Virus record (IMG/VR): IMGVR_UViG_2595698868_000001
Coordinates: 1 to 64,000 of that record
Origin: a virus
Taxonomy: Duplodnaviria; Caudoviricetes
Reading direction: 5' to 3' (one strand)
DNA length: 64,000 nucleotides
A model generated the notes under the pieces. It did not search any database. It was not told the origin of the DNA and was given only the letters and a program-made list of their open reading frames with translations. How positions within the stretch are numbered: the first letter of the stretch is position 1; the number at the start of each line of letters is the position of its first letter. Shown here piece by piece: positions 1 to 64,000 of the stretch. The position numbers and the translations under genes are program-made.

Positions 1-354
1 GGCCCCGACCCCGAGCGCTCATCTACATTTGGTGCCAATTTCGACATCACCCCATAGATGTGGGGCAAATCTCGGGCTCTAGACACCTGGGATTCTGCGG
101 GGCGCGTTAACCATGTTTGTTTACGTTACTGCGCGCCCGACCGGTAACCCTAATTCGTAGTCTTAAAATCCCCGAGTTTACCTGGAGTATGGCCCAGCAC
201 TACCCGGTCAGACTGCTCCGGTATGGCTGCGAGATCAGCGCGTCGACAGCCTCCTCGACCTGTCTGCGCGCTGACAGCCGCCGGCGCCTGCCCTCAAACC
301 TACGGACCTCCGTCACCAAACCTACGGAGTCCGCCGATCGAGGTCCGCAGGTTG

Positions 355-490
355 GGGACCCTTCAAAATTCACCCTGGGGACCCTTCGAAATTCATGGGC
401 CAGGGACCCTGGAAATTTTACCGGGGGACCCTTCGAAATTCTGCCTCCGGGGACCCTGGGAAATTCTGGAGCCAGGGACCCTGGAAAATT
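355..490 (+). repeat. Six-copy array GGGACCC(T/TTC/TGG)GAAATT, period 22-25 bp
   Basis: Copies start at about 355, 378, 403, 425, 450 and 475. Confidence 0.9.
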
Positions 491-1374
491 CACCCAGATT
501 TCCGGCCCGAATCGCCTCCCATTTAAGCCCAACCCTCAGATCGGCAGAAATATCGGCGATTTTACCCCATTTTGGGCCTAAAATCCCTTAAAAATCAGCC
601 TTTTAGCTCCATTTCAACATCGGCAGCGCCCGCTCCGCGCCCTGCCTGACTGTAGTCATCCTTCAACGCAAATGTGACTCACCGACCTGTCGCCACAATT
701 CCTCCCATCTTTTCAACATGTTACAGAGTCACATCTCAAATCCGGCCACGCCCAGCCCGATCCGGTCATCCGGCCAGACCTTAATCCGGACATATCCGGA
801 CAGAGCCCCATCCCAGAAACCTCAATGAAATCAACACGACCACCTTGCCAAACGTGACTATCCGGACATATCCGGCCACGCAAACGTGACTCTCACCATA
901 TTGCTGCACCGCAACATAATCCCAGCCCGTACAACCCATTTCGGTTGTATTTCGACCTCACAACCGATTTTGGTTGTATCGGCCCAGACACATCCCTCCT
1001 CTCCTGTCAATCCCACCTACCTGCGACCTCCTCGCAGTCCTGAATTGGCAGAAACGAGACTGTGTCGCCGGCGCCGCGCCCCTGCGTTATCGTGCCACGC
1101 TTGCCAGCCCGCCAGGATCGTGCCCTACTGTCTCTCGGGAGCCGGTCTCCCTGGCCTGCACGTCGTAGACGCTAGTCGGTACCCCCTCACCCAGCCCGAG
1201 GGCATTCCAGACGCTAGTCCGCCGCTCGCAGGCGGCTTCGATCGCTCTCTCCCAAGGCGATCGAGGTCAGGCCGGCTCCTATCCCACCTCCAGGAGCCCA
1301 AAACAGGGTCAGGAGCCCGGATTAGCCCGATTCTGGGCTAAAAACGCCTCAAATCGGCCGAAAAACACGACAAA

Positions 1375-1517
1375 ACGCCATTTCATTCGCAAAACTCGAC
1401 GCGATTCCATTAATTTGACGCGACGCCATTCCATTTCGCCGACTCGACATGACGCGATTCCATTCCGGCGACTCGACATGACGCCATTTCATTTTCTTGA
1501 CGCGACGCCATTCCATC
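1375..1517 (+). repeat. Degenerate array GACGC(G/C)ATT(C/T)CATT, about 6 copies
   Basis: Visible directly; GACTCGACATGACGC occurs twice. Confidence 0.8.
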
Positions 1518-1547
1518 CCGCCGGCTCCAGACCACCGCCCAGGTCGA

Positions 1548-1786
1548 TTAGGGTAAACGTCAGGCCCGTTAACCACGTTCGTTAGGGTTACCGGTCCAGG
1601 TAAGGTTACGAATTAGGGTAAACAGGGCGTTAGGGTTAATGCCCCGTTAGGGTTAACACCGCGATGCACACTAACACTACTACTGTTAGGGTTAACGCCA
1701 CTGTTAGGGTTACGAATTAGGGTTAACGCGCCCGGCCGGTATTACTCGGCACTACCCGGTAATACCTAATGGCCATTAGGGTTAAC
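1548..1786 (+). repeat. Array of 9 TTAGGGT(T/A)A motifs
   Basis: Copies at about 1548, 1582, 1613, 1630, 1646, 1686, 1704, 1716 and 1776; an inverted copy lies at ~144-159. Confidence 0.9.
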
Positions 1787-1794
1787 GCCCTGCG

Positions 1795-1865
1795 AGCGCG
1801 CAGCCCCGCCGTTGCGCCCCTACGGTTCGAAGAGCCCGGCCCCTGCCGGGTCCCGCCCGGCTACA
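1795..1865 (-). ncRNA. Candidate LTR sRNA copy 1
   Basis: Directly downstream of a minus-strand CtrA-box promoter (1881-1902); no RBS/ORF; conserved with three other copies. Confidence 0.6.
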
Positions 1866-1931
1866 TCTACACCTTAGCCTCTATTTCTTAACAAACCGTA
1901 AACGCCGGGCAGTTTCCCGCCCGGCGCCGGC

Positions 1932-2186
1932 TTAGTCGTCAGATTGCGCGGCTAGGCCATAATCGCAGTCATCCCACAACCAAGAGAGGATGTAATCCGG
2001 GTTCTTGTTCGGGTGCGCGGCCTCTTGCGCCTCTAGCTCTTCGCGGAAGGTCGCCGCGTCGTCACCTTGGAGCCAAACAGACGTTTGGGCGATCTTGTTT
2101 CGCAGGGTGTACGCCGCGCCGTTGCCATAGCTGTCTAGGGCGTAACGGGTACCTTCCATAATCCGAATCGGGCCTGAAAAAGCCAT
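1932..2186 (-). CDS. Hypothetical early protein
   Basis: ORF with AGGTGA RBS. Confidence 0.75.
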   Translation of the reverse strand: MAFSGPIRIMEGTRYALDSYGNGAAYTLRNKIAQTSVWLQGDDAATFREELEAQEAAHPNKNPDYILSWLWDDCDYGLAAQSDD

Positions 2187-2292
2187 GGATTCACCTTGGA
2201 GAGCGCGCCGGGCGTCTCCGCCCGGCGCTAGGGGTTACCAAAGCGCCCAAAGGATGAGCGCGGCGAGAATGAGGGGCGTTAGCTTGATCAAG

Positions 2293-2619
2293 CTACAGCC
2301 CCAAGGTGTGCGGGACGCCCCAAACGGCCGCCGCGTTGCGCGGGCGGGCGTCCAGAGCGAGGCGCCACCGGTAGAGGTATTCTCGCGCCGCCGCTTGTTC
2401 GGGCGTCCGGCCGTGTCCGATTCGCTCCGCCATGCGGGTTGCGGTATCGGCGCCGGGAACCTTACGAAGAGGCCCGACGATCATAGCTGCGAACAATTCG
2501 CAAGCTTGCTTGATGTCGTTGGCGCGGTCGTTCTGGACGTATCGCAGGAACTGCACAAGGGTCAGGCGAATAGGGCGCCCGAACTCGCGCGATTGCTGCA
2601 CGTCAGATGCAGGGTACAT
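2293..2619 (-). CDS. Hypothetical early protein
   Basis: ORF downstream of the minus-strand promoter at 2680-2701. Confidence 0.6.
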   Translation of the reverse strand: MYPASDVQQSREFGRPIRLTLVQFLRYVQNDRANDIKQACELFAAMIVGPLRKVPGADTATRMAERIGHGRTPEQAAAREYLYRWRLALDARPRNAAAVWGVPHTLGL

Positions 2620-2789
2620 GATGCCTCACGATGTCAAAGAGCGCGGCGGGGTTGTCCGCCGACCCGCTCAATCTCGCATCTATTTCTTAACAAGACGTTA
2701 ACGGCCGAATCTTTTTCGTGTTTACGATTTGTTAAGAAATCGGCTCTAGTGTCTCACGTGTCGGCGCATCCCGCGCCCTGGAGTCTCGC

Positions 2790-2996
2790 ATGTCTCAAGA
2801 CAGCATGAAGATACCCCGCGACACGTTCGCCGTGTTCTGGTCCCTGCCCGGTGACGTGATGCAGTTTCACGGCGACATGAAACGGGCGCTGTATCCGACC
2901 GCCCGCGCCGCCGCTGAAGCCTTCCGCGCCATGTTCCCCCGCAACGTGGTCAAGAGCGTCCGCGACGCGTCCGGCCGCTTCCTGGCCTTCAAGTAG
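2790..2996 (+). CDS. Hypothetical early protein
   Basis: Promoter, leader hairpin and GGAG RBS. Confidence 0.75.
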   Translation: MSQDSMKIPRDTFAVFWSLPGDVMQFHGDMKRALYPTARAAAEAFRAMFPRNVVKSVRDASGRFLAFK

Positions 2997-3005
2997 GAGT
3001 CGCCC

Positions 3006-3296
3006 GTGTCGCACGTCTATGACATCGAATATACCGACACGTTCGCCGGAGAGGCGAATTACTCATGGGTTCGCCGGGCAACCGTGACCATGCCGGAGCT
3101 AACCCATTATGGGTATGACGGCGGGACGAACTACGCCAAGGCGAACAAGGTGTTTAATCGCGAACTCATGAAGCGCGCCAAGGCCGCCATGGGCTTGACG
3201 GGCGTTAAGGGCGTCACCTCGACGCACGGCGACACCCTGGAGTTTCGCCCCTACAGGTCCGCGACGGTCCTTTTCGCCAACTATCGCGACGCCTAA
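3006..3296 (+). CDS. Hypothetical early protein
   Basis: AGGAG RBS, GTG start. Confidence 0.8.
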   Translation: MSHVYDIEYTDTFAGEANYSWVRRATVTMPELTHYGYDGGTNYAKANKVFNRELMKRAKAAMGLTGVKGVTSTHGDTLEFRPYRSATVLFANYRDA

Positions 3297-3361
3297 GGCG
3301 GAGCCCGGCGCCCTCCAGCGCCGGGCGAACGCTTGCCCAGCCCGTTAACCATGTTTTTGAA

Positions 3362-3430
3362 AAACGCGCATCCCCGCCGTAGCGCCCCTACGGTTCGAAG
3401 AGCCCGGCCCCGCCGGTCCCGCCGGCTACA
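3362..3430 (-). ncRNA. Candidate LTR sRNA copy 2
   Basis: Behind minus-strand promoter 3447-3467; ends in a T-run. Confidence 0.6.
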
Positions 3431-3557
3431 GGTCCAATCTAGCGCCCATTCCTTAACAAACCGTAAACGCGATAAAGAATCTCGCGTTTACCTTTTGTTA
3501 AGAAATAGGGTCTAGGGTGTCTTTGTGGCGGGACGGTCCCGCCCTGGAGATGAACCG

Positions 3558-3956
3558 ATGAACGAAGCTCAGACCAACGCCGCCGCCTCGATCCGCGCGA
3601 CCGGTGAAACCATTCTGGCCAAGATCGAAGCCGCCCGCGCCAGCGTCGCCGCGAACCCGCACCTCGCCGGGCAATTCTACCTTGTCGGCGACACGGGCGG
3701 CGGACTCGTCGTCAACACCGATGGCGGCGCCGGCTACCGCTTCGGCGGCATGTTCTCCGAAACGGTGATCGCGTTCCCCGCCGACGCCAAGGAAGAGGCT
3801 TACCGCCTCGCCGCGCACTGGAATCGCCGCCTCTCGCCTAAGGAACGGGCCGCCCGCTGCACCGTCACCGTCCAGACCCGCGAGGAGGCTTGGACCGCCC
3901 TCGAAAAGTCCTGGCGCGAGACGTTCGCCATGATCGAAGCCGCCAAGGTCGCCTAA
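3558..3956 (+). CDS. Hypothetical early protein
   Basis: Promoter, leader hairpin, GGAG; ATG 3558. Confidence 0.8.
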   Translation: MNEAQTNAAASIRATGETILAKIEAARASVAANPHLAGQFYLVGDTGGGLVVNTDGGAGYRFGGMFSETVIAFPADAKEEAYRLAAHWNRRLSPKERAARCTVTVQTREEAWTALEKSWRETFAMIEAAKVA

Positions 3957-4057
3957 GGCGAGCGCCCCGGCCGAAAAAGCCGGGGCGTTTACCTCTTGTT
4001 AAGAAATATCCTCTAGGTTCATCTTGTCGGCGCATCCCGCGCCCTGGAGCAAGTCAC

Positions 4058-4438
4058 ATGGCTTATCGTGGAAAGTACCCCGAGCGCGTGAAATCGTGCG
4101 TCGAAATCGGCCCGAACGATCACATGCTTAAAGGCCCCCTGGCCTTGATGCTCCTGAACGACGGCCGCCGCTTCCACATCCGGACCCGGAACAAGTACCA
4201 CGCCGGTTACGCGATTTGCGGCGAGGAATTCGCCCAGATCAAGCGCGGCGGCTGGTACGACATCGAGCCGGCGCCGGAAGAGCCCAAGCCCGCCCGCAAG
4301 CCTCGCCTGTATTTCGAATATTACGGCGTCACTGTCTGGCGCAACACGTCGCCGGGCTTCGCCCTCCGCTGGAGCGGCGGCGGGTACGCGGCCGATACCC
4401 AAGAGGGAATCCGCCGGCTGATCCGTGAGGGGCGATGA
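4058..4438 (+). CDS. Hypothetical early protein
   Basis: Promoter, hairpin, GGAG; ATG 4058. Confidence 0.8.
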   Translation: MAYRGKYPERVKSCVEIGPNDHMLKGPLALMLLNDGRRFHIRTRNKYHAGYAICGEEFAQIKRGGWYDIEPAPEEPKPARKPRLYFEYYGVTVWRNTSPGFALRWSGGGYAADTQEGIRRLIREGR

Positions 4439-4722
4439 GCAACGCCGCCCGCGCGGAACGCTGGATAGGCCACGTTGAGAAAGGAGTCGGCCGCGCCCTC
4501 GAAAGGGCGGCGCGGTCCCGGCCCTTCGCTATCGAGGCGGAGGCCGCCCCGTTCCTGGCGACCTTCAAGCGGCAGGCCGCCGGACATGCGCAGCGCGCCC
4601 AGACCCTGGCCCTAGCTGGCGACCGCGCCGGCGCCTTGGTCGAGGCGCGACACGCGGAACGGTGCGCCGCGAACCACGCGAGAATTTTGGAGGCCGTCGA
4701 CTCCGTCTTAACCGCTTGTTAA
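4435..4722 (+). CDS. Hypothetical early protein
   Basis: ATGA overlap with the upstream gene. Confidence 0.7.
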   Translation: MSNAARAERWIGHVEKGVGRALERAARSRPFAIEAEAAPFLATFKRQAAGHAQRAQTLALAGDRAGALVEARHAERCAANHARILEAVDSVLTAC

Positions 4723-4778
4723 GCAATAGGCGGTAGGTTGCTCTTGTGGCGGGACGGTCCCGCCCTGGAGAACCTGAG

Positions 4779-5045
4779 ATGAGCACTCTTCCCGTTCGGA
4801 CCCTGGAGCAAATCGGCCATCTGACTTGGGTGGCCACGCGCCGGGGCGGCGGCTTCGATGCCGCGTTCGCCGATAGTGACGACGCCATCCGCCACGCCAT
4901 GGCGACCGGCGGCGCCCTAGGTCACACCCTGCTAGGCTGGATTGACATGTTCAGCCCTTCCGCGACGTTCGAAGCGAACCAAGCGCAGGTTGTGGCCTTC
5001 CTTGATCGCGGCGACGAATTCGACCGCGTGATGAGCGAAGCCTAA
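4779..5045 (+). CDS. Hypothetical early protein
   Basis: Promoter, hairpin, GGAG. Confidence 0.75.
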   Translation: MSTLPVRTLEQIGHLTWVATRRGGGFDAAFADSDDAIRHAMATGGALGHTLLGWIDMFSPSATFEANQAQVVAFLDRGDEFDRVMSEA

Positions 5046-5112
5046 GGCGAGCGCCCCGGCCGAAAAGCCGGGGCGTTTACCTCTTGTTAAGAAATAGCCT
5101 CTAAGGTGATCA

Positions 5113-5183
5113 CGTACCCGGCGGGACCGGGCGGGCCGGGCTCTTCGAACCGTAGGGGCGCAACGGCGGGGCTGCGCGTTTTT
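5113..5183 (+). ncRNA. Candidate LTR sRNA copy 3
   Basis: Sole content between promoters 5076 and 5209; no ORF; ends in TTTTT. Confidence 0.65.
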
Positions 5184-5278
5184 CAGCGCCCCGAAAAAGT
5201 TTCCCGCGTTAACTTCTTGTTAAGAAATAGGCGGTAGGTTGCTCTTGTGGCGGGACGGTCCCGCCGGAGAAAAACGAC

Positions 5279-5716
5279 ATGACGACGCAAGCCGCCCTCG
5301 CCGCCCGCCTGGACCGCGCCGCCCGGATCATCCGGGGCGAAGTCCCGGCCTCCAAGCGCAAAGAGCGCAAGGCCCGCCGCGCGTTTCAGCGCGCCCTCGC
5401 CGGAATGGACATTCCGACCTATGTCGCGTGGCTGAACGATCCGGCCGACACCCTCCGCCTCACGGATGACGTGGAGCATTGGGCGTCGTTCGGGATTACG
5501 AACGCCCTTCAACTCGGCGACTATCTGAACGGGTGCGTTCGCCGGGAAATCGAAAAGGACTCGCGCTGGAGCGGGTACGAAGACGAGGCCGACGACTTCG
5601 GCGGCTTCGGGGGCGATGATGACGGCGAGGGCTACAGCTTCGACCGCGACCGCGCCGCAGGGATCGCCGCCGACAAGGCCAAGCGCGACGCCATGCACGA
5701 AGACACCCCTTTTTAA
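5279..5716 (+). CDS. Hypothetical early protein with acidic C-terminus
   Basis: Promoter, hairpin, GGAG. Confidence 0.8.
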   Translation: MTTQAALAARLDRAARIIRGEVPASKRKERKARRAFQRALAGMDIPTYVAWLNDPADTLRLTDDVEHWASFGITNALQLGDYLNGCVRREIEKDSRWSGYEDEADDFGGFGGDDDGEGYSFDRDRAAGIAADKAKRDAMHEDTPF

Positions 5717-5767
5717 CCCCCTAGGGCGGCGGATCGGCCGCCGCCCGCCTCTCTGGAGCGCAAGCCC

Positions 5768-6202
5768 ATGACCCGCCACATTCTCGCCCTCACGACTCCG
5801 GAATATGACGCCGTTCTAGCGGCCGTCCGCGTCGTCTCGTTCGCCCTGGAACGCGGCCAAGAAACCGCCGACGTAGCCGGCGACTTTCTCGACATCGCGA
5901 CCAATGGCGGCGAACACGCTTACGCCAGCCCGGCCGACATCGGCGCCCGTCTGGGCGACCTCGCCGACTCGTGGCAAGCGAACCCGGACACGCCCGGAAC
6001 CGGGGCGAACCCGGTGCAAGTCATCATCGCTTCGCACGGCGGGGACGTGATCGCCGCCGCCCGTGGTCTGGGCTACATCATCCGCAAGGATGCGGCCGGG
6101 CGCTACTATCCCGCCCAAGACCTCGAATCGGCGTCGCGCCACGGCTACCACGACACCCGCGAAGCCGCCGCCCGCCTTGTCGTGGAAAGCGCTTTTCTTT
6201 AA
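5768..6202 (+). CDS. Hypothetical early protein
   Basis: Leader hairpin and GGAG. Confidence 0.8.
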   Translation: MTRHILALTTPEYDAVLAAVRVVSFALERGQETADVAGDFLDIATNGGEHAYASPADIGARLGDLADSWQANPDTPGTGANPVQVIIASHGGDVIAAARGLGYIIRKDAAGRYYPAQDLESASRHGYHDTREAAARLVVESAFL

Positions 6203-6283
6203 CCTCTTGTTAAGAAATAGAGGCTAGAAGGAAAGCACGGGCGGCGGATCGGCCGCCGCCCACATCCCCTGGAGCGCAAGCCC

Positions 6284-6864
6284 ATGTCGCAACGCTACCG
6301 TCTCGCCGACCAAATCAAGGTTGCGAACGACGTTTCAAAGCTGCTCTATGCAGCCGCCGAAGCGCTGGAGCCGAACAATCAGAACGTGACGCCGCAAGCG
6401 CGCGCCGAACTCCGCGAAAGCTGATCGGCGCGAGCGCCGGCGCCCTGACGCACAAGCCGCCGGCTGAAGTCCTGAAAACCCTCGTTTGGGTTGTCGAGTT
6501 GGCGCAAGATCGCGCCACCGGCTCGGACTTTAATTCGTCTCAAGAGGCCCTGGACGAACACGACGCCCTAGCCTTCGTCGCCGACTGGCTGGAGGCGCAA
6601 GGCGAAGACGTGAGCCCGATTCGGATGGCGCAACCGTCCGCCGAACGCCTCGCGGCCCTTCGCCAATTCGCCGCCGACGAGGAAGCCGAGCGCGCCGCCC
6701 TGGAGCGCACGCAAGGGCGATTCGTCGTCGTTCACGGTGTCGCCGGTTCGCCCATGGGCGACCGCCTCCCCGGCCGCTTCGAAACCTACGACGAGGCCGA
6801 AGACGCGGCGGAGCCCTACCGCAAGCCGGGGACGTGGGCCTATGTTGACGAGTTAGCCTCGTGA
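6284..6864 (+). pseudogene. Early gene split by an apparent 1-nt frameshift at ~6418
   Basis: ATG 6284 has an RBS and stops at 6424; the -1 frame continues open into ORF 6499-6864. Confidence 0.55.
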
Positions 6865-7033
6865 GCGCGCGCCCCTACGTCACAACGGCCCGTTGCCCCG
6901 ATGGCGTCTTTTACGGCGCCGCCTGGAGGGCGGACGGAACCCTAATCGCCATGTCAGAACCCAAGGCTTCGCGCTCCGCCGCGCGTCGCTGGGCTCTGGC
7001 GCAACTCTAAACCCCTCAGGACAAGGAGTCCGC

Positions 7034-7270
7034 ATGACCACGACCGACAAGACCCCGACCACGCGCCGCAAGCTGGCGACCGTGCAACGCGAGCAAGACG
7101 CCAAGGCCGCGCCCAAGAAAGCGCCCGTCAAGGCCAAGGCCGCCCCGGCTCCGAAGGAAGCCGCGCCCAAGGCCACCCGCAAGACCAAGACCCCGCCGCC
7201 GGCCGCGCCGCGTCCGAAGGTCCGGGGCCTGAAAGCCGCCCTGTTCGGCGGCGCGTTCAACCGCCTGTAA
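7034..7270 (+). CDS. Lys/Ala/Pro-rich histone-H1-like small protein
   Basis: AAGGAG RBS; KAAPKKAPVKAKAAPAPK low-complexity sequence. Confidence 0.7.
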   Translation: MTTTDKTPTTRRKLATVQREQDAKAAPKKAPVKAKAAPAPKEAAPKATRKTKTPPPAAPRPKVRGLKAALFGGAFNRL

Positions 7271-7364
7271 AAACTTCCGGGCGTTTACCTCTTGTTAAGA
7301 AATAGGAGGTAGGTTCTAGTCACGGGCGGCGGATCGGCCGCCGCCCAAACTCACGGGAGGCCAC

Positions 7365-8066
7365 ATGGCCCGCAAACTGACTCTCTCGCTGCTCTCGAAC
7401 CCCGATTTGAGCATGGCGAACGTTACGACCGCCTCGCAACGTATCGAGGACTGGTCGACGGTCCTTTACGGTGACGAGGACGGCCGGGGCGAAACGGCTG
7501 ATATCGTCATGCCACCGGTCACGTACGGCGCCATCAATGACCACGCCGCCGACCTGCTGACCGAAGCGCAAAAGCGCACCGCCGACCGCTCGCCGGATCG
7601 TGAGGCGCCCCGCGACCTCGCCGACCGTTTCGAGGAAACCGAAGGTTTCCACGAATGGAAAGAATCGTTTTCGCCGATGATGAATTTCGTTTGGCCGGTG
7701 TGCCTGCCCTATCGCACCGACGCGGAACAAGTCGCCGCCCTGCTGCAAGAATTCTGCCCCGTCATGACTCTGGTCAGCTTCGGCGATGGCTCGCCGTTCT
7801 GCGAAGAGGAACACGGCTTCGCCCTCTCGGGCGGCGGAATGAACCTCGCCGACCAAATCGCGACGGCCTATCTCTGCGCCGGCGTCGTCCCGCCCTCCGA
7901 ACTGCTGGAATCGCTCGCCGGCGTCATCGGCGATTATCAGCGGAACAAGGTCGGGCCGGTCCTGCGCAAGGCCTATCAGCGGGCCGCCGAATACCACGCG
8001 CACCGGGTCAAGGCGATCCGCCGCGAAGCCGCCCGCGTCTTCGCCAAGCCCAAGACCGAAGGCTAA
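7365..8066 (+). CDS. Hypothetical early protein
   Basis: Promoter, hairpin, GGAGG. Confidence 0.85.
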   Translation: MARKLTLSLLSNPDLSMANVTTASQRIEDWSTVLYGDEDGRGETADIVMPPVTYGAINDHAADLLTEAQKRTADRSPDREAPRDLADRFEETEGFHEWKESFSPMMNFVWPVCLPYRTDAEQVAALLQEFCPVMTLVSFGDGSPFCEEEHGFALSGGGMNLADQIATAYLCAGVVPPSELLESLAGVIGDYQRNKVGPVLRKAYQRAAEYHAHRVKAIRREAARVFAKPKTEG

Positions 8067-8134
8067 GCCCTGGAGGCCCGGCGCACCCCGCCGGGCCTTT
8101 AGCGTGTCTGGCGCGTTAACCATGTTCCGAAATT

Positions 8135-8203
8135 GCGGGCAGGTTCGCCGTAGTGCCCCTGCCGTCCGAAGAGCCCCGCCGCGCCCGATCCTGCCGGGCC
8201 ATG
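8135..8203 (-). ncRNA. Candidate LTR sRNA copy 4 (diverged)
   Basis: Behind minus-strand promoter 8219-8240; both hairpins kept with substitutions. Confidence 0.55.
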
Positions 8204-8330
8204 GGTACACCCTAGCCCCTATTCCTTAACAAACCGTAAACGTGAAAAAGAATCTCGCGTTAACCTCTTGTTAAGAAATAGACGGTAGGTTCATCCCTGC
8301 CGGCGCATCCCGCGCCCCTGGAGAACGCAC

Positions 8331-8978
8331 ATGGCCCGCACGGTCACTAAGCAAGTTTTCGAGTATGACGAACTGACCCCCGCCGCCCAAGAAAAGGCGC
8401 GCGACTGGTTCCGCGACATGCAAGACCGCTCCGGCGATAACAGTTTCGCCGAACCGGTCTTGGAGGAAGTCGCGCGCATCGCCGACATGCTCGGAATCGC
8501 CCTCAAGATCGACCGCGACGGCGAGCCGGCGATTCTCTGGTCGGGCTTCTACAGCCAAGGCGACGGCGCCAGCTTCGAGGGCCGTTACGCGGCCCCGGAA
8601 AAGCCGGCCCTGGAGGCGATCAAGGCCGAATTCCCTTCGGAACTCAAGCTGCACGCCATCGCGGCCGAACTGGACGCCTTCCAAGATCGCCGCCGCCGCC
8701 GACTGGTCGCGGACATCACCCGCAACGGCCGGACGAACTACGTACACCCCTACACCGTCGATATTGACGTTTTCGTCACCGACGACGACGGCGAGGAGTC
8801 GAACGTAGACGACACGACCGAAAAGGCTATCGCGGCCGAACTGCGCAACTTCATGGACTGGATTTGGCGCCAACTCATGGCCGCCTATGAGGCGGAGCGC
8901 GAAGACGACGCTATTGCCGACAATATCCGGGCCAATGAATACGAATTCGAGGCGGACGGCCGCCGGACCCGCGACTAA
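8331..8978 (+). CDS. Conserved phage protein (family often labelled 'antitoxin of toxin-antitoxin stability system')
   Basis: Motifs YDEL..AAQEKAR.W, SGFYSQGDGASF, IRANEYEF..DG, recognised from memory. Confidence 0.65.
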   Translation: MARTVTKQVFEYDELTPAAQEKARDWFRDMQDRSGDNSFAEPVLEEVARIADMLGIALKIDRDGEPAILWSGFYSQGDGASFEGRYAAPEKPALEAIKAEFPSELKLHAIAAELDAFQDRRRRRLVADITRNGRTNYVHPYTVDIDVFVTDDDGEESNVDDTTEKAIAAELRNFMDWIWRQLMAAYEAEREDDAIADNIRANEYEFEADGRRTRD

Positions 8979-9028
8979 CGCAACCGGGCGGACTTCACGG
9001 CCCGCCCAAGCCCTGGAAAGGCCCTGAA

Positions 9029-9472
9029 ATGAACATGGCTCGCAAGGAACAAGCCGGAAGCTACCAAATCGGGATTTGGGGCGTCGAGAGGATCGGCCGG
9101 GGCGTCTGGGAAGCCCGCGCCAACGGCCCCGGCACGCTAGGCGACGGCTCGCCGCAAACCTTCCCTTCGCTGGGCGCCGCACACCTCGCCTTGACTGGCG
9201 AGCCCATGAGCGAAAGGCCCGTCAAGCCGGCCGCCGCTCCGAAGCCCCCGCGCCTGCCGTGGTCTGACCTCAAGGTCGCCTATGGGCTGGACAACCCGGA
9301 CCGCTTTTGGCGCGCCCTGGACGCCGGCAAGCTGGACCTCCCCGCCGGCTGGACCGTGAACGAGACGGATTGCAGCGGTTGCCGGTGCGTCGTCGTCTTC
9401 CGGGTCGAAACCCTGCCAACGGTCGAGGATGGCCGGAAGGTCGCGAAGATCGTTCGCCGCTTCGGTCGCTAG
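9029..9472 (+). CDS. Hypothetical early protein
   Basis: ORF in cassette. Confidence 0.7.
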   Translation: MNMARKEQAGSYQIGIWGVERIGRGVWEARANGPGTLGDGSPQTFPSLGAAHLALTGEPMSERPVKPAAAPKPPRLPWSDLKVAYGLDNPDRFWRALDAGKLDLPAGWTVNETDCSGCRCVVVFRVETLPTVEDGRKVAKIVRRFGR

Positions 9473-9534
9473 TAACCTTTTGTTAAGAAATGGCCTGTAA
9501 GGTCACATCATCGACCCCTCGGGAGACACCCGCC

Positions 9535-10104
9535 ATGATGAACAATCCGCACTCGCTCGCGATCCTCAAAATCGCGAACCGCATCCTTCCGCTGACGCAC
9601 CTGCACGCCACGGAACAACGCCGCCCGGCTATCGACATCATCGGCGACCTGTACAAGGTCGCGGACGACATCGACAAGGAAGCCGCGCCGGCCGTCACCC
9701 TGCCCGCCGGTAACGAGACGCTGGCCAAGCTGGGCGCCGCCGTCGCGCTGGCTCGCCTGGAACTCGAAAGCGCCTATCAGCGGACCGAAAGCCTTAGCGA
9801 GCGTCACCGCCTCGCGCCGCTCATCGCGACGATGTCGGAAGCGCTCAAGGCGTACCGCGCCGACCCGGCGACGCCCAAGGCCCCGGCCGCGCCGCTTCCG
9901 CACGCCTTCGCGACGATCCCGGACGGTTCGGCCCTGGAGCGCGCCACGGCCGCCGGAATCGCGATCTTTCAGGCCGAAGGCTCGACGTTCTACACGCCCG
10001 GCCCGTCCGCCAACTTCACCCGCGACGACTGGCGCGGCCCGTACTACGGCGCGGCCGAAGCCGCCCGCGCCGCCCTGGCCGAACGCTCCGGCAAGGCGGC
10101 CTAG
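9535..10104 (+). CDS. Hypothetical early protein
   Basis: Promoter 9472 and GGAG. Confidence 0.8.
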   Translation: MMNNPHSLAILKIANRILPLTHLHATEQRRPAIDIIGDLYKVADDIDKEAAPAVTLPAGNETLAKLGAAVALARLELESAYQRTESLSERHRLAPLIATMSEALKAYRADPATPKAPAAPLPHAFATIPDGSALERATAAGIAIFQAEGSTFYTPGPSANFTRDDWRGPYYGAAEAARAALAERSGKAA

Positions 10105-10107
10105 CCT

Positions 10108-10605
10108 ATGCCGTACATCCCTGACGAACATTTCGCCTATTGCGTGGAGCAAGCCGCGCCTTCGCCCTGGATGCACCTCGTTCGCGGCGCGCTCAAGCTC
10201 TACGACGCCGGCCACGGCTCCAAGTCGTGGCAAGCGGTCCACGGGCGGCAAGCCATCGGCGAAGCTATGGTTGCGCTCAACGGCGCGCCCCTGGCGTTCT
10301 TCGGCGGCCTGACTCGTGACGAGTCTTACCGCTACAAGGGTGACGACCGCCCGGCGTCGGAAGTCCCGGACGCTCTGGAGACGCTCGCCGCGCTCCTCGC
10401 GCCTCTGGAGCAAGCGCCGGAGGAAGTGGCGGACCTCGTCGCCAAGATCGCCGCCGCGCAAGCCATCATCGACGAGGACGACGCCAAAACGTCGCAACTC
10501 GACATGATGAACGGCCACGAACGGGCGCACGTCGAGTGCGACCTGTACCGGGCAAAGCTCGCCCTGGCGAACCTTCAACTTCAAGCCATCCGCAAGGAAG
10601 CCTAA
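10108..10605 (+). CDS. Hypothetical early protein
   Basis: Operon spacing of 3 nt. Confidence 0.8.
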   Translation: MPYIPDEHFAYCVEQAAPSPWMHLVRGALKLYDAGHGSKSWQAVHGRQAIGEAMVALNGAPLAFFGGLTRDESYRYKGDDRPASEVPDALETLAALLAPLEQAPEEVADLVAKIAAAQAIIDEDDAKTSQLDMMNGHERAHVECDLYRAKLALANLQLQAIRKEA

Positions 10606-10608
10606 CCG

Positions 10609-11079
10609 ATGAGCTACGACACGAAAACGCTCGCCGCGCAAACGATCATCGACGCGCACACCGCCGGCCGTGGCCTGGAGGATGACCAGAGCCGGGCAAC
10701 CGACCTCTACCACGTTCTCGACTCGCTGCTGACGTGGTGCGACTTCCACCGCGTGGATTTCGACGCCACGCTTTCGGAACTTCGCGCCGACCTCGCCAGC
10801 GACAAGCCGACCGAAACCGCTAAGACGGTCGCGGTAACGCTGGACAAAAGCGACGCCGTGGAAGTCCTGGCGCGCTTCTACACGATTGCGGAAGCGGAGG
10901 CCTATCTAGCCGGCCCCGGTATCGACGCCGAAGCCCTCCACGCGGGGCGCTACGGTATCGACGCGCCGCACGGGCTGGGCCATGACTCCGAAGCCGTCCC
11001 GCTGGCGCGCAAGCTGGGCTATCTGGGCAAGGATTGCCCGGCCGCCGCCTTCGCCTTCCTCTCGACTCGGGAGCCCTAG
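10609..11079 (+). CDS. Hypothetical early protein
   Basis: Operon spacing of 3 nt, AAGGA RBS. Confidence 0.8.
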   Translation: MSYDTKTLAAQTIIDAHTAGRGLEDDQSRATDLYHVLDSLLTWCDFHRVDFDATLSELRADLASDKPTETAKTVAVTLDKSDAVEVLARFYTIAEAEAYLAGPGIDAEALHAGRYGIDAPHGLGHDSEAVPLARKLGYLGKDCPAAAFAFLSTREP

Positions 11080-11082
11080 CCC

Positions 11083-11523
11083 ATGACCAAGCGCAAAGCG
11101 TGGCCCGCCCCGAACCTCTTCGCCCGCTACAGCGTCGCCGGCCTCGCCGACGCGGACAAGATCGCCCGCCGGCCGTCCCTGGCCTGCATCCGGCATTTCG
11201 TCCGGGAAGCCGCCAAAGCCAAGGCGGACGCCGCCGCCCGCCTCGCTGATCAAAAGTGGATGCGGGACGCCTCGGACATGGCGCAAAGCTGGACCCGCGA
11301 CACGGCGAGCCGGAGCATTCACGCCATCGCCCGGAAGGCCCTGGAATATGCCCGAATGCGGGCGTTCCTGACTGTCTCGCCGGAGCGGGCCGGCTCCTAC
11401 GCGCCCGCCGGCTGGCCTATCGACCGCCCGGCCCGTGACCAGTGGCAAGCGCTCAACCCGCCGCCGGCCCGTGACTACGACTCGTTGATCGGCCGCGCCT
11501 CTCGCGCCGCCGGCTGGCCCTAA
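11083..11523 (+). CDS. Hypothetical early protein
   Basis: GGAG RBS. Confidence 0.75.
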   Translation: MTKRKAWPAPNLFARYSVAGLADADKIARRPSLACIRHFVREAAKAKADAAARLADQKWMRDASDMAQSWTRDTASRSIHAIARKALEYARMRAFLTVSPERAGSYAPAGWPIDRPARDQWQALNPPPARDYDSLIGRASRAAGWP

Positions 11524-11539
11524 CCGGAGGAACCCGCCC

Positions 11540-11827
11540 ATGGCTGACCTGATCAAGCTCAACCCCGAACCCGCCAACATGACCGCCGTCAAGCTCGGCG
11601 CCGTCACCCTGTATTTCAGCTATCAGACCCTTGTCGGGTTCACGTGTCCGCATCTGGGCACGGTGTCCAATCCGGACGGCAAGGGCTACGGCCGAACGAC
11701 CGCCGGACATATGACGAAATTCGGCCTTTCCGGCGCTCGGACCACGGCGACGGAGTCCGATTTCCAGACCCTGGCGCTTCGCGCCGTTCAAGGCCACGTC
11801 CGCGACATCGGCGGCCTGTTGACCTAG
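11540..11827 (+). CDS. Hypothetical early protein
   Basis: GGAGG RBS; LYFSY.T.V motif. Confidence 0.8.
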   Translation: MADLIKLNPEPANMTAVKLGAVTLYFSYQTLVGFTCPHLGTVSNPDGKGYGRTTAGHMTKFGLSGARTTATESDFQTLALRAVQGHVRDIGGLLT

Positions 11828-11841
11828 CCGGCCCCGTACAA

Positions 11842-11942
11842 GAGTCACGTTTCGGGCCTAACCTGACTCCCAAGGAGTCACATTTTCGCCGAACCCTGAC
11901 TCTGCCACGATTTCCCGTCACGTTTCAGACCTAACGTGACTC
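11842..11942. promoter_or_regulatory. Three tandem GAGTCA-N16-TGACTC palindromic operators
   Basis: 11842-11869, 11875-11902, 11916-11942; the same element occurs at 39623 and 48758. Confidence 0.75.
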
Positions 11943-12132
11943 ATCCGATTTTCTCAGTAGAAACAAGGAGTTAACTTGCGCTTCATCGAACACGTGTTGG
12001 AAGGTTCGGGCCTCATCTTCGCCATCGTGATTCTTTTTCTGCTGCATTAACCTCTTGTTAAGAAATAGGGGTTAGGTCTAGAGGGGTCAGGCGCACACCG
12101 CGCCGGCCCCTCTTTCTGTTGGAGCGCAGACA

Positions 12133-12624
12133 ATGCCCGACTACAAGACGAACGATCCCAAGGGCTACATGGGCGACCCCCGCCGGGGCGCCGCCATGGG
12201 CCGCCCGACCTATGCGCCGGACGCCGCCGGCTGGACCGTGGAAGGCCTGGAAACGGCCGCCGCCCTCGAAGAGGACCGCGCCCGGATCGCCGAAGAGCAA
12301 CGCGAGAACCGCCCCGGCGACGGCTACAAGCGCCAGTGCTGGGAAGCCGCCGCCGCGTCGTTCCGCAAGGAAGCCGAACGCCTCCGTTCGCTCATCCCGG
12401 CCGCCCGCGCCATGCTCGCCGCCTCGCCGAAGATCACCCTTCAACGCGTCCGCCTGGACTCGGGCGGCTACGACTCGAACGGAACCTATTTCGGGCATGA
12501 CCTCCCCCTGTATTGGGCGGCGGACGAGTCCGGCGACTATGACGCGACGTTCCGCGCCGCCGACCGCAACGCGGCGAAGGCCATCGTTCGCGAGACGTAC
12601 CCCGGCGCCCGCTTCCACAACTAG
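12133..12624 (+). CDS. Hypothetical early protein
   Basis: Promoter 12047 and GGAG; RVRLDSGGYD..G.YFG motif. Confidence 0.85.
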   Translation: MPDYKTNDPKGYMGDPRRGAAMGRPTYAPDAAGWTVEGLETAAALEEDRARIAEEQRENRPGDGYKRQCWEAAAASFRKEAERLRSLIPAARAMLAASPKITLQRVRLDSGGYDSNGTYFGHDLPLYWAADESGDYDATFRAADRNAAKAIVRETYPGARFHN

Positions 12625-12701
12625 CTGGCGTTAAGGGGTTGTTAAGAAATAGCCGGTAGGTTCATCCCTACCGGCGCACCCCGCGCCCTGGAGAAAATCG
12701 G

Positions 12702-13550
12702 ATGACCTCGCAACTCTGCATCGCCGACGAAAACGCCGCCCTGGATTTCCTGGCGCGCGCTGTCCCCGCCCTCTGTGACGCCGGCATAATGCCGCCGACG
12801 CTGGATATCCTGGACTCGCTCGCCGCCAATCCGAACGCATACGGCCTTAGCCGCGTCCCGACCCTGGCGCCCCTCGCCGCCGAATGGGCGGGGCCGTATC
12901 AGACGCAAGCGAACGACGGCGAAGGCCCGACCACGGTCCGGGCTCTGATCGTCGCCGCGCTGGGCGCCGATGAGTCCGGCAACTTCGATATCGGGTTCCG
13001 CACCTACGCCGTGAACGACACGGAACACTGGAATCTTGCCGGGACTCCTCTTGAGGGCGTGCCGGCCTATAGCCTGTATTTGATCCGCGAAGGCGAGCAA
13101 ACTTACATGTGCTCGCTCACGCCATCGAGCTACGCCTATGGGATTCAGAACGTGTTCCTCTATCCCGATCAAGAGGGCTTGCCGGCTGTCAATGAGTACG
13201 GGCAAACGGCGGTTGAAGCGTACATGGACGCTGAAAACCCCGAATATGAGGCCGTCGAAGATACCTATTTCGGGTATATGGGCGACCGCGAAGCCCTGGA
13301 CCGCCGCGAAGCCGAAGAGGGCGACGTTTCGGAGCGCCTTAGCTTCGATAAGTCGGTTTTCCGTGTGGACCTCTCCACGCTGGACGGGTTCGCCGCGTCG
13401 CCGGCCAATCCCCGCGAAACGACCGCGTTCGCCGACTTCGAAACCCTCGCCGCCGCCTTCTACAAGGCCGCGTGCGACTCGGCTTGGGAGGACGCGAAGG
13501 AATACGTTAGCGGCAACGCTACGGAACCGCGCATTTTAACGGGTTGTTAA
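12702..13550 (+). CDS. Hypothetical acidic early protein
   Basis: Promoter, hairpin, GGAG. Confidence 0.85.
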   Translation: MTSQLCIADENAALDFLARAVPALCDAGIMPPTLDILDSLAANPNAYGLSRVPTLAPLAAEWAGPYQTQANDGEGPTTVRALIVAALGADESGNFDIGFRTYAVNDTEHWNLAGTPLEGVPAYSLYLIREGEQTYMCSLTPSSYAYGIQNVFLYPDQEGLPAVNEYGQTAVEAYMDAENPEYEAVEDTYFGYMGDREALDRREAEEGDVSERLSFDKSVFRVDLSTLDGFAASPANPRETTAFADFETLAAAFYKAACDSAWEDAKEYVSGNATEPRILTGC

Positions 13551-13613
13551 GAAATAGCCTGTAGGTTCTCCCATGGGCGGCGGATCGGCCGCCGCCCTAC
13601 CGGAGCGCCTAAC

Positions 13614-13826
13614 ATGGCTTTCTCGACCGCCGCCCTTAACGCTCACGTCGCCGAAGTGGCGGAATGTGAGTCCGACCTGAACGAAGCCTTTGAGGCTTTC
13701 GACCGGGGCGAAGCGCCCGACCGTGGCGACTGCGATTATGCGTTTCTGAAGCTGGAAACGGCGGAAATGCACCTCGCGCAATTCCTGGCGCCGGTCCTGG
13801 CGTCGCCGATCTTCGTTCACGCCTAG
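13614..13826 (+). CDS. Hypothetical early protein
   Basis: Promoter, hairpin, GGAG. Confidence 0.75.
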   Translation: MAFSTAALNAHVAEVAECESDLNEAFEAFDRGEAPDRGDCDYAFLKLETAEMHLAQFLAPVLASPIFVHA

Positions 13827-13837
13827 GAGGGCCTGAC

Positions 13838-14053
13838 ATGTCCAAGCGTCCCGATTTCACCGGCCGCCTTCCCGTCCGCGACGACGTGCAAACGGTGACG
13901 TGTCACCGGCCGCCGACGCGCTCGGAAATCAGCTTTGGTCACGGCGCGACGCATTACCGGGATTTCCCGGTTGCGGCCGTGTGCTGGGCCGGAACCCGAT
14001 TCAAGAAAACGTGGTTCGTCGCCGACGACGGACTCCGTTATTACACGTCTTAA
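13838..14053 (+). CDS. Hypothetical early protein
   Basis: AGGAGG RBS. Confidence 0.8.
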   Translation: MSKRPDFTGRLPVRDDVQTVTCHRPPTRSEISFGHGATHYRDFPVAAVCWAGTRFKKTWFVADDGLRYYTS

Positions 14054-14130
14054 CCTCTTGTTAAGAAATAGGCCCTATGGTCTATTTCGAGGGCGGCGGA
14101 TCGGCCGCCGCCCGAACCGGAGTAGACGAG

Positions 14131-14562
14131 ATGTCCGCCCGCTTTCAAACCGCCGCCGCCGCCCGTCAATTCATGCTCGGCGGTAACGCCGTGGTCACGC
14201 TGCAAAGCGAAAAGACCGGCGCGCGCTTCACCTACAAAATCAAGGCCGCCCCTGACGGCGCGGTGTCGTTCGTTAAGCTCCTGACGGGTCAGGACAACGA
14301 ATCGGATTACGCCTATATCGGGTTGATCCGGGGCGCTCAATTCGCCCGGACGGCTAAGGCCCGCGTCACCGCCGACGCCCCTAGCGTCAAGGCCCTGGAA
14401 TGGGCCTGGAAGGCGCTTAGCGCGGATCGCCTCCCCGATACCCTGGCGATCTTCCATGAGGGCCGTTGCGGGCGCTGCAATCGCCTCCTGACGGTCCCCG
14501 AGTCCATCGAGTCGGGCTTCGGTCCCGAATGCGCCGGCCGCGTCCTGCGCCAAGCCGCCTAA
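14131..14562 (+). CDS. DUF6011-like zinc-binding phage protein
   Basis: HEGRCGRCNRLLTVPESIESGFGPEC motif. Confidence 0.8.
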   Translation: MSARFQTAAAARQFMLGGNAVVTLQSEKTGARFTYKIKAAPDGAVSFVKLLTGQDNESDYAYIGLIRGAQFARTAKARVTADAPSVKALEWAWKALSADRLPDTLAIFHEGRCGRCNRLLTVPESIESGFGPECAGRVLRQAA

Positions 14563-14609
14563 CCCTCAACGGGCGGGCCTCGCGCCCGCCCAAGCCCTGG
14601 AGTCCGCTC

Positions 14610-14840
14610 ATGGCCTATTACCCGCCCGTCAAAGGTCAAGTTCACCGTTTTCGCGATTCGGTCTGCCTGTACGTCGGGACCGGCGAGACGGTTTACGTCT
14701 CGGCCGCCGACGCCCGCAAGATCGCCCGCGCCCTGAACCGCGCCGCCAAGTCCTGCACCTCGGAGCCGTTCGCCCAAAGCTCCGGCCTGACGTTCTCGTT
14801 CTCGTTCGCGGACGGCCGCGAAAAAGACCTCCCGCGTTAA
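14610..14840 (+). CDS. Hypothetical early protein
   Basis: Hairpin and GGAG. Confidence 0.75.
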   Translation: MAYYPPVKGQVHRFRDSVCLYVGTGETVYVSAADARKIARALNRAAKSCTSEPFAQSSGLTFSFSFADGREKDLPR

Positions 14841-14918
14841 CTTGTTGTTAAGAAATGCCGTCTAGGGTGACGGCATGGGGCGGCGGATCGGCCGCCGCCC
14901 TAGCTGGAGCGAAAGCCC

Positions 14919-15218
14919 ATGACCAAGACCAAGCGTCCCGCCGGCTACTACTCGAAAGCCGCCCGTGAAGCCCGCGCCCTGGCTCGCCAGCGCCGCGCCG
15001 CCGCCCGCCTCAACTGGTCGGATGAAAAGCGCGTCAAGATGGCCGCCAAGTCCGCCAAGTTCTTCGCCAAACACGCGGCCCGCGCCGCCCTGGCGGGTAA
15101 CGAAAAGGAAACCCGCCGCCTATCGGTTCACATGACCCGATTCGACAACGTGCGCCGCGCGCTCGGCGCCGTCCTGGCGGTCCGCGCCGCTCGCTTCCGC
15201 ATCGAGGCCGCCGCTTAA
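14919..15218 (+). CDS. Basic hypothetical early protein
   Basis: Promoter, hairpin, GGAG. Confidence 0.75.
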   Translation: MTKTKRPAGYYSKAAREARALARQRRAAARLNWSDEKRVKMAAKSAKFFAKHAARAALAGNEKETRRLSVHMTRFDNVRRALGAVLAVRAARFRIEAAA

Positions 15219-15248
15219 GGCGGCCTCACAACCTCGAAAGGACAACCC

Positions 15249-15446
15249 TTGAAACACGCCGCCGACGTTCTCGCTATCGCCGCTGTCTGCGCTTTCCTCG
15301 GCTTCCTCGCGTGGAATAACGCGCATCCGCCCATGATCGCCGTGGGCCTGGACTGTCGGGGCGAAGCCGTCCGCGTCTACGGCGCCGACGACGCCCCGGA
15401 AGCCTCCAAGGTCTGCCGGACCGTGGAAATCCACAAGGCCCCCTAG
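15249..15446 (+). CDS. Small membrane-anchored protein
   Basis: AAAGGA RBS, TTG start, hydrophobic N-terminus. Confidence 0.65.
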   Translation: MKHAADVLAIAAVCAFLGFLAWNNAHPPMIAVGLDCRGEAVRVYGADDAPEASKVCRTVEIHKAP

Positions 15447-15539
15447 AAAGTTCGGCCTCTTAACTTCTTGTTAAGAAATGGCCTCTAGAGTGACTACATG
15501 GGCGGCGGATCGGCCGCCGCCCGAACCGGGAAAACCAAG

Positions 15540-15920
15540 ATGACCCGTCAAGCTAAGCCCTTCGCTCACCTCAAGGCCAAGAGCGAAACCAAGGCGCAAG
15601 CCCTGCTCCGCCTTTCCGAGTTCTCGCGCTTCGGTGCGATGGCGCAACTGTTCATCATCAACGCGCTGAATCACAAGTTCGGCGACCTGGAATATGTCGG
15701 TCGCGAGACGAACACGGACAAGCTCAAGCAAGCCCTTAAGTTCGCGCCGTCTATGACTATCGAGGCCATCGAGAAAGAGGCCGCCGGAGTCGCTGGCGCT
15801 GGCCTGGAAGGGGTCCGCGAGTCCTTCGCCCAGAAAGGCGCAAGCGGCTTCATCAACCCCGATGCGTGGCATGGGGTTGCGGTGGAAATCAAAACCGCCC
15901 TCGACGCCGCCAAGGCCTAA
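15540..15920 (+). CDS. Hypothetical early protein
   Basis: Promoter and hairpin. Confidence 0.8.
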   Translation: MTRQAKPFAHLKAKSETKAQALLRLSEFSRFGAMAQLFIINALNHKFGDLEYVGRETNTDKLKQALKFAPSMTIEAIEKEAAGVAGAGLEGVRESFAQKGASGFINPDAWHGVAVEIKTALDAAKA

Positions 15921-15994
15921 CCCCTGACCCTGTAGCGTAACGGGGCGGCGGATCGGCCGCCGCCCCTAACCCCCTAGGACTGGAGTCCTTCGCA

Positions 15995-16189
15995 ATGTCC
16001 CGTTCGTTCCGTCACTCCCCCGCCTTCGAAGATACCCGCGCCGAATTCGCGGCCCGGAAAAACGCCCGTGAAGCCCGCAAGGCGGAATTCCGTGCGCTGG
16101 GCTTCGAAGAGGCCGAAGCCCTGGCCGTGCGTCCCCTGCATCGCCCCTACAAGGGCCGGAATCGGTCGGTCCTGGACATCGACGCCTAG
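15995..16189 (+). CDS. Hypothetical early protein
   Basis: Hairpin and GGAG. Confidence 0.7.
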   Translation: MSRSFRHSPAFEDTRAEFAARKNAREARKAEFRALGFEEAEALAVRPLHRPYKGRNRSVLDIDA

Positions 16190-16278
16190 GCCCGGAAACG
16201 GCCCGCCTAGAGCCCCTACAGAAGGCCCGCCCTAATCGGCGGGCCTTTACTGTTTGGTAAGACCTTCCCCGCTAGAGT

Positions 16279-16497
16279 GTGCGTATGGACAAGCCCGCCC
16301 TCTTCGAAGTGATCACGCGCCACGCCGACGGATCGGCTACCCGTGGGATCGTCCCCGCCGCTCTGGTCAAGACGGCTTACGCGCAAGCCTTGCGCAAGGC
16401 CTGGAAAGCCAAGGCGGGCGACCTCGTGTCCGTCTACCCCTACGGGGTGGCCCTGCCGAACACGCCCGCCAATGTCGAAAGACTTTTCACGCTTTAA
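16279..16497 (+). CDS. Hypothetical early protein
   Basis: Follows degenerate promoter 16246; possibly leaderless. Confidence 0.6.
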   Translation: MRMDKPALFEVITRHADGSATRGIVPAALVKTAYAQALRKAWKAKAGDLVSVYPYGVALPNTPANVERLFTL

Positions 16498-16558
16498 CCT
16501 CTTGTTAAGAAATACCCTCTAGGGTAGGCACATGGGCAAGGCCCTAGGAGACAAAGCG

Positions 16559-16768
16559 ATGACCCTGCATCACACCCTTATGACCGCTCTGGACACCGCC
16601 CAGATGAACGGCGCGCAAGCCGATCCGCTTCACGCGGACATCCGCCGCGCCCTGCGCCTCGCCCAGATGGCGGGCGTTACCCTGGACACGGCCGAAGAGG
16701 TCGCCGCCGCCGTCCTGCGCATGAAGGTTGCGCAGCAACAGGCCCGCCGCCGCTCGCGCCGGGCCTAA
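16559..16768 (+). CDS. Hypothetical early protein
   Basis: Promoter and AGGAG. Confidence 0.75.
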   Translation: MTLHHTLMTALDTAQMNGAQADPLHADIRRALRLAQMAGVTLDTAEEVAAAVLRMKVAQQQARRRSRRA

Positions 16769-16869
16769 GGAAGAAAGTTGAAGGCGTTTACCTCTTGTTA
16801 AGAAATAGGGGGTATGGTCTTCACATGGGCGGCGGACTTCCCCGCCGCCCTCACCTCGGAGCCCCTGCC

Positions 16870-17082
16870 ATGTTCCCCCGTAACGTCGCGATCGCCGAAG
16901 CCGCTCAGTTCTCGCAAGTGTCGATGGCTGATTACCGTGAGCACGTCGCCGAAGAGCGTCACGCGATGCGCGTGAAGCTGGCGAAGCAAGCCAAGCTTAA
17001 GGCGGACATCAAGGCGGGCGCGTTCGCCTTCGCCCTGGCCTTCGTGGCTGCTGGCGTGGTCCTCGCTCTGGGCGTGTTCTAG
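16870..17082 (+). CDS. Small protein with C-terminal transmembrane helix
   Basis: Promoter, hairpin, GGAG. Confidence 0.75.
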   Translation: MFPRNVAIAEAAQFSQVSMADYREHVAEERHAMRVKLAKQAKLKADIKAGAFAFALAFVAAGVVLALGVF

Positions 17083-17403
17083 AGGGAGTGGGTCGCCCTC
17101 GGCGAGAGTCGAGGGTACCTGAAAGAATCCATCCGGACCCCTTGACAAAATCGGGGGGCCGGGGGAGGGTCGAGTTTCAAAATGGGACACCCAGGGACCC
17201 AAGGCCGGGGTGGGTTGTTAACCATTTTTCCGGGGCGCCTAGTGTAGTGACCGCGTTTTGATGTGCGGGTCAATGGCGTCAGAGATTTCGAAAAATTTCT
17301 CAGAGGAGTAGGGGACCCAGGCCAGCGGCTTTTGGATTCGAAAACACGAATCTGGCTGACCGAAATTTTATTTCTGTAAAATAGGGGTCAATAAGCTCAA
17401 ACG

Positions 17404-17440
17404 AAAAAGCCCGGCGGTGATCGGCACCGCCGGGCTTTCG
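17404..17440. terminator. Bidirectional intrinsic terminator
   Basis: AAAAAGCCCGGCGGTG-ATCGG-CACCGCCGGGCTTT. Confidence 0.8.
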
Positions 17441-17494
17441 TGAACGAAACTCGCGCTCCGCTCAGCCTGAACAAGACCATAAACCACAGCCCGA

Positions 17495-18460
17495 TCAGGC
17501 CGTCAAGCGAGCCCCGGTAAGACCCGACAGGCGCACTCCGGCGCGACCGCTCATCACGCCCAGGGCGACCAGCCATTCGTAGCGCGTACGCTGCACCGGA
17601 ATGTGCTCGACGTAGCCCAGGTCATCCACCTGGACCGAACCGTTCTGGAGTCCGGTGACGCCGTGCTTGCCGATATTCAGTACGTAGGCATCCGTTTCCA
17701 AGATGGCTGGCTTACCTTCCAGGCGGTAATCGACGATCACGGTGACCGTGTTGTCCTCGTCGGCGGTGGTGTAGCGATAGGTGCCCTTAGTGCGCTTGAG
17801 CAGCCGACGCTTCTTCATGGCGTCGCGCATTTCGACCGAAACGAGAAGGTAGTTGGGATCGTCGACCATGGCGATTGCTTGGTCCAGGACAGTACGGCTG
17901 AGCACGCCGTTGACTTGGAAGTGCTGACCGCCCACGAAGCGCTGACGCAGCCCATCGGCGACGCGCGGATCGACGTCCGAGTCACCGTTCACTAGTGAGT
18001 TGGTCAGGTAGTAGGCCTTCTCACGCAGGTACATGCGGCGCTGCGCCGGCACGATCGCTTCGCCGTGAGTCTTGATGAGGGCCTTGTCGACGTCGCAGTC
18101 GCCGCCGGCGATTTTCAGGACTTCAACAGTGGGGTTGACCACGCCGACTCCGCTATTCATGGTCTCGGGGCGGCCCTTGAAGGCGATTCCAGGCAGCCAG
18201 CCCTCTTGGATATAGGTGAAGCTACCTCCCGCAATGTCGAGCCAGGGCAGCGCGCGCATCAGTTCGGATTCGGACAGATATTGGACGGCTTCAGCGTAGA
18301 GGTCGCCCGGCTTATCCTTAGCGGACCAGGGCGTACCGGCTTGCGCCGTGATGTTGGTGGTATCCATGGCCGGCGAAGCGGCAGCTTGGGTCGCAACGTT
18401 GAGCGCGGGAACGGCGACGAACAGGCCCAGCAGGGACTTAAAGAAGTTACGACGTTGCAC
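17495..18460 (-). CDS. Major capsid protein paralogue with N-terminal twin-arginine (Tat)-like signal peptide
   Basis: GTG 18460 with AGGAG RBS; MQRRNFFKSLLGLFVAVPALNVATQAAA; the body aligns by eye with MCP 39756-40688 along its length. Confidence 0.85.
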   Translation of the reverse strand: MQRRNFFKSLLGLFVAVPALNVATQAAASPAMDTTNITAQAGTPWSAKDKPGDLYAEAVQYLSESELMRALPWLDIAGGSFTYIQEGWLPGIAFKGRPETMNSGVGVVNPTVEVLKIAGGDCDVDKALIKTHGEAIVPAQRRMYLREKAYYLTNSLVNGDSDVDPRVADGLRQRFVGGQHFQVNGVLSRTVLDQAIAMVDDPNYLLVSVEMRDAMKKRRLLKRTKGTYRYTTADEDNTVTVIVDYRLEGKPAILETDAYVLNIGKHGVTGLQNGSVQVDDLGYVEHIPVQRTRYEWLVALGVMSGRAGVRLSGLTGARLTA

Positions 18461-18533
18461 CTGAATCTCCTGATTGATGGAACGGCTCAGGTTGTATCGC
18501 GTGCCAGTATGGCTGTCCATACATCGCGAGTGA

Positions 18534-19175
18534 TTAAGGAGTCCGATAGATCGCGGTCTTCTCGACATCCACGCGATAGCCCGGCATCGGGCCGATCTTC
18601 CGCTTCCCATCCATACGGATGCCGCCAAAGCGGTCACCGCGCGTGCTGTCGTACGGCGCCGGCGTCTCCGCCGCACCAACGCCCACTTCGTACCAGCCCT
18701 GGTCGGCCGTCTCGACCAGCAGGGTCGCGTGAGCCAACCCGATGCCGGGGCTCCACATCATCAGGATCATTCGGTCGCCGCCCTGCCCGGCCTTGTGGAG
18801 CCGCTCGGCCAGGGTGAGCGCGTAATCCTCGCAGTCGCCGCACAGGGTGTCATTGTCCCAGAAGTCCGCGTTGCCGATGCGCAGCTTGTCATCGCGGTAC
18901 TCGAACTTCTTGCGCATCTCCAGGTCGATCGAGATCACATCGGTCGATGCGAGCGCCTTGCCCGGCCCGCCGGCGCAGATCAACGCCTTCGGCGCACGTC
19001 GACAGAAGTACGCTAGCTCGTAAATGTTGATCGCTGCAACTCGCGCGGGCGAAATGGTCGAATTGACCGCGCCGCCGCGTACCGCGCCAATTAAAGGGAT
19101 TTCAGGGCACTGCGACGCGGCCGGCGAGCAGGACAGCAGGGCAAGGCAGGCGAGGAGTCCGGCGAGAATACGCAT
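18534..19175 (-). CDS. Transglutaminase-like cysteine protease (BTLCP/LapG-like) lipoprotein
   Basis: Lipobox LLSC; Y.DD....G.ADFW, GDCEDYAL and HATLLV motifs. Confidence 0.75.
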   Translation of the reverse strand: MRILAGLLACLALLSCSPAASQCPEIPLIGAVRGGAVNSTISPARVAAINIYELAYFCRRAPKALICAGGPGKALASTDVISIDLEMRKKFEYRDDKLRIGNADFWDNDTLCGDCEDYALTLAERLHKAGQGGDRMILMMWSPGIGLAHATLLVETADQGWYEVGVGAAETPAPYDSTRGDRFGGIRMDGKRKIGPMPGYRVDVEKTAIYRTP

Positions 19176-19240
19176 GACAGGAAGTCCGGCAGGAGAATGC
19201 CAGGAATCCTGTCACCATCAAACGTGACTCGCAAGTAATG

Positions 19241-19314
19241 AAAAACCCCGCCGAGACGCGGACGCCATCCCAGCGGGGTTCCTTCCCATCCTTGACTGGA
19301 GAGGGTCAAGAACG
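19241..19314 (-). ncRNA. Candidate sRNA with anti-Shine-Dalgarno loop CCUCUCCA
   Basis: TTGACG-N17-TAGAAC promoter (19320-19348), hairpin, intrinsic terminator. Confidence 0.55.
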
Positions 19315-19359
19315 CCGCCGTTCTAGGCAACGCCTTGAGAAACGTCAAGCTGCGAAAGG

Positions 19360-19432
19360 AAAAGCCCGCCAGCGCGACATGGGGGGAGCGCTGACGGGCT
19401 AGGCGGTCCAGCGCGGTGGGGCCGACGCCGGA
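19360..19432 (-). ncRNA. Candidate sRNA with C-rich loop
   Basis: TTGACA-N19-TATAGA (weak spacing); 12-bp hairpin with loop UCCCCCCAUGUC and a U-tail. Confidence 0.45.
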
Positions 19433-19492
19433 GACTTCTATAGAACAGGCGTCGAGATGCCTGTCAACATGCGACCATGTCATCGCGCATAG

Positions 19493-19660
19493 AAAAAGCC
19501 CGGCGCTCTGGGTTTGCGCGCCGGGCCTCAACACTTGCTGCACAGGGAAGGCCCCTAGGTCTTAGGCCACCCTGAAGTCCTCTGGTGAAATCAAGAGCTA
19601 AGCGCGCATGACAGCCTCCTGTGACGAGTTTCTGGGAAATCCCTCAGGTTTCCTGTGTGA
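19493..19660 (-). ncRNA. Candidate sRNA / minigene transcript (Met-Arg-Ala-stop, 19598-19609)
   Basis: TTGACA-N17-TAGCGT promoter (19668-19696), AGGAGG RBS, terminator at 19493-19527. Confidence 0.5.
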
Positions 19661-19813
19661 AGTCTTCACGCTAGAGATGCCCTTAGAAGGTGTCAACCAG
19701 AAAAGCACGTGGGGTTCAAAAATCCTGGCATTTCAACCTCAGCGTTAACATGTCTTATTTCGTGGCGCTCGATTTTTAGCTTGACAGCGTGACTGGCACG
19801 TTCCCGAGCAACG

Positions 19814-19846
19814 TGCCAGTTTTCTTGACATGCCCTGTTAACCATG
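19814..19846 (+). promoter_or_regulatory. TGCCAG-N5-TTGACA promoter with TTAACCAT site, upstream of portal
   Basis: Same motif at 30406, 38510, 41861, 42951, 58709. Confidence 0.65.
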
Positions 19847-19956
19847 TCATCCGTGGCGTCGATCAGGGCCGCGTGCCCTGGTTCCCTCCTTCGTCATAAG
19901 CCTTGGGCGGGGTCCGTGAGTAGAGTTTTGGACCTCGCCCACTTTTTCAAAAGAAC

Positions 19957-21942
19957 ATGGCTGGTCTTTCACCCAACTCCGCGAACATTCGACGCACGAA
20001 GCGTGGCGCTCAACAGTTCACGCACCTCGTGGTCCATCCGGAGTACGAGTATTATCGTCCGGATTGGGCGAAGATTCGCGACGCCATCGCCGGCGAACGC
20101 GAGATCAAGGCTCAGGGTGTCAAGTACCTGAAGGCCCCGAAGGGCTTTGACGACGAAGACTACGCGAACTACCTCGATCGCGCCGCCTTCTACAACATGA
20201 CGTCGCAGACGCAGGCCGGCATGGTCGGTCAGATTTTCCGCCGTCCGCCCGTCATCCGTAACCTCCCCAACACGGGCGCGATCACGGGCCGTGATGCCGA
20301 AGGTGGTGTCCAGGTCGTGGCGCCGGCGTCGATCGGCAAGCTACTCACTCAGCTTCAACGCTTCGCCAAGGACGGCACGTCCCACCAGGGTTTCGCCAAG
20401 ACGGTCGCGCTGGAGCAGGTGGCGATGGGCCGTTTCGGCGCCCTGGTCGATGTGGCTCCAAGCAGCGATCCCACCGCGCCGGCGAAGTCCTACACGGTCG
20501 GCTACGCCGCCGAGAACATCGTCGACTGGACCGTAGAGGACGTCGACGGTTTCTACGTCCCGACCCGCATTCTGCTGCGTGAGTTCGAGCGCGTGGATGA
20601 GCACGCCACGCCGTCGCAGCAAAATCCCTGGATCGGACGCGAAGGCAGCGAGACTGCCCAGCGCACGAGTGGCGGTCGCCGCGCCGGCCTCGCGGAACGC
20701 CAGGGCTCGGCCCGTGCTGACGCGCTGGCTCGCCCGTCGCGCTTCACCAGCAGCTACACCTTCCGCACGATCTACCGCGAACTGATCCTGGAACTCCAGA
20801 AGGACGGCAGCCGGGTCTACAAGCAGTTCGTCTACGTCGAGGACCCGCTGGGCCAAGCCCGCGACGTCTACACTCCCATGGTGCGCGGGCGCACCCTCCC
20901 CTTCATCCCCTTCGTGTTCTTCGGCTCCATGTCGAACGCGGCCGACTGCGAAAAGCCGCCGCTGCTCGACATCGTCGAATTGAACCTGAAGCACTATCGC
21001 ACCTACGCCGAACTGGAGCACGGCCGCTTCTTCACGGCGCTGCCCACCTACTATGCACCCGAACTCGACGACTCCGACGCCTCGGAATATCACATTGGTC
21101 CGGGCCGGGTCTGGGTTGTCGACAAGGAGAGCGGCATCCCCGGCATCATCGAGTTCAAGGGCGAGGGTCTGAAGACCCTGGAGCGCGCCCTGAACGAGAA
21201 GGAGCAGCAGATCGCCGCGATCGGCGGACGCCTGATGCCCGGCATGTCCAAGTCGGTCTCCGAGTCGGACAACCAATCGGCGCTGCGTGAAGCCAACGAG
21301 CAGTCGCTGCTTCTGAACGTCATCATGGCGCTCGAAGACGGCATGACCTCGGTCGTTCGTTACTGGCTAATGTTCCGCGACATCCCGCTGACCGACACCG
21401 CGACGCTCCGCTACGAGATCGACGCGACCTTCCTGACGACGGCCCTGGACGCCCGCGCCCTGCGCGCGATCCAGCAACTCTACGAAGGTGGCCTGCTGCC
21501 GATCGACGCTCTGTACGAGAACTTCGTCAAGAACGGCATCATCCCATCGACCCAGACGCTGGAAGAATTCACGATCAAGATGAACGATCCGAAGTCGTTC
21601 ATTGGTCAGCCGGACGCGATCGCGATGCGTCGTGGCTACGTCAGCCGCCAGCAGGAACTGGATCAGCAGCGCGCGGCCCGCGACGCCGACTTCCAGCAGC
21701 AGGAACTGGAGCAGGCCGAGCGCCATCTGGAGATCGACGAGGAGAAGCTGCGCATCTCCGCCAAGGTCGGTTCGACCAGCGTGGCCGCGAGCCGCAAGTT
21801 GGGCGATCCCGAGCAAGCCAAGCCGTCCAAGGCCGAGCAGGCTCAGATCGACGCCCAGCAGAAGCAGGCCGCCGCCAAGCCTGTCACGCCCACCCCCGGC
21901 ACCGTCCAACGCGGCCGTCCGCCGCAAAATGGAGCGAGCTAA
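19957..21942 (+). CDS. Portal protein (DUF4055-type)
   Basis: HPEY..W..IRD...GE, Y..YL.RA.FYN, IPFVFFG, KPPLLDI..LN..HY motifs. Confidence 0.9.
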   Translation: MAGLSPNSANIRRTKRGAQQFTHLVVHPEYEYYRPDWAKIRDAIAGEREIKAQGVKYLKAPKGFDDEDYANYLDRAAFYNMTSQTQAGMVGQIFRRPPVIRNLPNTGAITGRDAEGGVQVVAPASIGKLLTQLQRFAKDGTSHQGFAKTVALEQVAMGRFGALVDVAPSSDPTAPAKSYTVGYAAENIVDWTVEDVDGFYVPTRILLREFERVDEHATPSQQNPWIGREGSETAQRTSGGRRAGLAERQGSARADALARPSRFTSSYTFRTIYRELILELQKDGSRVYKQFVYVEDPLGQARDVYTPMVRGRTLPFIPFVFFGSMSNAADCEKPPLLDIVELNLKHYRTYAELEHGRFFTALPTYYAPELDDSDASEYHIGPGRVWVVDKESGIPGIIEFKGEGLKTLERALNEKEQQIAAIGGRLMPGMSKSVSESDNQSALREANEQSLLLNVIMALEDGMTSVVRYWLMFRDIPLTDTATLRYEIDATFLTTALDARALRAIQQLYEGGLLPIDALYENFVKNGIIPSTQTLEEFTIKMNDPKSFIGQPDAIAMRRGYVSRQQELDQQRAARDADFQQQELEQAERHLEIDEEKLRISAKVGSTSVAASRKLGDPEQAKPSKAEQAQIDAQQKQAAAKPVTPTPGTVQRGRPPQNGAS

Positions 21943-22337
21943 TGATTCTCCCGACTCACGATGAGGCCATTTTCCGTCCGGATCGTCAGGAGACGATCGC
22001 TGCTGCTCATGAACTTCTGGCGGGTGACCAGACGGTGGTCGAACTCATCTACCGTAAGGTCGCTGACTTGTGGACGGATACGAAGCAGGCTGCGCATGCC
22101 TTCAGTGATGCCGAGTATCGACGCGCGCGTGCTCGGGCTGCCCTGGAAGAAGCACAGGCAGAATACGACGAAGCGTCCAAGGCATTTTCCGCAGCCAAGG
22201 ATGCTTCGATCCAAACCATGCGTGACGCCGGCGTCATCATGCACCTCGCGCGCATCGCCTCTCTGGGCGGCAGCGAAGTTTCCTGGATGGTCTACAACCG
22301 CGAGTTCCGCCCTGATCCGGTGAAGGACGAAGCCTGA
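21942..22337 (+). CDS. Hypothetical protein
   Basis: TAATG overlap with portal. Confidence 0.75.
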   Translation: MILPTHDEAIFRPDRQETIAAAHELLAGDQTVVELIYRKVADLWTDTKQAAHAFSDAEYRRARARAALEEAQAEYDEASKAFSAAKDASIQTMRDAGVIMHLARIASLGGSEVSWMVYNREFRPDPVKDEA

Positions 22338-22458
22338 TGGCCCTCACCCTCAACGACGCAGCGTCCATGTCGCCCGGCGGCCAGCCGGGCAGCAAGACCT
22401 GCAAGCCCATGCCCGGCGGCAAGCCGCCGATGAAGCGCTCCAAGCCTGGAAAGAAGAA

Positions 22459-22755
22459 GTGACCGACAAGACCGAAACCGCCGAGACGACTGAAGTCGTC
22501 CTCACGCCGCCCGAACTGCTCGCCCTGGAGTGGCTGAAGACGTTCCACAAGGACACCGGCGCCGAGTGGTCGACCGAGGCGCAATGGCGCGCTTACGCCG
22601 ACCGCCCGACCATCACTCCGGACGCCAACCGCGCGCGCGGCTTCCGCATCCCGCCGATGCTGGAGAAGGGCGTCATCGAGATGACCACCGCCAACATCCA
22701 CATCGCCCGGTACGGCGTGCAGCCCGATCCGGTCGCGCTGTACCGTCCGGTCTAG
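22459..22755 (+). CDS. Hypothetical protein
   Basis: ORF in co-directional cluster. Confidence 0.7.
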   Translation: MTDKTETAETTEVVLTPPELLALEWLKTFHKDTGAEWSTEAQWRAYADRPTITPDANRARGFRIPPMLEKGVIEMTTANIHIARYGVQPDPVALYRPV

Positions 22756-22777
22756 TTTCAGTACCCAGCGTATCGCC

Positions 22778-22975
22778 ATGTCACGTCGTTACTCCGATCT
22801 CGATGACCTGATCCAAGACCTGGATTCGAACGGGTCACTATCCGACGACCCGTTCGGCATCGCCGGCTTCGACGACGATGATCTTGCCCTGCTCGGCCAC
22901 GTGTCCCCCGACGCGCCACGCCGAGCCCCCAAGAAGCCCGCCGCTCCTAAGCGCGGGCGTCCGAAGAAGGACTAG
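22778..22975 (+). CDS. Small acidic protein with AT-hook-like KRGRPK tail
   Basis: Translation. Confidence 0.65.
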   Translation: MSRRYSDLDDLIQDLDSNGSLSDDPFGIAGFDDDDLALLGHVSPDAPRRAPKKPAAPKRGRPKKD

Positions 22976-22980
22976 CCCCG

Positions 22981-23319
22981 ATGCACTATGCTGTGGCTGA
23001 AGCCGACTACGATCGCTGGATCGAAACCAAGGTCGCCGAGGCCCGCGCTGAACTGGAACTCGGTCTGGGCATCCCCTCCGAGGTGGTGGAAGCCTACTTC
23101 GCCGGCCGCCGCGCCAAGGCGGACCACCAGACGGCGATCGATCTGGCTACGCAGAAGCGCACCGACGACTTGCGCGCCATCGCGCTGCGTCAGGCCGTCG
23201 ACGCCCAGGCCGGCAAGTTCGAACGCGACGGAGACGCGCTGGACGCCTCCTACGTCATCCAATCCGCCCGACAGTTCTACGCCTTCCTGTCCGGCGATAC
23301 CCCGACCTCTGAAGGCTAA
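22981..23319 (+). CDS. Protein with N-terminal PaaA2/StbC-like antitoxin motif
   Basis: YDRWIETKVAEA...IPSEVVEA resembles YD.WFRAKV..A...IPH.EV. Confidence 0.55.
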   Translation: MHYAVAEADYDRWIETKVAEARAELELGLGIPSEVVEAYFAGRRAKADHQTAIDLATQKRTDDLRAIALRQAVDAQAGKFERDGDALDASYVIQSARQFYAFLSGDTPTSEG

Positions 23320-23758
23320 AGGAGCTTCCCGTGGAAGAGTTCTTCAACAACGCTGTGACCCAGGTCAAGACCGTCGTCAACCAGACCAAGACGGCCGCGA
23401 TCATCATCTTCGTCGCCGGCCTGCTGACCGGCTGCGTCTTCGGCTAAGCCGATGGCCCGAACCGACGAACGTCGCCGAGATTTCGGAGCCGGCGCCATCT
23501 TCATGGCGGTGATCGAGTTCCTCTGCGACGTCGTCGGTTCACTCGCCGAGTCCTGCTGGGGTGATTGATGGACTTTGAGTACCGGGGCCGCCGGCCCGAA
23601 GACGCGTTCATGTCGTGGGTCTGGCATCATCCTCGTGTGGCGTTGGCTGTGGCCTTCGGCATCATGAGCGGTATCCCGGCGCTCGTAGGGTTCCTGATGG
23701 GGCTCGCACTATGAGCGGCTTTCCCTTTCCCCTGCCGATCCTCCTCGTGAGGATCAAC

Positions 23759-23992
23759 ATGTACGAGACCGACTTCGCCGAAGTGCTGGAGGGCACCCTG
23801 GTTGAGACGGTCGAAGCGTTCGACACGGAAGCTCTCCGAGACTCCTACGAGGCGGTGATGATCGCCTGGAGCCATTACGCCGCGCACGACGACAGCGTGA
23901 TGAAGGAAGATACCCGGCGCCGCCTTGTCGACTGGATCAACCTGACTGTCTGCCCGCGCATCGCACGGGGGCGACTGCCCATTTGGCTGTGA
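23759..23992 (+). CDS. Hypothetical protein
   Basis: GAGGA RBS. Confidence 0.65.
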   Translation: MYETDFAEVLEGTLVETVEAFDTEALRDSYEAVMIAWSHYAAHDDSVMKEDTRRRLVDWINLTVCPRIARGRLPIWL

Positions 23993-23995
23993 CGA

Positions 23996-25048
23996 ATGAC
24001 CGACTCCTACAACTCCACGCCCGGCGCGGATTTCTACGAAGACCATCCTATCCTGGGCGGCGGCGTCCCTGAACCGGCATCCACCGTTCATTATGTGTCG
24101 ACGCCCAACGCGGACGCGTTTTGCAAGACGACCGGGACACTCGTGTCGAACGAAGCCGCCGGCGACGCCTGGGCGGCGGCCCATTCCATCATCGACAGCT
24201 TCGTGAGTCAGGACACGACGACCACGGTCGTCAACGAATATGTGCCGGCCATGCTGCGTACGGACGAAGCGGTCATCCCGCTGTCGCGCGAGCGCACGAT
24301 CCTCCTGGAATCCACTTCCGACCTCATGAAGGAGCGTGACGCAATGCGCGCGGCCTCCAACGAGTCCTCGGCCGAAATCGCACGGCTTGAAGCGCGGCTC
24401 GTCGACCTCGTGGACAAGAACGCCCGCTACAGCCACGCGCTGCGTGCCTCCACAAAGGAGTTGAATGAAGCGAAGACCACGTTGGCGGAGCGCGACGCGG
24501 CATACCACGCCGCTTTGTTCGACGCTCGCGACGCCCGCTTCACCCTGGGCGCCCTGCGACGCACGCTGACCGAAAAGGAGAACGAGCAGTTCGAAGAAGG
24601 CCTGCGACATCTCCACGTCGCGGAAGCCAACGAGCGCGACATCGAAGATGCGGAGCGTGAGAACGCACATCTTCAGACCGAGATGTCCAAGCAGCGTGCG
24701 GAATTCACGGCGCGTTACAAGGCGACCAATCAGCAAATCGACGCCCTGCTGACTACGATCGCTAACGCCGGAGTCGACCACGCCACGCTCGTCGCTGACG
24801 TCCACACGCAGATCGGCATTATGTTGGAGGCGGGCAAGATCGAAAGCGACTATCACCGCAACCGCAACGAGATGGAGCGCAACAAGCAGACCATCTTCCG
24901 CGCCAAGCAGATCGCTGCCGAACATGCCCTTTCCGGCCGCGCCCTGATCTGCGCTGCCTTCGCGCGCTCTCCCGAACTGCCGAGCAAGCCGAAGCTGACG
25001 GTCGACGAGAAGCTGGCCCTAGCCAACCTTCAGTCCATGGAGGAATAA
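23996..25048 (+). CDS. Coiled-coil hypothetical protein
   Basis: Long ORF, heptad-like composition. Confidence 0.8.
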   Translation: MTDSYNSTPGADFYEDHPILGGGVPEPASTVHYVSTPNADAFCKTTGTLVSNEAAGDAWAAAHSIIDSFVSQDTTTTVVNEYVPAMLRTDEAVIPLSRERTILLESTSDLMKERDAMRAASNESSAEIARLEARLVDLVDKNARYSHALRASTKELNEAKTTLAERDAAYHAALFDARDARFTLGALRRTLTEKENEQFEEGLRHLHVAEANERDIEDAERENAHLQTEMSKQRAEFTARYKATNQQIDALLTTIANAGVDHATLVADVHTQIGIMLEAGKIESDYHRNRNEMERNKQTIFRAKQIAAEHALSGRALICAAFARSPELPSKPKLTVDEKLALANLQSMEE

Positions 25049-25600
25049 ATGACCGACGTCCCTACCAAGCGTCCGATCACCGTCACCGTTACGAGCACCG
25101 AACCCGGCGCTGGCAAGACCACGCTGATCGCTCTGATCGGTCACGCGCTGCACAACACCGGCCACAGCGTGAAGGTGCCTCCTCAGAGCGCTGGCCCGCT
25201 GCATACTCGCAGCCTCGAAGAATTTTTCGACGTGACGTTCCTGGAGTCCGAAGGCCCGATCTATACGCCGCGCCAACTGGAATGGGAAATCGCGCGCCGC
25301 GTCGACGACATGAAGGCGGCCCATGACGCGAAGATCGCTGAGTTCCGGCAGGCCAACATCGAACTGCTGAAGCGCCTCGAAGATCAGCGCCACGAAATCG
25401 AGGCGACCATCGTGAAGCGTACCGAGGCGATGCGCCAATCGTACGAGCAGCGCTTGGAAGCGATGTCGGCGGAAACGCATGAACTGCGTCGCGCCGAGTC
25501 GTTCGCCAGCAACGATGCCCAGCAGGCCCGCAACGCCCTGGCCGAGACCGCCATCATCATCGCGGGTCTGCATCAAGACCGCCGCCTTCAGAAGGGTTGA
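25049..25600 (+). CDS. Protein with N-terminal Walker-A-like motif and coiled coil
   Basis: TSTEPGAGKTT; GGAGG RBS. Confidence 0.7.
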   Translation: MTDVPTKRPITVTVTSTEPGAGKTTLIALIGHALHNTGHSVKVPPQSAGPLHTRSLEEFFDVTFLESEGPIYTPRQLEWEIARRVDDMKAAHDAKIAEFRQANIELLKRLEDQRHEIEATIVKRTEAMRQSYEQRLEAMSAETHELRRAESFASNDAQQARNALAETAIIIAGLHQDRRLQKG

Positions 25601-26286
25601 TCATGCCCGAAGTTCTTTCGCCAGAATCATACGCCTCGATCCAGGAACTGGCGCGCGACGCTCAGCGTGATCTGCAAGCCGCGCAGGATCAGTTGAAGGT
25701 TAAGGCGCGTGAGGTGCGCCTGAAGCTGTGGGCCGTCTCGGATGCGGAGTCCGACGCAAAGCGCCTGATCGCCGATGCGGAGCGCGCTCACCTGAACGCC
25801 AAGCAGGATTTCCGCGCCTATCAAGCCCACGCCGAAAAGATGGCCGATCGCGTCCACAAGTTGAACGACCTGATCCGGCAGAACAACATCGATCAGCATC
25901 CTCACAAGGCTTCTGCTCTGAATTGGGCCGAAGCCCATCCCGAGTACACCCTGGACCTGACGCAATCCTACAAGGTGCTGGTCAACCGCGCCGGCCGCTA
26001 CATCGGCGAGGTCTCCTGCATTCGCCCCCACGTCGACACGTGGACCTTCCTCTTCGCGCCCTATCGCTGCGTCGAGATGAAGGCGATCGGTCCGTTCGAA
26101 TACCTCGAAGACGCGCTGGATGCCGCGACGACCGTCACTCCGTACGAGCCTGACATCCACACGGACGCTGCGTTCGGCGCCGGCGTCGCGGACAAGGCGT
26201 TTCTGCCTCCCGTCTACAGCCCGACGTTTGAGCAGGCCGGCATCGACAACAACAACGCGGCCTGCGCAGTCGCAGAGGGAGCCTAA
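25597..26286 (+). CDS. Hypothetical protein
   Basis: Overlapping operon. Confidence 0.8.
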   Translation: MIMPEVLSPESYASIQELARDAQRDLQAAQDQLKVKAREVRLKLWAVSDAESDAKRLIADAERAHLNAKQDFRAYQAHAEKMADRVHKLNDLIRQNNIDQHPHKASALNWAEAHPEYTLDLTQSYKVLVNRAGRYIGEVSCIRPHVDTWTFLFAPYRCVEMKAIGPFEYLEDALDAATTVTPYEPDIHTDAAFGAGVADKAFLPPVYSPTFEQAGIDNNNAACAVAEGA

Positions 26287-26288
26287 TC

Positions 26289-26810
26289 ATGTGCGTAGTT
26301 TCCGCAGTCATGGACTACGGCCAGCAACTCTGGCCTCAGCCGCAAAAGCCCTGGATGACTCCGCTGGTCCCGGACATCCCGATCGACATCGCGCCGGACA
26401 AGCCGCTCACCCTGAAGGATTTCGCCAAGAAGGAGGAGGGTCGCCTGCCGACGGCTGCTGAGATCAAGGCGTTCAAGAAGCTGGTCGATGCGGCCGAGCG
26501 CTTCGACGCGATCGCCAACCAGCCGCACTGCGAGGACCCGGAGAAGATCAAGCTGCTCCAGCGCCTCGAAGAGCGACTGGCTCGCATCGAGGCCGCAGTC
26601 GGTGCTCCTGGTCCGGACGATCTGATTCAGGTCCACGCCCACACGCTGGAAGCTGCCCGCGTGTTCTACAGCTACCTGACCAGCAGTATCTCCGCCCACG
26701 TCGACTTCTCTGTCGTGTCGGCCGGCGTCCTTCAATCCCATCCTGAGGCGGATGTCGTGGAAGCCGAGCGTCGCGCTCGTGCTGCCTACGATCTCCTGCA
26801 CGAGGTTTAA
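26289..26810 (+). CDS. Hypothetical protein
   Basis: MCVVSAVMDY and QPHCEDPEK motifs seen in phage proteins. Confidence 0.8.
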   Translation: MCVVSAVMDYGQQLWPQPQKPWMTPLVPDIPIDIAPDKPLTLKDFAKKEEGRLPTAAEIKAFKKLVDAAERFDAIANQPHCEDPEKIKLLQRLEERLARIEAAVGAPGPDDLIQVHAHTLEAARVFYSYLTSSISAHVDFSVVSAGVLQSHPEADVVEAERRARAAYDLLHEV

Positions 26811-26813
26811 GCC

Positions 26814-27671
26814 ATGACCCAGCGCAATATGGGCAGCTATATTTACGAGCCGATGGCGATCCGTCCGCATCTGCTGGATGCCGTCTTCGCGCGCGTCCAA
26901 TCAGGCGAGCCGTTCTCGCCCCTGGACCTGAGCAACGCCTACCGCGCCGCCGATACTGCTGAGATGCGCGAGCACATTCAGCGCACCTTCGGCGACGCCT
27001 CCAACCTGCACACCTACGAGAACGGGGCCTCGCTCGCCGACGTCAGTCGCATCATGCTGGCCCTGCGCCAGTCGGGCGCGATCTGCCAGGACTTCTCGGC
27101 TGGTAAGGGTCGCGTGCTCTGGAAGTTGGAGACGGAATGGCACGGTGATCACGGGACGATCAGCGTGCCGGTCTATCAGACTGTTTCCGAACGCCTGGGA
27201 CAAGCGCGCAAGATGCTCGAAGCCCAGCCGGTCGGCAAGAAGGCGCCGGGCCAGGACTTCAATGCGCTGGAGGCGCACGTCATCGCGCATGCTGAGCAGC
27301 ACGGTTTTCTGGAGCCCGAGGACTGGAGGCTGAGTCCGGAGACCGGTAACTCGGAAGGCTACGGCAGCTATTTCCGTAGCATCAACGAATGTGCGCCTCG
27401 GGTAGACGCGCCCAAGCGCTCCCGCTCCTTCATCGGCCGCATCGTCAATTCGGTGAAGGACTATGTCACCGAGTCGATGCAGGTGATCAACTTCAACTTG
27501 CGCGGCACTGCCGATCTGCCGGTGACCGAGATTATGAAGGCCTCTCCCGAGGACAAGCTGCGCTGGGCCAATCGACATGCGCCCGGCGAAGACATTCCGA
27601 TCGAGAATCGCAAGAACTACTACCGCCCGAACCTGCGCCCCTCCATCATCCTCCGCATCCCGGTCGGCTGA
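26814..27671 (+). CDS. Hypothetical protein
   Basis: GAGG RBS. Confidence 0.8.
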   Translation: MTQRNMGSYIYEPMAIRPHLLDAVFARVQSGEPFSPLDLSNAYRAADTAEMREHIQRTFGDASNLHTYENGASLADVSRIMLALRQSGAICQDFSAGKGRVLWKLETEWHGDHGTISVPVYQTVSERLGQARKMLEAQPVGKKAPGQDFNALEAHVIAHAEQHGFLEPEDWRLSPETGNSEGYGSYFRSINECAPRVDAPKRSRSFIGRIVNSVKDYVTESMQVINFNLRGTADLPVTEIMKASPEDKLRWANRHAPGEDIPIENRKNYYRPNLRPSIILRIPVG

Positions 27672-27898
27672 TGGCGCGCCGACCCACCCGAAGTGAGCAG
27701 GAGTGCGACGCGTTTCGCGACCTGCTCACCAAGGGCTTCTACGTCGTCAACGCCGACGGCGAGGTCAACGCACCGGGCGAACTCGAAGCCGCCCTCGCCG
27801 CGACCAAGCTCTGGCGGAGCGAACTGTGGAAAGCCTTCCGCTCCCTGGATGATCAATTGAACCCCGTCCGGAAATTCGAAAGAACTGGTCAGCCATGA
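27671..27898 (+). CDS. Hypothetical protein
   Basis: TGATG overlap. Confidence 0.7.
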   Translation: MARRPTRSEQECDAFRDLLTKGFYVVNADGEVNAPGELEAALAATKLWRSELWKAFRSLDDQLNPVRKFERTGQP

Positions 27899-28191
27899 AG
27901 GTTCTGTCGGTATTCGTCGCCACCTACAACGAGCGTGGCCTTGAAAAGTTCAAGATGGCCGGCGTGCGTCCGCAGGGTAAGCAGTTGGTCTTCTTCGAGG
28001 AAAGCGAGAAGACGGCGTCGATGTTCTTTCGCCTCTATACCCGGAACCTCTACGCGATTGAACTCAGCAAGAGCGAGTTCAGCCTGTACCAGCCCAATCC
28101 GACGCCGCCTTCTTCGCTCGGCTTCCTGAGCGATCTGGACGAAACCCAAAATCTCAGCCTCAACCCTGGCCTCGCCGACGGGAGCATCTGA
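27895..28191 (+). CDS. Hypothetical protein
   Basis: ATGA overlap. Confidence 0.7.
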   Translation: MKVLSVFVATYNERGLEKFKMAGVRPQGKQLVFFEESEKTASMFFRLYTRNLYAIELSKSEFSLYQPNPTPPSSLGFLSDLDETQNLSLNPGLADGSI

Positions 28192-28430
28192 TGAACACGA
28201 ACGGTCTCCAGCGCTTCACCCTGAGCGAGATGCAAAACCGCCAGAACGTCCTGGACAAGGCGCGTCTCGACCCGGTGCTGATCCAGGGTCACTACACCGA
28301 CTACGTCCTGATGTCGAAGCAGGAGTACGAGTCGCTCATCAAGGCTCCCGTGCCCGAGCCGCGCATCGGCTCTCCCGATCTCGACATCCTGATCCCCGCG
28401 CTCGCCAAGATGGCCCAGGTCGGCCGGTAG
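28191..28430 (+). CDS. Phd/YefM-like antitoxin
   Basis: FTLSEMQ...VLDKA..DPVLI..H...YVLMS..EYESL pattern. Confidence 0.6.
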   Translation: MNTNGLQRFTLSEMQNRQNVLDKARLDPVLIQGHYTDYVLMSKQEYESLIKAPVPEPRIGSPDLDILIPALAKMAQVGR

Positions 28431-28438
28431 GAGGAGTC

Positions 28439-28741
28439 ATGTTTGACGTAGAGCAGGACGAAATCCACGTCTCCGAACACGCGGACCTGCGGGTGCGCAA
28501 GCGCATGGGCATCCCTCGCAAGGCCGTCGACCGAATGGTGACCAAGGCGCTCGCCGACGGCGCCAGCCACTCCGCCTTCAGCGGCTCGATGAAGCGCTAT
28601 CTGGACCACGTCTATCTGAAGGAAGGGCGGGCGAACAACATGAAGGTCCACGCCGGCTACCTCTTCCTGTTCGCCGGCTCGACCCTGATCACCTGCTGGC
28701 CGCTGCCTCCGAAGTATCGAAACACGAAGCCCCGCGCATGA
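28439..28741 (+). CDS. DUF4258/RelE-fold-like protein
   Basis: SEHA..R..KRMGI and LIT.W motifs; AGGAGG RBS. Confidence 0.5.
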   Translation: MFDVEQDEIHVSEHADLRVRKRMGIPRKAVDRMVTKALADGASHSAFSGSMKRYLDHVYLKEGRANNMKVHAGYLFLFAGSTLITCWPLPPKYRNTKPRA

Positions 28742-29163
28742 CGACCATTGCCTACCGCTCAGGAATTTTGGCCGCCGACAGCCTCGTCACGAACGGAAGT
28801 TCGCGGGCATCGACGACCGCGCGCAAGATTCGCCGCATCGGCAAGGCGCTGATCGCGGGCTGCGGCTATATCGGCGAATTGGAAGCGTTCGTCGATTGGG
28901 TCGCCGGCGGCATGGAGGGTAAGGACCCACTGCGCGGTGGCGAGACGTCCTGCATGTTGATCGTCAAGGGACAACCGCCTGTGATGTTCGGCGCGACCGG
29001 TCCATGGCCCTTCACCACCGATTATATGGCGATGGGCTCGGGCGAAGACTTCGCTTTCGGCGCCATGCACGCCGGAGCGACCGCCGAACAGGCCGTCGCT
29101 GCCGCCATCGCACACGATGTCTATTCCGGCGGCCCGATCGTCACCCTGAAGTTGCGAGATTAA
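28738..29163 (+). CDS. Ntn-hydrolase (HslV/proteasome-beta-like) peptidase
   Basis: MTTIAY..LAADS, MGSG..FA.GAM, D.YSGG. Confidence 0.75.
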   Translation: MTTIAYRSGILAADSLVTNGSSRASTTARKIRRIGKALIAGCGYIGELEAFVDWVAGGMEGKDPLRGGETSCMLIVKGQPPVMFGATGPWPFTTDYMAMGSGEDFAFGAMHAGATAEQAVAAAIAHDVYSGGPIVTLKLRD

Positions 29164-29411
29164 TGATGACCGTCCCGTGGGACCCCCGCGCCAAGCCGAA
29201 GCGCGTCGGCGACGAACGCGAATTCCTCTCATCGCGCGAATATATCGCTGAGTTCGAACGTCGGGATCGTACTCCTGAACCCGAAGGTACGCCCGAGCGT
29301 GAGGAACAAATCGTCCGCATCGCAAAGCGTATCCTGCCCGGCGCATTGCGTAAGGCGTCGCGCGATCAGGTTCTGACGCAACACCGTCTCTTCATGTCGG
29401 GGGTCATGTGA
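29163..29411 (+). CDS. Hypothetical protein
   Basis: TAATG overlap. Confidence 0.6.
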   Translation: MMTVPWDPRAKPKRVGDEREFLSSREYIAEFERRDRTPEPEGTPEREEQIVRIAKRILPGALRKASRDQVLTQHRLFMSGVM

Positions 29412-29866
29412 AGGTTCAATTCCTGACCGAGCAGGAGCACCGACTGCGCCTGCGCGCCGCTCATCCGCGCTGGAAGACCCAGACCAAGACGCATGATCCG
29501 GAGAACGGGATCGAAGGCAACTGCACGCAGGCGGCTTTTGCTTCGCTGCTGGGCATGGAGCTTGAAGAGGTTCCGGACTTCAACACCCTGCACCAGGGCG
29601 ACGAGCACGCCGGCGCGTTTTGGCATCACCTCTACTCGTGGTGCCGTGAGCAGGGCTGGCTACTTCAGATGCGGCCGGCGAACCACGTGCCTGATATCCT
29701 CTATCTCGCGGACGGGCCGTCTCCGCGTGGCGTAGGTCACTTCGTCATCATGAAGGAAGGTGAAATCTTCCACGATCCGCATCCGTCGCGCGCCGGCATC
29801 CTGGAGGTCAAGCACACCTGGATGCTGTTGCCGGTTGATCCGGCGGAAATGAAAAAGGTCGCCTGA
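29408..29866 (+). CDS. Papain-fold (C39-like) Cys peptidase-like protein
   Basis: GNC.QA..ASLL, GHFVI, HDPHPS. Confidence 0.6.
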   Translation: MKVQFLTEQEHRLRLRAAHPRWKTQTKTHDPENGIEGNCTQAAFASLLGMELEEVPDFNTLHQGDEHAGAFWHHLYSWCREQGWLLQMRPANHVPDILYLADGPSPRGVGHFVIMKEGEIFHDPHPSRAGILEVKHTWMLLPVDPAEMKKVA

Positions 29867-30006
29867 TGAACGAGGACTTGCTGCTCTACAGCCTGTACGG
29901 CGCAACGATCATGCTCATCGCGGTCCTGCGTTTCGAGATGTGGAAGTGGTGGAAGCGGGGAGCCCGCCTGACCGAAGACCAAGTCGATTCAGTCCTCTGT
30001 AACTAA
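29866..30006 (+). CDS. Small membrane protein (46 aa)
   Basis: TGATG overlap; hydrophobic segment; below the ORF-track size cutoff. Confidence 0.55.
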   Translation: MNEDLLLYSLYGATIMLIAVLRFEMWKWWKRGARLTEDQVDSVLCN

Positions 30007-30007
30007 C

Positions 30008-30342
30008 GACCGGGTGATCAGGGTCTCGACTCCTGATCACCCGGCCGCCGGCGGCATGCCGAAGGCGTCCGCATGACCGTGATGTAGCCTCACCAGTTCC
30101 ATCACTTTGGGGTATTGACCCCGCGATCGTCACGCAACCGCACCCAGCTTTGGCTACACGAGGGTATTGGGCTCCCCCGAGGCGACCGACCTCCGCCAAC
30201 CTAAACGAGGGCCTTGTCCGGCGGCTCCGTCCGGTTCTCTCTAAGATTTACGTCCTGGAGAAAACGCAGGACGGGTGACGCGGACTTCGTGCTCACCCCG
30301 TGCCCCGTTAGAAACGGGATCGGTAGTGCGACGTCCACGGAC
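30008..30342 (-). ncRNA. Candidate ~330-nt structured ncRNA
   Basis: TTGACA-N16-GCTATAGA promoter (~30345-30374), many hairpins, 13-bp terminal hairpin, no credible ORF. Confidence 0.5.
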
Positions 30343-30499
30343 CGTCTATAGCCAAGCCCGCAGAGGCCTGTCAACTCCTGGGTTCAAAATTTAATGACCG
30401 CCCGGCGCCAGGATTATTGACACCCGGCGCCAGCATGGTTAACAGTTCCGTCGTTCCAGGCGCCAGCCATATTGGCGCCGCCCCCGACGGAGCGAAGGC

Positions 30500-31669
30500 G
30501 TGACCGCCAACATCGACGATTATATCGAACAGCAGGAAGCGGCGATCGAGGCGCAGTTCGCCGGCCGTGACTTGCAGTTCGAACACAACCGCGTCTGGAT
30601 GACCCCCGGACAACTCGAACGCGCCGCTTATCGCCTGACCATGAAGACCCGTGTCGGTGGCGCGACGCGCGACGAGAAGGCGCGCGGCATCTCCGATTAC
30701 GGCACCGACGCCGCATGCGTCGCCGACGCCTATCTCAAGATGATGCGCGATGACCGCTCCGCGATGGAACTGATCCGCCGCGCGGCGAAGCACATCGAGA
30801 CCCGCGAGGAGCGTCCGCGCGTCGACCTGTCCAAGCTGAAGATGCTGCCAACGATCCAGTTGGCGTCGGGTCGCTACTTCGACTTCATCAATCCTGACAG
30901 CACGCCGCTGGAGATCGACGATCTCGCCGCCGGTCTGTCGCGTATCTGCCGCTACACCGGCCAACTCGCGATCGACGAAGACGCGGTGTACACCGTCGCC
31001 CAGCACAGCGTCCTGGCGAGCGAGAACTGCGGCCCCGACTGCGATCCTTACGAAGCCCTGATGCACGATCGCGCCGAGAGCGTGATGAACGACATGGCCT
31101 CGCCGCTGAAGCAGCTTCTCCCTGACTACAAGGAGATCGAGGACCGCGTCGAGACGTCGACCGGCGCCTACTACGGGGTCGAGCACCCGATGTCAGCCGG
31201 CTGCAAGGCGATCGACCTGCGCATGCTCGCCACCGAGAAGCGCGATCTGATGCCGCACATCGAGGGCGACACGACCTGGGCCGGCATCGAGAACATCGAG
31301 CCGCTGCCGTTCAAGATCGTGCCGTGGTCGCCGTCGGAAGCGCGCCATCGTTTCCTGCATCGCTTTCACTGGCTGACCACCGGCCGTCTGCCCAAGCCGA
31401 CCGACCGCTACGCGCGTCCGCACGAGAACGCCCCGGCTGATTACGTCGAAGCGCTGCGTAAGGCCTGGGGCTTCTCGCCAGCGCACGCGCCGCTTGAGCA
31501 GCGCGCGACCACCGTCATCACGTCCGCGATGTGGTCTCAATTGATCGGGGCGCTGGTCGGCGCCAAGGGGCCGAGCATTCCCCTGGATCACGGCCTCAAG
31601 ATGCAGGTTCGTCCGATCGACGACACCCAGGATGTCGGTTCGGTCCTCCGCCCGGACGCCGCTGCATGA
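30500..31669 (+). CDS. HD-domain (YfbR-like) phosphohydrolase with N-terminal extension
   Basis: LSRICRY.G, Y.VAQHSVL, ALMHD.AE...D...PLK, D.RMLATEKRDL. Confidence 0.85.
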   Translation: MTANIDDYIEQQEAAIEAQFAGRDLQFEHNRVWMTPGQLERAAYRLTMKTRVGGATRDEKARGISDYGTDAACVADAYLKMMRDDRSAMELIRRAAKHIETREERPRVDLSKLKMLPTIQLASGRYFDFINPDSTPLEIDDLAAGLSRICRYTGQLAIDEDAVYTVAQHSVLASENCGPDCDPYEALMHDRAESVMNDMASPLKQLLPDYKEIEDRVETSTGAYYGVEHPMSAGCKAIDLRMLATEKRDLMPHIEGDTTWAGIENIEPLPFKIVPWSPSEARHRFLHRFHWLTTGRLPKPTDRYARPHENAPADYVEALRKAWGFSPAHAPLEQRATTVITSAMWSQLIGALVGAKGPSIPLDHGLKMQVRPIDDTQDVGSVLRPDAAA

Positions 31670-32031
31670 CCGCGCTGTTCATCCCGAATGATCGCTTGAG
31701 CCTCAGCTACGTGGCGGAGGACGGCCGCGTCGTTCGCCTGAATGACGTCCAGATGGAGACCGTTAGTTCTGCCTCGGGCACCACGGCGCCGACTTTCGAA
31801 GACGTCTCAAAGACGATCGAAGTCACCGGAACGCTTACGGCGACCTTCCATGTCGATCCGCCGTGGAAGTGCGAACTCCTCTGGGCGACTCACAACCTGC
31901 TCGCCCATCCCATTTCCGAGATCACGCACTGGCTGGCCTACATCCCCGGCCTGAAGTTCCTGCGCGATCTCGGCCTAAAGTTTCACGACATTACGGTCCC
32001 GCGCCACGCGTGGGGTACCGGCCGAGGATAA
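31666..32031 (+). CDS. Hypothetical protein
   Basis: ATGA overlap. Confidence 0.7.
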   Translation: MTALFIPNDRLSLSYVAEDGRVVRLNDVQMETVSSASGTTAPTFEDVSKTIEVTGTLTATFHVDPPWKCELLWATHNLLAHPISEITHWLAYIPGLKFLRDLGLKFHDITVPRHAWGTGRG

Positions 32032-32034
32032 GAC

Positions 32035-32331
32035 ATGCTGAGTGCCAAGGAAGCCCTGACGCTGATGCCGAGCAGCGATCCCAATCCCTACCTGGATGCG
32101 ATTGAGCAGCGCATCCGTGAAGCTGCTGCTGCCGGCCACGGCAAGGTGATGATCCACAACGTGCTGCCGGTCGCCCTGGCGGGCGCGTGGTGCTGCGGGC
32201 GTCCCGGCCCACTCGCCAAGAAGATCGAGGATGCCCTGAAGAAGGTCGGCTATCAGCTTGCCTACGACAGTGGCGGTCATCACGGCCCCGGCTTCGTCGG
32301 CATCATGTGGGCCGCCGAAGAGGAAAAGTAG
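32035..32331 (+). CDS. Hypothetical protein
   Basis: GAGGA RBS. Confidence 0.75.
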   Translation: MLSAKEALTLMPSSDPNPYLDAIEQRIREAAAAGHGKVMIHNVLPVALAGAWCCGRPGPLAKKIEDALKKVGYQLAYDSGGHHGPGFVGIMWAAEEEK

Positions 32332-32332
32332 G

Positions 32333-32806
32333 ATGACCTACGGCTACTGCCCTATCTGCGGCGATCACGGAGTGGCGCGCCAGCGTCGACCCAATGGTGA
32401 CGACACGTGCGTTAACAACCACACCTATCCGAGCAAGACGGCGCTGCCTATGCAGCCGCTGACGACTCGGCCTCAGGCGACGCAGACGGAGTGGATGGCA
32501 GGCCTGAGCGAGTCCTACCCCGAGCTTTTCGCCGGCCCGCTCGCGATCGCGGTCTCTTCGCAACATGAGGCGGACGCCCTGCGCGAGATGCTCAACGGCG
32601 CCAAGGGTCCTGCTGACCAGGGCATCATGGTGATTCCGTTCGGCGGCTCGGTCCTCTCCTTCTCGCCCGGCGGCACCGCCCTGCTGCGCGGCTACGTCTC
32701 CATCCCGCCGAATGGCGGCCCGATTACTCGCCAAGCCTTTGAGGCCTGGATCGAGAAGGCGATCGCGCCGTACCTCGCGCCTAACGCTTCCCGGCTGGTC
32801 CTGTGA
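32333..32806 (+). CDS. Hypothetical protein with N-terminal Zn ribbon
   Basis: YGYCPICG...RRPNGDD.C.N.H.YPS. Confidence 0.7.
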   Translation: MTYGYCPICGDHGVARQRRPNGDDTCVNNHTYPSKTALPMQPLTTRPQATQTEWMAGLSESYPELFAGPLAIAVSSQHEADALREMLNGAKGPADQGIMVIPFGGSVLSFSPGGTALLRGYVSIPPNGGPITRQAFEAWIEKAIAPYLAPNASRLVL

Positions 32807-33111
32807 TCGTTCTGCACCAGAAGTACAACGGCCGTCTGGTCTACCTCCAGCCGGACCAGATCAAGGCCGTCGAACATCGGGGCAACGGCGATACGGCCGT
32901 AATTGTCGAAGGCATCGACGACACTTCGCCGTGGATCGTGACCGAGACGCCCGAGGAGATCGCGAAGCTTCTGATGGGCTGGAAGTGGCGCCCGCACTTC
33001 CTCAACGAAACGATTCGCGACGGCGCGGTGATCACCGCCCTCCGTCTCGACCCGAAGACCAAGGGGCTGGTTCCGACCTACGCCCATCTGCACCTGGAGC
33101 AAGTCCATTGA
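32803..33111 (+). CDS. FlbD/SwrD(YlzI)-family-like protein 1
   Basis: MI.L....NG..VYL.PD.I..VE....T.....V.ETPEEI. Confidence 0.6.
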   Translation: MIVLHQKYNGRLVYLQPDQIKAVEHRGNGDTAVIVEGIDDTSPWIVTETPEEIAKLLMGWKWRPHFLNETIRDGAVITALRLDPKTKGLVPTYAHLHLEQVH

Positions 33112-33428
33112 TCCGCCTGACCGATTTCTCCGCCGCCGATCCTTACCTCTACGTGGACCCGCGTCGCATCGTCTATGTCGAGACAATCAAGGGTGCTGAG
33201 GACGAGCCAGAACGTCTGACGACGATCCATTTGGACGGCGCGGACCACACGCTGCAAGTTCGCGAAACGCCTACCGAGGTTCTTCGACTGAAGACGGGCT
33301 GGGAAAATCGCGTGCAAATGGTCGATATGCCGGCGGCCGATCTCCACAAGCTGATCGCGGCGGCGCTGGTCGCCGACACGGACGACGGCGTGCCCGAGTT
33401 GCAGTATCTGGTGGGATGGGCCGACTAA
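33108..33428 (+). CDS. FlbD/SwrD-family-like protein 2
   Basis: TTG start with GGAG; IRLT...YVDP..I..VE...T.I.L....VRETP.EV. Confidence 0.6.
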   Translation: MIRLTDFSAADPYLYVDPRRIVYVETIKGAEDEPERLTTIHLDGADHTLQVRETPTEVLRLKTGWENRVQMVDMPAADLHKLIAAALVADTDDGVPELQYLVGWAD

Positions 33429-33835
33429 TGATCCGCCTCACCCTGACCGATGGCCGCTTCATCTACCTCGCGCCCGAACACATCACCCAGGTCGGCTCGT
33501 ATGGCGACAAGACCTACGTCACGACTGTCGAACATCCCGACGGTCCGACCGGCATCGTCGAGGACCCATTCGACATCGCGCGCCTGAAGGCCGCCTGGGA
33601 ATTGCGCTATCACGCGCCTGAGATCGCCGGCGACCTACCCGTCGCGGTTTACATGGACCGCAGCGATCCCGAGAATCCGTCGATCCAGTTTCTGTGCTGC
33701 GCCATCACGCGCAAGCTCCGCGAACAGCGCGCTGGTGCGCGTCCGCAGAACGGAACGATGCCGCCCGTCAACTTTACGGGCATCTTCGACGAAATCTTCG
33801 GCGCCGCCTTCCCGCACGACCCGGACAAGCGCTGA
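33428..33835 (+). CDS. FlbD/SwrD-family-like protein 3
   Basis: MIRLTLTDGRFIYLAPEHI..V...T.V...I.EDP..I. Confidence 0.55.
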   Translation: MIRLTLTDGRFIYLAPEHITQVGSYGDKTYVTTVEHPDGPTGIVEDPFDIARLKAAWELRYHAPEIAGDLPVAVYMDRSDPENPSIQFLCCAITRKLREQRAGARPQNGTMPPVNFTGIFDEIFGAAFPHDPDKR

Positions 33836-34050
33836 TGCCCGATCTGGAAGAGCACCTGCGCATCCTCAAGCGCGCGTTCAAGGATTTCCACGAACGTAAC
33901 ACCGTCTGCCGCGCGGACGGTTGCGATGGGGGCTACGTGGTGCTCGACCAGGAAGACATCGACTGGTTCACCCAAGAGCCGCGCGCTTCGCACTGCCCCA
34001 AGTGCAAGGGTACGGGCTTCGTCCCTCGCCAAATGGAGTTGCCGCTGTGA
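33835..34050 (+). CDS. Small DnaJ-type Zn-finger protein
   Basis: C..DGCDGG and CPKCKGTG. Confidence 0.65.
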   Translation: MPDLEEHLRILKRAFKDFHERNTVCRADGCDGGYVVLDQEDIDWFTQEPRASHCPKCKGTGFVPRQMELPL

Positions 34051-34208
34051 TCCAGGAACCTCGTCCGCTGCTGGGGCTGGTGCTCGCCGCCACTTTCCTC
34101 GCGTTGTTCGCCATCCTCACCTACCCGCTGCGCCTCATGAACGTGCTGCCCAGCGAGACCGCTTGGGGCGCCCGCGCCTCCGACATCTTCGACGAAGAAG
34201 GCCTCTGA
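34047..34208 (+). CDS. Small membrane protein
   Basis: GTGA overlap, hydrophobic helix. Confidence 0.55.
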   Translation: MIQEPRPLLGLVLAATFLALFAILTYPLRLMNVLPSETAWGARASDIFDEEGL

Positions 34209-35137
34209 TGCCCAACAAGCCCGACATCTGCCTCTACCATCATCCGTGCTCGGACGGCATGACCGCCGCCTGGGCGATCTGGACGCGTTGGCCCGACATC
34301 GAATTCCTCGGCGTCAACTACAACCAGCCTGTCCCGGACCTCACGGGCAAGCACGTTCTGCTGGTCGACTTCAGCTATAAGCATGACGTTCTGGTTCAGA
34401 TCGCGGCGATCGCCGCCTCGGTCACGATCCTGGACCACCACAAGTCGGCCTACGAAGACCTCCAACCACTGCTGGACTCCGGCGTTGTCCAGGGCGAATT
34501 CGACATGGCGCGGTCCGGCGCCCAGATGGCGTGGGATTACGTCTGGCCGGCGGAGGTCGAGAACCCGTTCGATCGTGAGCACTTCCAGTATCGCAACTAC
34601 GTCGTCGAGGACGGCGAGTATCGTCGCGGCATCGGCTACGTCCCGTATCTCGTCAAGTACGTGCAGGACCGCGACCTCTGGACTTGGGGTCTGCCGGATT
34701 CCAAGGAAGTCAGCGCCTACATCCAGACCAAGGCGCTGACGCTCCAGGCCTGGGACAAGCTCGCGCACGAACTCGAAGACAGCATCGGCTACGACCGCGC
34801 CGTCGAGGTGGGCGCGATCCTGCTTCGTAAGCAGGAATCCGAGATCGCCGGCGCCTTGAAGTCGACGAAGCGTCGTATGCGTATCGCGGACTATGATGTT
34901 CCGGTCGCCAACGTGCCCTACATCTGGGCGTCCGAGGCCGGCAACATCCTGTGCAAGGGTGAGCCCTTCGCTGCGACCTACATCGACACGGCCGACGGCC
35001 GTTCGTTCTCGCTTCGCTCGGACAAGGAAGACCCGAACGCCGTCGATGTCAGCGCGATCGCGGCCTACTATGGCGGAGGCGGTCACGCGAACGCCTCGGG
35101 CTTCCGTGCGCCGATCGGCTGGGAGGGGCGCTCGTGA
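34208..35137 (+). CDS. DHH/DHHA1-family phosphoesterase
   Basis: YH..CSDG, VDFS, LDHH, DRDLW, GGGHANASGF. Confidence 0.9.
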   Translation: MPNKPDICLYHHPCSDGMTAAWAIWTRWPDIEFLGVNYNQPVPDLTGKHVLLVDFSYKHDVLVQIAAIAASVTILDHHKSAYEDLQPLLDSGVVQGEFDMARSGAQMAWDYVWPAEVENPFDREHFQYRNYVVEDGEYRRGIGYVPYLVKYVQDRDLWTWGLPDSKEVSAYIQTKALTLQAWDKLAHELEDSIGYDRAVEVGAILLRKQESEIAGALKSTKRRMRIADYDVPVANVPYIWASEAGNILCKGEPFAATYIDTADGRSFSLRSDKEDPNAVDVSAIAAYYGGGGHANASGFRAPIGWEGRS

Positions 35138-35463
35138 GTCGCGAACTCTACTACGTCACCTATGAGGCTAACGACGAACTGATTTTCCTCGTGGGCACCG
35201 AAGACGCCGACGAAGCCGAAGCGTGGCGTGAATGGGTTGAGAGCATCTCCGACGTGGAGGTGTTCGCCGACGTACGCAGCGTTCGGATCGACGACGAGAT
35301 TGACGACACCGCGTTTGCGCTGATCTGCGACGACGATGATGAGCTTTATCTGTTCGAGTCGCTGGAGTCCGCCCGCACCTTCATCTCGAATGAGAACCTG
35401 AGCGGTGCGATCACGAAGGGGATCAAGTTCGGGGTTCGAACTTTCATGGAGCGTCCGCTGTGA
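35134..35463 (+). CDS. Acidic hypothetical protein
   Basis: GTGA overlap. Confidence 0.75.
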   Translation: MSRELYYVTYEANDELIFLVGTEDADEAEAWREWVESISDVEVFADVRSVRIDDEIDDTAFALICDDDDELYLFESLESARTFISNENLSGAITKGIKFGVRTFMERPL

Positions 35464-35714
35464 ATTCTTCCCGAATGGACAACTTCGGACAAGCGCTGAC
35501 GATGCTCTGGGGCTTTGCGGTCTTCGGCATGTTCGCGGCTTTCTGTCTTTTCGGCATCCTGGCCGGCATTATCGTCGCGGCGCCTTGGGCGCTCTACTAT
35601 CACGATCCGACGATCGTGCTTTGGCCCGCGACGGCCGGCATGGTCCTGATGATGATCTGGGCGGCGTGGCAGATGTTCCAGCCGCGCATCCCCAACCCTT
35701 TCCGTAAGCGCTGA
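35460..35714 (+). CDS. Two-TM membrane protein
   Basis: Hydrophobic segments. Confidence 0.7.
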   Translation: MNSSRMDNFGQALTMLWGFAVFGMFAAFCLFGILAGIIVAAPWALYYHDPTIVLWPATAGMVLMMIWAAWQMFQPRIPNPFRKR

Positions 35715-35727
35715 AGGAGCCCTCAGC

Positions 35728-35982
35728 ATGACTCTGCAATACCTGTCCCCCGAGTTGCTCGCGCAACTCGAACTCGATGATCTTCGCGACATCTCCCTCG
35801 GCCACGCCAGCATCGAACTGTTGGAATTCAAGGGTGACGGTCTGAACATGATGCGCAAGCAGCGCGACGAAAAGCGCGCCGCCGGCGAGAACACCGTGCG
35901 CCTGGACGCCGAGATCGAGTACGCCGAACGCATGACGGCCGGACCGATCTTCTACATCAACCGACAGGCGGCTGCGGCGTGA
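35728..35982 (+). CDS. Hypothetical protein
   Basis: AAGGAG RBS. Confidence 0.75.
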   Translation: MTLQYLSPELLAQLELDDLRDISLGHASIELLEFKGDGLNMMRKQRDEKRAAGENTVRLDAEIEYAERMTAGPIFYINRQAAAA

Positions 35983-36197
35983 GGATCGCTTACGAACTCC
36001 GCCAGCAGCATGACGAGATGGGCAACGCTGCCCATCTCCTCTCGCCGGGCGATGCCGAGCGCATCAACCAGGGCGGATATCGTCGTGTCGCAGGTGGATG
36101 CACCTGCGATTGCGGCAAACTCTACTACGACCATCCGCCCGTCCTGGGCGCGCTGTGGCTAACCCGCCTGTGCGGCGGAGAGATCGTGAAGCTGTAA
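35979..36197 (+). CDS. Small Cys/His Zn-binding protein
   Basis: CTCDCGKLYYDHP...LC.G..VKL. Confidence 0.7.
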   Translation: MRIAYELRQQHDEMGNAAHLLSPGDAERINQGGYRRVAGGCTCDCGKLYYDHPPVLGALWLTRLCGGEIVKL

Positions 36198-36409
36198 TGG
36201 ACAGGTGGATCGTCTTGACCAAGGACCCTTGGCGCAACGGACAGCCAGGGCCGATTTATGTCGAGGGAACTCCCAAGTCCGAGCGGCTGGGATTACGGCA
36301 AAATCGGCGTTTTGCAGCGCCACTCGCTCAAGCGGACGCTCAAAAACTGGCTGACGATCTGAATAGGTGCCTGGACACGGGCCAACATTATGAGATCGAG
36401 CCCGCTTGA
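36197..36409 (+). CDS. Hypothetical protein
   Basis: TAATG overlap. Confidence 0.6.
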   Translation: MDRWIVLTKDPWRNGQPGPIYVEGTPKSERLGLRQNRRFAAPLAQADAQKLADDLNRCLDTGQHYEIEPA

Positions 36410-36867
36410 TGCCCAAGCTGATCACCTGCTCGTACTGCGGCGGTAGCGGCCTCGAAGAATTCTTCGGCGAGATGCCCGTCGCGTTCGGAACTTGCACCAA
36501 CTGCGCCGGCACCGGCAAGACGGAGTCACGTTACGTGGAATCCCTGACCTACGAATCCTACATTGCTGACGCCAAGAAGCGCGGCGCGTCCATGAAGGCG
36601 CCGGGCTCTCTGATCTTCCCCAAGGATATGCCGCCAATCGCCAAGGTGGCTGACAACGGTGTTGATGTCGTCATCGACGAGGCTGCGACCCGCGCCCGCT
36701 ATTGGGGCGAGGACACCAAGACGATTGCGGATTGCGAAGCGAAGTTCGACATTCCGATGAACTTCGCCGGTGAACCCGACATCTCTGGCCATGCCGATTT
36801 CTCGACAGGCTTCGACGACGAGGGTAAGGTGTCCTCCCCTGAAGAAGATCAGGACACCCGCATCTAG
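36406..36867 (+). CDS. Protein with DnaJ-type Zn finger
   Basis: CSYCGGSG and CTNCAGTG. Confidence 0.75.
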   Translation: MMPKLITCSYCGGSGLEEFFGEMPVAFGTCTNCAGTGKTESRYVESLTYESYIADAKKRGASMKAPGSLIFPKDMPPIAKVADNGVDVVIDEAATRARYWGEDTKTIADCEAKFDIPMNFAGEPDISGHADFSTGFDDEGKVSSPEEDQDTRI

Positions 36868-36913
36868 GCAAAGACCTGGAGCGATATGACGAAGGACTCA
36901 CCAGTGGAGTCCT

Positions 36914-37186
36914 ATGAGCCCTTCCCGTCGAAAGGCGTTGCGCGAAGCAGTCGAGCACTGCGGCGTCTCTAAGATCGAGGTCGAAGCTTGCCAACGCGAA
37001 TACGCGTTGGCGCACGACGCCTATAACGCCCTCGTCACCGAGAACCCGCCGAAGAAGCGCTCAGGTACGACCATCGAGAACATGCGCCGGCACGCCTTGG
37101 CGGCATACGAAGCGCTGCTCGATGCGATGCGAGTCCACTCCGACAATCTGGCCCACATCGCGGCCCTGCGAGGGACTTCGTTCTGA
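36914..37186 (+). CDS. Hypothetical protein
   Basis: GGAG RBS. Confidence 0.7.
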   Translation: MSPSRRKALREAVEHCGVSKIEVEACQREYALAHDAYNALVTENPPKKRSGTTIENMRRHALAAYEALLDAMRVHSDNLAHIAALRGTSF

Positions 37187-37482
37187 TGTACGTCATGAAG
37201 CGCGACGCGCTCGCTTCGCCCCTGGAGCGTTGGTCGATCGAGAACACCTCGGAGTTCCGTCGCGGCCTGCTGCAACTTCCCAGCGAAGACTACCTGAATC
37301 CGTCGGCGATCGACATGATCCGTGTCGTTCGCGACAAGCCGGACCGCAGCACCGGTGAAGTTCTCACCAAGGTCCACATCGAGTGCAAGGGCTCCTGGTT
37401 CTCGACGATCTTCGACGAGGTCGATGAAGCGCGCGGTTTTGCCCGCACGGTCTGCAACTTCCGCGACGAGTACCACCGCTAA
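37186..37482 (+). CDS. Hypothetical protein
   Basis: TGATG overlap. Confidence 0.7.
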   Translation: MYVMKRDALASPLERWSIENTSEFRRGLLQLPSEDYLNPSAIDMIRVVRDKPDRSTGEVLTKVHIECKGSWFSTIFDEVDEARGFARTVCNFRDEYHR

Positions 37483-37952
37483 TGCGCTACTTCCTGGACA
37501 CCGAATTCAACGGCTTCGGCGGCTGCATTCTCAGCCTCGCCCTGGTCGCGCAGAACGGCGCATCGCTCTATCTCGTCTGGCCAACGAACGACATGCCTGA
37601 GGACCCTGATCCCTGGGTCCTCCAGAACGTCATCCCGCTCATGGACAAGGTGCCGGATAACGTCCGTACGATCGAAGTCCGTCGCGGCACGGACGATGCT
37701 GCCCGTCATATCGCCGAGTTCCTGCGCGGTGACCCGGCGCCCGAGATCGTGACCGATTGGCCTGACGACATCCGCTATTTCTGCGAGACGGTCATTACCG
37801 GCCCCGGACAGATGATCGCGATCCCGCGCCTCGCCTTCCAGATGCTCCGCGTCGATGCGTACCCGACCACGCTCGCCGGCGCGGTGCAGCATAATGCGTT
37901 CTGGGATGCCTGGGCACTCCACACGCTGCTGACACCCAATGGCGTCCGCTAA
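37482..37952 (+). CDS. DEDDh 3'-5' exonuclease-like (Rv2179c/RNase AS-like)
   Basis: FLDTEF, DWPDD, HNAFWDA. Confidence 0.75.
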   Translation: MRYFLDTEFNGFGGCILSLALVAQNGASLYLVWPTNDMPEDPDPWVLQNVIPLMDKVPDNVRTIEVRRGTDDAARHIAEFLRGDPAPEIVTDWPDDIRYFCETVITGPGQMIAIPRLAFQMLRVDAYPTTLAGAVQHNAFWDAWALHTLLTPNGVR

Positions 37953-38478
37953 GCGGCGGTCCGCCCCGAGGACCACCAAGAACACCATCTCCCGCCGCCG
38001 GCCGCGACGCCGAAAGGCTTCGACGACCAAGAAGACCCCCGTGTCCTACAACCACCGCACCCATCCGGCGAAGATTCATCGCCCGGCTCCGGGCCACTGC
38101 CGATGGTGCCATCAGCCGATCTATCGCGTGGATGGAACGATCAATCGCCGGCGCTCATGGTGTAGCAAGACCTGCGTGGGTCATTACTTGCTGCGTACGG
38201 ATTCCAAGATGATGCGGCAGCACATTTTCTTCCGTGATCAAGGTGTTTGTGCGAAGTGTGGAAAGGAGCACAAGTACAACAACGCGGATTGGGAAGCTGA
38301 TCACGCTCAGCCCTTGTTCCTAGCCTTTGGCGATCCTTCATTCTGGGAGCCTGAGAACGTACAAATTCTCTGCACTACTCCATGTCACAAGGAGAAGTCC
38401 GCTGAGGATCGTCGCAAGTATGGGTTCGTACTCAAGATGGCGAAGGGGCCTAAGTCTGCGCAAAATCGGTCCGGTTAG
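37939..38478 (+). CDS. HNH endonuclease (start may be GTG 38041)
   Basis: RDQGVCAKCG, WEADH..PL, NVQILC..CHKEK. Confidence 0.85.
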   Translation: MASAKRRSAPRTTKNTISRRRPRRRKASTTKKTPVSYNHRTHPAKIHRPAPGHCRWCHQPIYRVDGTINRRRSWCSKTCVGHYLLRTDSKMMRQHIFFRDQGVCAKCGKEHKYNNADWEADHAQPLFLAFGDPSFWEPENVQILCTTPCHKEKSAEDRRKYGFVLKMAKGPKSAQNRSG

Positions 38479-38509
38479 CACAGCCATACTGGCAAGTAAA
38501 CTACCAAAC

Positions 38510-38535
38510 TGCCAGAATTCTTGACATTAACCATG
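38510..38535 (+). promoter_or_regulatory. TGCCAG-N5-TTGACA promoter with TTAACCAT, head operon
   Basis: TGCCAGAATTCTTGACATTAACCATG then GCTAGAAC. Confidence 0.7.
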
Positions 38536-38672
38536 GATTTTGCTAGAACCTGCGACATCCCGACTAGGTAGCCGGCTCTCCCCAGGGCTTGTTGCCGCAC
38601 CATCCATTCTCGCGACGCGACGGGTCGTCACGCCTAGTCCCAGGGTCTGGGATAACAGAGAGACAAGTTTCT

Positions 38673-39458
38673 ATGCCGATTTTCCAGTTCGATACGCTCG
38701 AACAGATTCCTGAGGCGCTCCGCAGCTACGCGAAGTCCGAGGGCGAGAAGGTTCAGATCAATCTCGTTCCCGAAGACAAGCTGGCTGAGTTCCGCCAAAA
38801 CAACACCGACCTTCTGAAGGAGCGCGACGCTCTGAAGAAGGAAGTCGAGCTTTACAAGCCGATCGTGGGTGAAGACCCCAACGCGCTGCAAGCCGAACTG
38901 GTGGAACTGCGAGCGACGGCCCAGCGCGTCAAGGACGGCACGCTGACCGACAGCAAGGCCATCGAGCAAGAAGTCGTGCGCCGTACCGAGGACATGAAGA
39001 AGTCCCTGGAAGAGCAGATTCGTCAGGCCCAGAAGGAAGGCGCCAACTGGCGCGCCAAGGCCACCGACATCGAAGCTGTTCACAAGCGCACCCTGGTCAA
39101 TTCGGCGATCAAGGACGCCCTGATCGACCCGGAACTCGGCGTGCAGCCGTACGCCTATCCGGACATCCTGGCCCGCGCGACCAACGTCTGGCGCGCCCAG
39201 GACAACGGTCAAGTCCTGGCCTTCCAGGGCGACCTGCAACTCTACGGTTCGGACGGCGGCTCGCCGCTGACTCCGAAGGAATGGATCGTGAAGCTTCGCG
39301 ACGAGGCCCCGCACTACTTCAAGGGCACTCAAGGCGGCGGCGCCGGCGGCGACACCACGCAGCGCGGTCAGTTCGGCAAGACCCAGCAGGAACTGCGCAG
39401 CATGCGCGGCGCCGACAAGCTGGCTCTGGCCAACGGAGCGAAGCCGGCCTCGCTGTAG
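38673..39458 (+). CDS. Capsid scaffolding protein (putative)
   Basis: Coiled coil, EFRQNN, APHYFK..QGGGAGG; directly upstream of MCP. Confidence 0.75.
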   Translation: MPIFQFDTLEQIPEALRSYAKSEGEKVQINLVPEDKLAEFRQNNTDLLKERDALKKEVELYKPIVGEDPNALQAELVELRATAQRVKDGTLTDSKAIEQEVVRRTEDMKKSLEEQIRQAQKEGANWRAKATDIEAVHKRTLVNSAIKDALIDPELGVQPYAYPDILARATNVWRAQDNGQVLAFQGDLQLYGSDGGSPLTPKEWIVKLRDEAPHYFKGTQGGGAGGDTTQRGQFGKTQQELRSMRGADKLALANGAKPASL

Positions 39459-39619
39459 GCCGGTTGGGGGCAGCCCCTCTCGCCTGAGGGGTGCTAGGCC
39501 GGGCGGGCCTAACTTAAGCGCCGGGGTTTCTTGGGGCGGTTCCCACCAAAAACCGTCCTACCAGTTTCGCCCATAAGGGCATCGCGTCGAGCGCCGATCC
39601 TGGCGATCCGCATCCAGAA

Positions 39620-39653
39620 TTAGAGTCACGTTTCCTCCGAAACGTGACTCTAA
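39620..39653. promoter_or_regulatory. Perfect palindrome TTAGAGTCACGTTTC-CTCC-GAAACGTGACTCTAA upstream of MCP
   Basis: Seen directly. Confidence 0.8.
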
Positions 39654-39755
39654 CAAAATTCCCTCGGGTGTCGTCGGACGATCCGAGGGGGAGCCCGAGG
39701 CGGGGGCCGCCTCCTCAAACCTGTCCGGCATGAAACCAACTAAGGGAAAGCTCTA

Positions 39756-40688
39756 ATGGCTGCCTTGACTCTGCTCGAAGCCTCTGATCTGGCGATGGGC
39801 AACGATGAGGTGAAGCGTTCGGCAATCATCGAACTCTTCGCCTACCCGGACCTGCTGAAGGTGCTGCCGTTCATGGACGTGCCCGGCGGTTCGTACACCT
39901 ACACGCAAGAAGGCGCCCTGCCCGGCGTGGCCTTCCGTGGCTTCAACGAAGCCTACACCAACGGCGTCGGCGTCGTGAACTCGCAAGTCGAAGTTCTGAA
40001 GATCGTCGGTGGCGACCTGGACGTCGACAAGGCCCTCATCAAGACCCACGGCGCGGACATCCGTACCCGTCAGGAAAAGATGAAGGTCAAGGCTCTGTCG
40101 CTGTTCCTGGCCGGCAAGATCATCAACGGTGACTCCGAGCAGGACCCGCGCGAATTCGACGGTCTGCGCAAGCGCATCGTCGGCTCGCAGCGTATCCCGG
40201 CCGGCAACACCAACGGTGGCGACGCGCTGTCGCTGCAAATCCTGGACGAAGCCATCGACGCCGTCGAAGGTGCGACCCACCTCGTCATGTCGAAGCGCAT
40301 GCGCAACCTGCTGTCGGCCGCCAGCCGTCAGACCTCGGTCGCGGGCTTCATCACCTGGGACAAGACCGAGTTCGGCGAGCGCATCGCCTACTACAACGAC
40401 CTGCCCATCTTGGTCACCGACTACGACGACAAGAACGTCCAAGTCATCGACTTCAACGAAGCCTGCCCCGGCGGCGGTACCACCGGTACCTCGATCTACG
40501 TCCTGAACATCGGCGACAGCGGCGTGATCGGCCTCCAGAACGGCGTCATGGAAGTTGACGACCTCGGTCAGGTCAACGACAAGCCGGTGTACCGCACCCG
40601 CATCGAATGGCTGATCAGCCTCGCCGTCATGAGCGGCCGTGCTGCGGCCCGCGTGTGGGGCATCAAGAAGGCTCCGGTCGTCGCGTAA
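39756..40688 (+). CDS. Major capsid protein (HK97 fold, phiCbK-type)
   Basis: LPFMDV.G.SY.Y..E..LP.VAFR..NE, GGDLDVD, EFDGL..R; strong codon bias; position in head operon. Confidence 0.9.
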   Translation: MAALTLLEASDLAMGNDEVKRSAIIELFAYPDLLKVLPFMDVPGGSYTYTQEGALPGVAFRGFNEAYTNGVGVVNSQVEVLKIVGGDLDVDKALIKTHGADIRTRQEKMKVKALSLFLAGKIINGDSEQDPREFDGLRKRIVGSQRIPAGNTNGGDALSLQILDEAIDAVEGATHLVMSKRMRNLLSAASRQTSVAGFITWDKTEFGERIAYYNDLPILVTDYDDKNVQVIDFNEACPGGGTTGTSIYVLNIGDSGVIGLQNGVMEVDDLGQVNDKPVYRTRIEWLISLAVMSGRAAARVWGIKKAPVVA

Positions 40689-40770
40689 GTGACGGCCTAA
40701 GGGCTGGTCCTTCGGGGCCAGCCTGAGCCTCCTCCCCACCTCACACCACCTTTTCTAAGGGCATCTGAAG

Positions 40771-41250
40771 ATGAACTCCAAGATCAAGCACCAGTACGAC
40801 GCGCTTCTGGCGCTGCGTTCGCTGACCGACCGTGCGACTGCCGTGACCGCCGATGGCGCCGGTGGTGGTTACGTCGATCTGCACCACCTCCTGCCCGAAG
40901 GCACCCCCGGCGAGCCGGGCGCCCTGGGCGATGTCGCTGGCCTGTTCGGTCAGCGTCCGTTCGACGTCGTGATCCAAGTCGACGCGATCGACACCACGTC
41001 GGGTTCGGAAACCTACACCCTGAAGCTGCAAACGGTCGACGCCAACAAGGCCAACCCGACCGACGTGCCCTTCGGCGGTGCGGTCATCACGTCGGCTCTG
41101 GTCGGCGAACCGCTGGTCGTCAAGATCGACCCGGCCGTTCTGAAGCTGGCCGACGCGGATGCCGCGTACCTGCGCATCTTCGCCGACGTCGGCGGCGCCA
41201 CGCCGTCGATCACCTACTACGCGTTCGCTGCGCCGAACAGCCGCGCCTAA
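40771..41250 (+). CDS. Minor capsid / decoration protein
   Basis: Follows MCP, beta-rich, terminator after it. Confidence 0.7.
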   Translation: MNSKIKHQYDALLALRSLTDRATAVTADGAGGGYVDLHHLLPEGTPGEPGALGDVAGLFGQRPFDVVIQVDAIDTTSGSETYTLKLQTVDANKANPTDVPFGGAVITSALVGEPLVVKIDPAVLKLADADAAYLRIFADVGGATPSITYYAFAAPNSRA

Positions 41251-41278
41251 GTAGGCAGGTCGGGCTCAGGCTCAACCA

Positions 41279-41312
41279 GAGGCCCGGATCGAAAGGTCCG
41301 GGCCTTTTCTTT
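41279..41312. terminator. Intrinsic terminator
   Basis: AGGCCCGGATC-GAAA-GGTCCGGGCCTTTTCTTT. Confidence 0.85.
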
Positions 41313-41343
41313 ACTACCTACTTTACTGACCTCGGGTTTAGGA

Positions 41344-41775
41344 TCAATCGTCCTCGTCTTCCGTGTCGTCCGCCATCGCTTCGACCAACGGGATCAGGTT
41401 GTCGCGATGCAGCGTGTGCCAGACGTAGGCGTCGTCCTCGGTCTTCAGCAGCACGTACAGGTACTGCTCTGCGAACTCGCGCTGCACAGCGTTCACATCG
41501 ACGAGCACCCGAGGCGCGACGCCGCTCTCGCCGCGATCGCGGCCGTATGCGACGGTCCAGCCCTTCGTCGGATTGTTGAAGTCGTGCTTCTCGCCGACCT
41601 CTTCGTTGATGACGCTGAGGTCGCCCAGGGCAGCCAGTTTTCGCGCCTTTTCGACGTCCGAGTAGTGGTCCAGCAACGTCTGACCGTTGCCCTCATAATA
41701 GCCGTCCCAATGGACGTAGATGAAGAGGAAGGAGCCGTCTTCCTGCTGGACGGCGACGTTGCTGCGAGTGGCCAT
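41344..41775 (-). CDS. Conserved phage protein
   Basis: MATRS.....IY.HWDGY..G.G..L..HY family motif. Confidence 0.8.
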   Translation of the reverse strand: MATRSNVAVQQEDGSFLFIYVHWDGYYEGNGQTLLDHYSDVEKARKLAALGDLSVINEEVGEKHDFNNPTKGWTVAYGRDRGESGVAPRVLVDVNAVQREFAEQYLYVLLKTEDDAYVWHTLHRDNLIPLVEAMADDTEDEDD

Positions 41776-41960
41776 GAGGGAACCCCGGTTAACTATGCCT
41801 TCAGCCATAATCGGTTTATCCCTTGATGCAAGCGAAATGTCTGCCCTGCTTGCGCCAGAGTGCCAGGAATCTTGACACTTTGGGTTAACCATGCCACAAG
41901 AAACGGGCTTGCGGCGCATGGTTGCCGCCCTTTCTGAATTTCCTCCGCCGCAGGAACCAC

Positions 41961-42467
41961 ATGAGCGAATCCGTCATCATTTACGGGCCGAACGGCCCCG
42001 AACGTCACTCGCCGGCCAACGCCCGCGATCTCGTCTACACCGGCCTCTATAGCTGGGCTGAATTTTTCAAGACCACGCCGACCGCCATCGCGCCGTTCGC
42101 GCGCCTCGACGTCCCCTCGGGCAGCCTGACCCAGGACGTGCTGGACAAGGCGATCGTGAAGGAAGAAGGCGGCGCTTCGGGAGCGGCTTCGAGCGCCGCT
42201 GCTGCCCTGGCTGCTCAGCAGGCCCAGATGCAAGCGGCCCTGCTCCAACAGCAAGCCCTGGCTCAGGCCGCTGCCCAGGCCCAAGCGGCTGCTGCTGCCG
42301 CCGCGCCGGCTCCGGCCGTGGAAATCCCGGACTTCAGCAAGCCGGTCGAAGTCGACGCCTCGGACCTGGACGATGACGGCGATGTCGCCGAAGCTGAAGT
42401 CGTCGCCGACGAAGAAATCGCCACGCCGACCCCGCGTGGTCGTGGCCGTCCGCGCAAGAACGCCTAA
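41961..42467 (+). CDS. Hypothetical protein, Ala/Gln-rich linker with RGRGRPRK tail
   Basis: AGGA RBS; promoter motif at 41861. Confidence 0.8.
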   Translation: MSESVIIYGPNGPERHSPANARDLVYTGLYSWAEFFKTTPTAIAPFARLDVPSGSLTQDVLDKAIVKEEGGASGAASSAAAALAAQQAQMQAALLQQQALAQAAAQAQAAAAAAAPAPAVEIPDFSKPVEVDASDLDDDGDVAEAEVVADEEIATPTPRGRGRPRKNA

Positions 42468-42606
42468 GTCGGCGTCGACCCTGCATCAACCTCAGGGTCG
42501 TTAAATATGAGGCAGGGTCAACCCCTGTAGGTCCGCGCTAGCGCCGTATTCCGAGGCCGCACCTGTAAGAGGGCCGTATCGGAAGGTCTCGGAGCGGGAG
42601 ATATTG

Positions 42607-42638
42607 AAAGGCCCCGAACTCACGTTCGGGGCCTTTTG
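42607..42638. terminator. Bidirectional terminator
   Basis: AAAGGCCCCGAAC-TCAC-GTTCGGGGCCTTTT. Confidence 0.8.
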
Positions 42639-42642
42639 ATTC

Positions 42643-42933
42643 TCAGAAACGACTGAACTTGCCGGGGTAGAAGGCCTGATGGTTGATGCGCCTTTCCCGG
42701 ATCAGCAGCGCGAAGATGCGGCCCCGCCCTCGGTACCGGCGCTTCCACTTGTAGCGATGGACGAAGCGCGTCGCGCCCGGCCCGACGCCAAGCTTGGCGG
42801 TCCCGGTTCGGACACCCCAGAGCGGCGACTTGTTCACGGTACTGCGATAGATGTGAATTTGGCGATCGGTCTGGAAGTAGAGATCGCCGTTCATGCCTCG
42901 GTAAAGGCGGGATTTGCCGGGGAAACGGCGCAT
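42643..42933 (-). CDS. Basic hypothetical protein
   Basis: Fills the gap and ends at the terminator. Confidence 0.5.
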   Translation of the reverse strand: MRRFPGKSRLYRGMNGDLYFQTDRQIHIYRSTVNKSPLWGVRTGTAKLGVGPGATRFVHRYKWKRRYRGRGRIFALLIRERRINHQAFYPGKFSRF

Positions 42934-43013
42934 ACGCGGACCTTCCGAACTGCCAGGAATCTTGACATCTGAGCCAATCCGTGACAGAAGTCAAGGGCTA
43001 ATTTTAGCCCCTC

Positions 43014-43412
43014 TTGGCGGAATTTTCGGTGCCCAACCTCTCCTACTTTTCGCACGACAACATGATCGCGCAGTTTGGTCCGAACCAGACTTTCGCGGTG
43101 CTCGTTGACGCGCCGAACCCGGATGGCACCGGGCTGGTCGAGCCCAACGAGGCCTGGGGCTACGCGCGTCAAGCGATCGACTTCGAAGCCACGCGATCGA
43201 CCTCGGAGTCGGGCGTGACGGTGCTGCGCAACACCAACAACGTGGTCTTCGGCCCGGCGGTCACCGCCGACTGGCCGATGGTCCAATGGTTCGCTGTCTT
43301 CGACGAAAACGACAACATGATCTACTATGGTCGTTTGCGAACTGCACGTACGACTAAGCTGGGCGAAGTCACGGCGTTCCCGATCGAAGACATCGAAATT
43401 CGCCTTCGGTAA
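43014..43412 (+). CDS. Putative virion/fibre structural protein
   Basis: GYARQ.I.F, N...V.F...TADW..V..FAVFD family motif. Confidence 0.7.
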   Translation: MAEFSVPNLSYFSHDNMIAQFGPNQTFAVLVDAPNPDGTGLVEPNEAWGYARQAIDFEATRSTSESGVTVLRNTNNVVFGPAVTADWPMVQWFAVFDENDNMIYYGRLRTARTTKLGEVTAFPIEDIEIRLR

Positions 43413-43418
43413 GCGCTG

Positions 43419-45299
43419 ATGGCGAAGCGAGTCAGCATCACGCTCGACGTGGCGACGGATGTAGATTCGCGTCACGGCCTGGGCATGACCGCAGGTCTTC
43501 CGCCGGAGATCGAAGGCGGCACCATGGGTATCATGGATGCTGTCGTTGGCGCGGCGGTCGACGGTGGCGGGATCGTCGTCGTTCCTGGAACGATCGAAGA
43601 CCTCGTCGACGTCGAGATCAATCCGTCGACCTTGGCAGACGGCGATGTTCTGGTCTGGCGCGAGGCGCGTTGGGTCAACGAGCCTCAATCGGGCGGCGGT
43701 CCGGGCGGTAACGGTTTCCAGATTCCGCTTGGCCCGGTCGAGACGGCTGGTGACGGGTCCTGGTTGCCGGGCGCGGTTCCCCTGGCGGACGATATGGCGG
43801 TCAGTGAAGGCATCGACCGCATCAATGAAGTTCTTGGCAAGCTGGTCCCCACCCAGCCACCCGAATTCCCGAACGGCGGCCTTTCGCTGTCGAATACCGG
43901 AGGCTCCTCGCCGCGACTAGCGACGGGCGTGACCGATAATACGGGTGATACGCCCTACGCGCCGGGAGGCAGCGTTACGCGTGTCCCATCGGCGGGCGTG
44001 TCGAGCTTCGCCTTCAATGACGTGGGTCCGGGCGACAGCGGTACGGTGTCTGTTTGGATGAACGATGTCGAGGTCGCCAGCCGCGCCCTGACCGGCTCCG
44101 GCGACAACGGCATCTACAATGGTCTTCAGATCGCCGACCAGAAGGACTACCCGACTGCGCAGCCGGGCTTTTGGAAGTCGATCGACGTCTCGCTCAACGG
44201 CGTCCCTGCGGATGTCGGCGTAAACAAGGTCCAGGTGGTTCACTCGGCCGCCGGCCAGACCGCCGAAGTCTATTTCGTGCGCGACGGCATGACCGCGTCG
44301 CCGGTGGTTTCCGGCGGCAGCGTGGCTGAAGCTACCCAGGGCACGCTCGCCTATTCGTCGGGCGTGCCTCACTACGGTTCAGGCGCGTCGCTCACGGTGG
44401 GCGGATCGTTCACGAACCTGTCGGGCGAGACCTACTACGGCGGCTCGGACATCTTCACGGTGTCGGGTGAGAACGGCGTCATCAGCGGCCAGTCGTACGA
44501 CTATAGCACGCTCGGGATCACGGTTCCGCCGGTGCGCCAGAAGACCAGCGCGACCGCGATCACTCCGGTGACCGTGAGCGTGAACGGAAACGTCCATGCG
44601 GTGGGCCGTGTCCAGGGGGCCGCGCGCAACGTGAACGGCACGGGCTCGGCTGTCCTGGCATCGACGATGGTGCTGGTCAAGCGCGGCGCGGCGCCGGCCG
44701 GCAAGGTGGATGAGATGTCGGTGCCCGTGACGGGCATGGGTAGCGTCCCCAACGGCGATAACGCCGTGTCGGTGATGTTGGGAGACGGCGATACGCCGGC
44801 GGGAGCCGCGACGGCCTGGGACCCGACGGCGCTGCTGCCGACCTATTCTGCTTCGGTTGTGGCGGGCGTGCTCAAGCACGACCAGATCGACTATACCGCC
44901 GGCTACCTGCCGCAGGGACCCAACTATTCGGTGGGTCGCTCGGGACCTCAGTACCGCACTTGGTCGTTCAAGCGCGCCTCGCGCTCGACGTTCCGGATCA
45001 CGGTTACCGGTTCCTATGCAGGCTGCTGGATCAAGCTGCCGGGCGTGTCGGATTCCCAGCCGAACGCCCCGAATGGCTGGTGGAACGCCTTCGCCGCATA
45101 TGACGGCGCCGGTATCCCTGGCGAAGCTGGCGACCCCGCCGCCGGCTGCGCGCTCGGCTCCGTGATGAACGGTGGTTCGGGCACGTTCACGATCACCTTC
45201 GGCACGCAGTCCTCGACCAACGCGACCGGCAATGAAGTCCTCATCCGCTTCCGGCTGAACGCCGGCCAACAAATCACCGCGCTGGCGTACAGCAACTAG
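43419..45299 (+). CDS. Putative virion structural protein, paralogue of the 45308 C-terminal region
   Basis: Gly/Thr/Ser-rich; ~520 aa shared with the next gene. Confidence 0.85.
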   Translation: MAKRVSITLDVATDVDSRHGLGMTAGLPPEIEGGTMGIMDAVVGAAVDGGGIVVVPGTIEDLVDVEINPSTLADGDVLVWREARWVNEPQSGGGPGGNGFQIPLGPVETAGDGSWLPGAVPLADDMAVSEGIDRINEVLGKLVPTQPPEFPNGGLSLSNTGGSSPRLATGVTDNTGDTPYAPGGSVTRVPSAGVSSFAFNDVGPGDSGTVSVWMNDVEVASRALTGSGDNGIYNGLQIADQKDYPTAQPGFWKSIDVSLNGVPADVGVNKVQVVHSAAGQTAEVYFVRDGMTASPVVSGGSVAEATQGTLAYSSGVPHYGSGASLTVGGSFTNLSGETYYGGSDIFTVSGENGVISGQSYDYSTLGITVPPVRQKTSATAITPVTVSVNGNVHAVGRVQGAARNVNGTGSAVLASTMVLVKRGAAPAGKVDEMSVPVTGMGSVPNGDNAVSVMLGDGDTPAGAATAWDPTALLPTYSASVVAGVLKHDQIDYTAGYLPQGPNYSVGRSGPQYRTWSFKRASRSTFRITVTGSYAGCWIKLPGVSDSQPNAPNGWWNAFAAYDGAGIPGEAGDPAAGCALGSVMNGGSGTFTITFGTQSSTNATGNEVLIRFRLNAGQQITALAYSN

Positions 45300-45307
45300 G
45301 TCCAACG

Positions 45308-47620
45308 ATGCCCATCACCACTGACGAAAAGGTCGACTTCCTGTTCAAGCAGGCTGGCTTCGGTGTCGCCAAGACCGAAACGGCCGCGAACAAGACTGGC
45401 TCGAACGAAACCATCCCGTTCCCGCAGGTGGTCTTCCCGGACTCGGTCTGGAAGGAGTCCAACCTCATTCCGCCGTCGGCGCCGGTGTCGTCGGGGGGCG
45501 TTATCGAGGCGTGGACCGGCGCGAACCGCATCCGTGCGACGACCGACCCGACTTCGACTCCGAATCTGACGTGGCTGGCGACTGAAGTCTTCGGAACGCC
45601 CGCCTCGCGTCTGTCGGGCTTCGTGCCGCCGACTTTCGGCTCCAGCTACGCCGTCAAGGTGTATATCGGCGACCCCAACGTGGGTCCGGCCGCGCGTATC
45701 TTCCCCGACACCACGGGCGAGGAATGGGTGTTCAACTACACCTCGGGCGTGCTCATGTTCATGGGCAACAGCATCCCCGCCGCTAAGACCGCCACGATCG
45801 GTTCCGGATCGGTGACGGTCGCCGCCAACGGCATTTACCTCGAACTCTACCAGTACGTCGGCGCGGTCGGCGTGGGCGATGAAGGCGTCGCCAACGGTTA
45901 CGAACTGCCCCTGGGCGGCACCAGCGCCTGGACCGGTGCCGTGCCGCTGGACGACAACACGAGCATCTCCGAGGCCATCGACTTGATCAACAACAAGCTG
46001 GGCGACGTGGCCTCGGACACGCCGGCCGACGGCTTCCATCTCGTCCTGGGCGACGTCACGGTGGACGGCGATGGTTCCTGGTCGCCGGGCGCCGTTCCGT
46101 TCACCAACAACATGCCCGTCAGCGAAGGCATGGATCGCCTCAACGAAGTGCTCGCCAAGCTGATCCCGGCAACGCCGCCGGATTTCCCGAACGGCACGCT
46201 GTCGATCTCGAACACGGCTGGTTCTTCGCCGCGTCTGGCGACGGGCGTCACCGATAATTCGGGTGGCGGTTCGGGCTACGTCGATGGTGGCGCTGTTACC
46301 CGCATCACCGCTGCTGGCATCAACAGCAACACGTTCAACGACGTGGGTCCGGGCGATGTGGGCACGGTCGCGGCGTTCCTGAACGGCGTCGCCACCGCCA
46401 CGCACGCGCTCACGGGTACGGGCGACAACGGGACCTATTCGGGGCTCGTGATTGCCGACCAGAAGGACTACCCCGTCTCGACGCCGGGCTTCTGGAAGTC
46501 GATCGACGTCTCGCTCAACGGGTTCGCGGCTCCGATCGGTATCAACAAGGCCCGTATCTCGCACGGCGGCGCCGGCCAAACCAACGACGTCTTTTTCGTT
46601 CGTGATGCCCTCACGGCAACGCCCGCGATCACTTCGCCCTCGGTCGTCCAGGCCGGCGCGGGCACCCTGGCTTATTCCTCGGGGGTCCCGCACTACGGGA
46701 CCGGCGCGACGCTGACGGTCAACCTGTCGTATTCGAATCTGTCGGGCGAGACCTACTATGGTGGTTCCGACCCCATCACGATCACGGGCACGAACAGCAT
46801 CATCGGCTCGCAGGCGTTCGATTATCCGGCGCTCGGCATCACCACGCCGATCCCGCGCCAGACGACCGCCGCCACGGCGATCACCGCGATCACCGTCAAT
46901 GTGAATCCGACGAACGTCCACAATGTTGGTGTCATCCAGGGCGTCGCCAAGAACGTCAACGGCTCCAGCACGACGACCACGCTGTCGACCACGAACGTCC
47001 TGGTCAAGGCCGGGTCTGCCGGCTCGCGCATCGACGAGATGAGCGTTCCGGTTTCGGGCCTGGGTTCGTCGCCGAACACCAACAACGCCGTCTCGGTGGT
47101 GATGGCAGGCGGCGATACGCCGGCGGGCGCGCCGTCGGCCTGGACGACGTCGACGCAGGTCCAGACCTACGACGCCACGGTCGTCGCTGGCGTACTGAAG
47201 CACGACCAGACCGACTACACCAACTACATGCCGTCCGGCCCGAACTATTCGTCGGGTCGCACGGGTTCGCAGTACCGCACCTTCTCGTTCAACCGTGCGG
47301 CGCGCTCGACCTTCAAGATCACGATCGCGGGCTCCTACGCCGGCTGCTGGATCAAGCTGCCGGGCGTCTCGGATACGCAGCCCAATGCTCCGAACGGTTG
47401 GTGGAACGCATTCCAGGCCTACGACGGCGCCGGCGTTCCGGGCGAAGCCGGCGATACCGCCAACGGCTGCGCGCTGGGCGGCGTCATGTCGGGCGGCTCT
47501 GGCACCTTCACGATCACGTTCGGCACGGAATCGTCGACGAACGCGACCGGCAATCAAATCCTGGTCCGCCTCAAGCTGAACGCGGGCCAGCAAGTCACGG
47601 CACTCTCCTTCTCGAACTAA
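45308..47620 (+). CDS. Putative virion structural protein (N-domain like 47622, C-domain like 43419)
   Basis: Shared motifs AARIFPDTTGEEW.F.Y and YAGCWIKLPGVSD. Confidence 0.85.
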   Translation: MPITTDEKVDFLFKQAGFGVAKTETAANKTGSNETIPFPQVVFPDSVWKESNLIPPSAPVSSGGVIEAWTGANRIRATTDPTSTPNLTWLATEVFGTPASRLSGFVPPTFGSSYAVKVYIGDPNVGPAARIFPDTTGEEWVFNYTSGVLMFMGNSIPAAKTATIGSGSVTVAANGIYLELYQYVGAVGVGDEGVANGYELPLGGTSAWTGAVPLDDNTSISEAIDLINNKLGDVASDTPADGFHLVLGDVTVDGDGSWSPGAVPFTNNMPVSEGMDRLNEVLAKLIPATPPDFPNGTLSISNTAGSSPRLATGVTDNSGGGSGYVDGGAVTRITAAGINSNTFNDVGPGDVGTVAAFLNGVATATHALTGTGDNGTYSGLVIADQKDYPVSTPGFWKSIDVSLNGFAAPIGINKARISHGGAGQTNDVFFVRDALTATPAITSPSVVQAGAGTLAYSSGVPHYGTGATLTVNLSYSNLSGETYYGGSDPITITGTNSIIGSQAFDYPALGITTPIPRQTTAATAITAITVNVNPTNVHNVGVIQGVAKNVNGSSTTTTLSTTNVLVKAGSAGSRIDEMSVPVSGLGSSPNTNNAVSVVMAGGDTPAGAPSAWTTSTQVQTYDATVVAGVLKHDQTDYTNYMPSGPNYSSGRTGSQYRTFSFNRAARSTFKITIAGSYAGCWIKLPGVSDTQPNAPNGWWNAFQAYDGAGVPGEAGDTANGCALGGVMSGGSGTFTITFGTESSTNATGNQILVRLKLNAGQQVTALSFSN

Positions 47621-47621
47621 G

Positions 47622-48317
47622 ATGGCAATCTCGATCAACGAAATCGTCGACGCCCTCCAGAAGAAGATTCTGAGCGGCAAGACCAAGACCGGCAAGTCGA
47701 CCGACAAGTTCCCCTCGAACGAGTCGATCTCCTCGCCGCTCGTGGTCTTCCCGGACAACATCTGGAAGGACGCTGCTTCGGTGCCGGCCTCGCCGCCGGC
47801 GTCGACGAATTCGTTGGTCACGGTCTATGCGGGCGCCTCGCGTATCCGGATGACGGCCGACCCCACCTCGGCTCCAAACGAGACGTGGCTGGCGACGTCG
47901 ACCTACAACAATCCGGCCACGCGCCTGACGGACTTCTTGGACACGAACTTCGGCACTGGCTACGCCGTTCGCGTCTTCATCGGCGACCCCAACGGGGGAC
48001 CCGCCGCGCGTATTTTCCCCGACACGACCGGGGAAGAATGGACCTTCGATTACGTGGCGGGCGTGCTGAACTTCCCGACCGCCGTACCGGGATCGAAGAC
48101 TGCAACCGTGGGTTCCGGGACCGTCAGCGTGGCGGGCAACGGCATCTACATCGAGGTCTACCGCTACACGGGCGAAAAGGGCGTGGGTGGCGGTGGCGTT
48201 CAACCTGGGGACCTGGGGACCATGGCCACTCAGGACTCCGATGCGGTCGCGATCACCGGGGGTGACATCGCCAACGTAACCTTCTCCAACGTCACCATCG
48301 ACGGTGGCACTTTCTAA
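47622..48317 (+). CDS. Putative virion structural protein
   Basis: Paralogue of the 45308 N-domain; LGTMATQD...VAITGG.I and IDGGTF fibre motifs. Confidence 0.85.
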   Translation: MAISINEIVDALQKKILSGKTKTGKSTDKFPSNESISSPLVVFPDNIWKDAASVPASPPASTNSLVTVYAGASRIRMTADPTSAPNETWLATSTYNNPATRLTDFLDTNFGTGYAVRVFIGDPNGGPAARIFPDTTGEEWTFDYVAGVLNFPTAVPGSKTATVGSGTVSVAGNGIYIEVYRYTGEKGVGGGGVQPGDLGTMATQDSDAVAITGGDIANVTFSNVTIDGGTF

Positions 48318-48329
48318 AGGGCAAAGCCG

Positions 48330-48752
48330 ATGGCTTCTATCGTCTACAACTCCATGCTCGACGATCTCGTCAAGGGCAACATCAACTTCGGGTCCGACTC
48401 GTTCAAGGTCATGCTGGTCACCAGCACCTATACCGCGAACAAGGACACGCACATGAAGCGGTCCGACGTCACGGCTGGCGAAGTCACGGGCACCGGCTAC
48501 ACCGCCGGCGGCCAAGCCACGACCGTGACCTGCACCAAGGACACTTCGTTCGACCGTGAAGACCTCACGTTCTCGACCGTGACCTGGACGTCCGCGACGA
48601 TCACCGCCAATGCGGCGGTCATCTACAAGTCGCGTAACGGCGCGGCTTCGGCTGACGAACTCGTGGCCTACGTCGACTTCGGTCAGAACGTCTCGTCCAC
48701 GAACGCTAACTTCGCGGTCAGCTTCTCCAGCCCGCTGCGCTTCCAGAACTAA
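48330..48752 (+). CDS. Putative virion structural protein (filament/fibre subunit candidate)
   Basis: D.FKVMLVTSTY, EV.GTGYTAGG, AVIYK motifs; strong codon bias. Confidence 0.75.
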   Translation: MASIVYNSMLDDLVKGNINFGSDSFKVMLVTSTYTANKDTHMKRSDVTAGEVTGTGYTAGGQATTVTCTKDTSFDREDLTFSTVTWTSATITANAAVIYKSRNGAASADELVAYVDFGQNVSSTNANFAVSFSSPLRFQN

Positions 48753-48757
48753 TCGAG

Positions 48758-48786
48758 GAGTCACGTTTCCTTGTGAAACGTGACTC
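48758..48786. promoter_or_regulatory. Palindrome GAGTCACGTTTC-N5-GAAACGTGACTC
   Basis: Seen directly, upstream of the 2750-aa gene. Confidence 0.8.
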
Positions 48787-48839
48787 TTTCGTTTACTATG
48801 CCGGCTTTCCCACAACGCTGATCGAAGCGCCCCTGACTC

Positions 48840-51800
48840 GTGGCTAATCTCGACCTGAATACGCCTGTCTCCGTCGCCTACTCGGGCGGCGTGGAAACGT
48901 ATGTCGCGACGTCCGCCGGTCAGGTTACCGTCCACATGTGGGGTGGTGCGGGCGCCGGCGGCTACTACTCGGGTGGATCGGGTAATACGGACCGGCGCGG
49001 TGGGGCCGGTGGCTATGCAACCGTTCGTTTCTTCGTCAAGCCCGGCGATATCCTGTCGACCGAAGTGGGACAGGGCGGTCAAGTCGCTACTGGCTCGGGT
49101 GCGACCGTCACCTCGGGTGGTAATGGTGGCTGGCCTGATGGTGGGTTCGGCGGCAAGTCATCGTCAAATACCGGCATCGGGTTCGGCGGCGGCGGCGGCT
49201 CAACCCGCCTCTACAAGAACGGTGAACTCGTTGCGGTCGCCGGCGGCGGCGGCGGTGCGACCGGCTTCTACTATGGGGGCAACGGCGGCGGCGTGTCCGG
49301 TTGGGCGTCTACTGACGCCTCTTCGGGTGGCGGCGGCACGCAAACGGCTGGCGGGGCTACCGGCACGGGCGTAACCGGCATGGCCGGTTCTTATTTCCAG
49401 GGTGGTTTGGGCGCGGCTGTACAAGCCACGGCGGCGCCAACGGCGGGGGCCGGCGGCGGCGGAGGCTATTACGGTGGTGGTTCGAACGGCGGAGCCTCGG
49501 GCGCGCACGGCTCCGGCGGTGGAGGCTCGGGCTACATCAACTCGAATGGTCAATATAATGGGGCGTTGAAGGCCGGTCAGAACAACACCGGTATTCCCTA
49601 TGATGTTTCGGGGGTTCGCGGATCGGGTATTGCGGAGGGCGGTACTGGCCCCACGGCGGCAAATAGCTGGAATCTGATCACGCCCGGTGGCAACGGCCAA
49701 CTCTACATGACGTTGGCTGATCCGTCTGCGACGGCGACCACGTTCCCGACCTCGGGCACGACCACGCTCAGCTACACCGGATCGCGCCTCGTCTACGTCG
49801 CCACGCAGTTGATGTCGGTTGACTTCGAGATGTGGGGCGGAGGTGGCTCCGGCGGCTTCTACACGTCTGGCGGCAATTCCGGCGTGAAGGGTGGCGCAGG
49901 TGGCTACACCAAGCTGACGCGTATCTTCTATCCCGGCGACATCGTCGAGATCGAGGTTGCCCAGGGTGGGCAGGCTCCCACCTCTCCTGGCGGCCTGAAC
50001 ATCGGTGGCGTGGGCGGTTGGCCCAATGGGGGCGATGGTGGACGTCCAACGACCACTACCAACAACATGGGCGGCGGTGGCGGCTCGTCCAACATTTTCG
50101 TCAACGGCCGGCTTCTGGCCGTGGCTGCGGGCGGCGGCGGCTCGACGGGCTTCTATAACGGCGGCAATGGCGGCGGACGCTATGGCCTAGCCGATGCTGC
50201 GACCACCAACAGTGGCAACGGCGGCACCTGGGCGCTTGTCGGTACGGGCTTGAACCGAGCCTACCTCCTGCTGGGCGGGCATGGTTCGCCCAACGAAACG
50301 CGTGACGTCGCGATCTCTACGGCTGGCGCAGGCGGTGGCGGTGGTTATTGGGGCGGTGGCGGCGCGCGCGGTGGGGCGAATACCCATGGCGCGGGCGGCG
50401 GCGGCTGCGGCTATCACAGCGGCGACAACACCTACAACCGCGACATGCAGATCGGCGTGGCGCAATCGGGTAATCCGTATTCCACGGCGGCCCGTCCGGC
50501 TGGCGTAGGCCAAGGCGGCGTCAGTGGCACGACGGCCGGCACGACGACGAATGGCGGCGACGGCGCGATCGTTTTTACCGTCACGCCCATCACGCCCACT
50601 ACCCTTCCGACCGACAAGACGGCGCTGAGTTTCACGGGCGCGCCTGTCCACTACATCGCTGACAGCTACGGCGCCATGAGCGTCAAGGCGTGGGCCGCAG
50701 GCGGCGGCGGCGGCACGAAGGCGACGGGTACCGCGCCTCGCGGCGGCGGCGGCGGTTTCGCCCAAATCCCTACGGTCAAGATCAAGCCGGGCGACATCAT
50801 CACGTGTGTGGTCGGCGAAGGTGGTCGTGGCCAGCCCTCTGGCACCCTAGGTGGGCGAGGCGGATACCCCAATGGCGAAGGCGGTAATGCCGCTGATGCG
50901 ACCGGCGGCAGCGGCGGCGGTGGCGGCTCCTCGCACGTCTATCTGAATGGCGAACTCATTTTGGTGGCCGGCGGTGGTGGCGGCGGCTCGATCTCGTTCG
51001 GCGGCGCCTCCGGGGGCCAGCCGTCCTATGCGCCCAGCAGCAACAGCTTCGAAACCCATGGCTCCAGCCTCAACTTGGCAGGCTGGGCGCCTCAACGCGC
51101 GTTGGAAGGTAACAACCGTGCGACCTTCATGCTGGGAGGTATGGGTCAGATCGATGGCAATCTGACCATCGATACGCCCAACAGCCTGTGCGGCGGCGGC
51201 GGCGGCGGCGGTTATTACGGCGGGGCTGGCTCTGTCCCGCTCAACTCGCGCTTCTACGGCGGCGGCGCTGGAACGACCTACATTCATCCGTCTTACGTGG
51301 GTTCGGCGATCGTCGCCACGGTCAGCGGTTCGAACACGACTGACGCCGATTGGGTGTCCGGCATCAGCGTCGCCGGTCAAGGCTCGAACACGGTCGGCAG
51401 TTCTACGCTGATCGGCGGCAACGGTCGCATCGTTATCGACTTCGACATTCCCGCGACTCTGAATGAGAGCGCGACGACGGCTGTTCCGGTCCAGAGCAAC
51501 GTGCAGACCTACATGGTCGGCAGCGATGGCGATCTGGTTCTGAACGCCTGGGGCGGCGGCGGTGGCGGCTCGACTGTGCCTTCGGGCGGCGGCGGTGAGC
51601 GCGGTGGCGGCGGAGGCTACGCGGCCGGCACTGTGACCGTCAAGAAGGGCCAGATCATCAAGTTCTACAATGGTCGTGGCGGCGGCGGGGCGACCTATAC
51701 GAGTGGTACGGCGACCGCTATGGTCGGCTCGGGTGGCCTCGGCGGCTGGCCCGACGGTGGTAACGGCGGTCTGAATACCTCCTGCATCAGCGGCGGCGGT

Positions 51801-54800
51801 GGCGGCTCGTCGCGCATCTACATCGACGATGTCCTTATGTTTGTCGCCGGCGCCGGCGGCGGTGTGGGCGCGGGGTCGACGACCACTACTCCGGGGGGCG
51901 GCGGTGGTACGACGGGCGGCAACTCGGACGCGCCTTCCGGTCAAAATAATGGCGGTCTGCAATACATCGGGGGTCGTAACTCTAACCGCACGACGGATAC
52001 GACCTCGGCCGGCGGCCTTTTCAAGGGTGGACACGGATACATCACCGGGGGCTCCATTACGGTCAGTGCCACTACGTCTGGCGCCGGCGGTGGTGGTGGC
52101 CTCTTCGGTGGTTCGGGGTCGGGCGGCTCATCGAGCTACATTGGGGGTGCCGGCGGCTCGGGCTTCATCGCAGACGGTTACGGCGTCACGCCGGCCGATC
52201 CGTATCGACCTTATGTCGGGCTCCAGTGGAGTTTCGAATCGGGCTCGTTTATCGATGACGGGCGCACGACCGAAGTCACCTTGCTCGACACCGCGCCCAC
52301 GTTGACGACGACGGGGCCGAAGTACGGCACCGCGTGCGCAAACATCAATAACGGTCACGTGACCGCCAATATCCCGGTGATCGGCACCCAGGACTTTACC
52401 CTGGAGGGTTGGTTTAATCCGACGACGCTGGCGACCGGGGTCATGATGATCATCGGCAACAACAGCATCAACGGGCTGTCGTTGCACTATTATCCCTCGG
52501 CGACGGTCCTGGCCCTGCGCTACAACAACACGGCCGGCGACGGTTCGGCTGACTATAAGTACACCGACACGAATCGCGCTGCCGGTGTGTGGGCGCACTA
52601 TGCCGTCACCCGTGACGCCAACGGGACGCGCGTCTACAAGGACGGTAAGCTCGTCACTAATGTGACCGGCGTCGCGGTCACCAACATCACCGCCACGACC
52701 CTGACCCTCGGCAACTACAATGCCGGCACGGGCGCTTCTACGCGATTCACTGGCAAGATCGATGAAGTTCGTTTGACGGTTGGCGTTTCCCGCTACAAGC
52801 AGAACTTCAACCCTCAGCCGTTCCAGAACAAGTTCTCTCAAATCCCTGCGGTGACTACGCTCACGCAAGGCTCGAACGGCGCGACGGGCCAGCCCGCAGG
52901 TACCGCCGTGTCTGGTTATCTGTCTGGACGAGGCGTCGGCGCTCAAACCACCCAATCCTTGGCCAGTGGCGTCAACGGCGGCGACGGGCAGATCAACTAC
53001 TTCCTTCAGACCTCGACTGTGGCGGCGACGGGGTCGATCGGCACGATTACGATGTCGGCGCCGGATGCTGTGGCAGGTGCCTTTTACCCGCTGACCGCGC
53101 CCGGCACCAAGATCGTTGAGAACTACTCGGGGCAGCGCGTCAACTATCAGGCGACCGCAGCCGGGACCACGCGCGTACTCGTCGAGATGTGGGGCGCAGG
53201 CGGCGGCGGCGTTTCCAGCAACAACACGAACGGTGGTGGCGGAGGTGGTTATACCTCCTACGAGGTCGACCTTAATCAAGGCGACATCATCAGCGTCCAG
53301 GCTGCTTCGGGCGGTCAGGGCGGCAATTCCGCCAACACCGTCGCGGCCATCAATGCGGGAGGTTACCCCGATGGCGGGGCCGGCTGGGCTCCTGCGTTCA
53401 CCGCTTTCAATGGCGGCGCCGGTGGCGGCTCTCGCCTTTACGTGCGCGCTGTCCTCGCGGCCGTCGCGGGCGGCGGCGGTGGCGGCGCCTATGGTTCGGT
53501 CGGCTATCAGTATTTTGGCGGCCCTGGCGGCGGGACCTCTGGTGGCAATAGCGACGCCACGGGCGGGGGTACGCAGACCGCTGGTGGCGGTAGCTCGGGT
53601 AACGGGCTTCCGGGCAGCTTCCTTCAGGGCGGCGCGGGCGGCACTACGCAGCGTATCGCCGGCAATGGCCCTGGCGGCGGTGGTGGCTACTATGGTGGTG
53701 GCGCGGGCGGCGCCAACACGGGCGGCGGCGGCGGCTCCGGCTACGTCAACACGGCTATTGCCGGATTCCGCGCAGGCTCGACGCAGGCTGGTTCCGGCTT
53801 CCAGGCCGCTGGGCAATCGTCTCCGAATTACGTAGCGGGTATTGGTCGTGGCACGACCGGCCAAGGCCCGCAAATCGGTGGCAACGGCCTTATCGTCATC
53901 ACGAATATCACGCCGACGCCGGCGGCGACGTCTGGCGACCTCGGACCGGACATCACCACCACGCCGATTACGTCGTTTGGTCTCCAGATCGGCCTGCCGG
54001 TCTCCAAGCCGAATGCGACGGTGACGATCGAGCCTCCGGTTGGCTATTACGGCTTCCCCGGCTTCCCGACGATGCAGCCGTTTGATCATGCGATCAATCT
54101 GCTGCCGGTCGAATCCAACCCGACCAGCAACGCGCTGGTCATCGTGCCGATCAACGACAGCCAGTCGATCCATCTGTCGCCGCCCTTGAACGCACCTCTG
54201 GTGGTTCCGGCGGAAGGTACGGGCGAATTGCCTACGGTGACGGTGACCGCGCCGGATGGCTCGGTGCCCAACAGTGCGACCGGCGACCTGGGCACGGCGA
54301 TCACGCTGACGCCGGTCGAGGCGACCACCGACGTTGTCCCGCCGGTCGAGACCTCGGGCGATGTCGGCACGATCACGATCGAACCGCTTCTGGGCGACGG
54401 ATCGATCAACTACAACGGATATGCGGGCGGCAACGTCGGTACTGTCACGCTGACGCCGCCTAATGGGTCGGCCGATCCCGGCAGCCCCCACGTCATCGAA
54501 GACATGCCGCCGGCTATCGTGGTCTCGCCGCCTGCGGCCTCGCTGACGATTCCGGCGACGACGTCTGGCGGCCTGGGGCCGGCGGTCGTATTGACTCCGG
54601 CGGAAGCCTTCACGGGCATCGAGGGCAACCCGCTGGCCGTCTTGCCCGAAATTCAGGTGGTCGGTCCCCTCGTGTCGGTCAACACGAGCACGGGTGACGA
54701 TGTCCAGGTCTTCGCTGATCCTGGTCAGATTTTCGTTCGTCCTCCGCTTGGAGATGGCCTCGAAATCACGGAGGCCAACTATGTCGACGGCTTGTCGTCG

Positions 54801-57092
54801 CCGCTGGTTCTGACGTTCAGCGCACCGGAAGGCTCTGCACGCGGCGATGTCCAGGGCAGCGATTTCCTGCCGACCATTTGGACGTCGGCAGTGGATTCGT
54901 TTGTCCAGGTAGAAGGCACGGTAGTCGGCTACACGGGCGACTTCATCATTCTGACGTCGCCGCCGCTGCCGGTCTACGACTCAGCCGCCAATCTGTCGGT
55001 CGCGATGCCGTCGGCGATCGTCATCAACGGCGCTGATGGCGATCCGTCCTTCGATATCACGCTGCCGTTGCCCGGCCCGATCTCGCTGACCAGCCTGGAG
55101 GGTGTGGCTCAGGGCGGCTACGGCGCGCAACTGCCACCTCCGATCCTGATCACGCCTCCGGAACCGGCGATCTTCGGCAACGCATCCGGCTCGCCCGGCA
55201 CTGTCCAGGTCACCCCGCCGGTCTCGTTTGTTGAGACGCCCGCATTCGCTTCGGGCGGCTTGCCGACCGTGACGCTGTCTCCTCCTTTGGGCAATGCCCT
55301 GGGCGGTGTGGCTGCGGGCACCTCTGGTAGTCTGCCGACGATCGCGATCGTCGCGCCCGAAGGTGGGAACGTCGCTGAAGCTGCCGTCAATGCCAACCTG
55401 ACGACCGTCTTCCTGAATGCTCCGGTTCCGCTGCCGCAGGCTAGCGTGGCGATCTCCGGCCCGAGCAACACGATCAACGTCTTGACGCCGGCGGGTTCGG
55501 CGCGCGTCTCTACGTCTACGTCTGGCGATGTTGGCGTTATTACGATCGTCACGCCTGAGGGCATCGGCTACCTCTATGAAGAGGGCTTTGCGTCAGGTTC
55601 GGTGGGCACTGTTACCGTGACGCCGCCGGCGCCAGCCGTTACGGCTGCGGCCAATAAGTCTGCGGCCCTGCCGACTGTCGTGGTCACGCCGCCTGATGCG
55701 TTGCCGATCGTTCCTGGCGAACCTGTCGTGAGCATCGGCACGGTGGTTGTGACCCCGCCCGAGGGCATGGGCTTCCCGGACACTGTCACGGGTACCGGCG
55801 ACATCGGTACGGTCGTTCTGACTTCGCCGGCCGGTACGGGCATGGTGCCCGCCCTGGTCACGGGTCCCATGGCGGCGGCGATTGCCGTCTCGCCGCCGGC
55901 TATCACGCGTGTGAACGTTTCGGGCGACATCGGCTTGATCACGGTCACGCCGCCTTCGCCGGCGCAAGTCTCGGGCGAAGTCAATCTGTCGCGTCCGATC
56001 AATCTGACGATCAGCCTGACGGCGCCAGACGGCCTGGGCTACCCGGTCATTCCCGGCGACGCGTCGGGCGGCCTGGGACCGGCAATCACGATCACCGCCA
56101 GCGACGGTACGGCGCAGGGCGAGTACAACATGATCGTCCCGCTGTCGACGATCCCGGTTAGTGCGCCCGAAGCACTGGCTCAAGGCGATGCACTGGCTGT
56201 GCAGCAGGGCGAATTGCCTGTCGTGATCAGTCCGCCGGCGGGCGAATACTATCGTGAAGCCTCGGTCATCCTGGGGTTGCCTACGATCTACATCTTCGCG
56301 CCTAACGCGACGGTTGATGCCGATGACAAGACTGCGGCGGTGACGCCGGAACTGCCTGTCATCTACATCGAGGGCGTGGACGGGTACGCCGAGGTGCCGG
56401 TCGTGGATGGCACGGCGCGCATTCAGTTCCTCCGCTCGATGACTCCCGGCGCTGTCCCCGCGTCGCTGGAAGCGCGTGAAATCGCGTTCAATGAAATCGA
56501 CGGCATCATGTACTCCCGCGACGGCTCTGGCGTTCTGCGCCCGACGCCGTGGGGTACGCTGCGCCGCGAAAGCATCCCGGCCTCCATCGGGACGGTCGGT
56601 CAAACCTATCGCGCCGATGGATCGTGGGCAGCGCCGCAGCCGGTTTACGACGCCTTTGTTCAGGGTGTGCCGGCTTCGGGTGTTCGCGTCGCGTTGGGCG
56701 AAACCTTCGTGGGCCAATCGACGCGCACGCCGACTTCGGGAACGCCTTACTACAGCCCGTTCTTCGTGCCTCGCACCGTGTCCATTTCCAGTTTGGCAGT
56801 CGACATCCAGTCGGCCGACATGGGCGTCGCTCAGGTCGCGATCTGGACTATGGATACGGACCGAGTCCTGGGTCAAGCCTTGGTCTCGGCAACCGTCCCG
56901 ACCACCGCCTCGGGTGTGCAGTCGGCAGCGTCGACGTCGGTTGTGTTGCAGCCGGGCTGGTATGCTGCCTCCTTGACCTACCTTGGCCTGGGCGCACCTG
57001 TTTTCCGCGTCATGGAAGGCCCCGCCCAGATCGCTACCGATTTCACGACCCAACAGGGAACGCCGGCCTACGTGCTGGCGAACCTCCAATGA
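48840..57092 (+). CDS. Giant Gly-rich protein with ConA/LamG lectin-like domain (head filament or fibre candidate)
   Basis: Five WG(G/A)GG-initiated Gly-rich repeats; LamG motif DFTLEGW...WAHYAVTR...Y.DG...G.IDEVR; Pro/Thr/Val stalk repeats. Confidence 0.85.
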   Translation: MANLDLNTPVSVAYSGGVETYVATSAGQVTVHMWGGAGAGGYYSGGSGNTDRRGGAGGYATVRFFVKPGDILSTEVGQGGQVATGSGATVTSGGNGGWPDGGFGGKSSSNTGIGFGGGGGSTRLYKNGELVAVAGGGGGATGFYYGGNGGGVSGWASTDASSGGGGTQTAGGATGTGVTGMAGSYFQGGLGAAVQATAAPTAGAGGGGGYYGGGSNGGASGAHGSGGGGSGYINSNGQYNGALKAGQNNTGIPYDVSGVRGSGIAEGGTGPTAANSWNLITPGGNGQLYMTLADPSATATTFPTSGTTTLSYTGSRLVYVATQLMSVDFEMWGGGGSGGFYTSGGNSGVKGGAGGYTKLTRIFYPGDIVEIEVAQGGQAPTSPGGLNIGGVGGWPNGGDGGRPTTTTNNMGGGGGSSNIFVNGRLLAVAAGGGGSTGFYNGGNGGGRYGLADAATTNSGNGGTWALVGTGLNRAYLLLGGHGSPNETRDVAISTAGAGGGGGYWGGGGARGGANTHGAGGGGCGYHSGDNTYNRDMQIGVAQSGNPYSTAARPAGVGQGGVSGTTAGTTTNGGDGAIVFTVTPITPTTLPTDKTALSFTGAPVHYIADSYGAMSVKAWAAGGGGGTKATGTAPRGGGGGFAQIPTVKIKPGDIITCVVGEGGRGQPSGTLGGRGGYPNGEGGNAADATGGSGGGGGSSHVYLNGELILVAGGGGGGSISFGGASGGQPSYAPSSNSFETHGSSLNLAGWAPQRALEGNNRATFMLGGMGQIDGNLTIDTPNSLCGGGGGGGYYGGAGSVPLNSRFYGGGAGTTYIHPSYVGSAIVATVSGSNTTDADWVSGISVAGQGSNTVGSSTLIGGNGRIVIDFDIPATLNESATTAVPVQSNVQTYMVGSDGDLVLNAWGGGGGGSTVPSGGGGERGGGGGYAAGTVTVKKGQIIKFYNGRGGGGATYTSGTATAMVGSGGLGGWPDGGNGGLNTSCISGGGGGSSRIYIDDVLMFVAGAGGGVGAGSTTTTPGGGGGTTGGNSDAPSGQNNGGLQYIGGRNSNRTTDTTSAGGLFKGGHGYITGGSITVSATTSGAGGGGGLFGGSGSGGSSSYIGGAGGSGFIADGYGVTPADPYRPYVGLQWSFESGSFIDDGRTTEVTLLDTAPTLTTTGPKYGTACANINNGHVTANIPVIGTQDFTLEGWFNPTTLATGVMMIIGNNSINGLSLHYYPSATVLALRYNNTAGDGSADYKYTDTNRAAGVWAHYAVTRDANGTRVYKDGKLVTNVTGVAVTNITATTLTLGNYNAGTGASTRFTGKIDEVRLTVGVSRYKQNFNPQPFQNKFSQIPAVTTLTQGSNGATGQPAGTAVSGYLSGRGVGAQTTQSLASGVNGGDGQINYFLQTSTVAATGSIGTITMSAPDAVAGAFYPLTAPGTKIVENYSGQRVNYQATAAGTTRVLVEMWGAGGGGVSSNNTNGGGGGGYTSYEVDLNQGDIISVQAASGGQGGNSANTVAAINAGGYPDGGAGWAPAFTAFNGGAGGGSRLYVRAVLAAVAGGGGGGAYGSVGYQYFGGPGGGTSGGNSDATGGGTQTAGGGSSGNGLPGSFLQGGAGGTTQRIAGNGPGGGGGYYGGGAGGANTGGGGGSGYVNTAIAGFRAGSTQAGSGFQAAGQSSPNYVAGIGRGTTGQGPQIGGNGLIVITNITPTPAATSGDLGPDITTTPITSFGLQIGLPVSKPNATVTIEPPVGYYGFPGFPTMQPFDHAINLLPVESNPTSNALVIVPINDSQSIHLSPPLNAPLVVPAEGTGELPTVTVTAPDGSVPNSATGDLGTAITLTPVEATTDVVPPVETSGDVGTITIEPLLGDGSINYNGYAGGNVGTVTLTPPNGSADPGSPHVIEDMPPAIVVSPPAASLTIPATTSGGLGPAVVLTPAEAFTGIEGNPLAVLPEIQVVGPLVSVNTSTGDDVQVFADPGQIFVRPPLGDGLEITEANYVDGLSSPLVLTFSAPEGSARGDVQGSDFLPTIWTSAVDSFVQVEGTVVGYTGDFIILTSPPLPVYDSAANLSVAMPSAIVINGADGDPSFDITLPLPGPISLTSLEGVAQGGYGAQLPPPILITPPEPAIFGNASGSPGTVQVTPPVSFVETPAFASGGLPTVTLSPPLGNALGGVAAGTSGSLPTIAIVAPEGGNVAEAAVNANLTTVFLNAPVPLPQASVAISGPSNTINVLTPAGSARVSTSTSGDVGVITIVTPEGIGYLYEEGFASGSVGTVTVTPPAPAVTAAANKSAALPTVVVTPPDALPIVPGEPVVSIGTVVVTPPEGMGFPDTVTGTGDIGTVVLTSPAGTGMVPALVTGPMAAAIAVSPPAITRVNVSGDIGLITVTPPSPAQVSGEVNLSRPINLTISLTAPDGLGYPVIPGDASGGLGPAITITASDGTAQGEYNMIVPLSTIPVSAPEALAQGDALAVQQGELPVVISPPAGEYYREASVILGLPTIYIFAPNATVDADDKTAAVTPELPVIYIEGVDGYAEVPVVDGTARIQFLRSMTPGAVPASLEAREIAFNEIDGIMYSRDGSGVLRPTPWGTLRRESIPASIGTVGQTYRADGSWAAPQPVYDAFVQGVPASGVRVALGETFVGQSTRTPTSGTPYYSPFFVPRTVSISSLAVDIQSADMGVAQVAIWTMDTDRVLGQALVSATVPTTASGVQSAASTSVVLQPGWYAASLTYLGLGAPVFRVMEGPAQIATDFTTQQGTPAYVLANLQ

Positions 57093-57766
57093 CCGACGTA
57101 ACCACGCCCAACACCATCTTCGCCAAGGCTCTGAAGATTAACGGAGGCGCAGGCGCGCCGACGTCCCTGGAGGATGGCGAACTCTACATCGACGAGGTGG
57201 CGCGCAAGCTCTATGTCAAGACCGCTTCCGGCTTGAATGCAACGCCGCTGGACGTGATGGGCTATCCCTCTACGATCGGGGTCGACGCTGAGTACGTGTT
57301 GGTCAAGTCCGATACGGGTTCGGAATGGCGCGAACTGAGCGCCGGCGGCGGCGGTTTCGAGCCGGACGCCGAGCCTTGGCATATCCCAGGGCTTGCTCCC
57401 GCTTCGATGGGTAGCCTGACGTTTCCGGCCGCGTCGGGCCAGACGAGCCTCATGCGCTTGGGTAAGGCAGGCTTGTTGGTCGGCACGCGCGTACGAGCGA
57501 CGTTCGGGACTGGTTCGCTCACTATGACGATTTATGAGTACGATGGATCGTTGGGCGCCCAGGTCTACACGCACACCTACGCGATCGCCGGGGCCGGCGT
57601 CTACACGTTCGCGCCCAACTTCCCCTTCGATGCCGGCGAATACGCCATCGTCTTCACCTGCCTGTCCTCGATCATTGTGGAGGTGGTCCAAGGCTATACG
57701 GTCTGGAGCGACGCTCTTCAGGCCCATCCTGTTTCGCTTCAGGTGAACTATGTCAATTCAGAATAA
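57089..57766 (+). CDS. Putative fibre-associated protein
   Basis: ATGA overlap; PTSLEDGELYID....KLY motif shared with the C-terminus of the 2750-aa protein. Confidence 0.75.
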   Translation: MTDVTTPNTIFAKALKINGGAGAPTSLEDGELYIDEVARKLYVKTASGLNATPLDVMGYPSTIGVDAEYVLVKSDTGSEWRELSAGGGGFEPDAEPWHIPGLAPASMGSLTFPAASGQTSLMRLGKAGLLVGTRVRATFGTGSLTMTIYEYDGSLGAQVYTHTYAIAGAGVYTFAPNFPFDAGEYAIVFTCLSSIIVEVVQGYTVWSDALQAHPVSLQVNYVNSE

Positions 57767-58517
57767 GCACTCGGACACCGAGAACTCGCTGCCGAACCTT
57801 GTGCTGGGGCAGATCGCCGTCAACACCCATGACGAGGTGCTGTGGGTGCGTTCTGGTGGTCGACGTACGCCAATCCACTTGCCTTCGGTCCAACGAGCCA
57901 TGCCTTATGATGGGCAATCTGGCGCCCCACTCGTTTCGACGGGCAGCGGCTCGCAATGGGACCCACAACTGGCCCCTGTCGCGGTTGTGGATGATGCGAT
58001 CAAGGTTGACCTGCCGCCGGCGGCCGGCTTCATGGGCGTGCCCGGTGTCCAGATCAGTGGCCTTGGACCGGACCGAACCTTGCCCGTAAATTCCGTGCAG
58101 ATCGAGCCGTTTCAGGTTCGATCGGATCAGATCACGGTGACGTCCATGGCTTTCGCCGTGCGTACGGCCGGCGCAGGCGCGGTTCGTATGGGGATTTTCG
58201 ACGCGGACGACAATCGTCTCTTGAATCAGCTTTTCAGCACGCCCGCTCAAGGCGTTAACTCATTCAACTTCAACTTGGTCCTGCCCCGAGGGCACTATCG
58301 TGCTCAACTGTGGAATGCCACCGCCACGGACTTTGCGGTGGCAACCGGCATCCAGACGGATCAAGGCTGGCGGGTGGTTGGTTCGGATTTGCAGTTCGTG
58401 CGCAGCAGCGAAGGCTCCGTCAACCAGAGTAGCGGCTTGGTGCCGATCGCCGGCACGCCGCGTTTGTCCCTGGTGCCCGGCGTCGACAAGACGATGCTGA
58501 TGCGCTGGCATCTCTAA
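57750..58517 (+). CDS. Putative fibre-associated protein
   Basis: PNL..GQIAVN..D..LW motif; terminator follows. Confidence 0.75.
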   Translation: MSIQNKHSDTENSLPNLVLGQIAVNTHDEVLWVRSGGRRTPIHLPSVQRAMPYDGQSGAPLVSTGSGSQWDPQLAPVAVVDDAIKVDLPPAAGFMGVPGVQISGLGPDRTLPVNSVQIEPFQVRSDQITVTSMAFAVRTAGAGAVRMGIFDADDNRLLNQLFSTPAQGVNSFNFNLVLPRGHYRAQLWNATATDFAVATGIQTDQGWRVVGSDLQFVRSSEGSVNQSSGLVPIAGTPRLSLVPGVDKTMLMRWHL

Positions 58518-58519
58518 AC

Positions 58520-58562
58520 GAAAAACGCCGCCCCATGCGTGATCCTAGGGCGGCGTTTCTTC
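58520..58562. terminator. Intrinsic terminator
   Basis: AAAAACGCCGCCC...GGGCGGCGTTTCTT. Confidence 0.7.
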
Positions 58563-58756
58563 CGATTTGGGCTCCCTGTACGGCCGAGAACCTCGCCTGA
58601 GTTAATCACACCGTTGGCGCGTCCTTTCCTTCGTCTGTTGCGTTGATGTCGCCGATTGGTCGACGATCAAGACGTAGCCAGTGGGGCGCCGTCTGTCAAC
58701 TCTTGGCGCGCCGGTTTTCTTGACACTGTAGGTTGCTTCGGCTACCCTTCACGATC

Positions 58757-59038
58757 ATGTCTACTGAACGAGTCTATTCGCCGGATAACGAGCCGTTCGA
58801 CGTCACGCCGAACCGCGCCGCGTACCTGCGTCTGGAACGTGGTTGGACCAAGACTCCCTTCGAGCGCGTCGCTGTGCCTGAAGTGACCCCCGCGCCGGTG
58901 TTCGACGCGGATGCGGAAATCGAAATCGAACCCATCGCCGCGCCGGCTCCCGCGCGCGGGCGAGGTCGTCGGCGCCGGGCTGTAGAAGCCGTGCCGGCAG
59001 ACGTGATCGCTGATCACGACGAAAGCTGGCGTAGCTAG
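58757..59038 (+). CDS. Hypothetical protein resembling 41961 (short N-domain, RGRGRRR)
   Basis: VYSPDNEP vs IYGPNGPE; promoter motif at 58709. Confidence 0.7.
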   Translation: MSTERVYSPDNEPFDVTPNRAAYLRLERGWTKTPFERVAVPEVTPAPVFDADAEIEIEPIAAPAPARGRGRRRRAVEAVPADVIADHDESWRS

Positions 59039-59169
59039 TTCTACCGCGCTCGGCGCGCACCCTCACATCAAACCTGATCGTGTCGACGGTACCCTTGTGT
59101 CGTCTTTGGCTCAAGTATTCGTACTTCTGAGAGCGGAACTTTATTGCTTGTCGCACAGTAATAAGCCCT

Positions 59170-59220
59170 TGAAAATAAATAGAAAAAGATATTGACCGCA
59201 CACTTCGCAGTGTGTATAAG
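59170..59220 (+). promoter_or_regulatory. Strong sigma70 promoter for the tRNA cluster
   Basis: A-rich UP element, TTGACC-N17-TATAAG. Confidence 0.8.
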
Positions 59221-59239
59221 GTCTTCATCGAAAGTGAAT

Positions 59240-59325
59240 ACGGGAATTCCAGAGCGGTCAAATGGGCTGGTCTCCAAAACCAGCGGCGCAAGCCTTCGGG
59301 GGTTCGAATCCCTCTTCCCGTGCCA
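59240..59325 (+). tRNA. trnW: tRNA-Trp(CCA) with long variable arm
   Basis: ACGGGAA/TTCCCGT stem, loop CTCCAAA, TTCGAAT, G73-CCA. Confidence 0.85.
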
Positions 59326-59335
59326 CCTCTAATAC

Positions 59336-59412
59336 GCGTCTATAGTATATTGGTCTGATTACCCTTCGTTGCCAACGAAGAGAGGCGGGTTCGATTCCCG
59401 CTAGACGCTCCA
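59336..59412 (+). tRNA. trnG: tRNA-Gly(GCC)
   Basis: Cloverleaf, loop TTGCCAA, CCA end. Confidence 0.9.
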
Positions 59413-59416
59413 ATTC

Positions 59417-59490
59417 GCGTCCGTAGCTCAATGGTAGAGCAATGGGCTTCCACCCCGTGGTCGTGGGTTCGATCCCCACCGGACGCTCCA
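59417..59490 (+). tRNA. trnG: tRNA-Gly(TCC)
   Basis: Cloverleaf, loop CTTCCAC. Confidence 0.9.
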
Positions 59491-59746
59491 GCTTTTCTTG
59501 CAAGCTGCCAGAAATCCTGTCACCATTCTTTCGTGAACCGGGAAGCCCCTCTGTTCCTCTCTCCGCCCTGGCCGTGCGGATGACGTACATGCGCTCCCGC
59601 CTCTGCTCCCCGCGCCTGTCTTCGGACGGGAAGGCCATATGCCCACAAGGGCGCGCAGGAGTCGTGCGAAGAGGGCGTTGGCGCCGGGCCAGCAGGAGAA
59701 GGCGTTAGGAGCGTCACCCGGCATTTACATCGTTATGGAGCTAGGC

Positions 59747-59941
59747 ATGCACCCCTATTCGCCTCCCACCGATATCGGCCGCACGATCGCCGGCCACGAA
59801 GTCCATCACCTCACCGCTGACTGCCCTCGCAATCACTCGCGCCGCGCCGCCAAGAGGCTACGCCACGCGGCCCGTCAGTACGATCGCCAACTTATTTGTC
59901 AGGAGGTAGCCAATTTTCTTGACGCCTCCCTCGCGGCCTGA
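59747..59941 (+). CDS. Hypothetical protein
   Basis: GGAG RBS. Confidence 0.55.
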   Translation: MHPYSPPTDIGRTIAGHEVHHLTADCPRNHSRRAAKRLRHAARQYDRQLICQEVANFLDASLAA

Positions 59942-60054
59942 TACAAGCGCATCATTATGACGTACCTGATGTCCCTTTACGAACGAGAGGCCCGCCTGGG
60001 CCGAGATACGACCGCCGCTTAATTGCGGCTTTCGTGTCGATGGCCCTTGCTTAT

Positions 60055-60133
60055 GGGGCCTTCGTCTAAACTGGACTAAGGATAGCCGGCTTTCACCCGG
60101 CAGATGCGGGTTCGAACCCCGTAGGCCCTTCCA
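60055..60133 (+). tRNA. trnE: tRNA-Glu(TTC)
   Basis: Loop CTTTCAC, TTCGAAC, CCA. Confidence 0.9.
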
Positions 60134-60148
60134 AGCCATCCTCACTCA

Positions 60149-60223
60149 GGTGCGTTCGTATATCGGTTAATACACCGGACTGTCGATCCGGGAAGACGGG
60201 TTCGACTCCCGTACGCACCGCCA
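60149..60223 (+). tRNA. trnD: tRNA-Asp(GTC)
   Basis: Loop CTGTCGA, G73-CCA. Confidence 0.9.
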
Positions 60224-60236
60224 AGGTTTCGCTGAA

Positions 60237-60383
60237 ATGCCCCTGCAACAAGGCTCCAGCCAAGCAGTCGTTTCGCATAACATCGCCAAGCTGATCGCCG
60301 AGGGTCACTCTCACGATCAGGCTGTCGCCATCGCGCTCGCTCAGGCAAAGCGCAAGAAGTCGCGTAAGACGCGGCGCAAGTAG
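60237..60383 (+). CDS. Small conserved phage protein (48 aa)
   Basis: MPL..GSS...S.NI..L..EG....QAVAIAL; below the ORF-track size cutoff. Confidence 0.7.
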   Translation: MPLQQGSSQAVVSHNIAKLIAEGHSHDQAVAIALAQAKRKKSRKTRRK

Positions 60384-60501
60384 GATCAAGATGCCCGCCG
60401 GCTAACCTCTCTCCTGATGAACGATTTCCAGGAAGGAGGACCCCAAATGGTCTCTCTGTCAGAGCCTGCCTGCTTCTCTGGATCGTCCAGGAGGAGCCAG
60501 C

Positions 60502-60699
60502 ATGGCCCACAATATCCAGCGCGCGAAGCGCATGCTGTCGCTGTCGAACGCGGCACTTCTTCAGGTCATCGCGGGCAAGACGCTCGCGTCGGCCTCCGCC
60601 CGCTTTGAATTGAAGCGTCGCGGCTACGAAGCCGTCCTCACCAAGAAGGGAGGATGGCACTTGGCCCCCATCACTCCCCACAACGAGCCGGCGCTTTAG
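60502..60699 (+). CDS. Hypothetical protein
   Basis: AGGAGG RBS. Confidence 0.7.
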   Translation: MAHNIQRAKRMLSLSNAALLQVIAGKTLASASARFELKRRGYEAVLTKKGGWHLAPITPHNEPAL

Positions 60700-60714
60700 C
60701 GCCGGCTCTTGAGA

Positions 60715-60847
60715 TCACGCCGCCCCGATGGCGTGACCCCGAGCACGCGCCCGATCGCGTGCGGATCGCGCCTGGAAGCCCCCGCCCAGGCGCAAGCGCG
60801 GTGCCCGTCCACCGCGTCCCCGTTTTGGAGTGGTCAAGCTCCAAACG
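60715..60847. ncRNA. Array of five consecutive hairpins, four with CCCG-containing loops
   Basis: Different 7-8-bp stems with loops GCCCCGAT, CCCGAT, AAGCCCCCGC, CCCGTC. Confidence 0.55.
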
Positions 60848-61498
60848 ATTGCGTCCCTTCTTGACTATGTTCGGCGGCCGACATAACGTCGTTCGTAATG
60901 CGGCTGCGCTTCGGCGCGGGCTAAAGGCAGTTCTGGGGGAAGACGGCCCTCGACGTCTTCGGGCGTCTTGCTAGTCGTCTGGACAAACGGGCTGGTGAGG
61001 GGGCGACCGCACTCGACCTCTCCGGTGAGTGACCACCCACAAGTCGCAGGTTCAATTTTCTACTTGCACCGTTCGCGCGGCGTAGCTAGAAGATCGACGT
61101 GGGCCGCCGGGGAGCGGCCTGTCGTGGTTTCGGCCACACAAAGCCCCACCCGGCTCTCCCTACGAATTTTTCTTTGACAGTATTCTTGACACCCGTCTCG
61201 AACTGTGAGAGAAGCAAATCCTCAACGGGCCACAGCGCCCACGTTTTCGCCTTGGATCAGAAGATGACCTTCTCGACGCATAAGCCGAGCACTTTGAAGC
61301 CCGCCACCGGCGCGGCCTCGCTCGCCCATGCGTCCCTTCTGACGCCGGCGACGAGCAAGCCGTCGCTATCACGGTCGCTCTAGGACTCCAGTAGTCCTCT
61401 TCAGAAGCGGCCGGATCACCGCCGCTTCTGCTCTCCACGCTTACACCCCAAAGCACAGCAGACGCGGCCCCTCCAACTCGGGGTTCGTTAACCATCAT

Positions 61499-61576
61499 CT
61501 GCGTGTAGCTCAGTCTGGTTAGAGCGCTCGGTCCGGAGCCGAGGGGTCGTAGGTTCAAATCCTGCTACGCAGACCA
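61499..61576 (+). tRNA. trnP: tRNA-Pro(CGG)
   Basis: Loop TCCGGAG (C33). Confidence 0.85.
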
Positions 61577-61583
61577 AATCAGT

Positions 61584-61658
61584 CAGAGTCTGGCCGAGCG
61601 GCTAGGCACCGGTTTTGGGAACCGGACGAGGCGGGTTCAACTCCTGCGGCTCTGACCA
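61584..61658 (+). tRNA. trnP: tRNA-Pro(TGG)
   Basis: Loop TTTGGGA. Confidence 0.85.
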
Positions 61659-61659
61659 T

Positions 61660-61736
61660 CAGTGTGTGGCGCAGTTTGGTAGCGCGCTTGCTCGGGATGC
61701 AAGAGGTCGCAGGTTCAAATCCTGCTACACTGACCA
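61660..61736 (+). tRNA. trnP: tRNA-Pro(GGG)
   Basis: Loop TCGGGAT (C33). Confidence 0.85.
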
Positions 61737-61742
61737 GTTTAA

Positions 61743-61815
61743 GCTGTCGCGTGTGGATTCACGCCGGCCCCTTGGTATGGGGCAGTAGAAGGTTCAATTC
61801 CTTCCGGCAGCACCA
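61743..61815 (+). tRNA. trnT: Atypical tRNA-Thr(GGT)-like
   Basis: Acceptor, anticodon and T arms intact; no U8-A9 linker. Confidence 0.65.
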
Positions 61816-61820
61816 AGTTC

Positions 61821-61890
61821 GCCGATGCTTCAGGGAAGAAGTGTCTTTCGTAGTGACGCCAGGAGGGTTCGAGTCCTTCCATCGGCACCA
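61821..61890 (+). tRNA. trnT: Atypical tRNA-Thr(CGT)-like
   Basis: GCCGATG/CATCGGC stem, TTCGAGT, CCA; D stem abuts the acceptor stem. Confidence 0.6.
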
Positions 61891-61931
61891 GTTTTAATTC
61901 TTGATCCGAGGAGATCAAATGTAGACAAAAT

Positions 61932-62012
61932 GGATCGTGAGCTTAATTCCGGGTGGCCGGGACCGTCCTCTTAAGTCGAGAGCAAGTGGTTCGACTCCAC
62001 CACGATCCTCCA
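61932..62012 (+). tRNA. trnK: Degenerate tRNA-Lys(CTT)-like
   Basis: Acceptor and T arm intact, loop CTCTTAA, weak anticodon stem. Confidence 0.5.
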
Positions 62013-62018
62013 AAACAT

Positions 62019-62108
62019 GGGTGAGTTCTCCGAGCGGTCGAAGGGGAGTGACTCTTAATCACTTGGACGAAAGTCCCACCGTGGGTTCGAATCCCACCTC
62101 ACCCTCCA
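62019..62108 (+). tRNA. trnK: tRNA-Lys(CTT) with long variable arm
   Basis: AGTGA-CTCTTAA-TCACT; variable arm GGAC-GAAA-GTCC. Confidence 0.8.
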
Positions 62109-62114
62109 ATTTAT

Positions 62115-62202
62115 CCCGGTGTGACGAAGTTTGGTAGACGTGCGAGTTTCAGATACTCGTGTCCGAGAGGGCGGGGAGGTTCGAATCCTCTCACCGGGAC
62201 CA
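62115..62202 (+). tRNA. trnL: tRNA-Leu(CAG)
   Basis: Type II cloverleaf. Confidence 0.9.
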
Positions 62203-62209
62203 AATTAAT

Positions 62210-62296
62210 GCCCAACTGGTCGGAATGGCAGACGCAGGATACTCAAAATATCCGGACCGCAAGGTCGTCCCGGTTCAAGTCCGGGGTTGGGCACCA
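62210..62296 (+). tRNA. trnL: tRNA-Leu(CAA)
   Basis: Type II cloverleaf. Confidence 0.9.
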
Positions 62297-62303
62297 AGTT
62301 TAA

Positions 62304-62391
62304 CGCAGCGTGGCGGAGTCTGGTAGACGCGCCATCTTGAGAGGGTGGTGTCCGAAAGGGCGGGGAGGTTCGAATCCTCTCGCTGCGACCA
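62304..62391 (+). tRNA. trnL: tRNA-Leu(GAG)
   Basis: Type II cloverleaf. Confidence 0.9.
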
Positions 62392-62399
62392 AGTTCTGA

Positions 62400-62474
62400 T
62401 CTGGTGTAGTCGAGTGGTTAAGACGCCGCATTGTGGATGCGGAGGCTCTGGTTCAATCCCAGGCACCAGTACCA
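62400..62474 (+). tRNA. trnH: tRNA-His(GTG)
   Basis: Loop TTGTGGA; U72-A73, no G-1. Confidence 0.85.
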
Positions 62475-62478
62475 ATAC

Positions 62479-62553
62479 GGGGATGTAGCTCAGGGGTAGA
62501 GCGGCTGTTTTGCAAGCAGCGGGTCGGGGGTTCGAATCCCTCCATCTCCACCA
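62479..62553 (+). tRNA. trnA: tRNA-Ala(TGC)
   Basis: G3:U70, canonical. Confidence 0.9.
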
Positions 62554-62558
62554 ACAAC

Positions 62559-62631
62559 GGGGTATGCGCAGGGTCCGCAGGCATCCTTTGCAAGGAAGCT
62601 GAGGTGGGTTCGAGTCCCACATACTCCACCA
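62559..62631 (+). tRNA. trnA: Atypical tRNA-Ala(TGC)-like
   Basis: G3:U70, loop TTTGCAA; abnormal D arm without the 8-9 linker. Confidence 0.65.
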
Positions 62632-62632
62632 C

Positions 62633-62722
62633 GGATGGTGAACCGGTCAGGCGCGCCGGGGCGGTTTCGAAAGCCGAGCGGACCTTCACGGGTTTGGGGA
62701 TCATGCCCTCCGCCATCCGCCA
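62633..62722 (+). tRNA. trnS: Atypical tRNA-Ser(CGA)
   Basis: Long variable arm, G73; T loop ATCATGC. Confidence 0.7.
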
Positions 62723-62726
62723 ACAT

Positions 62727-62816
62727 GGAGAGCGAACCGGACAGCCGCGCCGGGACCGATTGGAAATCGCGTCGGACCTTCACGGGTCTGGGGATGGTGT
62801 CCTCCGTTCTCCGCCA
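62727..62816 (+). tRNA. trnS: Atypical tRNA-Ser(GGA)
   Basis: Long variable arm, G73; T loop ATGGTGT. Confidence 0.7.
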
Positions 62817-62820
62817 ACAA

Positions 62821-62908
62821 GGATGTATGGCTGAGAGGCTGAAAGCGCCCGTCTTGAAAACGGGTCGACCGCAAGGTCGCGGGAGTTCGAATCTCTCTAC
62901 ATCCGCCA
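62821..62908 (+). tRNA. trnS: tRNA-Ser(TGA)
   Basis: Canonical type II. Confidence 0.9.
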
Positions 62909-62979
62909 AATGAGGGTCACGACCTCTCTCGCCTGTCGTGAGCAAATTCAGGGAGGATCGCCCTGGAGCCCGTGTAATT

Positions 62980-63067
62980 GGAGAACAAATCGGCCGGCGG
63001 CCGAGACCGATTGCTAATCGAGTCGGACCTTCACGGGTCTGGGGATGGTGCCCTCTGTTCTCCGCCA
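62980..63067 (+). tRNA. trnS: Atypical tRNA-Ser(GCT)
   Basis: Long variable arm, G73; T loop ATGGTGC. Confidence 0.7.
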
Positions 63068-63096
63068 TATTCAACCGCGAGCAAGGGAGCCGCAAC

Positions 63097-63318
63097 ATGA
63101 CGACGATGACGCAATGCCGACTGGAACGCAATGGCGCGGTCCAAGTCGCCTGGATCGAGTCGAAGTTCGCTAAGCCGACGAAGGTCGTCAAGATCAAGGT
63201 CGACGGCGAATGGGAAGACGGGTGGGTGGTCGCCAAGACCGGCACGACCCTACCGGCCGAAACGGTCCAGAAGCGCGAGCGGGACTTCAAGTCACACCGC
63301 CGCGCCACCGACGTGTAA
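63097..63318 (+). CDS. Small conserved phage protein
   Basis: GGGAG RBS; QC.L......AWI...FA...W.V motif. Confidence 0.75.
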   Translation: MTTMTQCRLERNGAVQVAWIESKFAKPTKVVKIKVDGEWEDGWVVAKTGTTLPAETVQKRERDFKSHRRATDV

Positions 63319-63321
63319 GGG

Positions 63322-63356
63322 AAACGCCCCGGTTGCGAGACCGGGGCGTTCTTTTG
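63322..63356. terminator. Bidirectional terminator
   Basis: AAACGCCCCGGT-TGCGAG-ACCGGGGCGTTCTTTT. Confidence 0.85.
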
Positions 63357-63809
63357 TTAGGCCGTCACGCCGTCAGTAGCGGCGATGACCAGCCATTGAG
63401 TACCGGTCCAGCGCAGGATCACCATCGTGGGCGGCGTAGGCACATGCGCGCCCACCACTCCGAGCGGATTGAATGGTAGGAAAGTCAATTCCTGGTACTG
63501 CTGCGCGTTCCATTGGAACGGCTTGCCCGGCGCCGTCTCCGCCAGATTGAGCGTTTCTGAAAGCGCTCGCAACTTGAACGTGGCTCGATTGGCGGTGTTC
63601 GTGCCAGATTCGAACTGAGACGGCAGCGGCAGTAGACGGACGACAATCTCGTCACCGGGCGATTCGCCCGGCGCGAGCCAGCCGTACAGCGTGACGTCGC
63701 TGTTATGCTCCAGGCGGATATCCACCTGACGCTCGTCGTTGCGGTTGATCACCGGGGCCACGGCGTAATTGGTCGCGGCCTGCGGAATTGAGATCAAGGT
63801 AGCAGACAT
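63357..63809 (-). CDS. Hypothetical beta-rich protein
   Basis: AAGGA RBS before ATG 63809; L.WTGTQW motif. Confidence 0.7.
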   Translation of the reverse strand: MSATLISIPQAATNYAVAPVINRNDERQVDIRLEHNSDVTLYGWLAPGESPGDEIVVRLLPLPSQFESGTNTANRATFKLRALSETLNLAETAPGKPFQWNAQQYQELTFLPFNPLGVVGAHVPTPPTMVILRWTGTQWLVIAATDGVTA

Positions 63810-64000
63810 ATGGTATTCCTTGGTTTGATGGAACCAGACAACGTCGTCCGGCTCAGCTTGTGTAGCGAACATAACCGGAACATGCAAGACCAGAATGGAC
63901 AGAAATTCTGGCGACGCTAAACTGCGCCCATGACTTACCCGATCGCGCCGACCGCCTTTCCTGAGAACCCGTTCAACCCGGCATGGGTAGCTCGCGATTT

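Follow-up and report, generated by a model that had tools for sequence, protein, structure and literature searches.

CtrA-box promoters and a nearly invariant core mark a probable new non-coding RNA in the terminal repeat of a giant Caulobacter phage

Phage-encoded small RNAs are few, and come mostly from enterobacterial phages. Among them, the OOP RNA of lambda and the sar RNA of P22 each occur in one copy and act through overlap with the gene that they target, cII in the case of OOP, while the put RNAs of HK022 have two conserved stems as their defining feature and operate in cis ahead of long operons; the antiterminator of bacterial rrn leaders, for its part, has the order boxB-boxA-boxC. 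For the Caulobacter cell-cycle model, the phiCbK group serves as the standard phage. CtrA-box promoters have been described in intergenic positions within the terminal repeats of phiCbK-like phages (Mascolo et al., 2022; PMC9437464), and in reporter assays two phiCbK promoters, those of gp005 and gp018, needed CtrA (PMC9437464). The terms "sRNA," "small RNA," and "antisense" are absent from the searched text of that article, and no phage small RNA for this group appears in the literature searched, including the main texts of Gill 2012 and Mascolo 2022, whose supplements may hold transcript tables. An RNA-seq time course of phiCbK infection exists (PMC10688885).

We analyzed a window of 64,000 nucleotides (positions 1 to 64,000 of the IMG/VR record IMGVR_UViG_2595698868_000001), whose terminal-repeat region contains four copies of a non-coding unit that run, in the RNA sense, from 1870 to 1793, 3435 to 3356, 5107 to 5185, and 8208 to 8128 (Table 1). 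In the whole 279,967-bp record of this giant Caulobacter phage a degenerate pattern found a total of four copies, and nhmmer found the same four. The 22-nt core word GGCTCTTCGAACCGTAGGGGCG occurs exactly three times against an expectation of 0.00; the diverged copy 4, which lacks the exact word, was recovered by the degenerate pattern. Since its promoters are of the CtrA type and related phages keep its 45-base core almost without change, the unit probably represents a new phage RNA.

Table 1. Coordinates of the promoters, hairpins, cores, and 3' sides of the four copies of the unit.
Feature	Position	Strand	Details
Copy 1 promoter	1871..1902	-	TTTA(1902-1899)-N7-TTAA(1891-1888); -10-like GCTAAGGT (1878-1871)
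Copy 1 hairpin 1	1845..1861	-	GCCGGG-CGGGA-CCCGGC
Copy 1 core	1797..1843	-	boxA-like GCTCTTCGAAC (1835-1825); possible hairpin 2 GCTCTT(1835-1830)/AGGGGC(1821-1816)
Copy 1 3' side			no U-run; enters GTTAACCCTAA repeat array; first GTTAAC 1781-1786
Copy 2 promoter	3436..3467	-	TTTA(3467-3464)-N7-TTAA(3456-3453); -10-like GCTAGATT; divergent from + promoter at 3495
Copy 2 hairpin 1	3412..3426	-	GCCGG-CGGGA-CCGGC
Copy 2 core and U-run	3360..3411	-	core 3411-3365; U-run 3364-3360
Copy 2 3' side			GTTAACCATG half-site 3344-3353; convergent with conserved 96-aa gene 3006-3296
Copy 3 promoter	5076..5107	+	TTTA(5076-5079)-N7-TTAA(5087-5090); -10-like TCTAAGGT (5100-5107)
Terminator hairpin of upstream gene	5049-5078		overlapped by copy 3 promoter
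Copy 3 hairpin 1	5117..5131	+	CCCGG-CGGGA-CCGGG
Copy 3 core and U-run	5133..5183	+	core 5133-5178 (GCTCTTCGAAC 5140-5150; AGGGGC 5154-5159); U-run 5179-5183
Copy 3 3' side			next CtrA-box promoter starts 5208
Copy 4 promoter	8209..8240	-	TTTA(8240-8237)-N7-TTAA(8229-8226); -10-like GCTAGGGT; divergent from + promoter at 8268
Copy 4 hairpin 1	8183..8199	-	GCCCGG-CAGGA-UCGGGC; G-U pair possible only on this strand
Copy 4 core	8136..8182	-	most diverged, GCTCTTCGGAC; 3' part GGCGAACCTGCCCG
Copy 4 3' side			AAUUUC where U-run would be; GTTAACCATG half-site 8115-8124

What the initial annotation of this DNA had called early promoters are, by their sequence, the CtrA-box class (TTTA/TTAA-N7-TTAA) already published, according to the searched text of PMC9437464. 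The promoter core TTGTTAAGAAATAG occurs 22 times with at most two mismatches (0.02 expected), always within 1881-16808, and in these 22 window promoters a first half-site of the T[TA]A[AC] type is followed by TTAAG. At all four copies the box reads TTTA-N7-TTAA, its two half-sites standing 7 nt apart over the -35 region, and 33-36 nt separate the -10-like box from the start of every copy. These promoters had been described as leading into the element instead of an RBS and ORF, and they do so in four cases out of four: a search for an ORF shared across the copies found none, with copy 1 offering AUG UAG and copy 2 having no AUG near its 5' end, and the lengths of the indels between copies are not multiples of three. 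The initial annotation had recognized no known family; Rfam 15, in agreement, gave no match on the elements at the gathering score, nor at E values up to 10 over positions 1-9000. The genomes or metagenomes searched yielded no copy of the unit.

A covariance-model search of phage genomes, which check had been proposed at the outset, returned 14 copies in seven phages, all of them promoter-linked, with their orientation and their spacing downstream of the promoter constant. Thirteen of these promoters contain a CtrA box, and the remaining one, in Bajun, has a different promoter-like sequence. The core of the Caulobacter phages is 93-98% identical to the query over 42-44 nt, a value above the 83-86% DNA identity of the neighboring conserved region, so that the proposed family of promoter-coupled non-coding copies was borne out as one under selection. 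In a Brevundimonas phage the core is 87% identical over 38 nt, and nothing else around it aligns; Ccr2, which its record assigns to the genus Shapirovirus, also carries the element. The element is annotated in none of the six public records examined. Within a terminal repeat that otherwise changes fast, the unit is the best-conserved stretch, and we consider it likely to be a real non-coding unit that acts at the level of RNA or of transcription.

Two covarying hairpins had been proposed for this unit. For hairpin 1, the stems and loops exist as described (CGGGA in three copies, CAGGA in the other) and display a modest compensatory change, with two of five pairs altered on both sides, in three cells, a result equaled by 5 of 500 shuffles; what did not hold was its specificity, because a 5' GC hairpin stands at the same position behind all 22 CtrA-box promoters. 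In the Brevundimonas phage the core is kept and hairpin 1 is absent. Hairpin 1 is, then, real but generic to this promoter class, not specific to the element. Hairpin 2 (GCTCTT-N8-AGGGGC, with ACGGCG following after 3 nt) was found in the four window copies, but its six pairs never vary and only hairpin 1 covaries. Other candidate stems are broken in 5-8 of the 13 distinct sequences, RNAalifold detected a compensatory change in 0 of 17 pairs, and the single-sequence folds were not more stable than shuffles (z = +0.58, -0.20, +2.01, and +0.74 for the four copies). The specific part of the unit is a G-rich core of about 45 nt, nearly invariant and devoid of covariation. At the 3' end, where an Hfq-type trans-acting sRNA would have an intrinsic terminator hairpin with a U-tail, two copies have the U-run that had been stated, five U behind copies 2 and 3 only; seven of the 14 copies have a U-run of at least four, preceded by a stem of 4-5 bp with a loop of 10-14 nt, the type A copies continue directly into a repeat array, and a simple terminator scan made no call at the 3' ends of the four copies.

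The best reading of these data, to which we would give somewhat less than an even chance, is an abundant CtrA-driven small RNA recognized by its sequence; that the unit is a trans-acting small RNA we hold with the same tentativeness. Each copy would be a small stand-alone transcription unit, in which a CtrA-activated promoter of the host RNA polymerase (CtrA box over the -35 region, GCTANAWC-like -10) would fire a non-coding RNA. The first 25 nt or so would fold as a 5' GC hairpin like the one heading every early mRNA, presumably a stabilizer of the 5' end, and the next 45 nt or so, G-rich, weakly structured, and almost invariant, would be the working part, read by sequence and not by fold. 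With four copies per terminal repeat, the dose would be eight per virion DNA if both repeats carry the unit, as in CcrPW, and expression would begin once the phage DNA encounters CtrA, in a swarmer or predivisional cell. Acting in trans, the RNA would then bind a factor that both Caulobacter and Brevundimonas have conserved, the leading candidate being the boxA-reading NusB-S10 machinery because the core carries the boxA-like GCUCUUCGAAC just after the hairpin. The analysis shows the copies, their linkage to the promoter, the lack of an ORF, the conservation, and pairing specific to one strand; from there we infer the transcription of the unit, the length of the RNA, its action in trans, and its partner. 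Copy 3 has a terminator on one side and the promoter of the next gene on the other, which placement suggests that only an RNA product, and not the control of a downstream gene, needs this copy. A non-coding unit wired to CtrA would give the "lytic deferment" proposed for these phages, which depends on CtrA, an RNA arm.

The boxA-like motif deserves separate consideration. When boxA was taken as a single-stranded GCUCUUU(A/G)AC(A)A, GCUCUUCGAAC matched the alphaproteobacterial form at 8 of 11 positions and differed at 3; GCUCUU is invariant in the 14 copies, yet predicted to be paired in hairpin 2. An exact rrn-type boxA, GCTCTTTGACA, the sole one in the window, occurs at 2632-2642 right after the 5' hairpin of one mRNA leader, and is kept in CcrPW and BL64 despite a differing hairpin and downstream ORF; its presence in a phage leader suggests that these phages use Nus-factor antitermination. 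The same 14-mer class, as GCTCTTTGACATTG, was located about 260-320 nt upstream of the 16S gene in two of five alphaproteobacterial genomes examined. Local alignments of the four copies to five rrn leaders gave z values from -0.6 to 2.6, not above shuffles, and were not aligned at boxA. An involvement of Nus factors or boxA of any kind is, in our estimation, unlikely.

If, alternatively, the unit were a signal of the nut, put, or rrn-leader type that works in cis on the polymerase transcribing it, the hairpin together with the boxA-like core would recruit Nus factors to that polymerase or affect it directly, and the polymerase, made resistant to Rho and to terminators, could cross long untranslated stretches: leftward, the antisense DNA of genes and the left-end repeat arrays, and, rightward, the early genes from copy 3. 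Such a signal, which we judge unlikely, would suit an element of about 70 nt that is promoter-proximal and occurs, as nutL/nutR and putL/putR do, several times and in both orientations, with the rrn order of elements; it would also fit the true boxA in the leader of the leftward operon, the one or more leftward copies that each phage examined retains to the right of GTTAACCCTAA-type arrays, and 3' ends that are weak terminators at best. The copies do not, however, head long transcription units: copies 1, 2, and 4 face no immediate co-directional gene and point at no coding payload, copy 1 having before it only non-coding repeats, some 1.8 kb of them, and then the end of the genome, and copy 3 immediately precedes another promoter, that of the next gene. 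Moreover, the motif is not a consensus boxA, and no wider likeness to the five rrn leaders was found.

A second alternative, that of convergent or antisense control, we consider decidedly improbable. The leftward promoters would, in the manner of lambda OOP against cII, fire into the 3' ends of rightward early genes, thereby limiting read-through or lowering the expression of the upstream gene when CtrA is high; and, indeed, copies 2 and 4 face the ends of genes 3006-3296 and 7365-8066, in five phages the type B copy stands in synteny with the same 96-97-aa gene (85-93% identity), and the Bajun copy is likewise convergent with its upstream gene. Nevertheless, copies 1 and 3 are co-directional with the upstream gene, about 60 nt separate the stop codon of 3006-3296 from the end of the element lying beyond it, and BL57 keeps a copy, yet the first 12 kb of its record is without an annotated gene of that size (294 nt). 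Antisense pairing, furthermore, cannot explain the invariant core because the same core precedes unrelated genes.

We assign an equally low likelihood to a site acting at the DNA level, where the conserved 45 bp would bind a phage or host protein, possibly for replication, packaging, or CtrA-dependent architecture, with the transcript as a by-product. At all four copies GTTAAC lies some 10-30 nt past the core or U-run (four of the 13 GTTAAC in the first 17 kb), so that the full CtrA box, about 100-105 bp away (117 bp at copy 3), and this half-site bracket the core; the region is a terminal repeat beside iteron-like arrays; and invariance without covariation is the pattern expected of a protein-DNA site. 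A DNA site, however, would not account for an orientation and a promoter distance that stay constant in all 14 copies, and TTCGAA is the only dyad symmetry in the core. In addition, the two U-G pairs of hairpin 2, kept in the 14 copies, and the G-U pair in hairpin 1 of copy 4 are possible on the promoter-sense strand only, and G exceeds C on the RNA strand (skew +0.11 to +0.24).

Less probable still is a free-standing mimic of the rRNA-leader antiterminator that soaks up NusB-S10 and its partners, so that host rRNA transcription loses its Rho protection. The hairpin, the boxA-like GCUCUU, and the G-rich tract would be timed by CtrA and supplied in up to eight copies per genome, and the phage's own boxA-bearing leader would still compete; if true, an RNA decoy of the transcription-elongation machinery would here shut off the host in a manner linked to its cell cycle. 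As to the trans regulation of the phage's own leaders that had been proposed, the pairings are true as sequence, GGCGGGAC being complementary to the 3' arm GTCCCGCC of class-A leaders and the loop GGGA to the UCCC of AUCCC leader loops, but the regulatory part is weakened, because the hairpin-arm sequence is shared (the class-A leader itself carries GGCGGGAC in cis) and the complementarity is therefore largely a by-product. Between loops it amounts to only 3 nt in BL64 (CAGGA) and Ccr2 (GGA), whose leaders keep AUCCC/AAUCCC loops. Complementarity pointed to no convincing target: within the phage genome the 12-14-nt complements were scattered, none recurring for the invariant block, and the complementarity of the core to an alphaproteobacterial rrn operon was no better than that of shuffles. 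The suggested Csr/Rsm-like GGA decoy is unlikely because no CsrA was detected: PF02599 had no hit in the phage record, and among 14 control genomes it matched those of E. coli, B. subtilis, and T. maritima but not that of Caulobacter vibrioides.

Compared with known systems, the unit resembles the Csr/Rsm decoys CsrB and RsmZ in having GGA in a hairpin loop in 13 of 14 copies; those RNAs, however, contain many GGA motifs, whereas here there is one such loop per RNA. With lambda OOP and P22 sar it shares an own promoter, a length of about 70-80 nt, and, in copies 2 and 4, convergence with the upstream gene, but one and the same core precedes different genes, and it stays outside the coding region. 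Like the HK022 put RNAs, it is a non-coding element of about 70 nt with two proposed stem-loops, just downstream of early promoters and in left and right copies; in contrast to the two covarying stems of that type, covariation is limited here to the generic 5' hairpin (two of five pairs, against none of six in hairpin 2), and no operon follows. The likeness to the rrn-leader antiterminator and lambda nut resides in the hairpin followed by GCUCUU and a G-rich tract, in the promoter-proximal position of several copies in both orientations, and in the exact rrn-type boxA that this phage bears in one mRNA leader, whereas the motif reads GCUCUUCGAAC and not GCUCUUUGACA, most copies head no operon, and the likeness does not extend more widely to the five rrn leaders. 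Finally, the promoters share with the CtrA-box promoters of phiCbK-like phages the form TTTA/TTAA-N7-TTAA, the concentration in the terminal repeat, and the intergenic position; in the searched text of PMC9437464 those are treated as promoters of protein genes, whereas the four units described here have no gene behind them.

The four elements behind CtrA-box promoters in the window, each comprising a hairpin (hairpin 1) and a core of about 45 nt with a possible hairpin 2, constitute a real, conserved, promoter-linked non-coding unit, which unit is new as far as our searches extend. The core word GGCTCTTCGAACCGTAGGGGCG occurs exactly three times against 0.00 expected, a degenerate pattern picks up a fourth copy for a total of four in the whole 279,967-bp record, and nhmmer recovers the same four. 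The initial annotation, which had described four copies behind promoters with neither RBS nor ORF following, is thus borne out; its four hairpin-1 stems, the series GCTCTT-N8-AGGGGC followed by ACGGCG, and the U-runs 3' of two copies (2 and 3) were likewise found in the sequence as written. Neither a reading frame nor a start codon is common to the copies: copy 1 reads AUG UAG, no AUG lies near the start of copy 2, and the indels between copies have lengths that are not multiples of three. That annotation had recognized no family, and the elements were also without a match in Rfam, both at the gathering score and at E up to 10.

Positions of the elements and of other features in the window
Feature	Position	Strand	Remark
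Copy 1	1870 to 1793	minus	RNA sense
Copy 2	3435 to 3356	minus	RNA sense
Copy 3	5107 to 5185	plus	RNA sense
Copy 4	8208 to 8128	minus	RNA sense
CtrA-box promoters	1881-16808		22 occurrences
GCUCUUUGACAUCG	2632-2642	minus	leader of leftward operon, promoter at 2680
96-aa protein gene	3006-3296	plus	phrog_22729, function not assigned
GAATC	2707-2711; 3477-3481; 8250-8254		spacers of divergent promoter pairs
Direct-repeat arrays	354-496; 1374-1527; 1547-1790		non-coding left end
GCGTTAACCATGTT-like word	105-116		near left end
GCGTTAACCATGTT-like word	1567-1578		beside arrays
GCGTTAACCATGTT-like word	3343-3354		after copy 2
GCGTTAACCATGTT-like word	8114-8125		after copy 4
GCGTTAACCATGTT-like word	17217-17225		near 17.2 kb
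tRNA genes	59240-62908	plus	15 by ARAGORN

The window forms the left end of a giant phiCbK-group phage of Caulobacter. Its first 9 kb are matched best by CcrPW (identity 86%, covering 35% of the query) and in part by Ccr2, BL64, RBC57, and BL57, in the records of which relatives the region is a long direct terminal repeat. Non-coding repeat arrays extend up to 1.8 kb, and small genes of unassigned function occupy the stretch from about 1.9 to 17 kb; for the neighbors of the elements, Pfam gave nothing beyond one sub-threshold DUF7302 match among 18 ORFs, PHROGs only families without known function, and Atlas only viral hypotheticals. Among the direct-repeat arrays are one of GGGGACCCTTCGAAATTC-type units spaced by about 23–25 nt, one of GACGCGATTCCATT-type units spaced by 24/29 nt, and one of at least six (A/G)TTAGGGTTAAC units, all of which may serve as iterons for an origin, for packaging, or for protein binding; transcription of copy 1 would enter the third. 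The tRNA genes, 13 of which reached the Rfam threshold, are confined to 59–63 kb according to ARAGORN, with none at the elements.

Each copy begins 33–36 nt after the -10-like box of its promoter. The promoter core TTGTTAAGAAATAG (at most two mismatches) is expected only 0.02 times in place of the occurrences tabulated, and its layout—TTTA or TTAA, seven bases, TTAAG, then a GCTANAWC-like -10 box 9 nt on—is that of the CtrA box, a known class to which we assign these promoters by sequence. The three back-to-back divergent promoter pairs each have, midway along a short spacer rich in A/T, a GAATC, which fits GANTC, the CcrM methylation word. In phiCbK-like phages, according to the portion of Mascolo et al. 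(2022, PMC9437464) available to us, predicted CtrA sites are concentrated in the intergenic spaces of the terminal repeats, such sites are bound by CtrA, and two such phiCbK promoters, strongly active in the wild type, are almost inactive in a strain with temperature-sensitive ctrA. The terms "sRNA," "small RNA," and "antisense" are absent from that same portion, and the accessible part of Gill et al. (2012, PMC3556154) mentions neither CtrA-box promoters nor the element.

When the sequences 3' of all 22 promoters were compared, 20 were judged to be followed, within some 10 nt of the expected transcription start, by a GC-rich stem 5 bp or longer, the stem behind the other two being of 4 bp; the hairpin classes include GGCGGGA-CGG-UCCCGCC, GGCGC-AUCCC-GCGCC, and GGGCGGCGG-AUCGG-CCGCCGCCC. 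Behind 18 promoters the hairpin is followed by a GGAG-like Shine–Dalgarno sequence and an ATG, while in the four element copies hairpin 1 takes that same leader position and the core then stands instead of the Shine–Dalgarno and ATG, a layout recurring in CcrPW, Ccr2, BL64, BL57, and RBC57. Hairpin 1 is therefore not the distinguishing part of the element. By analogy we infer that it could be a 5'-end stabilizer; 5'-terminal stem-loops have an established role in mRNA decay. Loops of AUCCC or AAUCCC recur on differing stems among the window promoters and the relatives' loci (L005–L009), which hints that the loop itself may be recognized by something.

Seven copies were used to build a covariance model, which at E ≤ 1e-5 gave 14 matches over 142,002 bases (the window plus six loci): four each in the window phage and CcrPW, two in RBC57, and one each in Ccr2 (at 4074–4145, minus strand), BL64, BL57, and the Brevundimonas phage Bajun. 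When the full records of five of these phages were searched, the extra matches were second terminal-repeat copies only, with the rest below 20 bits; none of the copies is annotated in the relatives' records. By position the copies form four types that recur from phage to phage: ahead of type A lies a GTTAACCCTAA array, into which it runs; types B and D are each directed at a gene, that of type B being conserved and 96–97 aa long; and type C is a plus-strand element with a gene on either side. The core is 93–98% identical over 42–44 nt in the Caulobacter phages and 87% over 38 nt in Bajun, whose surroundings are not alignable and whose copy has no hairpin 1 and a promoter-like sequence of a different kind. 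The 96-aa protein is 85–93% identical in five phages, its gene being always convergent with the type B copy, and its single-sequence fold is poor (mean pLDDT 60.9).

Copies outside phages were rejected. A search of viral contigs returned CcrPW as the sole match, and a 22-nt pattern hit 12 genome and 14 metagenome loci from scattered phyla with unrelated flanks, several of which flanks resemble coding sequence; at those loci the covariance model covers almost nothing beyond the pattern itself, the exceptions being L016 (27.8 bits), L023 (25 bits), and L058 (21.2 bits), likewise with unrelated flanks. Across 401 alphaproteobacterial genomes only GC-rich partial matches of 21–32 nt were found, in seven.

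With respect to structure, the earlier claim of covarying hairpins stands for hairpin 1 alone. In the model-guided alignment of 13 distinct rows—which alignment, being fitted to the model, leans towards structure—every cell of its five pairs is paired and two pairs are changed on both sides, in three cells, a result equaled by 5 of 500 shuffles; an extra pair occurs in six copies (four of type A, together with window copy 4 and those most closely related to it). The pairing of GCUCUU with AGGGGC in hairpin 2, which includes two U-G pairs, is invariant in all 14 copies, the variation between its arms being confined to the 8-nt loop, a pattern that is compatible with a hairpin but proves nothing. 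RNAalifold on a plain MAFFT alignment found compensatory change in 0 of 17 pairs (covariation term +0.34), and single-sequence folds did not exceed shuffles in stability (z = +0.58, -0.20, +2.01, +0.74; longer versions +1.53, -1.10, -0.54, -1.35). A long-range stem CGUAG/CUGCG, with 88.7% of cells paired, two pairs changed on both sides, and a score reached by 3 of 500 shuffles, was rejected for its clash with hairpin 2 and a G-G mismatch in five sequences; the stems GCGCA/UGCGC before the U-run (broken in 8 of the 13 distinct sequences) and CCGUAG/CUACGG (broken in the CAACGG copies, BL57, and Bajun) were likewise discarded, as was a G-quadruplex, since four G-tracts with short loops exist in copy 3 only. 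A simple terminator scan called no terminator at the 3' end of any of the four copies. On the RNA strand the core is rich in G (skew +0.11 to +0.24), and in our reading would be conserved as sequence and not as fold.

The reading we favor, albeit tentatively and from sequence, is that the predicted RNA would be abundant, act in trans, and be recognized by its sequence. Three observations speak for an RNA: all 14 copies keep one orientation and a fixed promoter distance, only the transcribed strand allows the U-G and G-U pairs, and copy 3 has on one side a terminator overlapping its promoter and on the other the promoter of the next gene, so that an effect on that gene seems unnecessary.

As partner of such a trans-acting RNA, NusB–S10 is the leading, though unproven, candidate. 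The core reads GCUCUUCGAAC 8–9 nt 3' of hairpin 1, and in the leftward operon leader a hairpin is followed by GC and then GCUCUUUGACAUCG, which site is the sole exact GCTCTTTGACA match in the window (0.74 expected even allowing one mismatch); GCTCTTTGACA likewise follows a different hairpin before different ORFs in CcrPW (L005, about 2917, minus) and BL64 (L007, about 3243, plus). The E. coli boxA is GCUCUUUAACAA, and GCTCTTTGACATTG, about 260–320 nt upstream of 16S in two of five alphaproteobacterial genomes examined, is by position and likeness the rrn boxA read by NusB–S10. Because the leader carries the exact motif and the same 14-mer class precedes 16S, these phages appear to use boxA, which suggests that the early operon may be under Nus-factor antitermination, and the element appears to carry a variant, about as distant from the local rrn form as the lambda nut boxA is from that of E. 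coli. Against this lead, however, the motif departs from the rrn type at 3 of 11 positions and GCUCUU may be paired within hairpin 2. Local alignment of the four copies with five rrn leaders was not above shuffles (z -0.6 to 2.6) and not aligned at boxA. Nus involvement of any sort is rated improbable. In a search for a host rrn leader, the family RF01519 matched the Caulobacter vibrioides control and none of 151 + 5 searched genomes.

That the element is itself a cis antitermination signal would draw on the same boxA variant, and is unlikely; copy 3 is directly followed by the promoter that belongs to the next gene. Convergent or antisense control, to which the gene-facing types B and D would lend themselves and the plus-strand type C between two genes would not, is quite doubtful. 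Just as doubtful is a DNA-level site, against which stand the strand-specific pairs mentioned for an RNA, and beside which may be set a GTTAAC located roughly 10–30 nt beyond the core or U-run in all four copies (4 of the 13 in the first 17 kb), about 100–105 bp from the promoter's CtrA box (at copy 3, 117 bp). Types B and D have it in the form GCGTTAACCATG, which resembles a CtrA half-site and to which the TGCGTTAACCAT repeats in the available part of PMC9437464 are comparable. The GCGTTAACCATGTT-like word (TTAACCAT, CtrA half-site-like) was noted at five sites, and the run of CtrA-box promoters ends near 17.2 kb.

Regulation of the phage's own leaders in trans, as initially proposed, is possible but weak. 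The complementarities exist, the best being a 12-nt match of copies 2 and 3 to the leader of the gene at 5279, but an identical GGCGGGAC arm is present in cis in class-A leaders, and in BL64 and Ccr2 only 3 nt of the loop–loop match GGGA/UCCC are left, although AUCCC or AAUCCC loops are retained in their leaders. No complementary site recurs in the phage genome, and complementarity to a proxy rrn operon, with script energies that looked inflated, was not above shuffles. The Csr/Rsm-type decoy also proposed was rejected, each RNA having a single GGA loop and the CsrA family being unmatched in the phage and in the C. vibrioides control genome.

The kind of element is a known one, that of the promoter-proximal phage regulatory RNA, whereas its form is new within the reach of our searches: multi-copy, presumably CtrA-driven, free-standing, and with an invariant unstructured core.

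What the first reader, a model, noticed from the sequence alone, without database searches (positions are those of the whole stretch)
17495..18460. Second major-capsid gene fused to a twin-arginine export signal, far from the head operon
Seen: clear paralogy with the MCP. LPWLDIAGGSFTYIQEGWLPGIAFKG aligns with LPFMDVPGGSYTYTQEGALPGVAFRG; EVLKI.GGD.DVDKALIKTHG and RTR.EWL..L.VMSGRA are shared. The N-arm is replaced by QRRNFFK, a hydrophobic stretch and an AxA site. It lies on the opposite strand with its own terminator. Established: S/T-RR-x-F-L-K marks Tat substrates, which are exported folded. Inference: an HK97-fold protein repurposed for the envelope, e.g. superinfection exclusion, a decoy for capsid-sensing immunity, or a membrane anchor for prohead assembly. 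I know no described function for this architecture.
Basis: partly seen in the sequence, partly recalled or inferred. Interest (0 to 1): 0.85.

Follow-up and report, generated by a model that had tools for sequence, protein, structure and literature searches.

The report
Capsid-protein copy carrying a Tat export signal
A giant Caulobacter-type phage carries a diverged second copy of its head-shell protein that begins with a signal for export out of the cytoplasm, and related phages keep the same odd combination, so a capsid fold seems to have been put to a new, still unknown use in the cell envelope.

Summary
Window 17495-18460 (- strand) is an intact 321-aa gene with a GTG start 6 nt after AGGAG. 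It is 43% identical over 287 aa to the phage's major capsid protein (MCP, 39756-40688; E 7e-64). It begins MQRRNFFK, followed by 24 uncharged residues and AxA-type sites. The signal is conserved. 14 of 20 rows of this paralog group carry a twin-arginine N-terminus, including genes of the cultured phages Kabachok, Papperlapapp and BL57. CcrRogue gp023, annotated 'putative TAT signal protein', keeps the signal but only a fragment of the capsid fold.

The window is the first 64 kb of a 280-kb phiCbK-like jumbo phage. In the ~92%-identical phage CcrPW the gene is missing as a clean single-gene indel, so it is accessory and not needed for head assembly. It is probably co-transcribed with an upstream signal-peptide BTLCP peptidase gene.

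Best reading: an HK97-fold protein exported by the host Tat pathway that acts in the envelope. Its role there is unknown. Export itself is inferred, not shown.

The duplication was noted in one sentence in 2012 (Gill et al., Colossus gene 36). I found no printed description of the Tat-capsid combination. 'Far from the head operon' is only half right, because the portal gene lies 1.5 kb away. Interest is moderate to high.

The parts
17495..18460 (-). Coding sequence of the Tat-signal MCP paralog (321 aa, GTG start, TGA stop at 17497-17495)
   Evidence: ORF list and translation. tblastn to the main MCP gives 43% identity over 287 aa, E 7e-64. phrog_212 2.9e-51. NF045672 78.1 bits. AlphaFold2 model pLDDT 83.9, HK97 fold by Foldseek.
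18368..18460 (-). Predicted twin-arginine signal peptide (residues 1-31: MQRRNFFK, h-region, AxA-type sites after residue 26, 28 or 31)
   Evidence: Read from the sequence. The same architecture is present in 15 other relatives' N-termini. This protein itself has no match to TIGR01409 or PF10518. pLDDT is 51-57 over residues 1-30.
18467..18471 (-). Shine-Dalgarno sequence AGGAG, 6 nt before the GTG
   Evidence: Read from the sequence.
17404..17435 (-). Intrinsic terminator: 11-bp G+C-rich stem, 5-nt loop, T5. It lies 60 nt after the stop and is shared with the upstream gene.
   Evidence: Read from the sequence. The scan reports its core at 17429-17412. An identical element directly follows the peptidase gene in CcrPW.
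18534..19175 (-). Upstream co-oriented gene: BTLCP (Peptidase_C93) cysteine peptidase with an N-terminal signal peptide and a possible lipobox (LLSC)
   Evidence: PF06035 at 31.2 bits against a cut-off of 27. phrog_12671 2.9e-97. Translation. 96.6% identical to CcrPW gp037c.
17490..18543 (.). Single-gene indel relative to Caulobacter phage CcrPW: 1054 bp here against 23 bp there
   Evidence: blastn of window 12000-24000 against CcrPW 9000-30000. Flanks are 92% and 90% identical and end at 17489 and 18544.
39756..40688 (+). Main major capsid protein gene (310 aa), the paralog's source family
   Evidence: PF20911 GP7. 99% identical to CcrPW gp084, annotated 'major capsid protein'. Model pLDDT 96.3.
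19957..21942 (+). Portal protein gene, transcribed divergently from the peptidase/Tat-MCP pair
   Evidence: DUF4055 7.3e-23. phrog_145 portal 2.6e-106.

Best explanation
The gene encodes a diverged duplicate of the phage's HK97-fold major capsid protein that has been turned into an exported accessory protein.

Proposed mechanism:
- The precursor is translated from the GTG at 18460, probably on one transcript with the upstream signal-peptide BTLCP peptidase gene.
- It folds in the cytoplasm.
- Its N-terminal twin-arginine signal (MQRRNFFK, a mildly hydrophobic h-region, an AxA-type site) is recognised by the host's TatABC translocase. The phage encodes no TatA.
- Signal peptidase I then cuts after residue 26, 28 or 31 and releases a capsid-fold domain of about 290 aa (about 32 kDa) into the periplasm.
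- There it acts on the envelope during infection, not in the virion.

My odds:
- Real, expressed gene and MCP paralog: 0.95.
- Exported by Tat: about 0.7.
- Accessory protein acting at the envelope and not a virion part: about 0.6.
- Specific role in superinfection exclusion, receptor or surface modification, or countering an envelope-located defence: about 0.25, pure inference.

Shown here: the gene, the paralogy, the fold, conservation of the signal, dispensability, and purifying selection in one ortholog pair. Inferred: export, cleavage, co-transcription and function.
For: Paralogy and fold.

Signal conservation. A twin-arginine N-terminus is present in P0005 and P0006 (41% identity, 100% coverage), in Kabachok_02020 and its 90%-identical Papperlapapp ortholog, in BL57_025 and in P0013, P0014, P0021, P0031, P0039 (KR), P0041, P0068 and P0075. 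That is 11 of the 150 listed representatives including the query's own record. My regex also flagged 6 rows (P0007, P0008, P0025, P0061, P0063, P0077), which I dropped by eye because the RR/KR lies in the mature N-arm and there is no N-terminal extension. All 16 signal-bearing proteins tabulated have 16-39 uncharged residues after the motif and -3/-1 sites.

Profile support in relatives only. TIGR01409: P0127 at 20.9 against a cut-off of 16.7, P0013 at 16.3, Kabachok at 14.3. PF10518: P0031 at 20.6 against a cut-off of 22.7.

The signal outlives the fold. CcrRogue gp023 (annotated 'putative TAT signal protein') and its 99.5%-identical BL64 copy keep the signal but match MCPs only over residues 34-112.

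Relaxed shell constraints. The E-loop is 35 residues in 4 of 4 true MCPs. It is 9-20 residues in 8 of 21 paralog rows and 3 residues in Rogue gp023.

Still under selection. dN/dS between Kabachok and Papperlapapp is 0.29 overall and 0.21 for the mature part.

Dispensable. The gene is a clean indel against CcrPW. phiCbK-type records have one MCP place only.

Envelope neighbours:
- Window: the BTLCP peptidase with a signal peptide.
- Kabachok: a 2-TM protein overlapping downstream and another Tat-signal protein two genes upstream.
- Rogue: a 27-aa hydrophobic peptide upstream and a lipoprotein (LAAC) downstream.

This phage lineage uses Tat signals elsewhere. phrog_11563 homologs annotated 'putative TAT signal protein' occur in 28 Caulobacter phage records. 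The window's genome has two more such ORFs.

Host machinery. The TatA family is found in the Caulobacter vibrioides control genome and not in the phage.
Against: - No Tat-signal HMM (TIGR01409, PF10518) matches the window's own protein, even at E<=10.
- No SignalP or TatP was available, so the signal call rests on motif reading and on conservation.
- There are no expression or localisation data. No RNA run holding the stretch was listed.
- 6 of 20 paralog rows lack a signal: CcrPW's unannotated copy, CcrBL9 gp461, P0015, P0017, P0018 and P0094. Export is therefore not universal in the group. Some of these could be miscalled starts.
- Capsid proteins tend to oligomerise in the cytoplasm (general knowledge), which could hinder Tat export.
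- BL57's neighbours show no export signals, and the peptidase adjacency is not seen in Kabachok, BL57 or Rogue, so the 'envelope module' argument is loose.
- The single-clade status of the paralogs has only 14% support.
Confidence: 0.6

Rival explanations
1. It is a minor virion protein, for example a vertex or cap subunit of the prolate head analogous to T4 gp24 (analogy recalled). On this view the N-terminal segment is a maturation propeptide that only resembles a Tat signal.
For: It is an MCP paralog with an intact HK97 core, E-loop and spine helix. It lies next to the portal gene. Older work reported a third 33-kDa head protein in phiCbK (passage in PMC3556154).
Against: In phiCbK that 33-kDa band was identified as a processed form of the main MCP gp68 (PMC3556154), and phiCbK has no second copy. 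CcrPW has a 99%-identical main MCP and lacks the gene. The RR motif, h-region and AxA site are conserved across relatives 31-48% identical while the residues of the signal itself drift (signal dN/dS 2.2 against 0.21 for the mature part). That is how signal peptides evolve, not propeptides that dock on a protease or scaffold (inference). The E-loop has been lost repeatedly in relatives.
Confidence: 0.08
2. It is a decaying relic of a gene duplication with no function. The Tat-like start is incidental.
For: Paralogs evolve much faster than the true MCPs: end branches of 0.5-1.8 against 0.002-0.14. Some copies are truncated or unannotated (CcrRogue gp023, CcrBL9 gp461, the CcrPW copy). The gene is dispensable in CcrPW.
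Against: The 321-codon frame is intact and has a good ribosome-binding site. The model is confident (pLDDT 83.9, and 90 or more for 182 residues). dN/dS is 0.29 in the one ortholog pair with DNA available. The signal architecture is kept in 14 of 20 rows, and even on the truncated Rogue protein.
Confidence: 0.1
3. It acts in the cytoplasm or at the inner face of the membrane. It could be a decoy for capsid-sensing immunity, or an oligomerising Tat substrate that clogs the host translocase as a take-over device. On this view transport is not the point.
For: It keeps most of the surface of a capsid protein (43% identity, same fold). Capsid proteins are known triggers of bacterial immune systems (recalled; the only trace in my calls is a title in a reference list shown). 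Oligomerising cargo could plausibly jam Tat (inference).
Against: Conserved signal-peptidase sites in 16 of 16 signal-bearing proteins point to completed export. A decoy needs no signal peptide. Rogue gp023 keeps the signal but only a fragment of the capsid fold. Neighbouring genes encode exported or membrane proteins.
Confidence: 0.1

Closest known systems
Colossus gene 36, as described by Gill et al. 2012 (BMC Genomics 13:542, PMC3556154)
   Same: The paper says that phiCbK gp68 (MCP) is duplicated in phage Colossus. One duplicate, gene 36, is 'significantly diverged and translocated ~21 kb upstream' of MCP gene 81. The portal is gp38 (passages read). The window has the same layout: the paralog ends at 18460, the portal gene starts at 19957, and the MCP gene starts at 39756, 21.3 kb away. 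The genome is about 280 kb. The printed remark therefore most likely concerns this gene or its ortholog in a near-identical phage.
   Different: The main text has no occurrence of 'tat' or 'twin'. The export signal, its conservation and its implication are not discussed there. The deposited record could not be read.
CcrRogue gp023 'putative TAT signal protein' (JX100814.1 12224-12799), and Kabachok_02020 / Papperlapapp_03650 annotated 'major capsid protein'
   Same: They belong to the same paralog group and carry the same type of signal: MNRRNFL... in Rogue, MNRRAFL... in Kabachok.
   Different: Each record names only one half of the architecture, either the Tat signal or the capsid homology. 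Rogue's protein is 191 aa and keeps only part of the fold. Kabachok's has a shortened E-loop and lies elsewhere in the genome, beside other genes.
Major capsid proteins of the epsilon15 gp7 / BPP-1 type (PF20911, NF045672; PDB 3j40, 3j4u, 8cjz)
   Same: Sequence family and HK97-like fold.
   Different: It has an N-terminal export signal and has lost the first N-arm helix. The A-domain segment is 15 residues shorter. It is dispensable and fast-evolving.
Encapsulins (family 2A: 8wol, 8t6r, 6x8m)
   Same: These are the best Foldseek matches, E about 1e-13, TM 0.58-0.66. Like this protein, they are HK97-fold proteins used outside a virion.
   Different: The true MCP of the same phage gives the same top hits, so the resemblance belongs to the family and not to the paralog. 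No cargo gene or bacterial operon context was seen. Encapsulins are cytoplasmic, to my knowledge (recalled).
Bacterial Tat substrates (consensus S/T-R-R-x-F-L-K)
   Same: Tripartite signal with a twin arginine, a weakly hydrophobic h-region and an AxA site.
   Different: The passenger is a viral capsid fold with no cofactor-binding family match. The window protein itself has no HMM-level match.

Membership tests
HK97-fold major capsid protein, epsilon15 gp7-like (phrog_212 / NF045672 / PF20911) | Significant match to the family profiles | tested here: met
   phrog_212 2.9e-51, residues 59-320. NF045672 at 78.1 bits against a cut-off of 75. PF20911 itself is not matched even at E<=10, although the main MCP matches it.
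HK97-fold major capsid protein, epsilon15 gp7-like (phrog_212 / NF045672 / PF20911) | HK97 fold: N-arm, E-loop, spine helix, P and A domains | tested here: met
   AlphaFold2 pLDDT 83.9, pTM 0.78. 370 PDB chains match at E<=0.001, and all those listed are capsids or encapsulins. The first N-arm helix is not homologous to the MCP's, and the A-domain segment is shorter.
HK97-fold major capsid protein, epsilon15 gp7-like (phrog_212 / NF045672 / PF20911) | Builds the virion shell | not testable with these tools
   Indirect evidence against: the gene is absent from CcrPW, and phiCbK virion proteomics list a single MCP (PMC3556154).
Twin-arginine (Tat) exported protein | Twin-arginine motif close to the consensus, near the N-terminus | tested here: met
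   Q-R-R-N-F-F-K at residues 2-8. The consensus itself is recalled from general knowledge.
Twin-arginine (Tat) exported protein | Uncharged h-region followed by a signal-peptidase -3/-1 site | tested here: met
   24 uncharged residues, mean hydropathy 1.34. Sites TQA|A, AAA|S and SPA|M.
Twin-arginine (Tat) exported protein | Match to the curated Tat-signal profiles (TIGR01409, PF10518) | tested here: not met
   No match for the window protein at E<=10. Among relatives, P0127 passes (20.9 against 16.7), P0013 scores 16.3, Kabachok 14.3 and P0031 20.6 against 22.7. These profiles are 21-29 positions long and weak.
Twin-arginine (Tat) exported protein | Tat-dependent export and cleavage in the host | not testable with these tools
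   The only related results are that the TatA family is present in the Caulobacter vibrioides control genome and absent from the phage.
Encapsulin | HK97-fold shell protein encoded with a cargo protein in a cellular genome | tested here: not met
   The gene lies in a phage genome between a peptidase gene and a terminator, with no cargo-type neighbour. The encapsulin top hits are shared by the true MCP.
T4 gp24-type vertex paralog of an MCP | MCP paralog that is a required structural part of the head | tested here: inconclusive
   The paralogy is met. The requirement is contradicted indirectly by the CcrPW indel and by phages of this subfamily with one MCP place only. There is no virion proteomics for this phage.

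The most novel reading that the evidence does not exclude
Exported capsid-fold proteins form a functional class of their own. After Tat export the HK97-fold domain would self-associate in the periplasm into capsomer-like rings or a lattice. Such a structure could plug or shield an envelope structure, for example a pilus or flagellar entry portal used by these phages, and so block superinfection or an envelope-based defence. Alternatively the protein could carry a signal-less partner out by Tat 'hitchhiking'. A possible second, independent gain of a Tat signal on an unrelated MCP branch (P0127; the AU test rejects a common clade, p 0.0024) would then mark convergent evolution of this use.
Probability: 0.12. 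Interest if true: 0.85.

Novelty: new variant of a known kind. Interest (0 to 1): 0.62.

Why it matters
HK97-fold proteins are known as virion shells and as cytoplasmic encapsulins. A conserved, selected lineage of them that carries export signals would be a third use of the fold, in the cell envelope. It would also be a rare case of a phage structural gene recruited as an accessory host-interaction gene.

The gene sits in a genetically tractable system: Caulobacter with phiCbK-type phages. Natural presence/absence pairs exist, such as this phage against CcrPW, so the function can be tested directly. The result also shows that existing annotations of these genes ('major capsid protein', 'TAT signal protein', 'hypothetical protein') each capture only half of the architecture.

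Tried and rejected
- Encapsulin affinity. The top Foldseek hits were family 2 encapsulins, but the true MCP gives the same hits. I rejected this as a property of the whole family.
- Genomic context of the metagenomic Tat-MCPs. Viral-contig scans with P0001, P0005, P0013, P0021 and P0127 gave one distant locus (L016, not examined) or nothing. An alignment query had no stretch conserved enough to search with.
- Metagenome contigs with P0021 found nothing. With alignment A4 it returned 80 loci. In 79 of them with a scorable match, none had a Tat-like upstream extension by my regex, and those I read by eye were ordinary MCPs.
- Expression. No RNA holder was listed. Two wastewater DNA runs hold small shares, 0.11-0.12, and I did not lay reads on them (after a busy answer).
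- Earlier findings.
- The deposited record of the phage named in the 2012 paper is not in the collection.
- Rfam on 16000-21000 gave no match. The sigma-70 promoter scan on 16500-20200 found none.
- The ESM Atlas returned only MCP clusters.
- Literature. Searches for 'twin-arginine' + 'major capsid protein' + 'phage' (13 papers, none relevant by title or abstract), 'HK97' / 'Tat signal' / 'periplasm' and Colossus / Caulobacter / MCP / paralog found no description of an exported capsid paralog. In PMC10070969, PMC7824862 and PMC13236601 I read only the matching passages, and none mention it.
- P0127 as a solid second origin. It is a singleton. Its relatives of about 310 aa lack the extension. 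I keep it only as a lead.
Full report
WHAT IS THERE

The window is the first 64 kb of G000, a 279,967-bp virus record estimated 96% complete. On the - strand a frame is open from 18679 to 17495. The product is 321 aa.

It begins M-Q-R-R-N-F-F-K. Then come 24 uncharged residues of modest hydrophobicity, ending in TQA|A, AAA|S and SPA|M (-3/-1) sites. A G+C-rich hairpin with a T5 run lies 60 nt after the stop codon.

IT IS A PARALOG OF THE HEAD PROTEIN

- tblastn against the window finds one other place, 39828-40685 on the + strand: 43% identity over 287 aa, E 7e-64. The next hits have E of 7 or more. The whole genome has exactly these two places.
- The partner ORF (39756-40688) is the true MCP. 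It matches PF20911 and is 99% identical to CcrPW gp084, annotated 'major capsid protein'.
- The paralog matches phrog_212 'major head protein' (2.9e-51) and NF045672 (78.1 bits against a cut-off of 75). It does not match Pfam PF20911.
- An AlphaFold2 model built on an 84-sequence alignment has pLDDT 83.9 and pTM 0.78, with residues 1-30 at 51-57. Foldseek finds only HK97-fold capsids and encapsulins.
- The top hits are family 2 encapsulins, but the true MCP model (pLDDT 96.3) gives the same top hits. That resemblance says nothing special about the paralog.
- By profile search the solved relatives are 8cjz, BPP-1 (3j4u) and epsilon15 gp7 (3j40).
- Compared with the true MCP, the paralog keeps the second N-arm helix, a full 35-residue E-loop, the spine helix and the P and A domains. 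Its first N-arm helix is replaced by unrelated sequence, and one A-domain segment is 36 residues instead of 51.

THE EXPORT SIGNAL IS CONSERVED, WHICH IS THE KEY RESULT

Closest relatives. P0005 and P0006 (41% identity, full coverage) begin MHTHRRNLFKS followed by an h-region and AFA|R.

Exhaustive profile-free search. Of 1.84 billion representatives, 490 scored at E<=0.001. Among the 150 listed, 11 carry a twin-arginine (one KR) N-terminus: the query's own record, P0006, P0013, P0014, P0021, P0031, P0039, P0041, P0068, P0075 and P0127. Six further regex hits were dropped by eye, because the RR/KR sits in the mature N-arm of proteins that have no N-terminal extension.

Cultured phages.
- Brevundimonas phage Kabachok gene 02020 is annotated 'major capsid protein' and starts MNRRAFLYATASAASLIAAGVAEAA.
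- Its Papperlapapp ortholog is 90% identical.
- Caulobacter phage BL57 gene 025 starts MNRRTFFRS.
- CcrRogue gp023, and a 99.5%-identical BL64 copy, start MNRRNFL and are annotated 'putative TAT signal protein'. Their MCP homology is reduced to residues 34-112.

All 16 signal-bearing proteins tabulated have 16-39 uncharged residues after the motif and -3/-1 sites.

Curated Tat profiles are short and weak. The window's own protein is not matched. P0127 passes TIGR01409, while P0013, Kabachok and P0031 fall just below the thresholds.

Between Kabachok and Papperlapapp, dN/dS is 0.21 for the mature part. The signal region changes residues freely (10 nonsynonymous against 2 synonymous differences) but keeps RR and its hydrophobic character. 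That is how signal peptides usually behave (general knowledge).

EVOLUTION

In a FastTree of 95 rows, 12 of 13 Tat rows fall in one group of 18 (support 95). That group is sister to the true MCPs of Dolichocephalovirinae phages (support 99).

A better-modelled IQ-TREE of 50 rows gives three results:
- One strongly supported branch (99) separates 24 other MCPs from the true MCPs of this phage subfamily plus all paralogs.
- The 20 paralog rows (14 with a signal, 6 without) are one side of a branch, but with only 14% support. A single duplication is therefore possible but not shown.
- P0127 sits among the other MCPs. The AU test rejects joining it to the paralogs (p 0.0024; the group was named after seeing the tree). 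However, it is a singleton whose relatives of about 310 aa lack the extension, so I count this only as a lead towards a second origin.

Paralog branches are long (0.5-1.8) compared with 0.002-0.14 for the true MCPs. The E-loop is 35 residues in 4 of 4 true MCPs. It is cut to 9-20 residues in 8 of 21 paralog rows and to 3 in Rogue gp023. I read this as release from shell-building constraints (inference).

THE GENE IS ACCESSORY

Window 12000-17489 aligns to CcrPW at 92% identity, and 18544-19744 at 90%. The 1054 bp in between, which is exactly this gene and its leader, correspond to 23 bp in CcrPW.

The upstream gene is kept in CcrPW (gp037c, 96.6% amino-acid identity), and there it is followed directly by the same terminator. 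So in the window's phage the two genes probably form one transcription unit (inference).

CcrPW, a plaque-forming phage with a 99%-identical MCP, does without this gene. It has a different, unannotated and signal-less paralog elsewhere. phiCbK and most relatives show one MCP place only. phiCbK virion proteomics found both capsid bands to be gp68 (PMC3556154, passage).

NEIGHBOURS

- Window. The upstream gene (18534-19175) encodes a BTLCP/Peptidase_C93 protein (31.2 bits against a cut-off of 27; phrog_12671). Its N-terminal signal ends in LLSC, a possible lipobox. The family also rings in the Caulobacter vibrioides control genome.
- Kabachok. The Tat-MCP overlaps a downstream 75-aa two-helix membrane protein. 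Two genes upstream lies another Tat-signal protein weakly related to phrog_11563.
- Rogue. The gene lies between a 27-aa hydrophobic peptide and a lipoprotein.
- BL57. The neighbours show no signals.

phrog_11563 proteins, annotated 'putative TAT signal protein', occur in 28 Caulobacter phage records. The window's genome has one at 201832-202431 and a further Tat-like ORF at 270557-271207. The phage has no TatA, and the Caulobacter control genome does.

MECHANISM

Most likely (about 0.7) the precursor is exported folded by the host Tat system and cleaved. This releases an HK97-fold domain of about 32 kDa (pI 6.1, against 5.0 for the MCP) into the periplasm. There it acts together with other phage-encoded envelope proteins.

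What it does there is not shown by anything I could run. Superinfection exclusion, surface or receptor modification, or countering an envelope defence are plausible for a fast-evolving, dispensable gene. I put these together at about 0.25.

Rivals:
- Virion vertex protein: 0.08.
- Decaying relic: 0.10.
- Cytoplasmic decoy or Tat jamming: 0.10.

WHAT IS KNOWN

Gill et al. 2012 state that phiCbK gp68 is duplicated in phage Colossus, and that gene 36 is diverged and lies about 21 kb upstream of MCP gene 81. The portal is gp38. The window shows the same layout.

The main text never mentions Tat (0 occurrences). Supplements were closed, and the record was not available. GenBank records label relatives either as 'TAT signal protein' or as 'major capsid protein', never both. 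Three literature searches and passages of three further papers gave no description of an exported capsid paralog.

VERDICT

This is a new variant of a known kind, and its function is open. Interest 0.62.

Noticed in passing
window 2687-16508, + strand: The pattern TTAA-N7-TTAA occurs 12 times (mostly TTAACCTCTTGTTAA), all on the + strand, against 0.13 expected from shuffles. The sites lie between the small ORFs of the region that corresponds to CcrPW's terminal repeat, and they stop just before the peptidase/Tat-MCP pair. They look like CtrA-type boxes (recalled). A paper on CtrA control of such phages turned up in a search listing (PMC9437464; not read).
   Followed up: partly
G000:C1:201832-202431 (+) and G000:C1:270557-271207 (-): Two more ORFs of this phage start with Tat-type signals (MNRREILLGAAAMAGASAVGLPALA and MINRRVLLTAMGAAASMAAIGS). 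The first belongs to phrog_11563, whose homologs in 28 Caulobacter phage records are often annotated 'putative TAT signal protein'. The second has no Pfam or PHROG match.
   Followed up: partly
window 18534-19175 (-); CcrPW gp037c: A phage-encoded BTLCP (Peptidase_C93) cysteine peptidase with a signal peptide and a possible lipobox. The CcrPW annotation starts the ortholog 64 codons later and so omits the signal. The same Pfam family is found in the Caulobacter vibrioides control genome.
   Followed up: partly
MH588545.1 (CcrPW) about 216754-217620, locus L014 2754-3620: An unannotated 288-codon ORF encodes a further diverged MCP paralog without a signal peptide and with a shortened E-loop. 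It lies between gp294 and gp295.
   Followed up: partly
window 19745-19772 against CcrPW 19882-21749: Between the peptidase gene and the portal gene, CcrPW has about 1.9 kb (gp038-gp041, including a gene annotated 'tail fiber protein') that the window's phage lacks. This junction after the terminal repeat looks like an indel hot spot.
   Followed up: no
window 19240-19700 (- strand): The 780-bp gap between the peptidase and portal genes holds several terminator-like hairpins with T-runs on the - strand, for example at 19262-19247. There is no Rfam match.
   Followed up: no
window 59240-62908 (+): A cluster of 15 tRNA genes (Trp, Gly x2, Glu, Asp, Pro x3, Lys, Leu x3, His, Ala, Ser).
   Followed up: no
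window 48840-57092 (+): A very long ORF of 2750 codons. I did not examine it.
   Followed up: no
window 30500-31669 (+) and 33926-35137 (+): Genes matching PHROGs for deoxyribonucleoside 5'-monophosphate phosphatase (phrog_318, 7.3e-93) and DHH phosphoesterase (phrog_4771, 4e-106). They lie between the portal and MCP genes.
   Followed up: no
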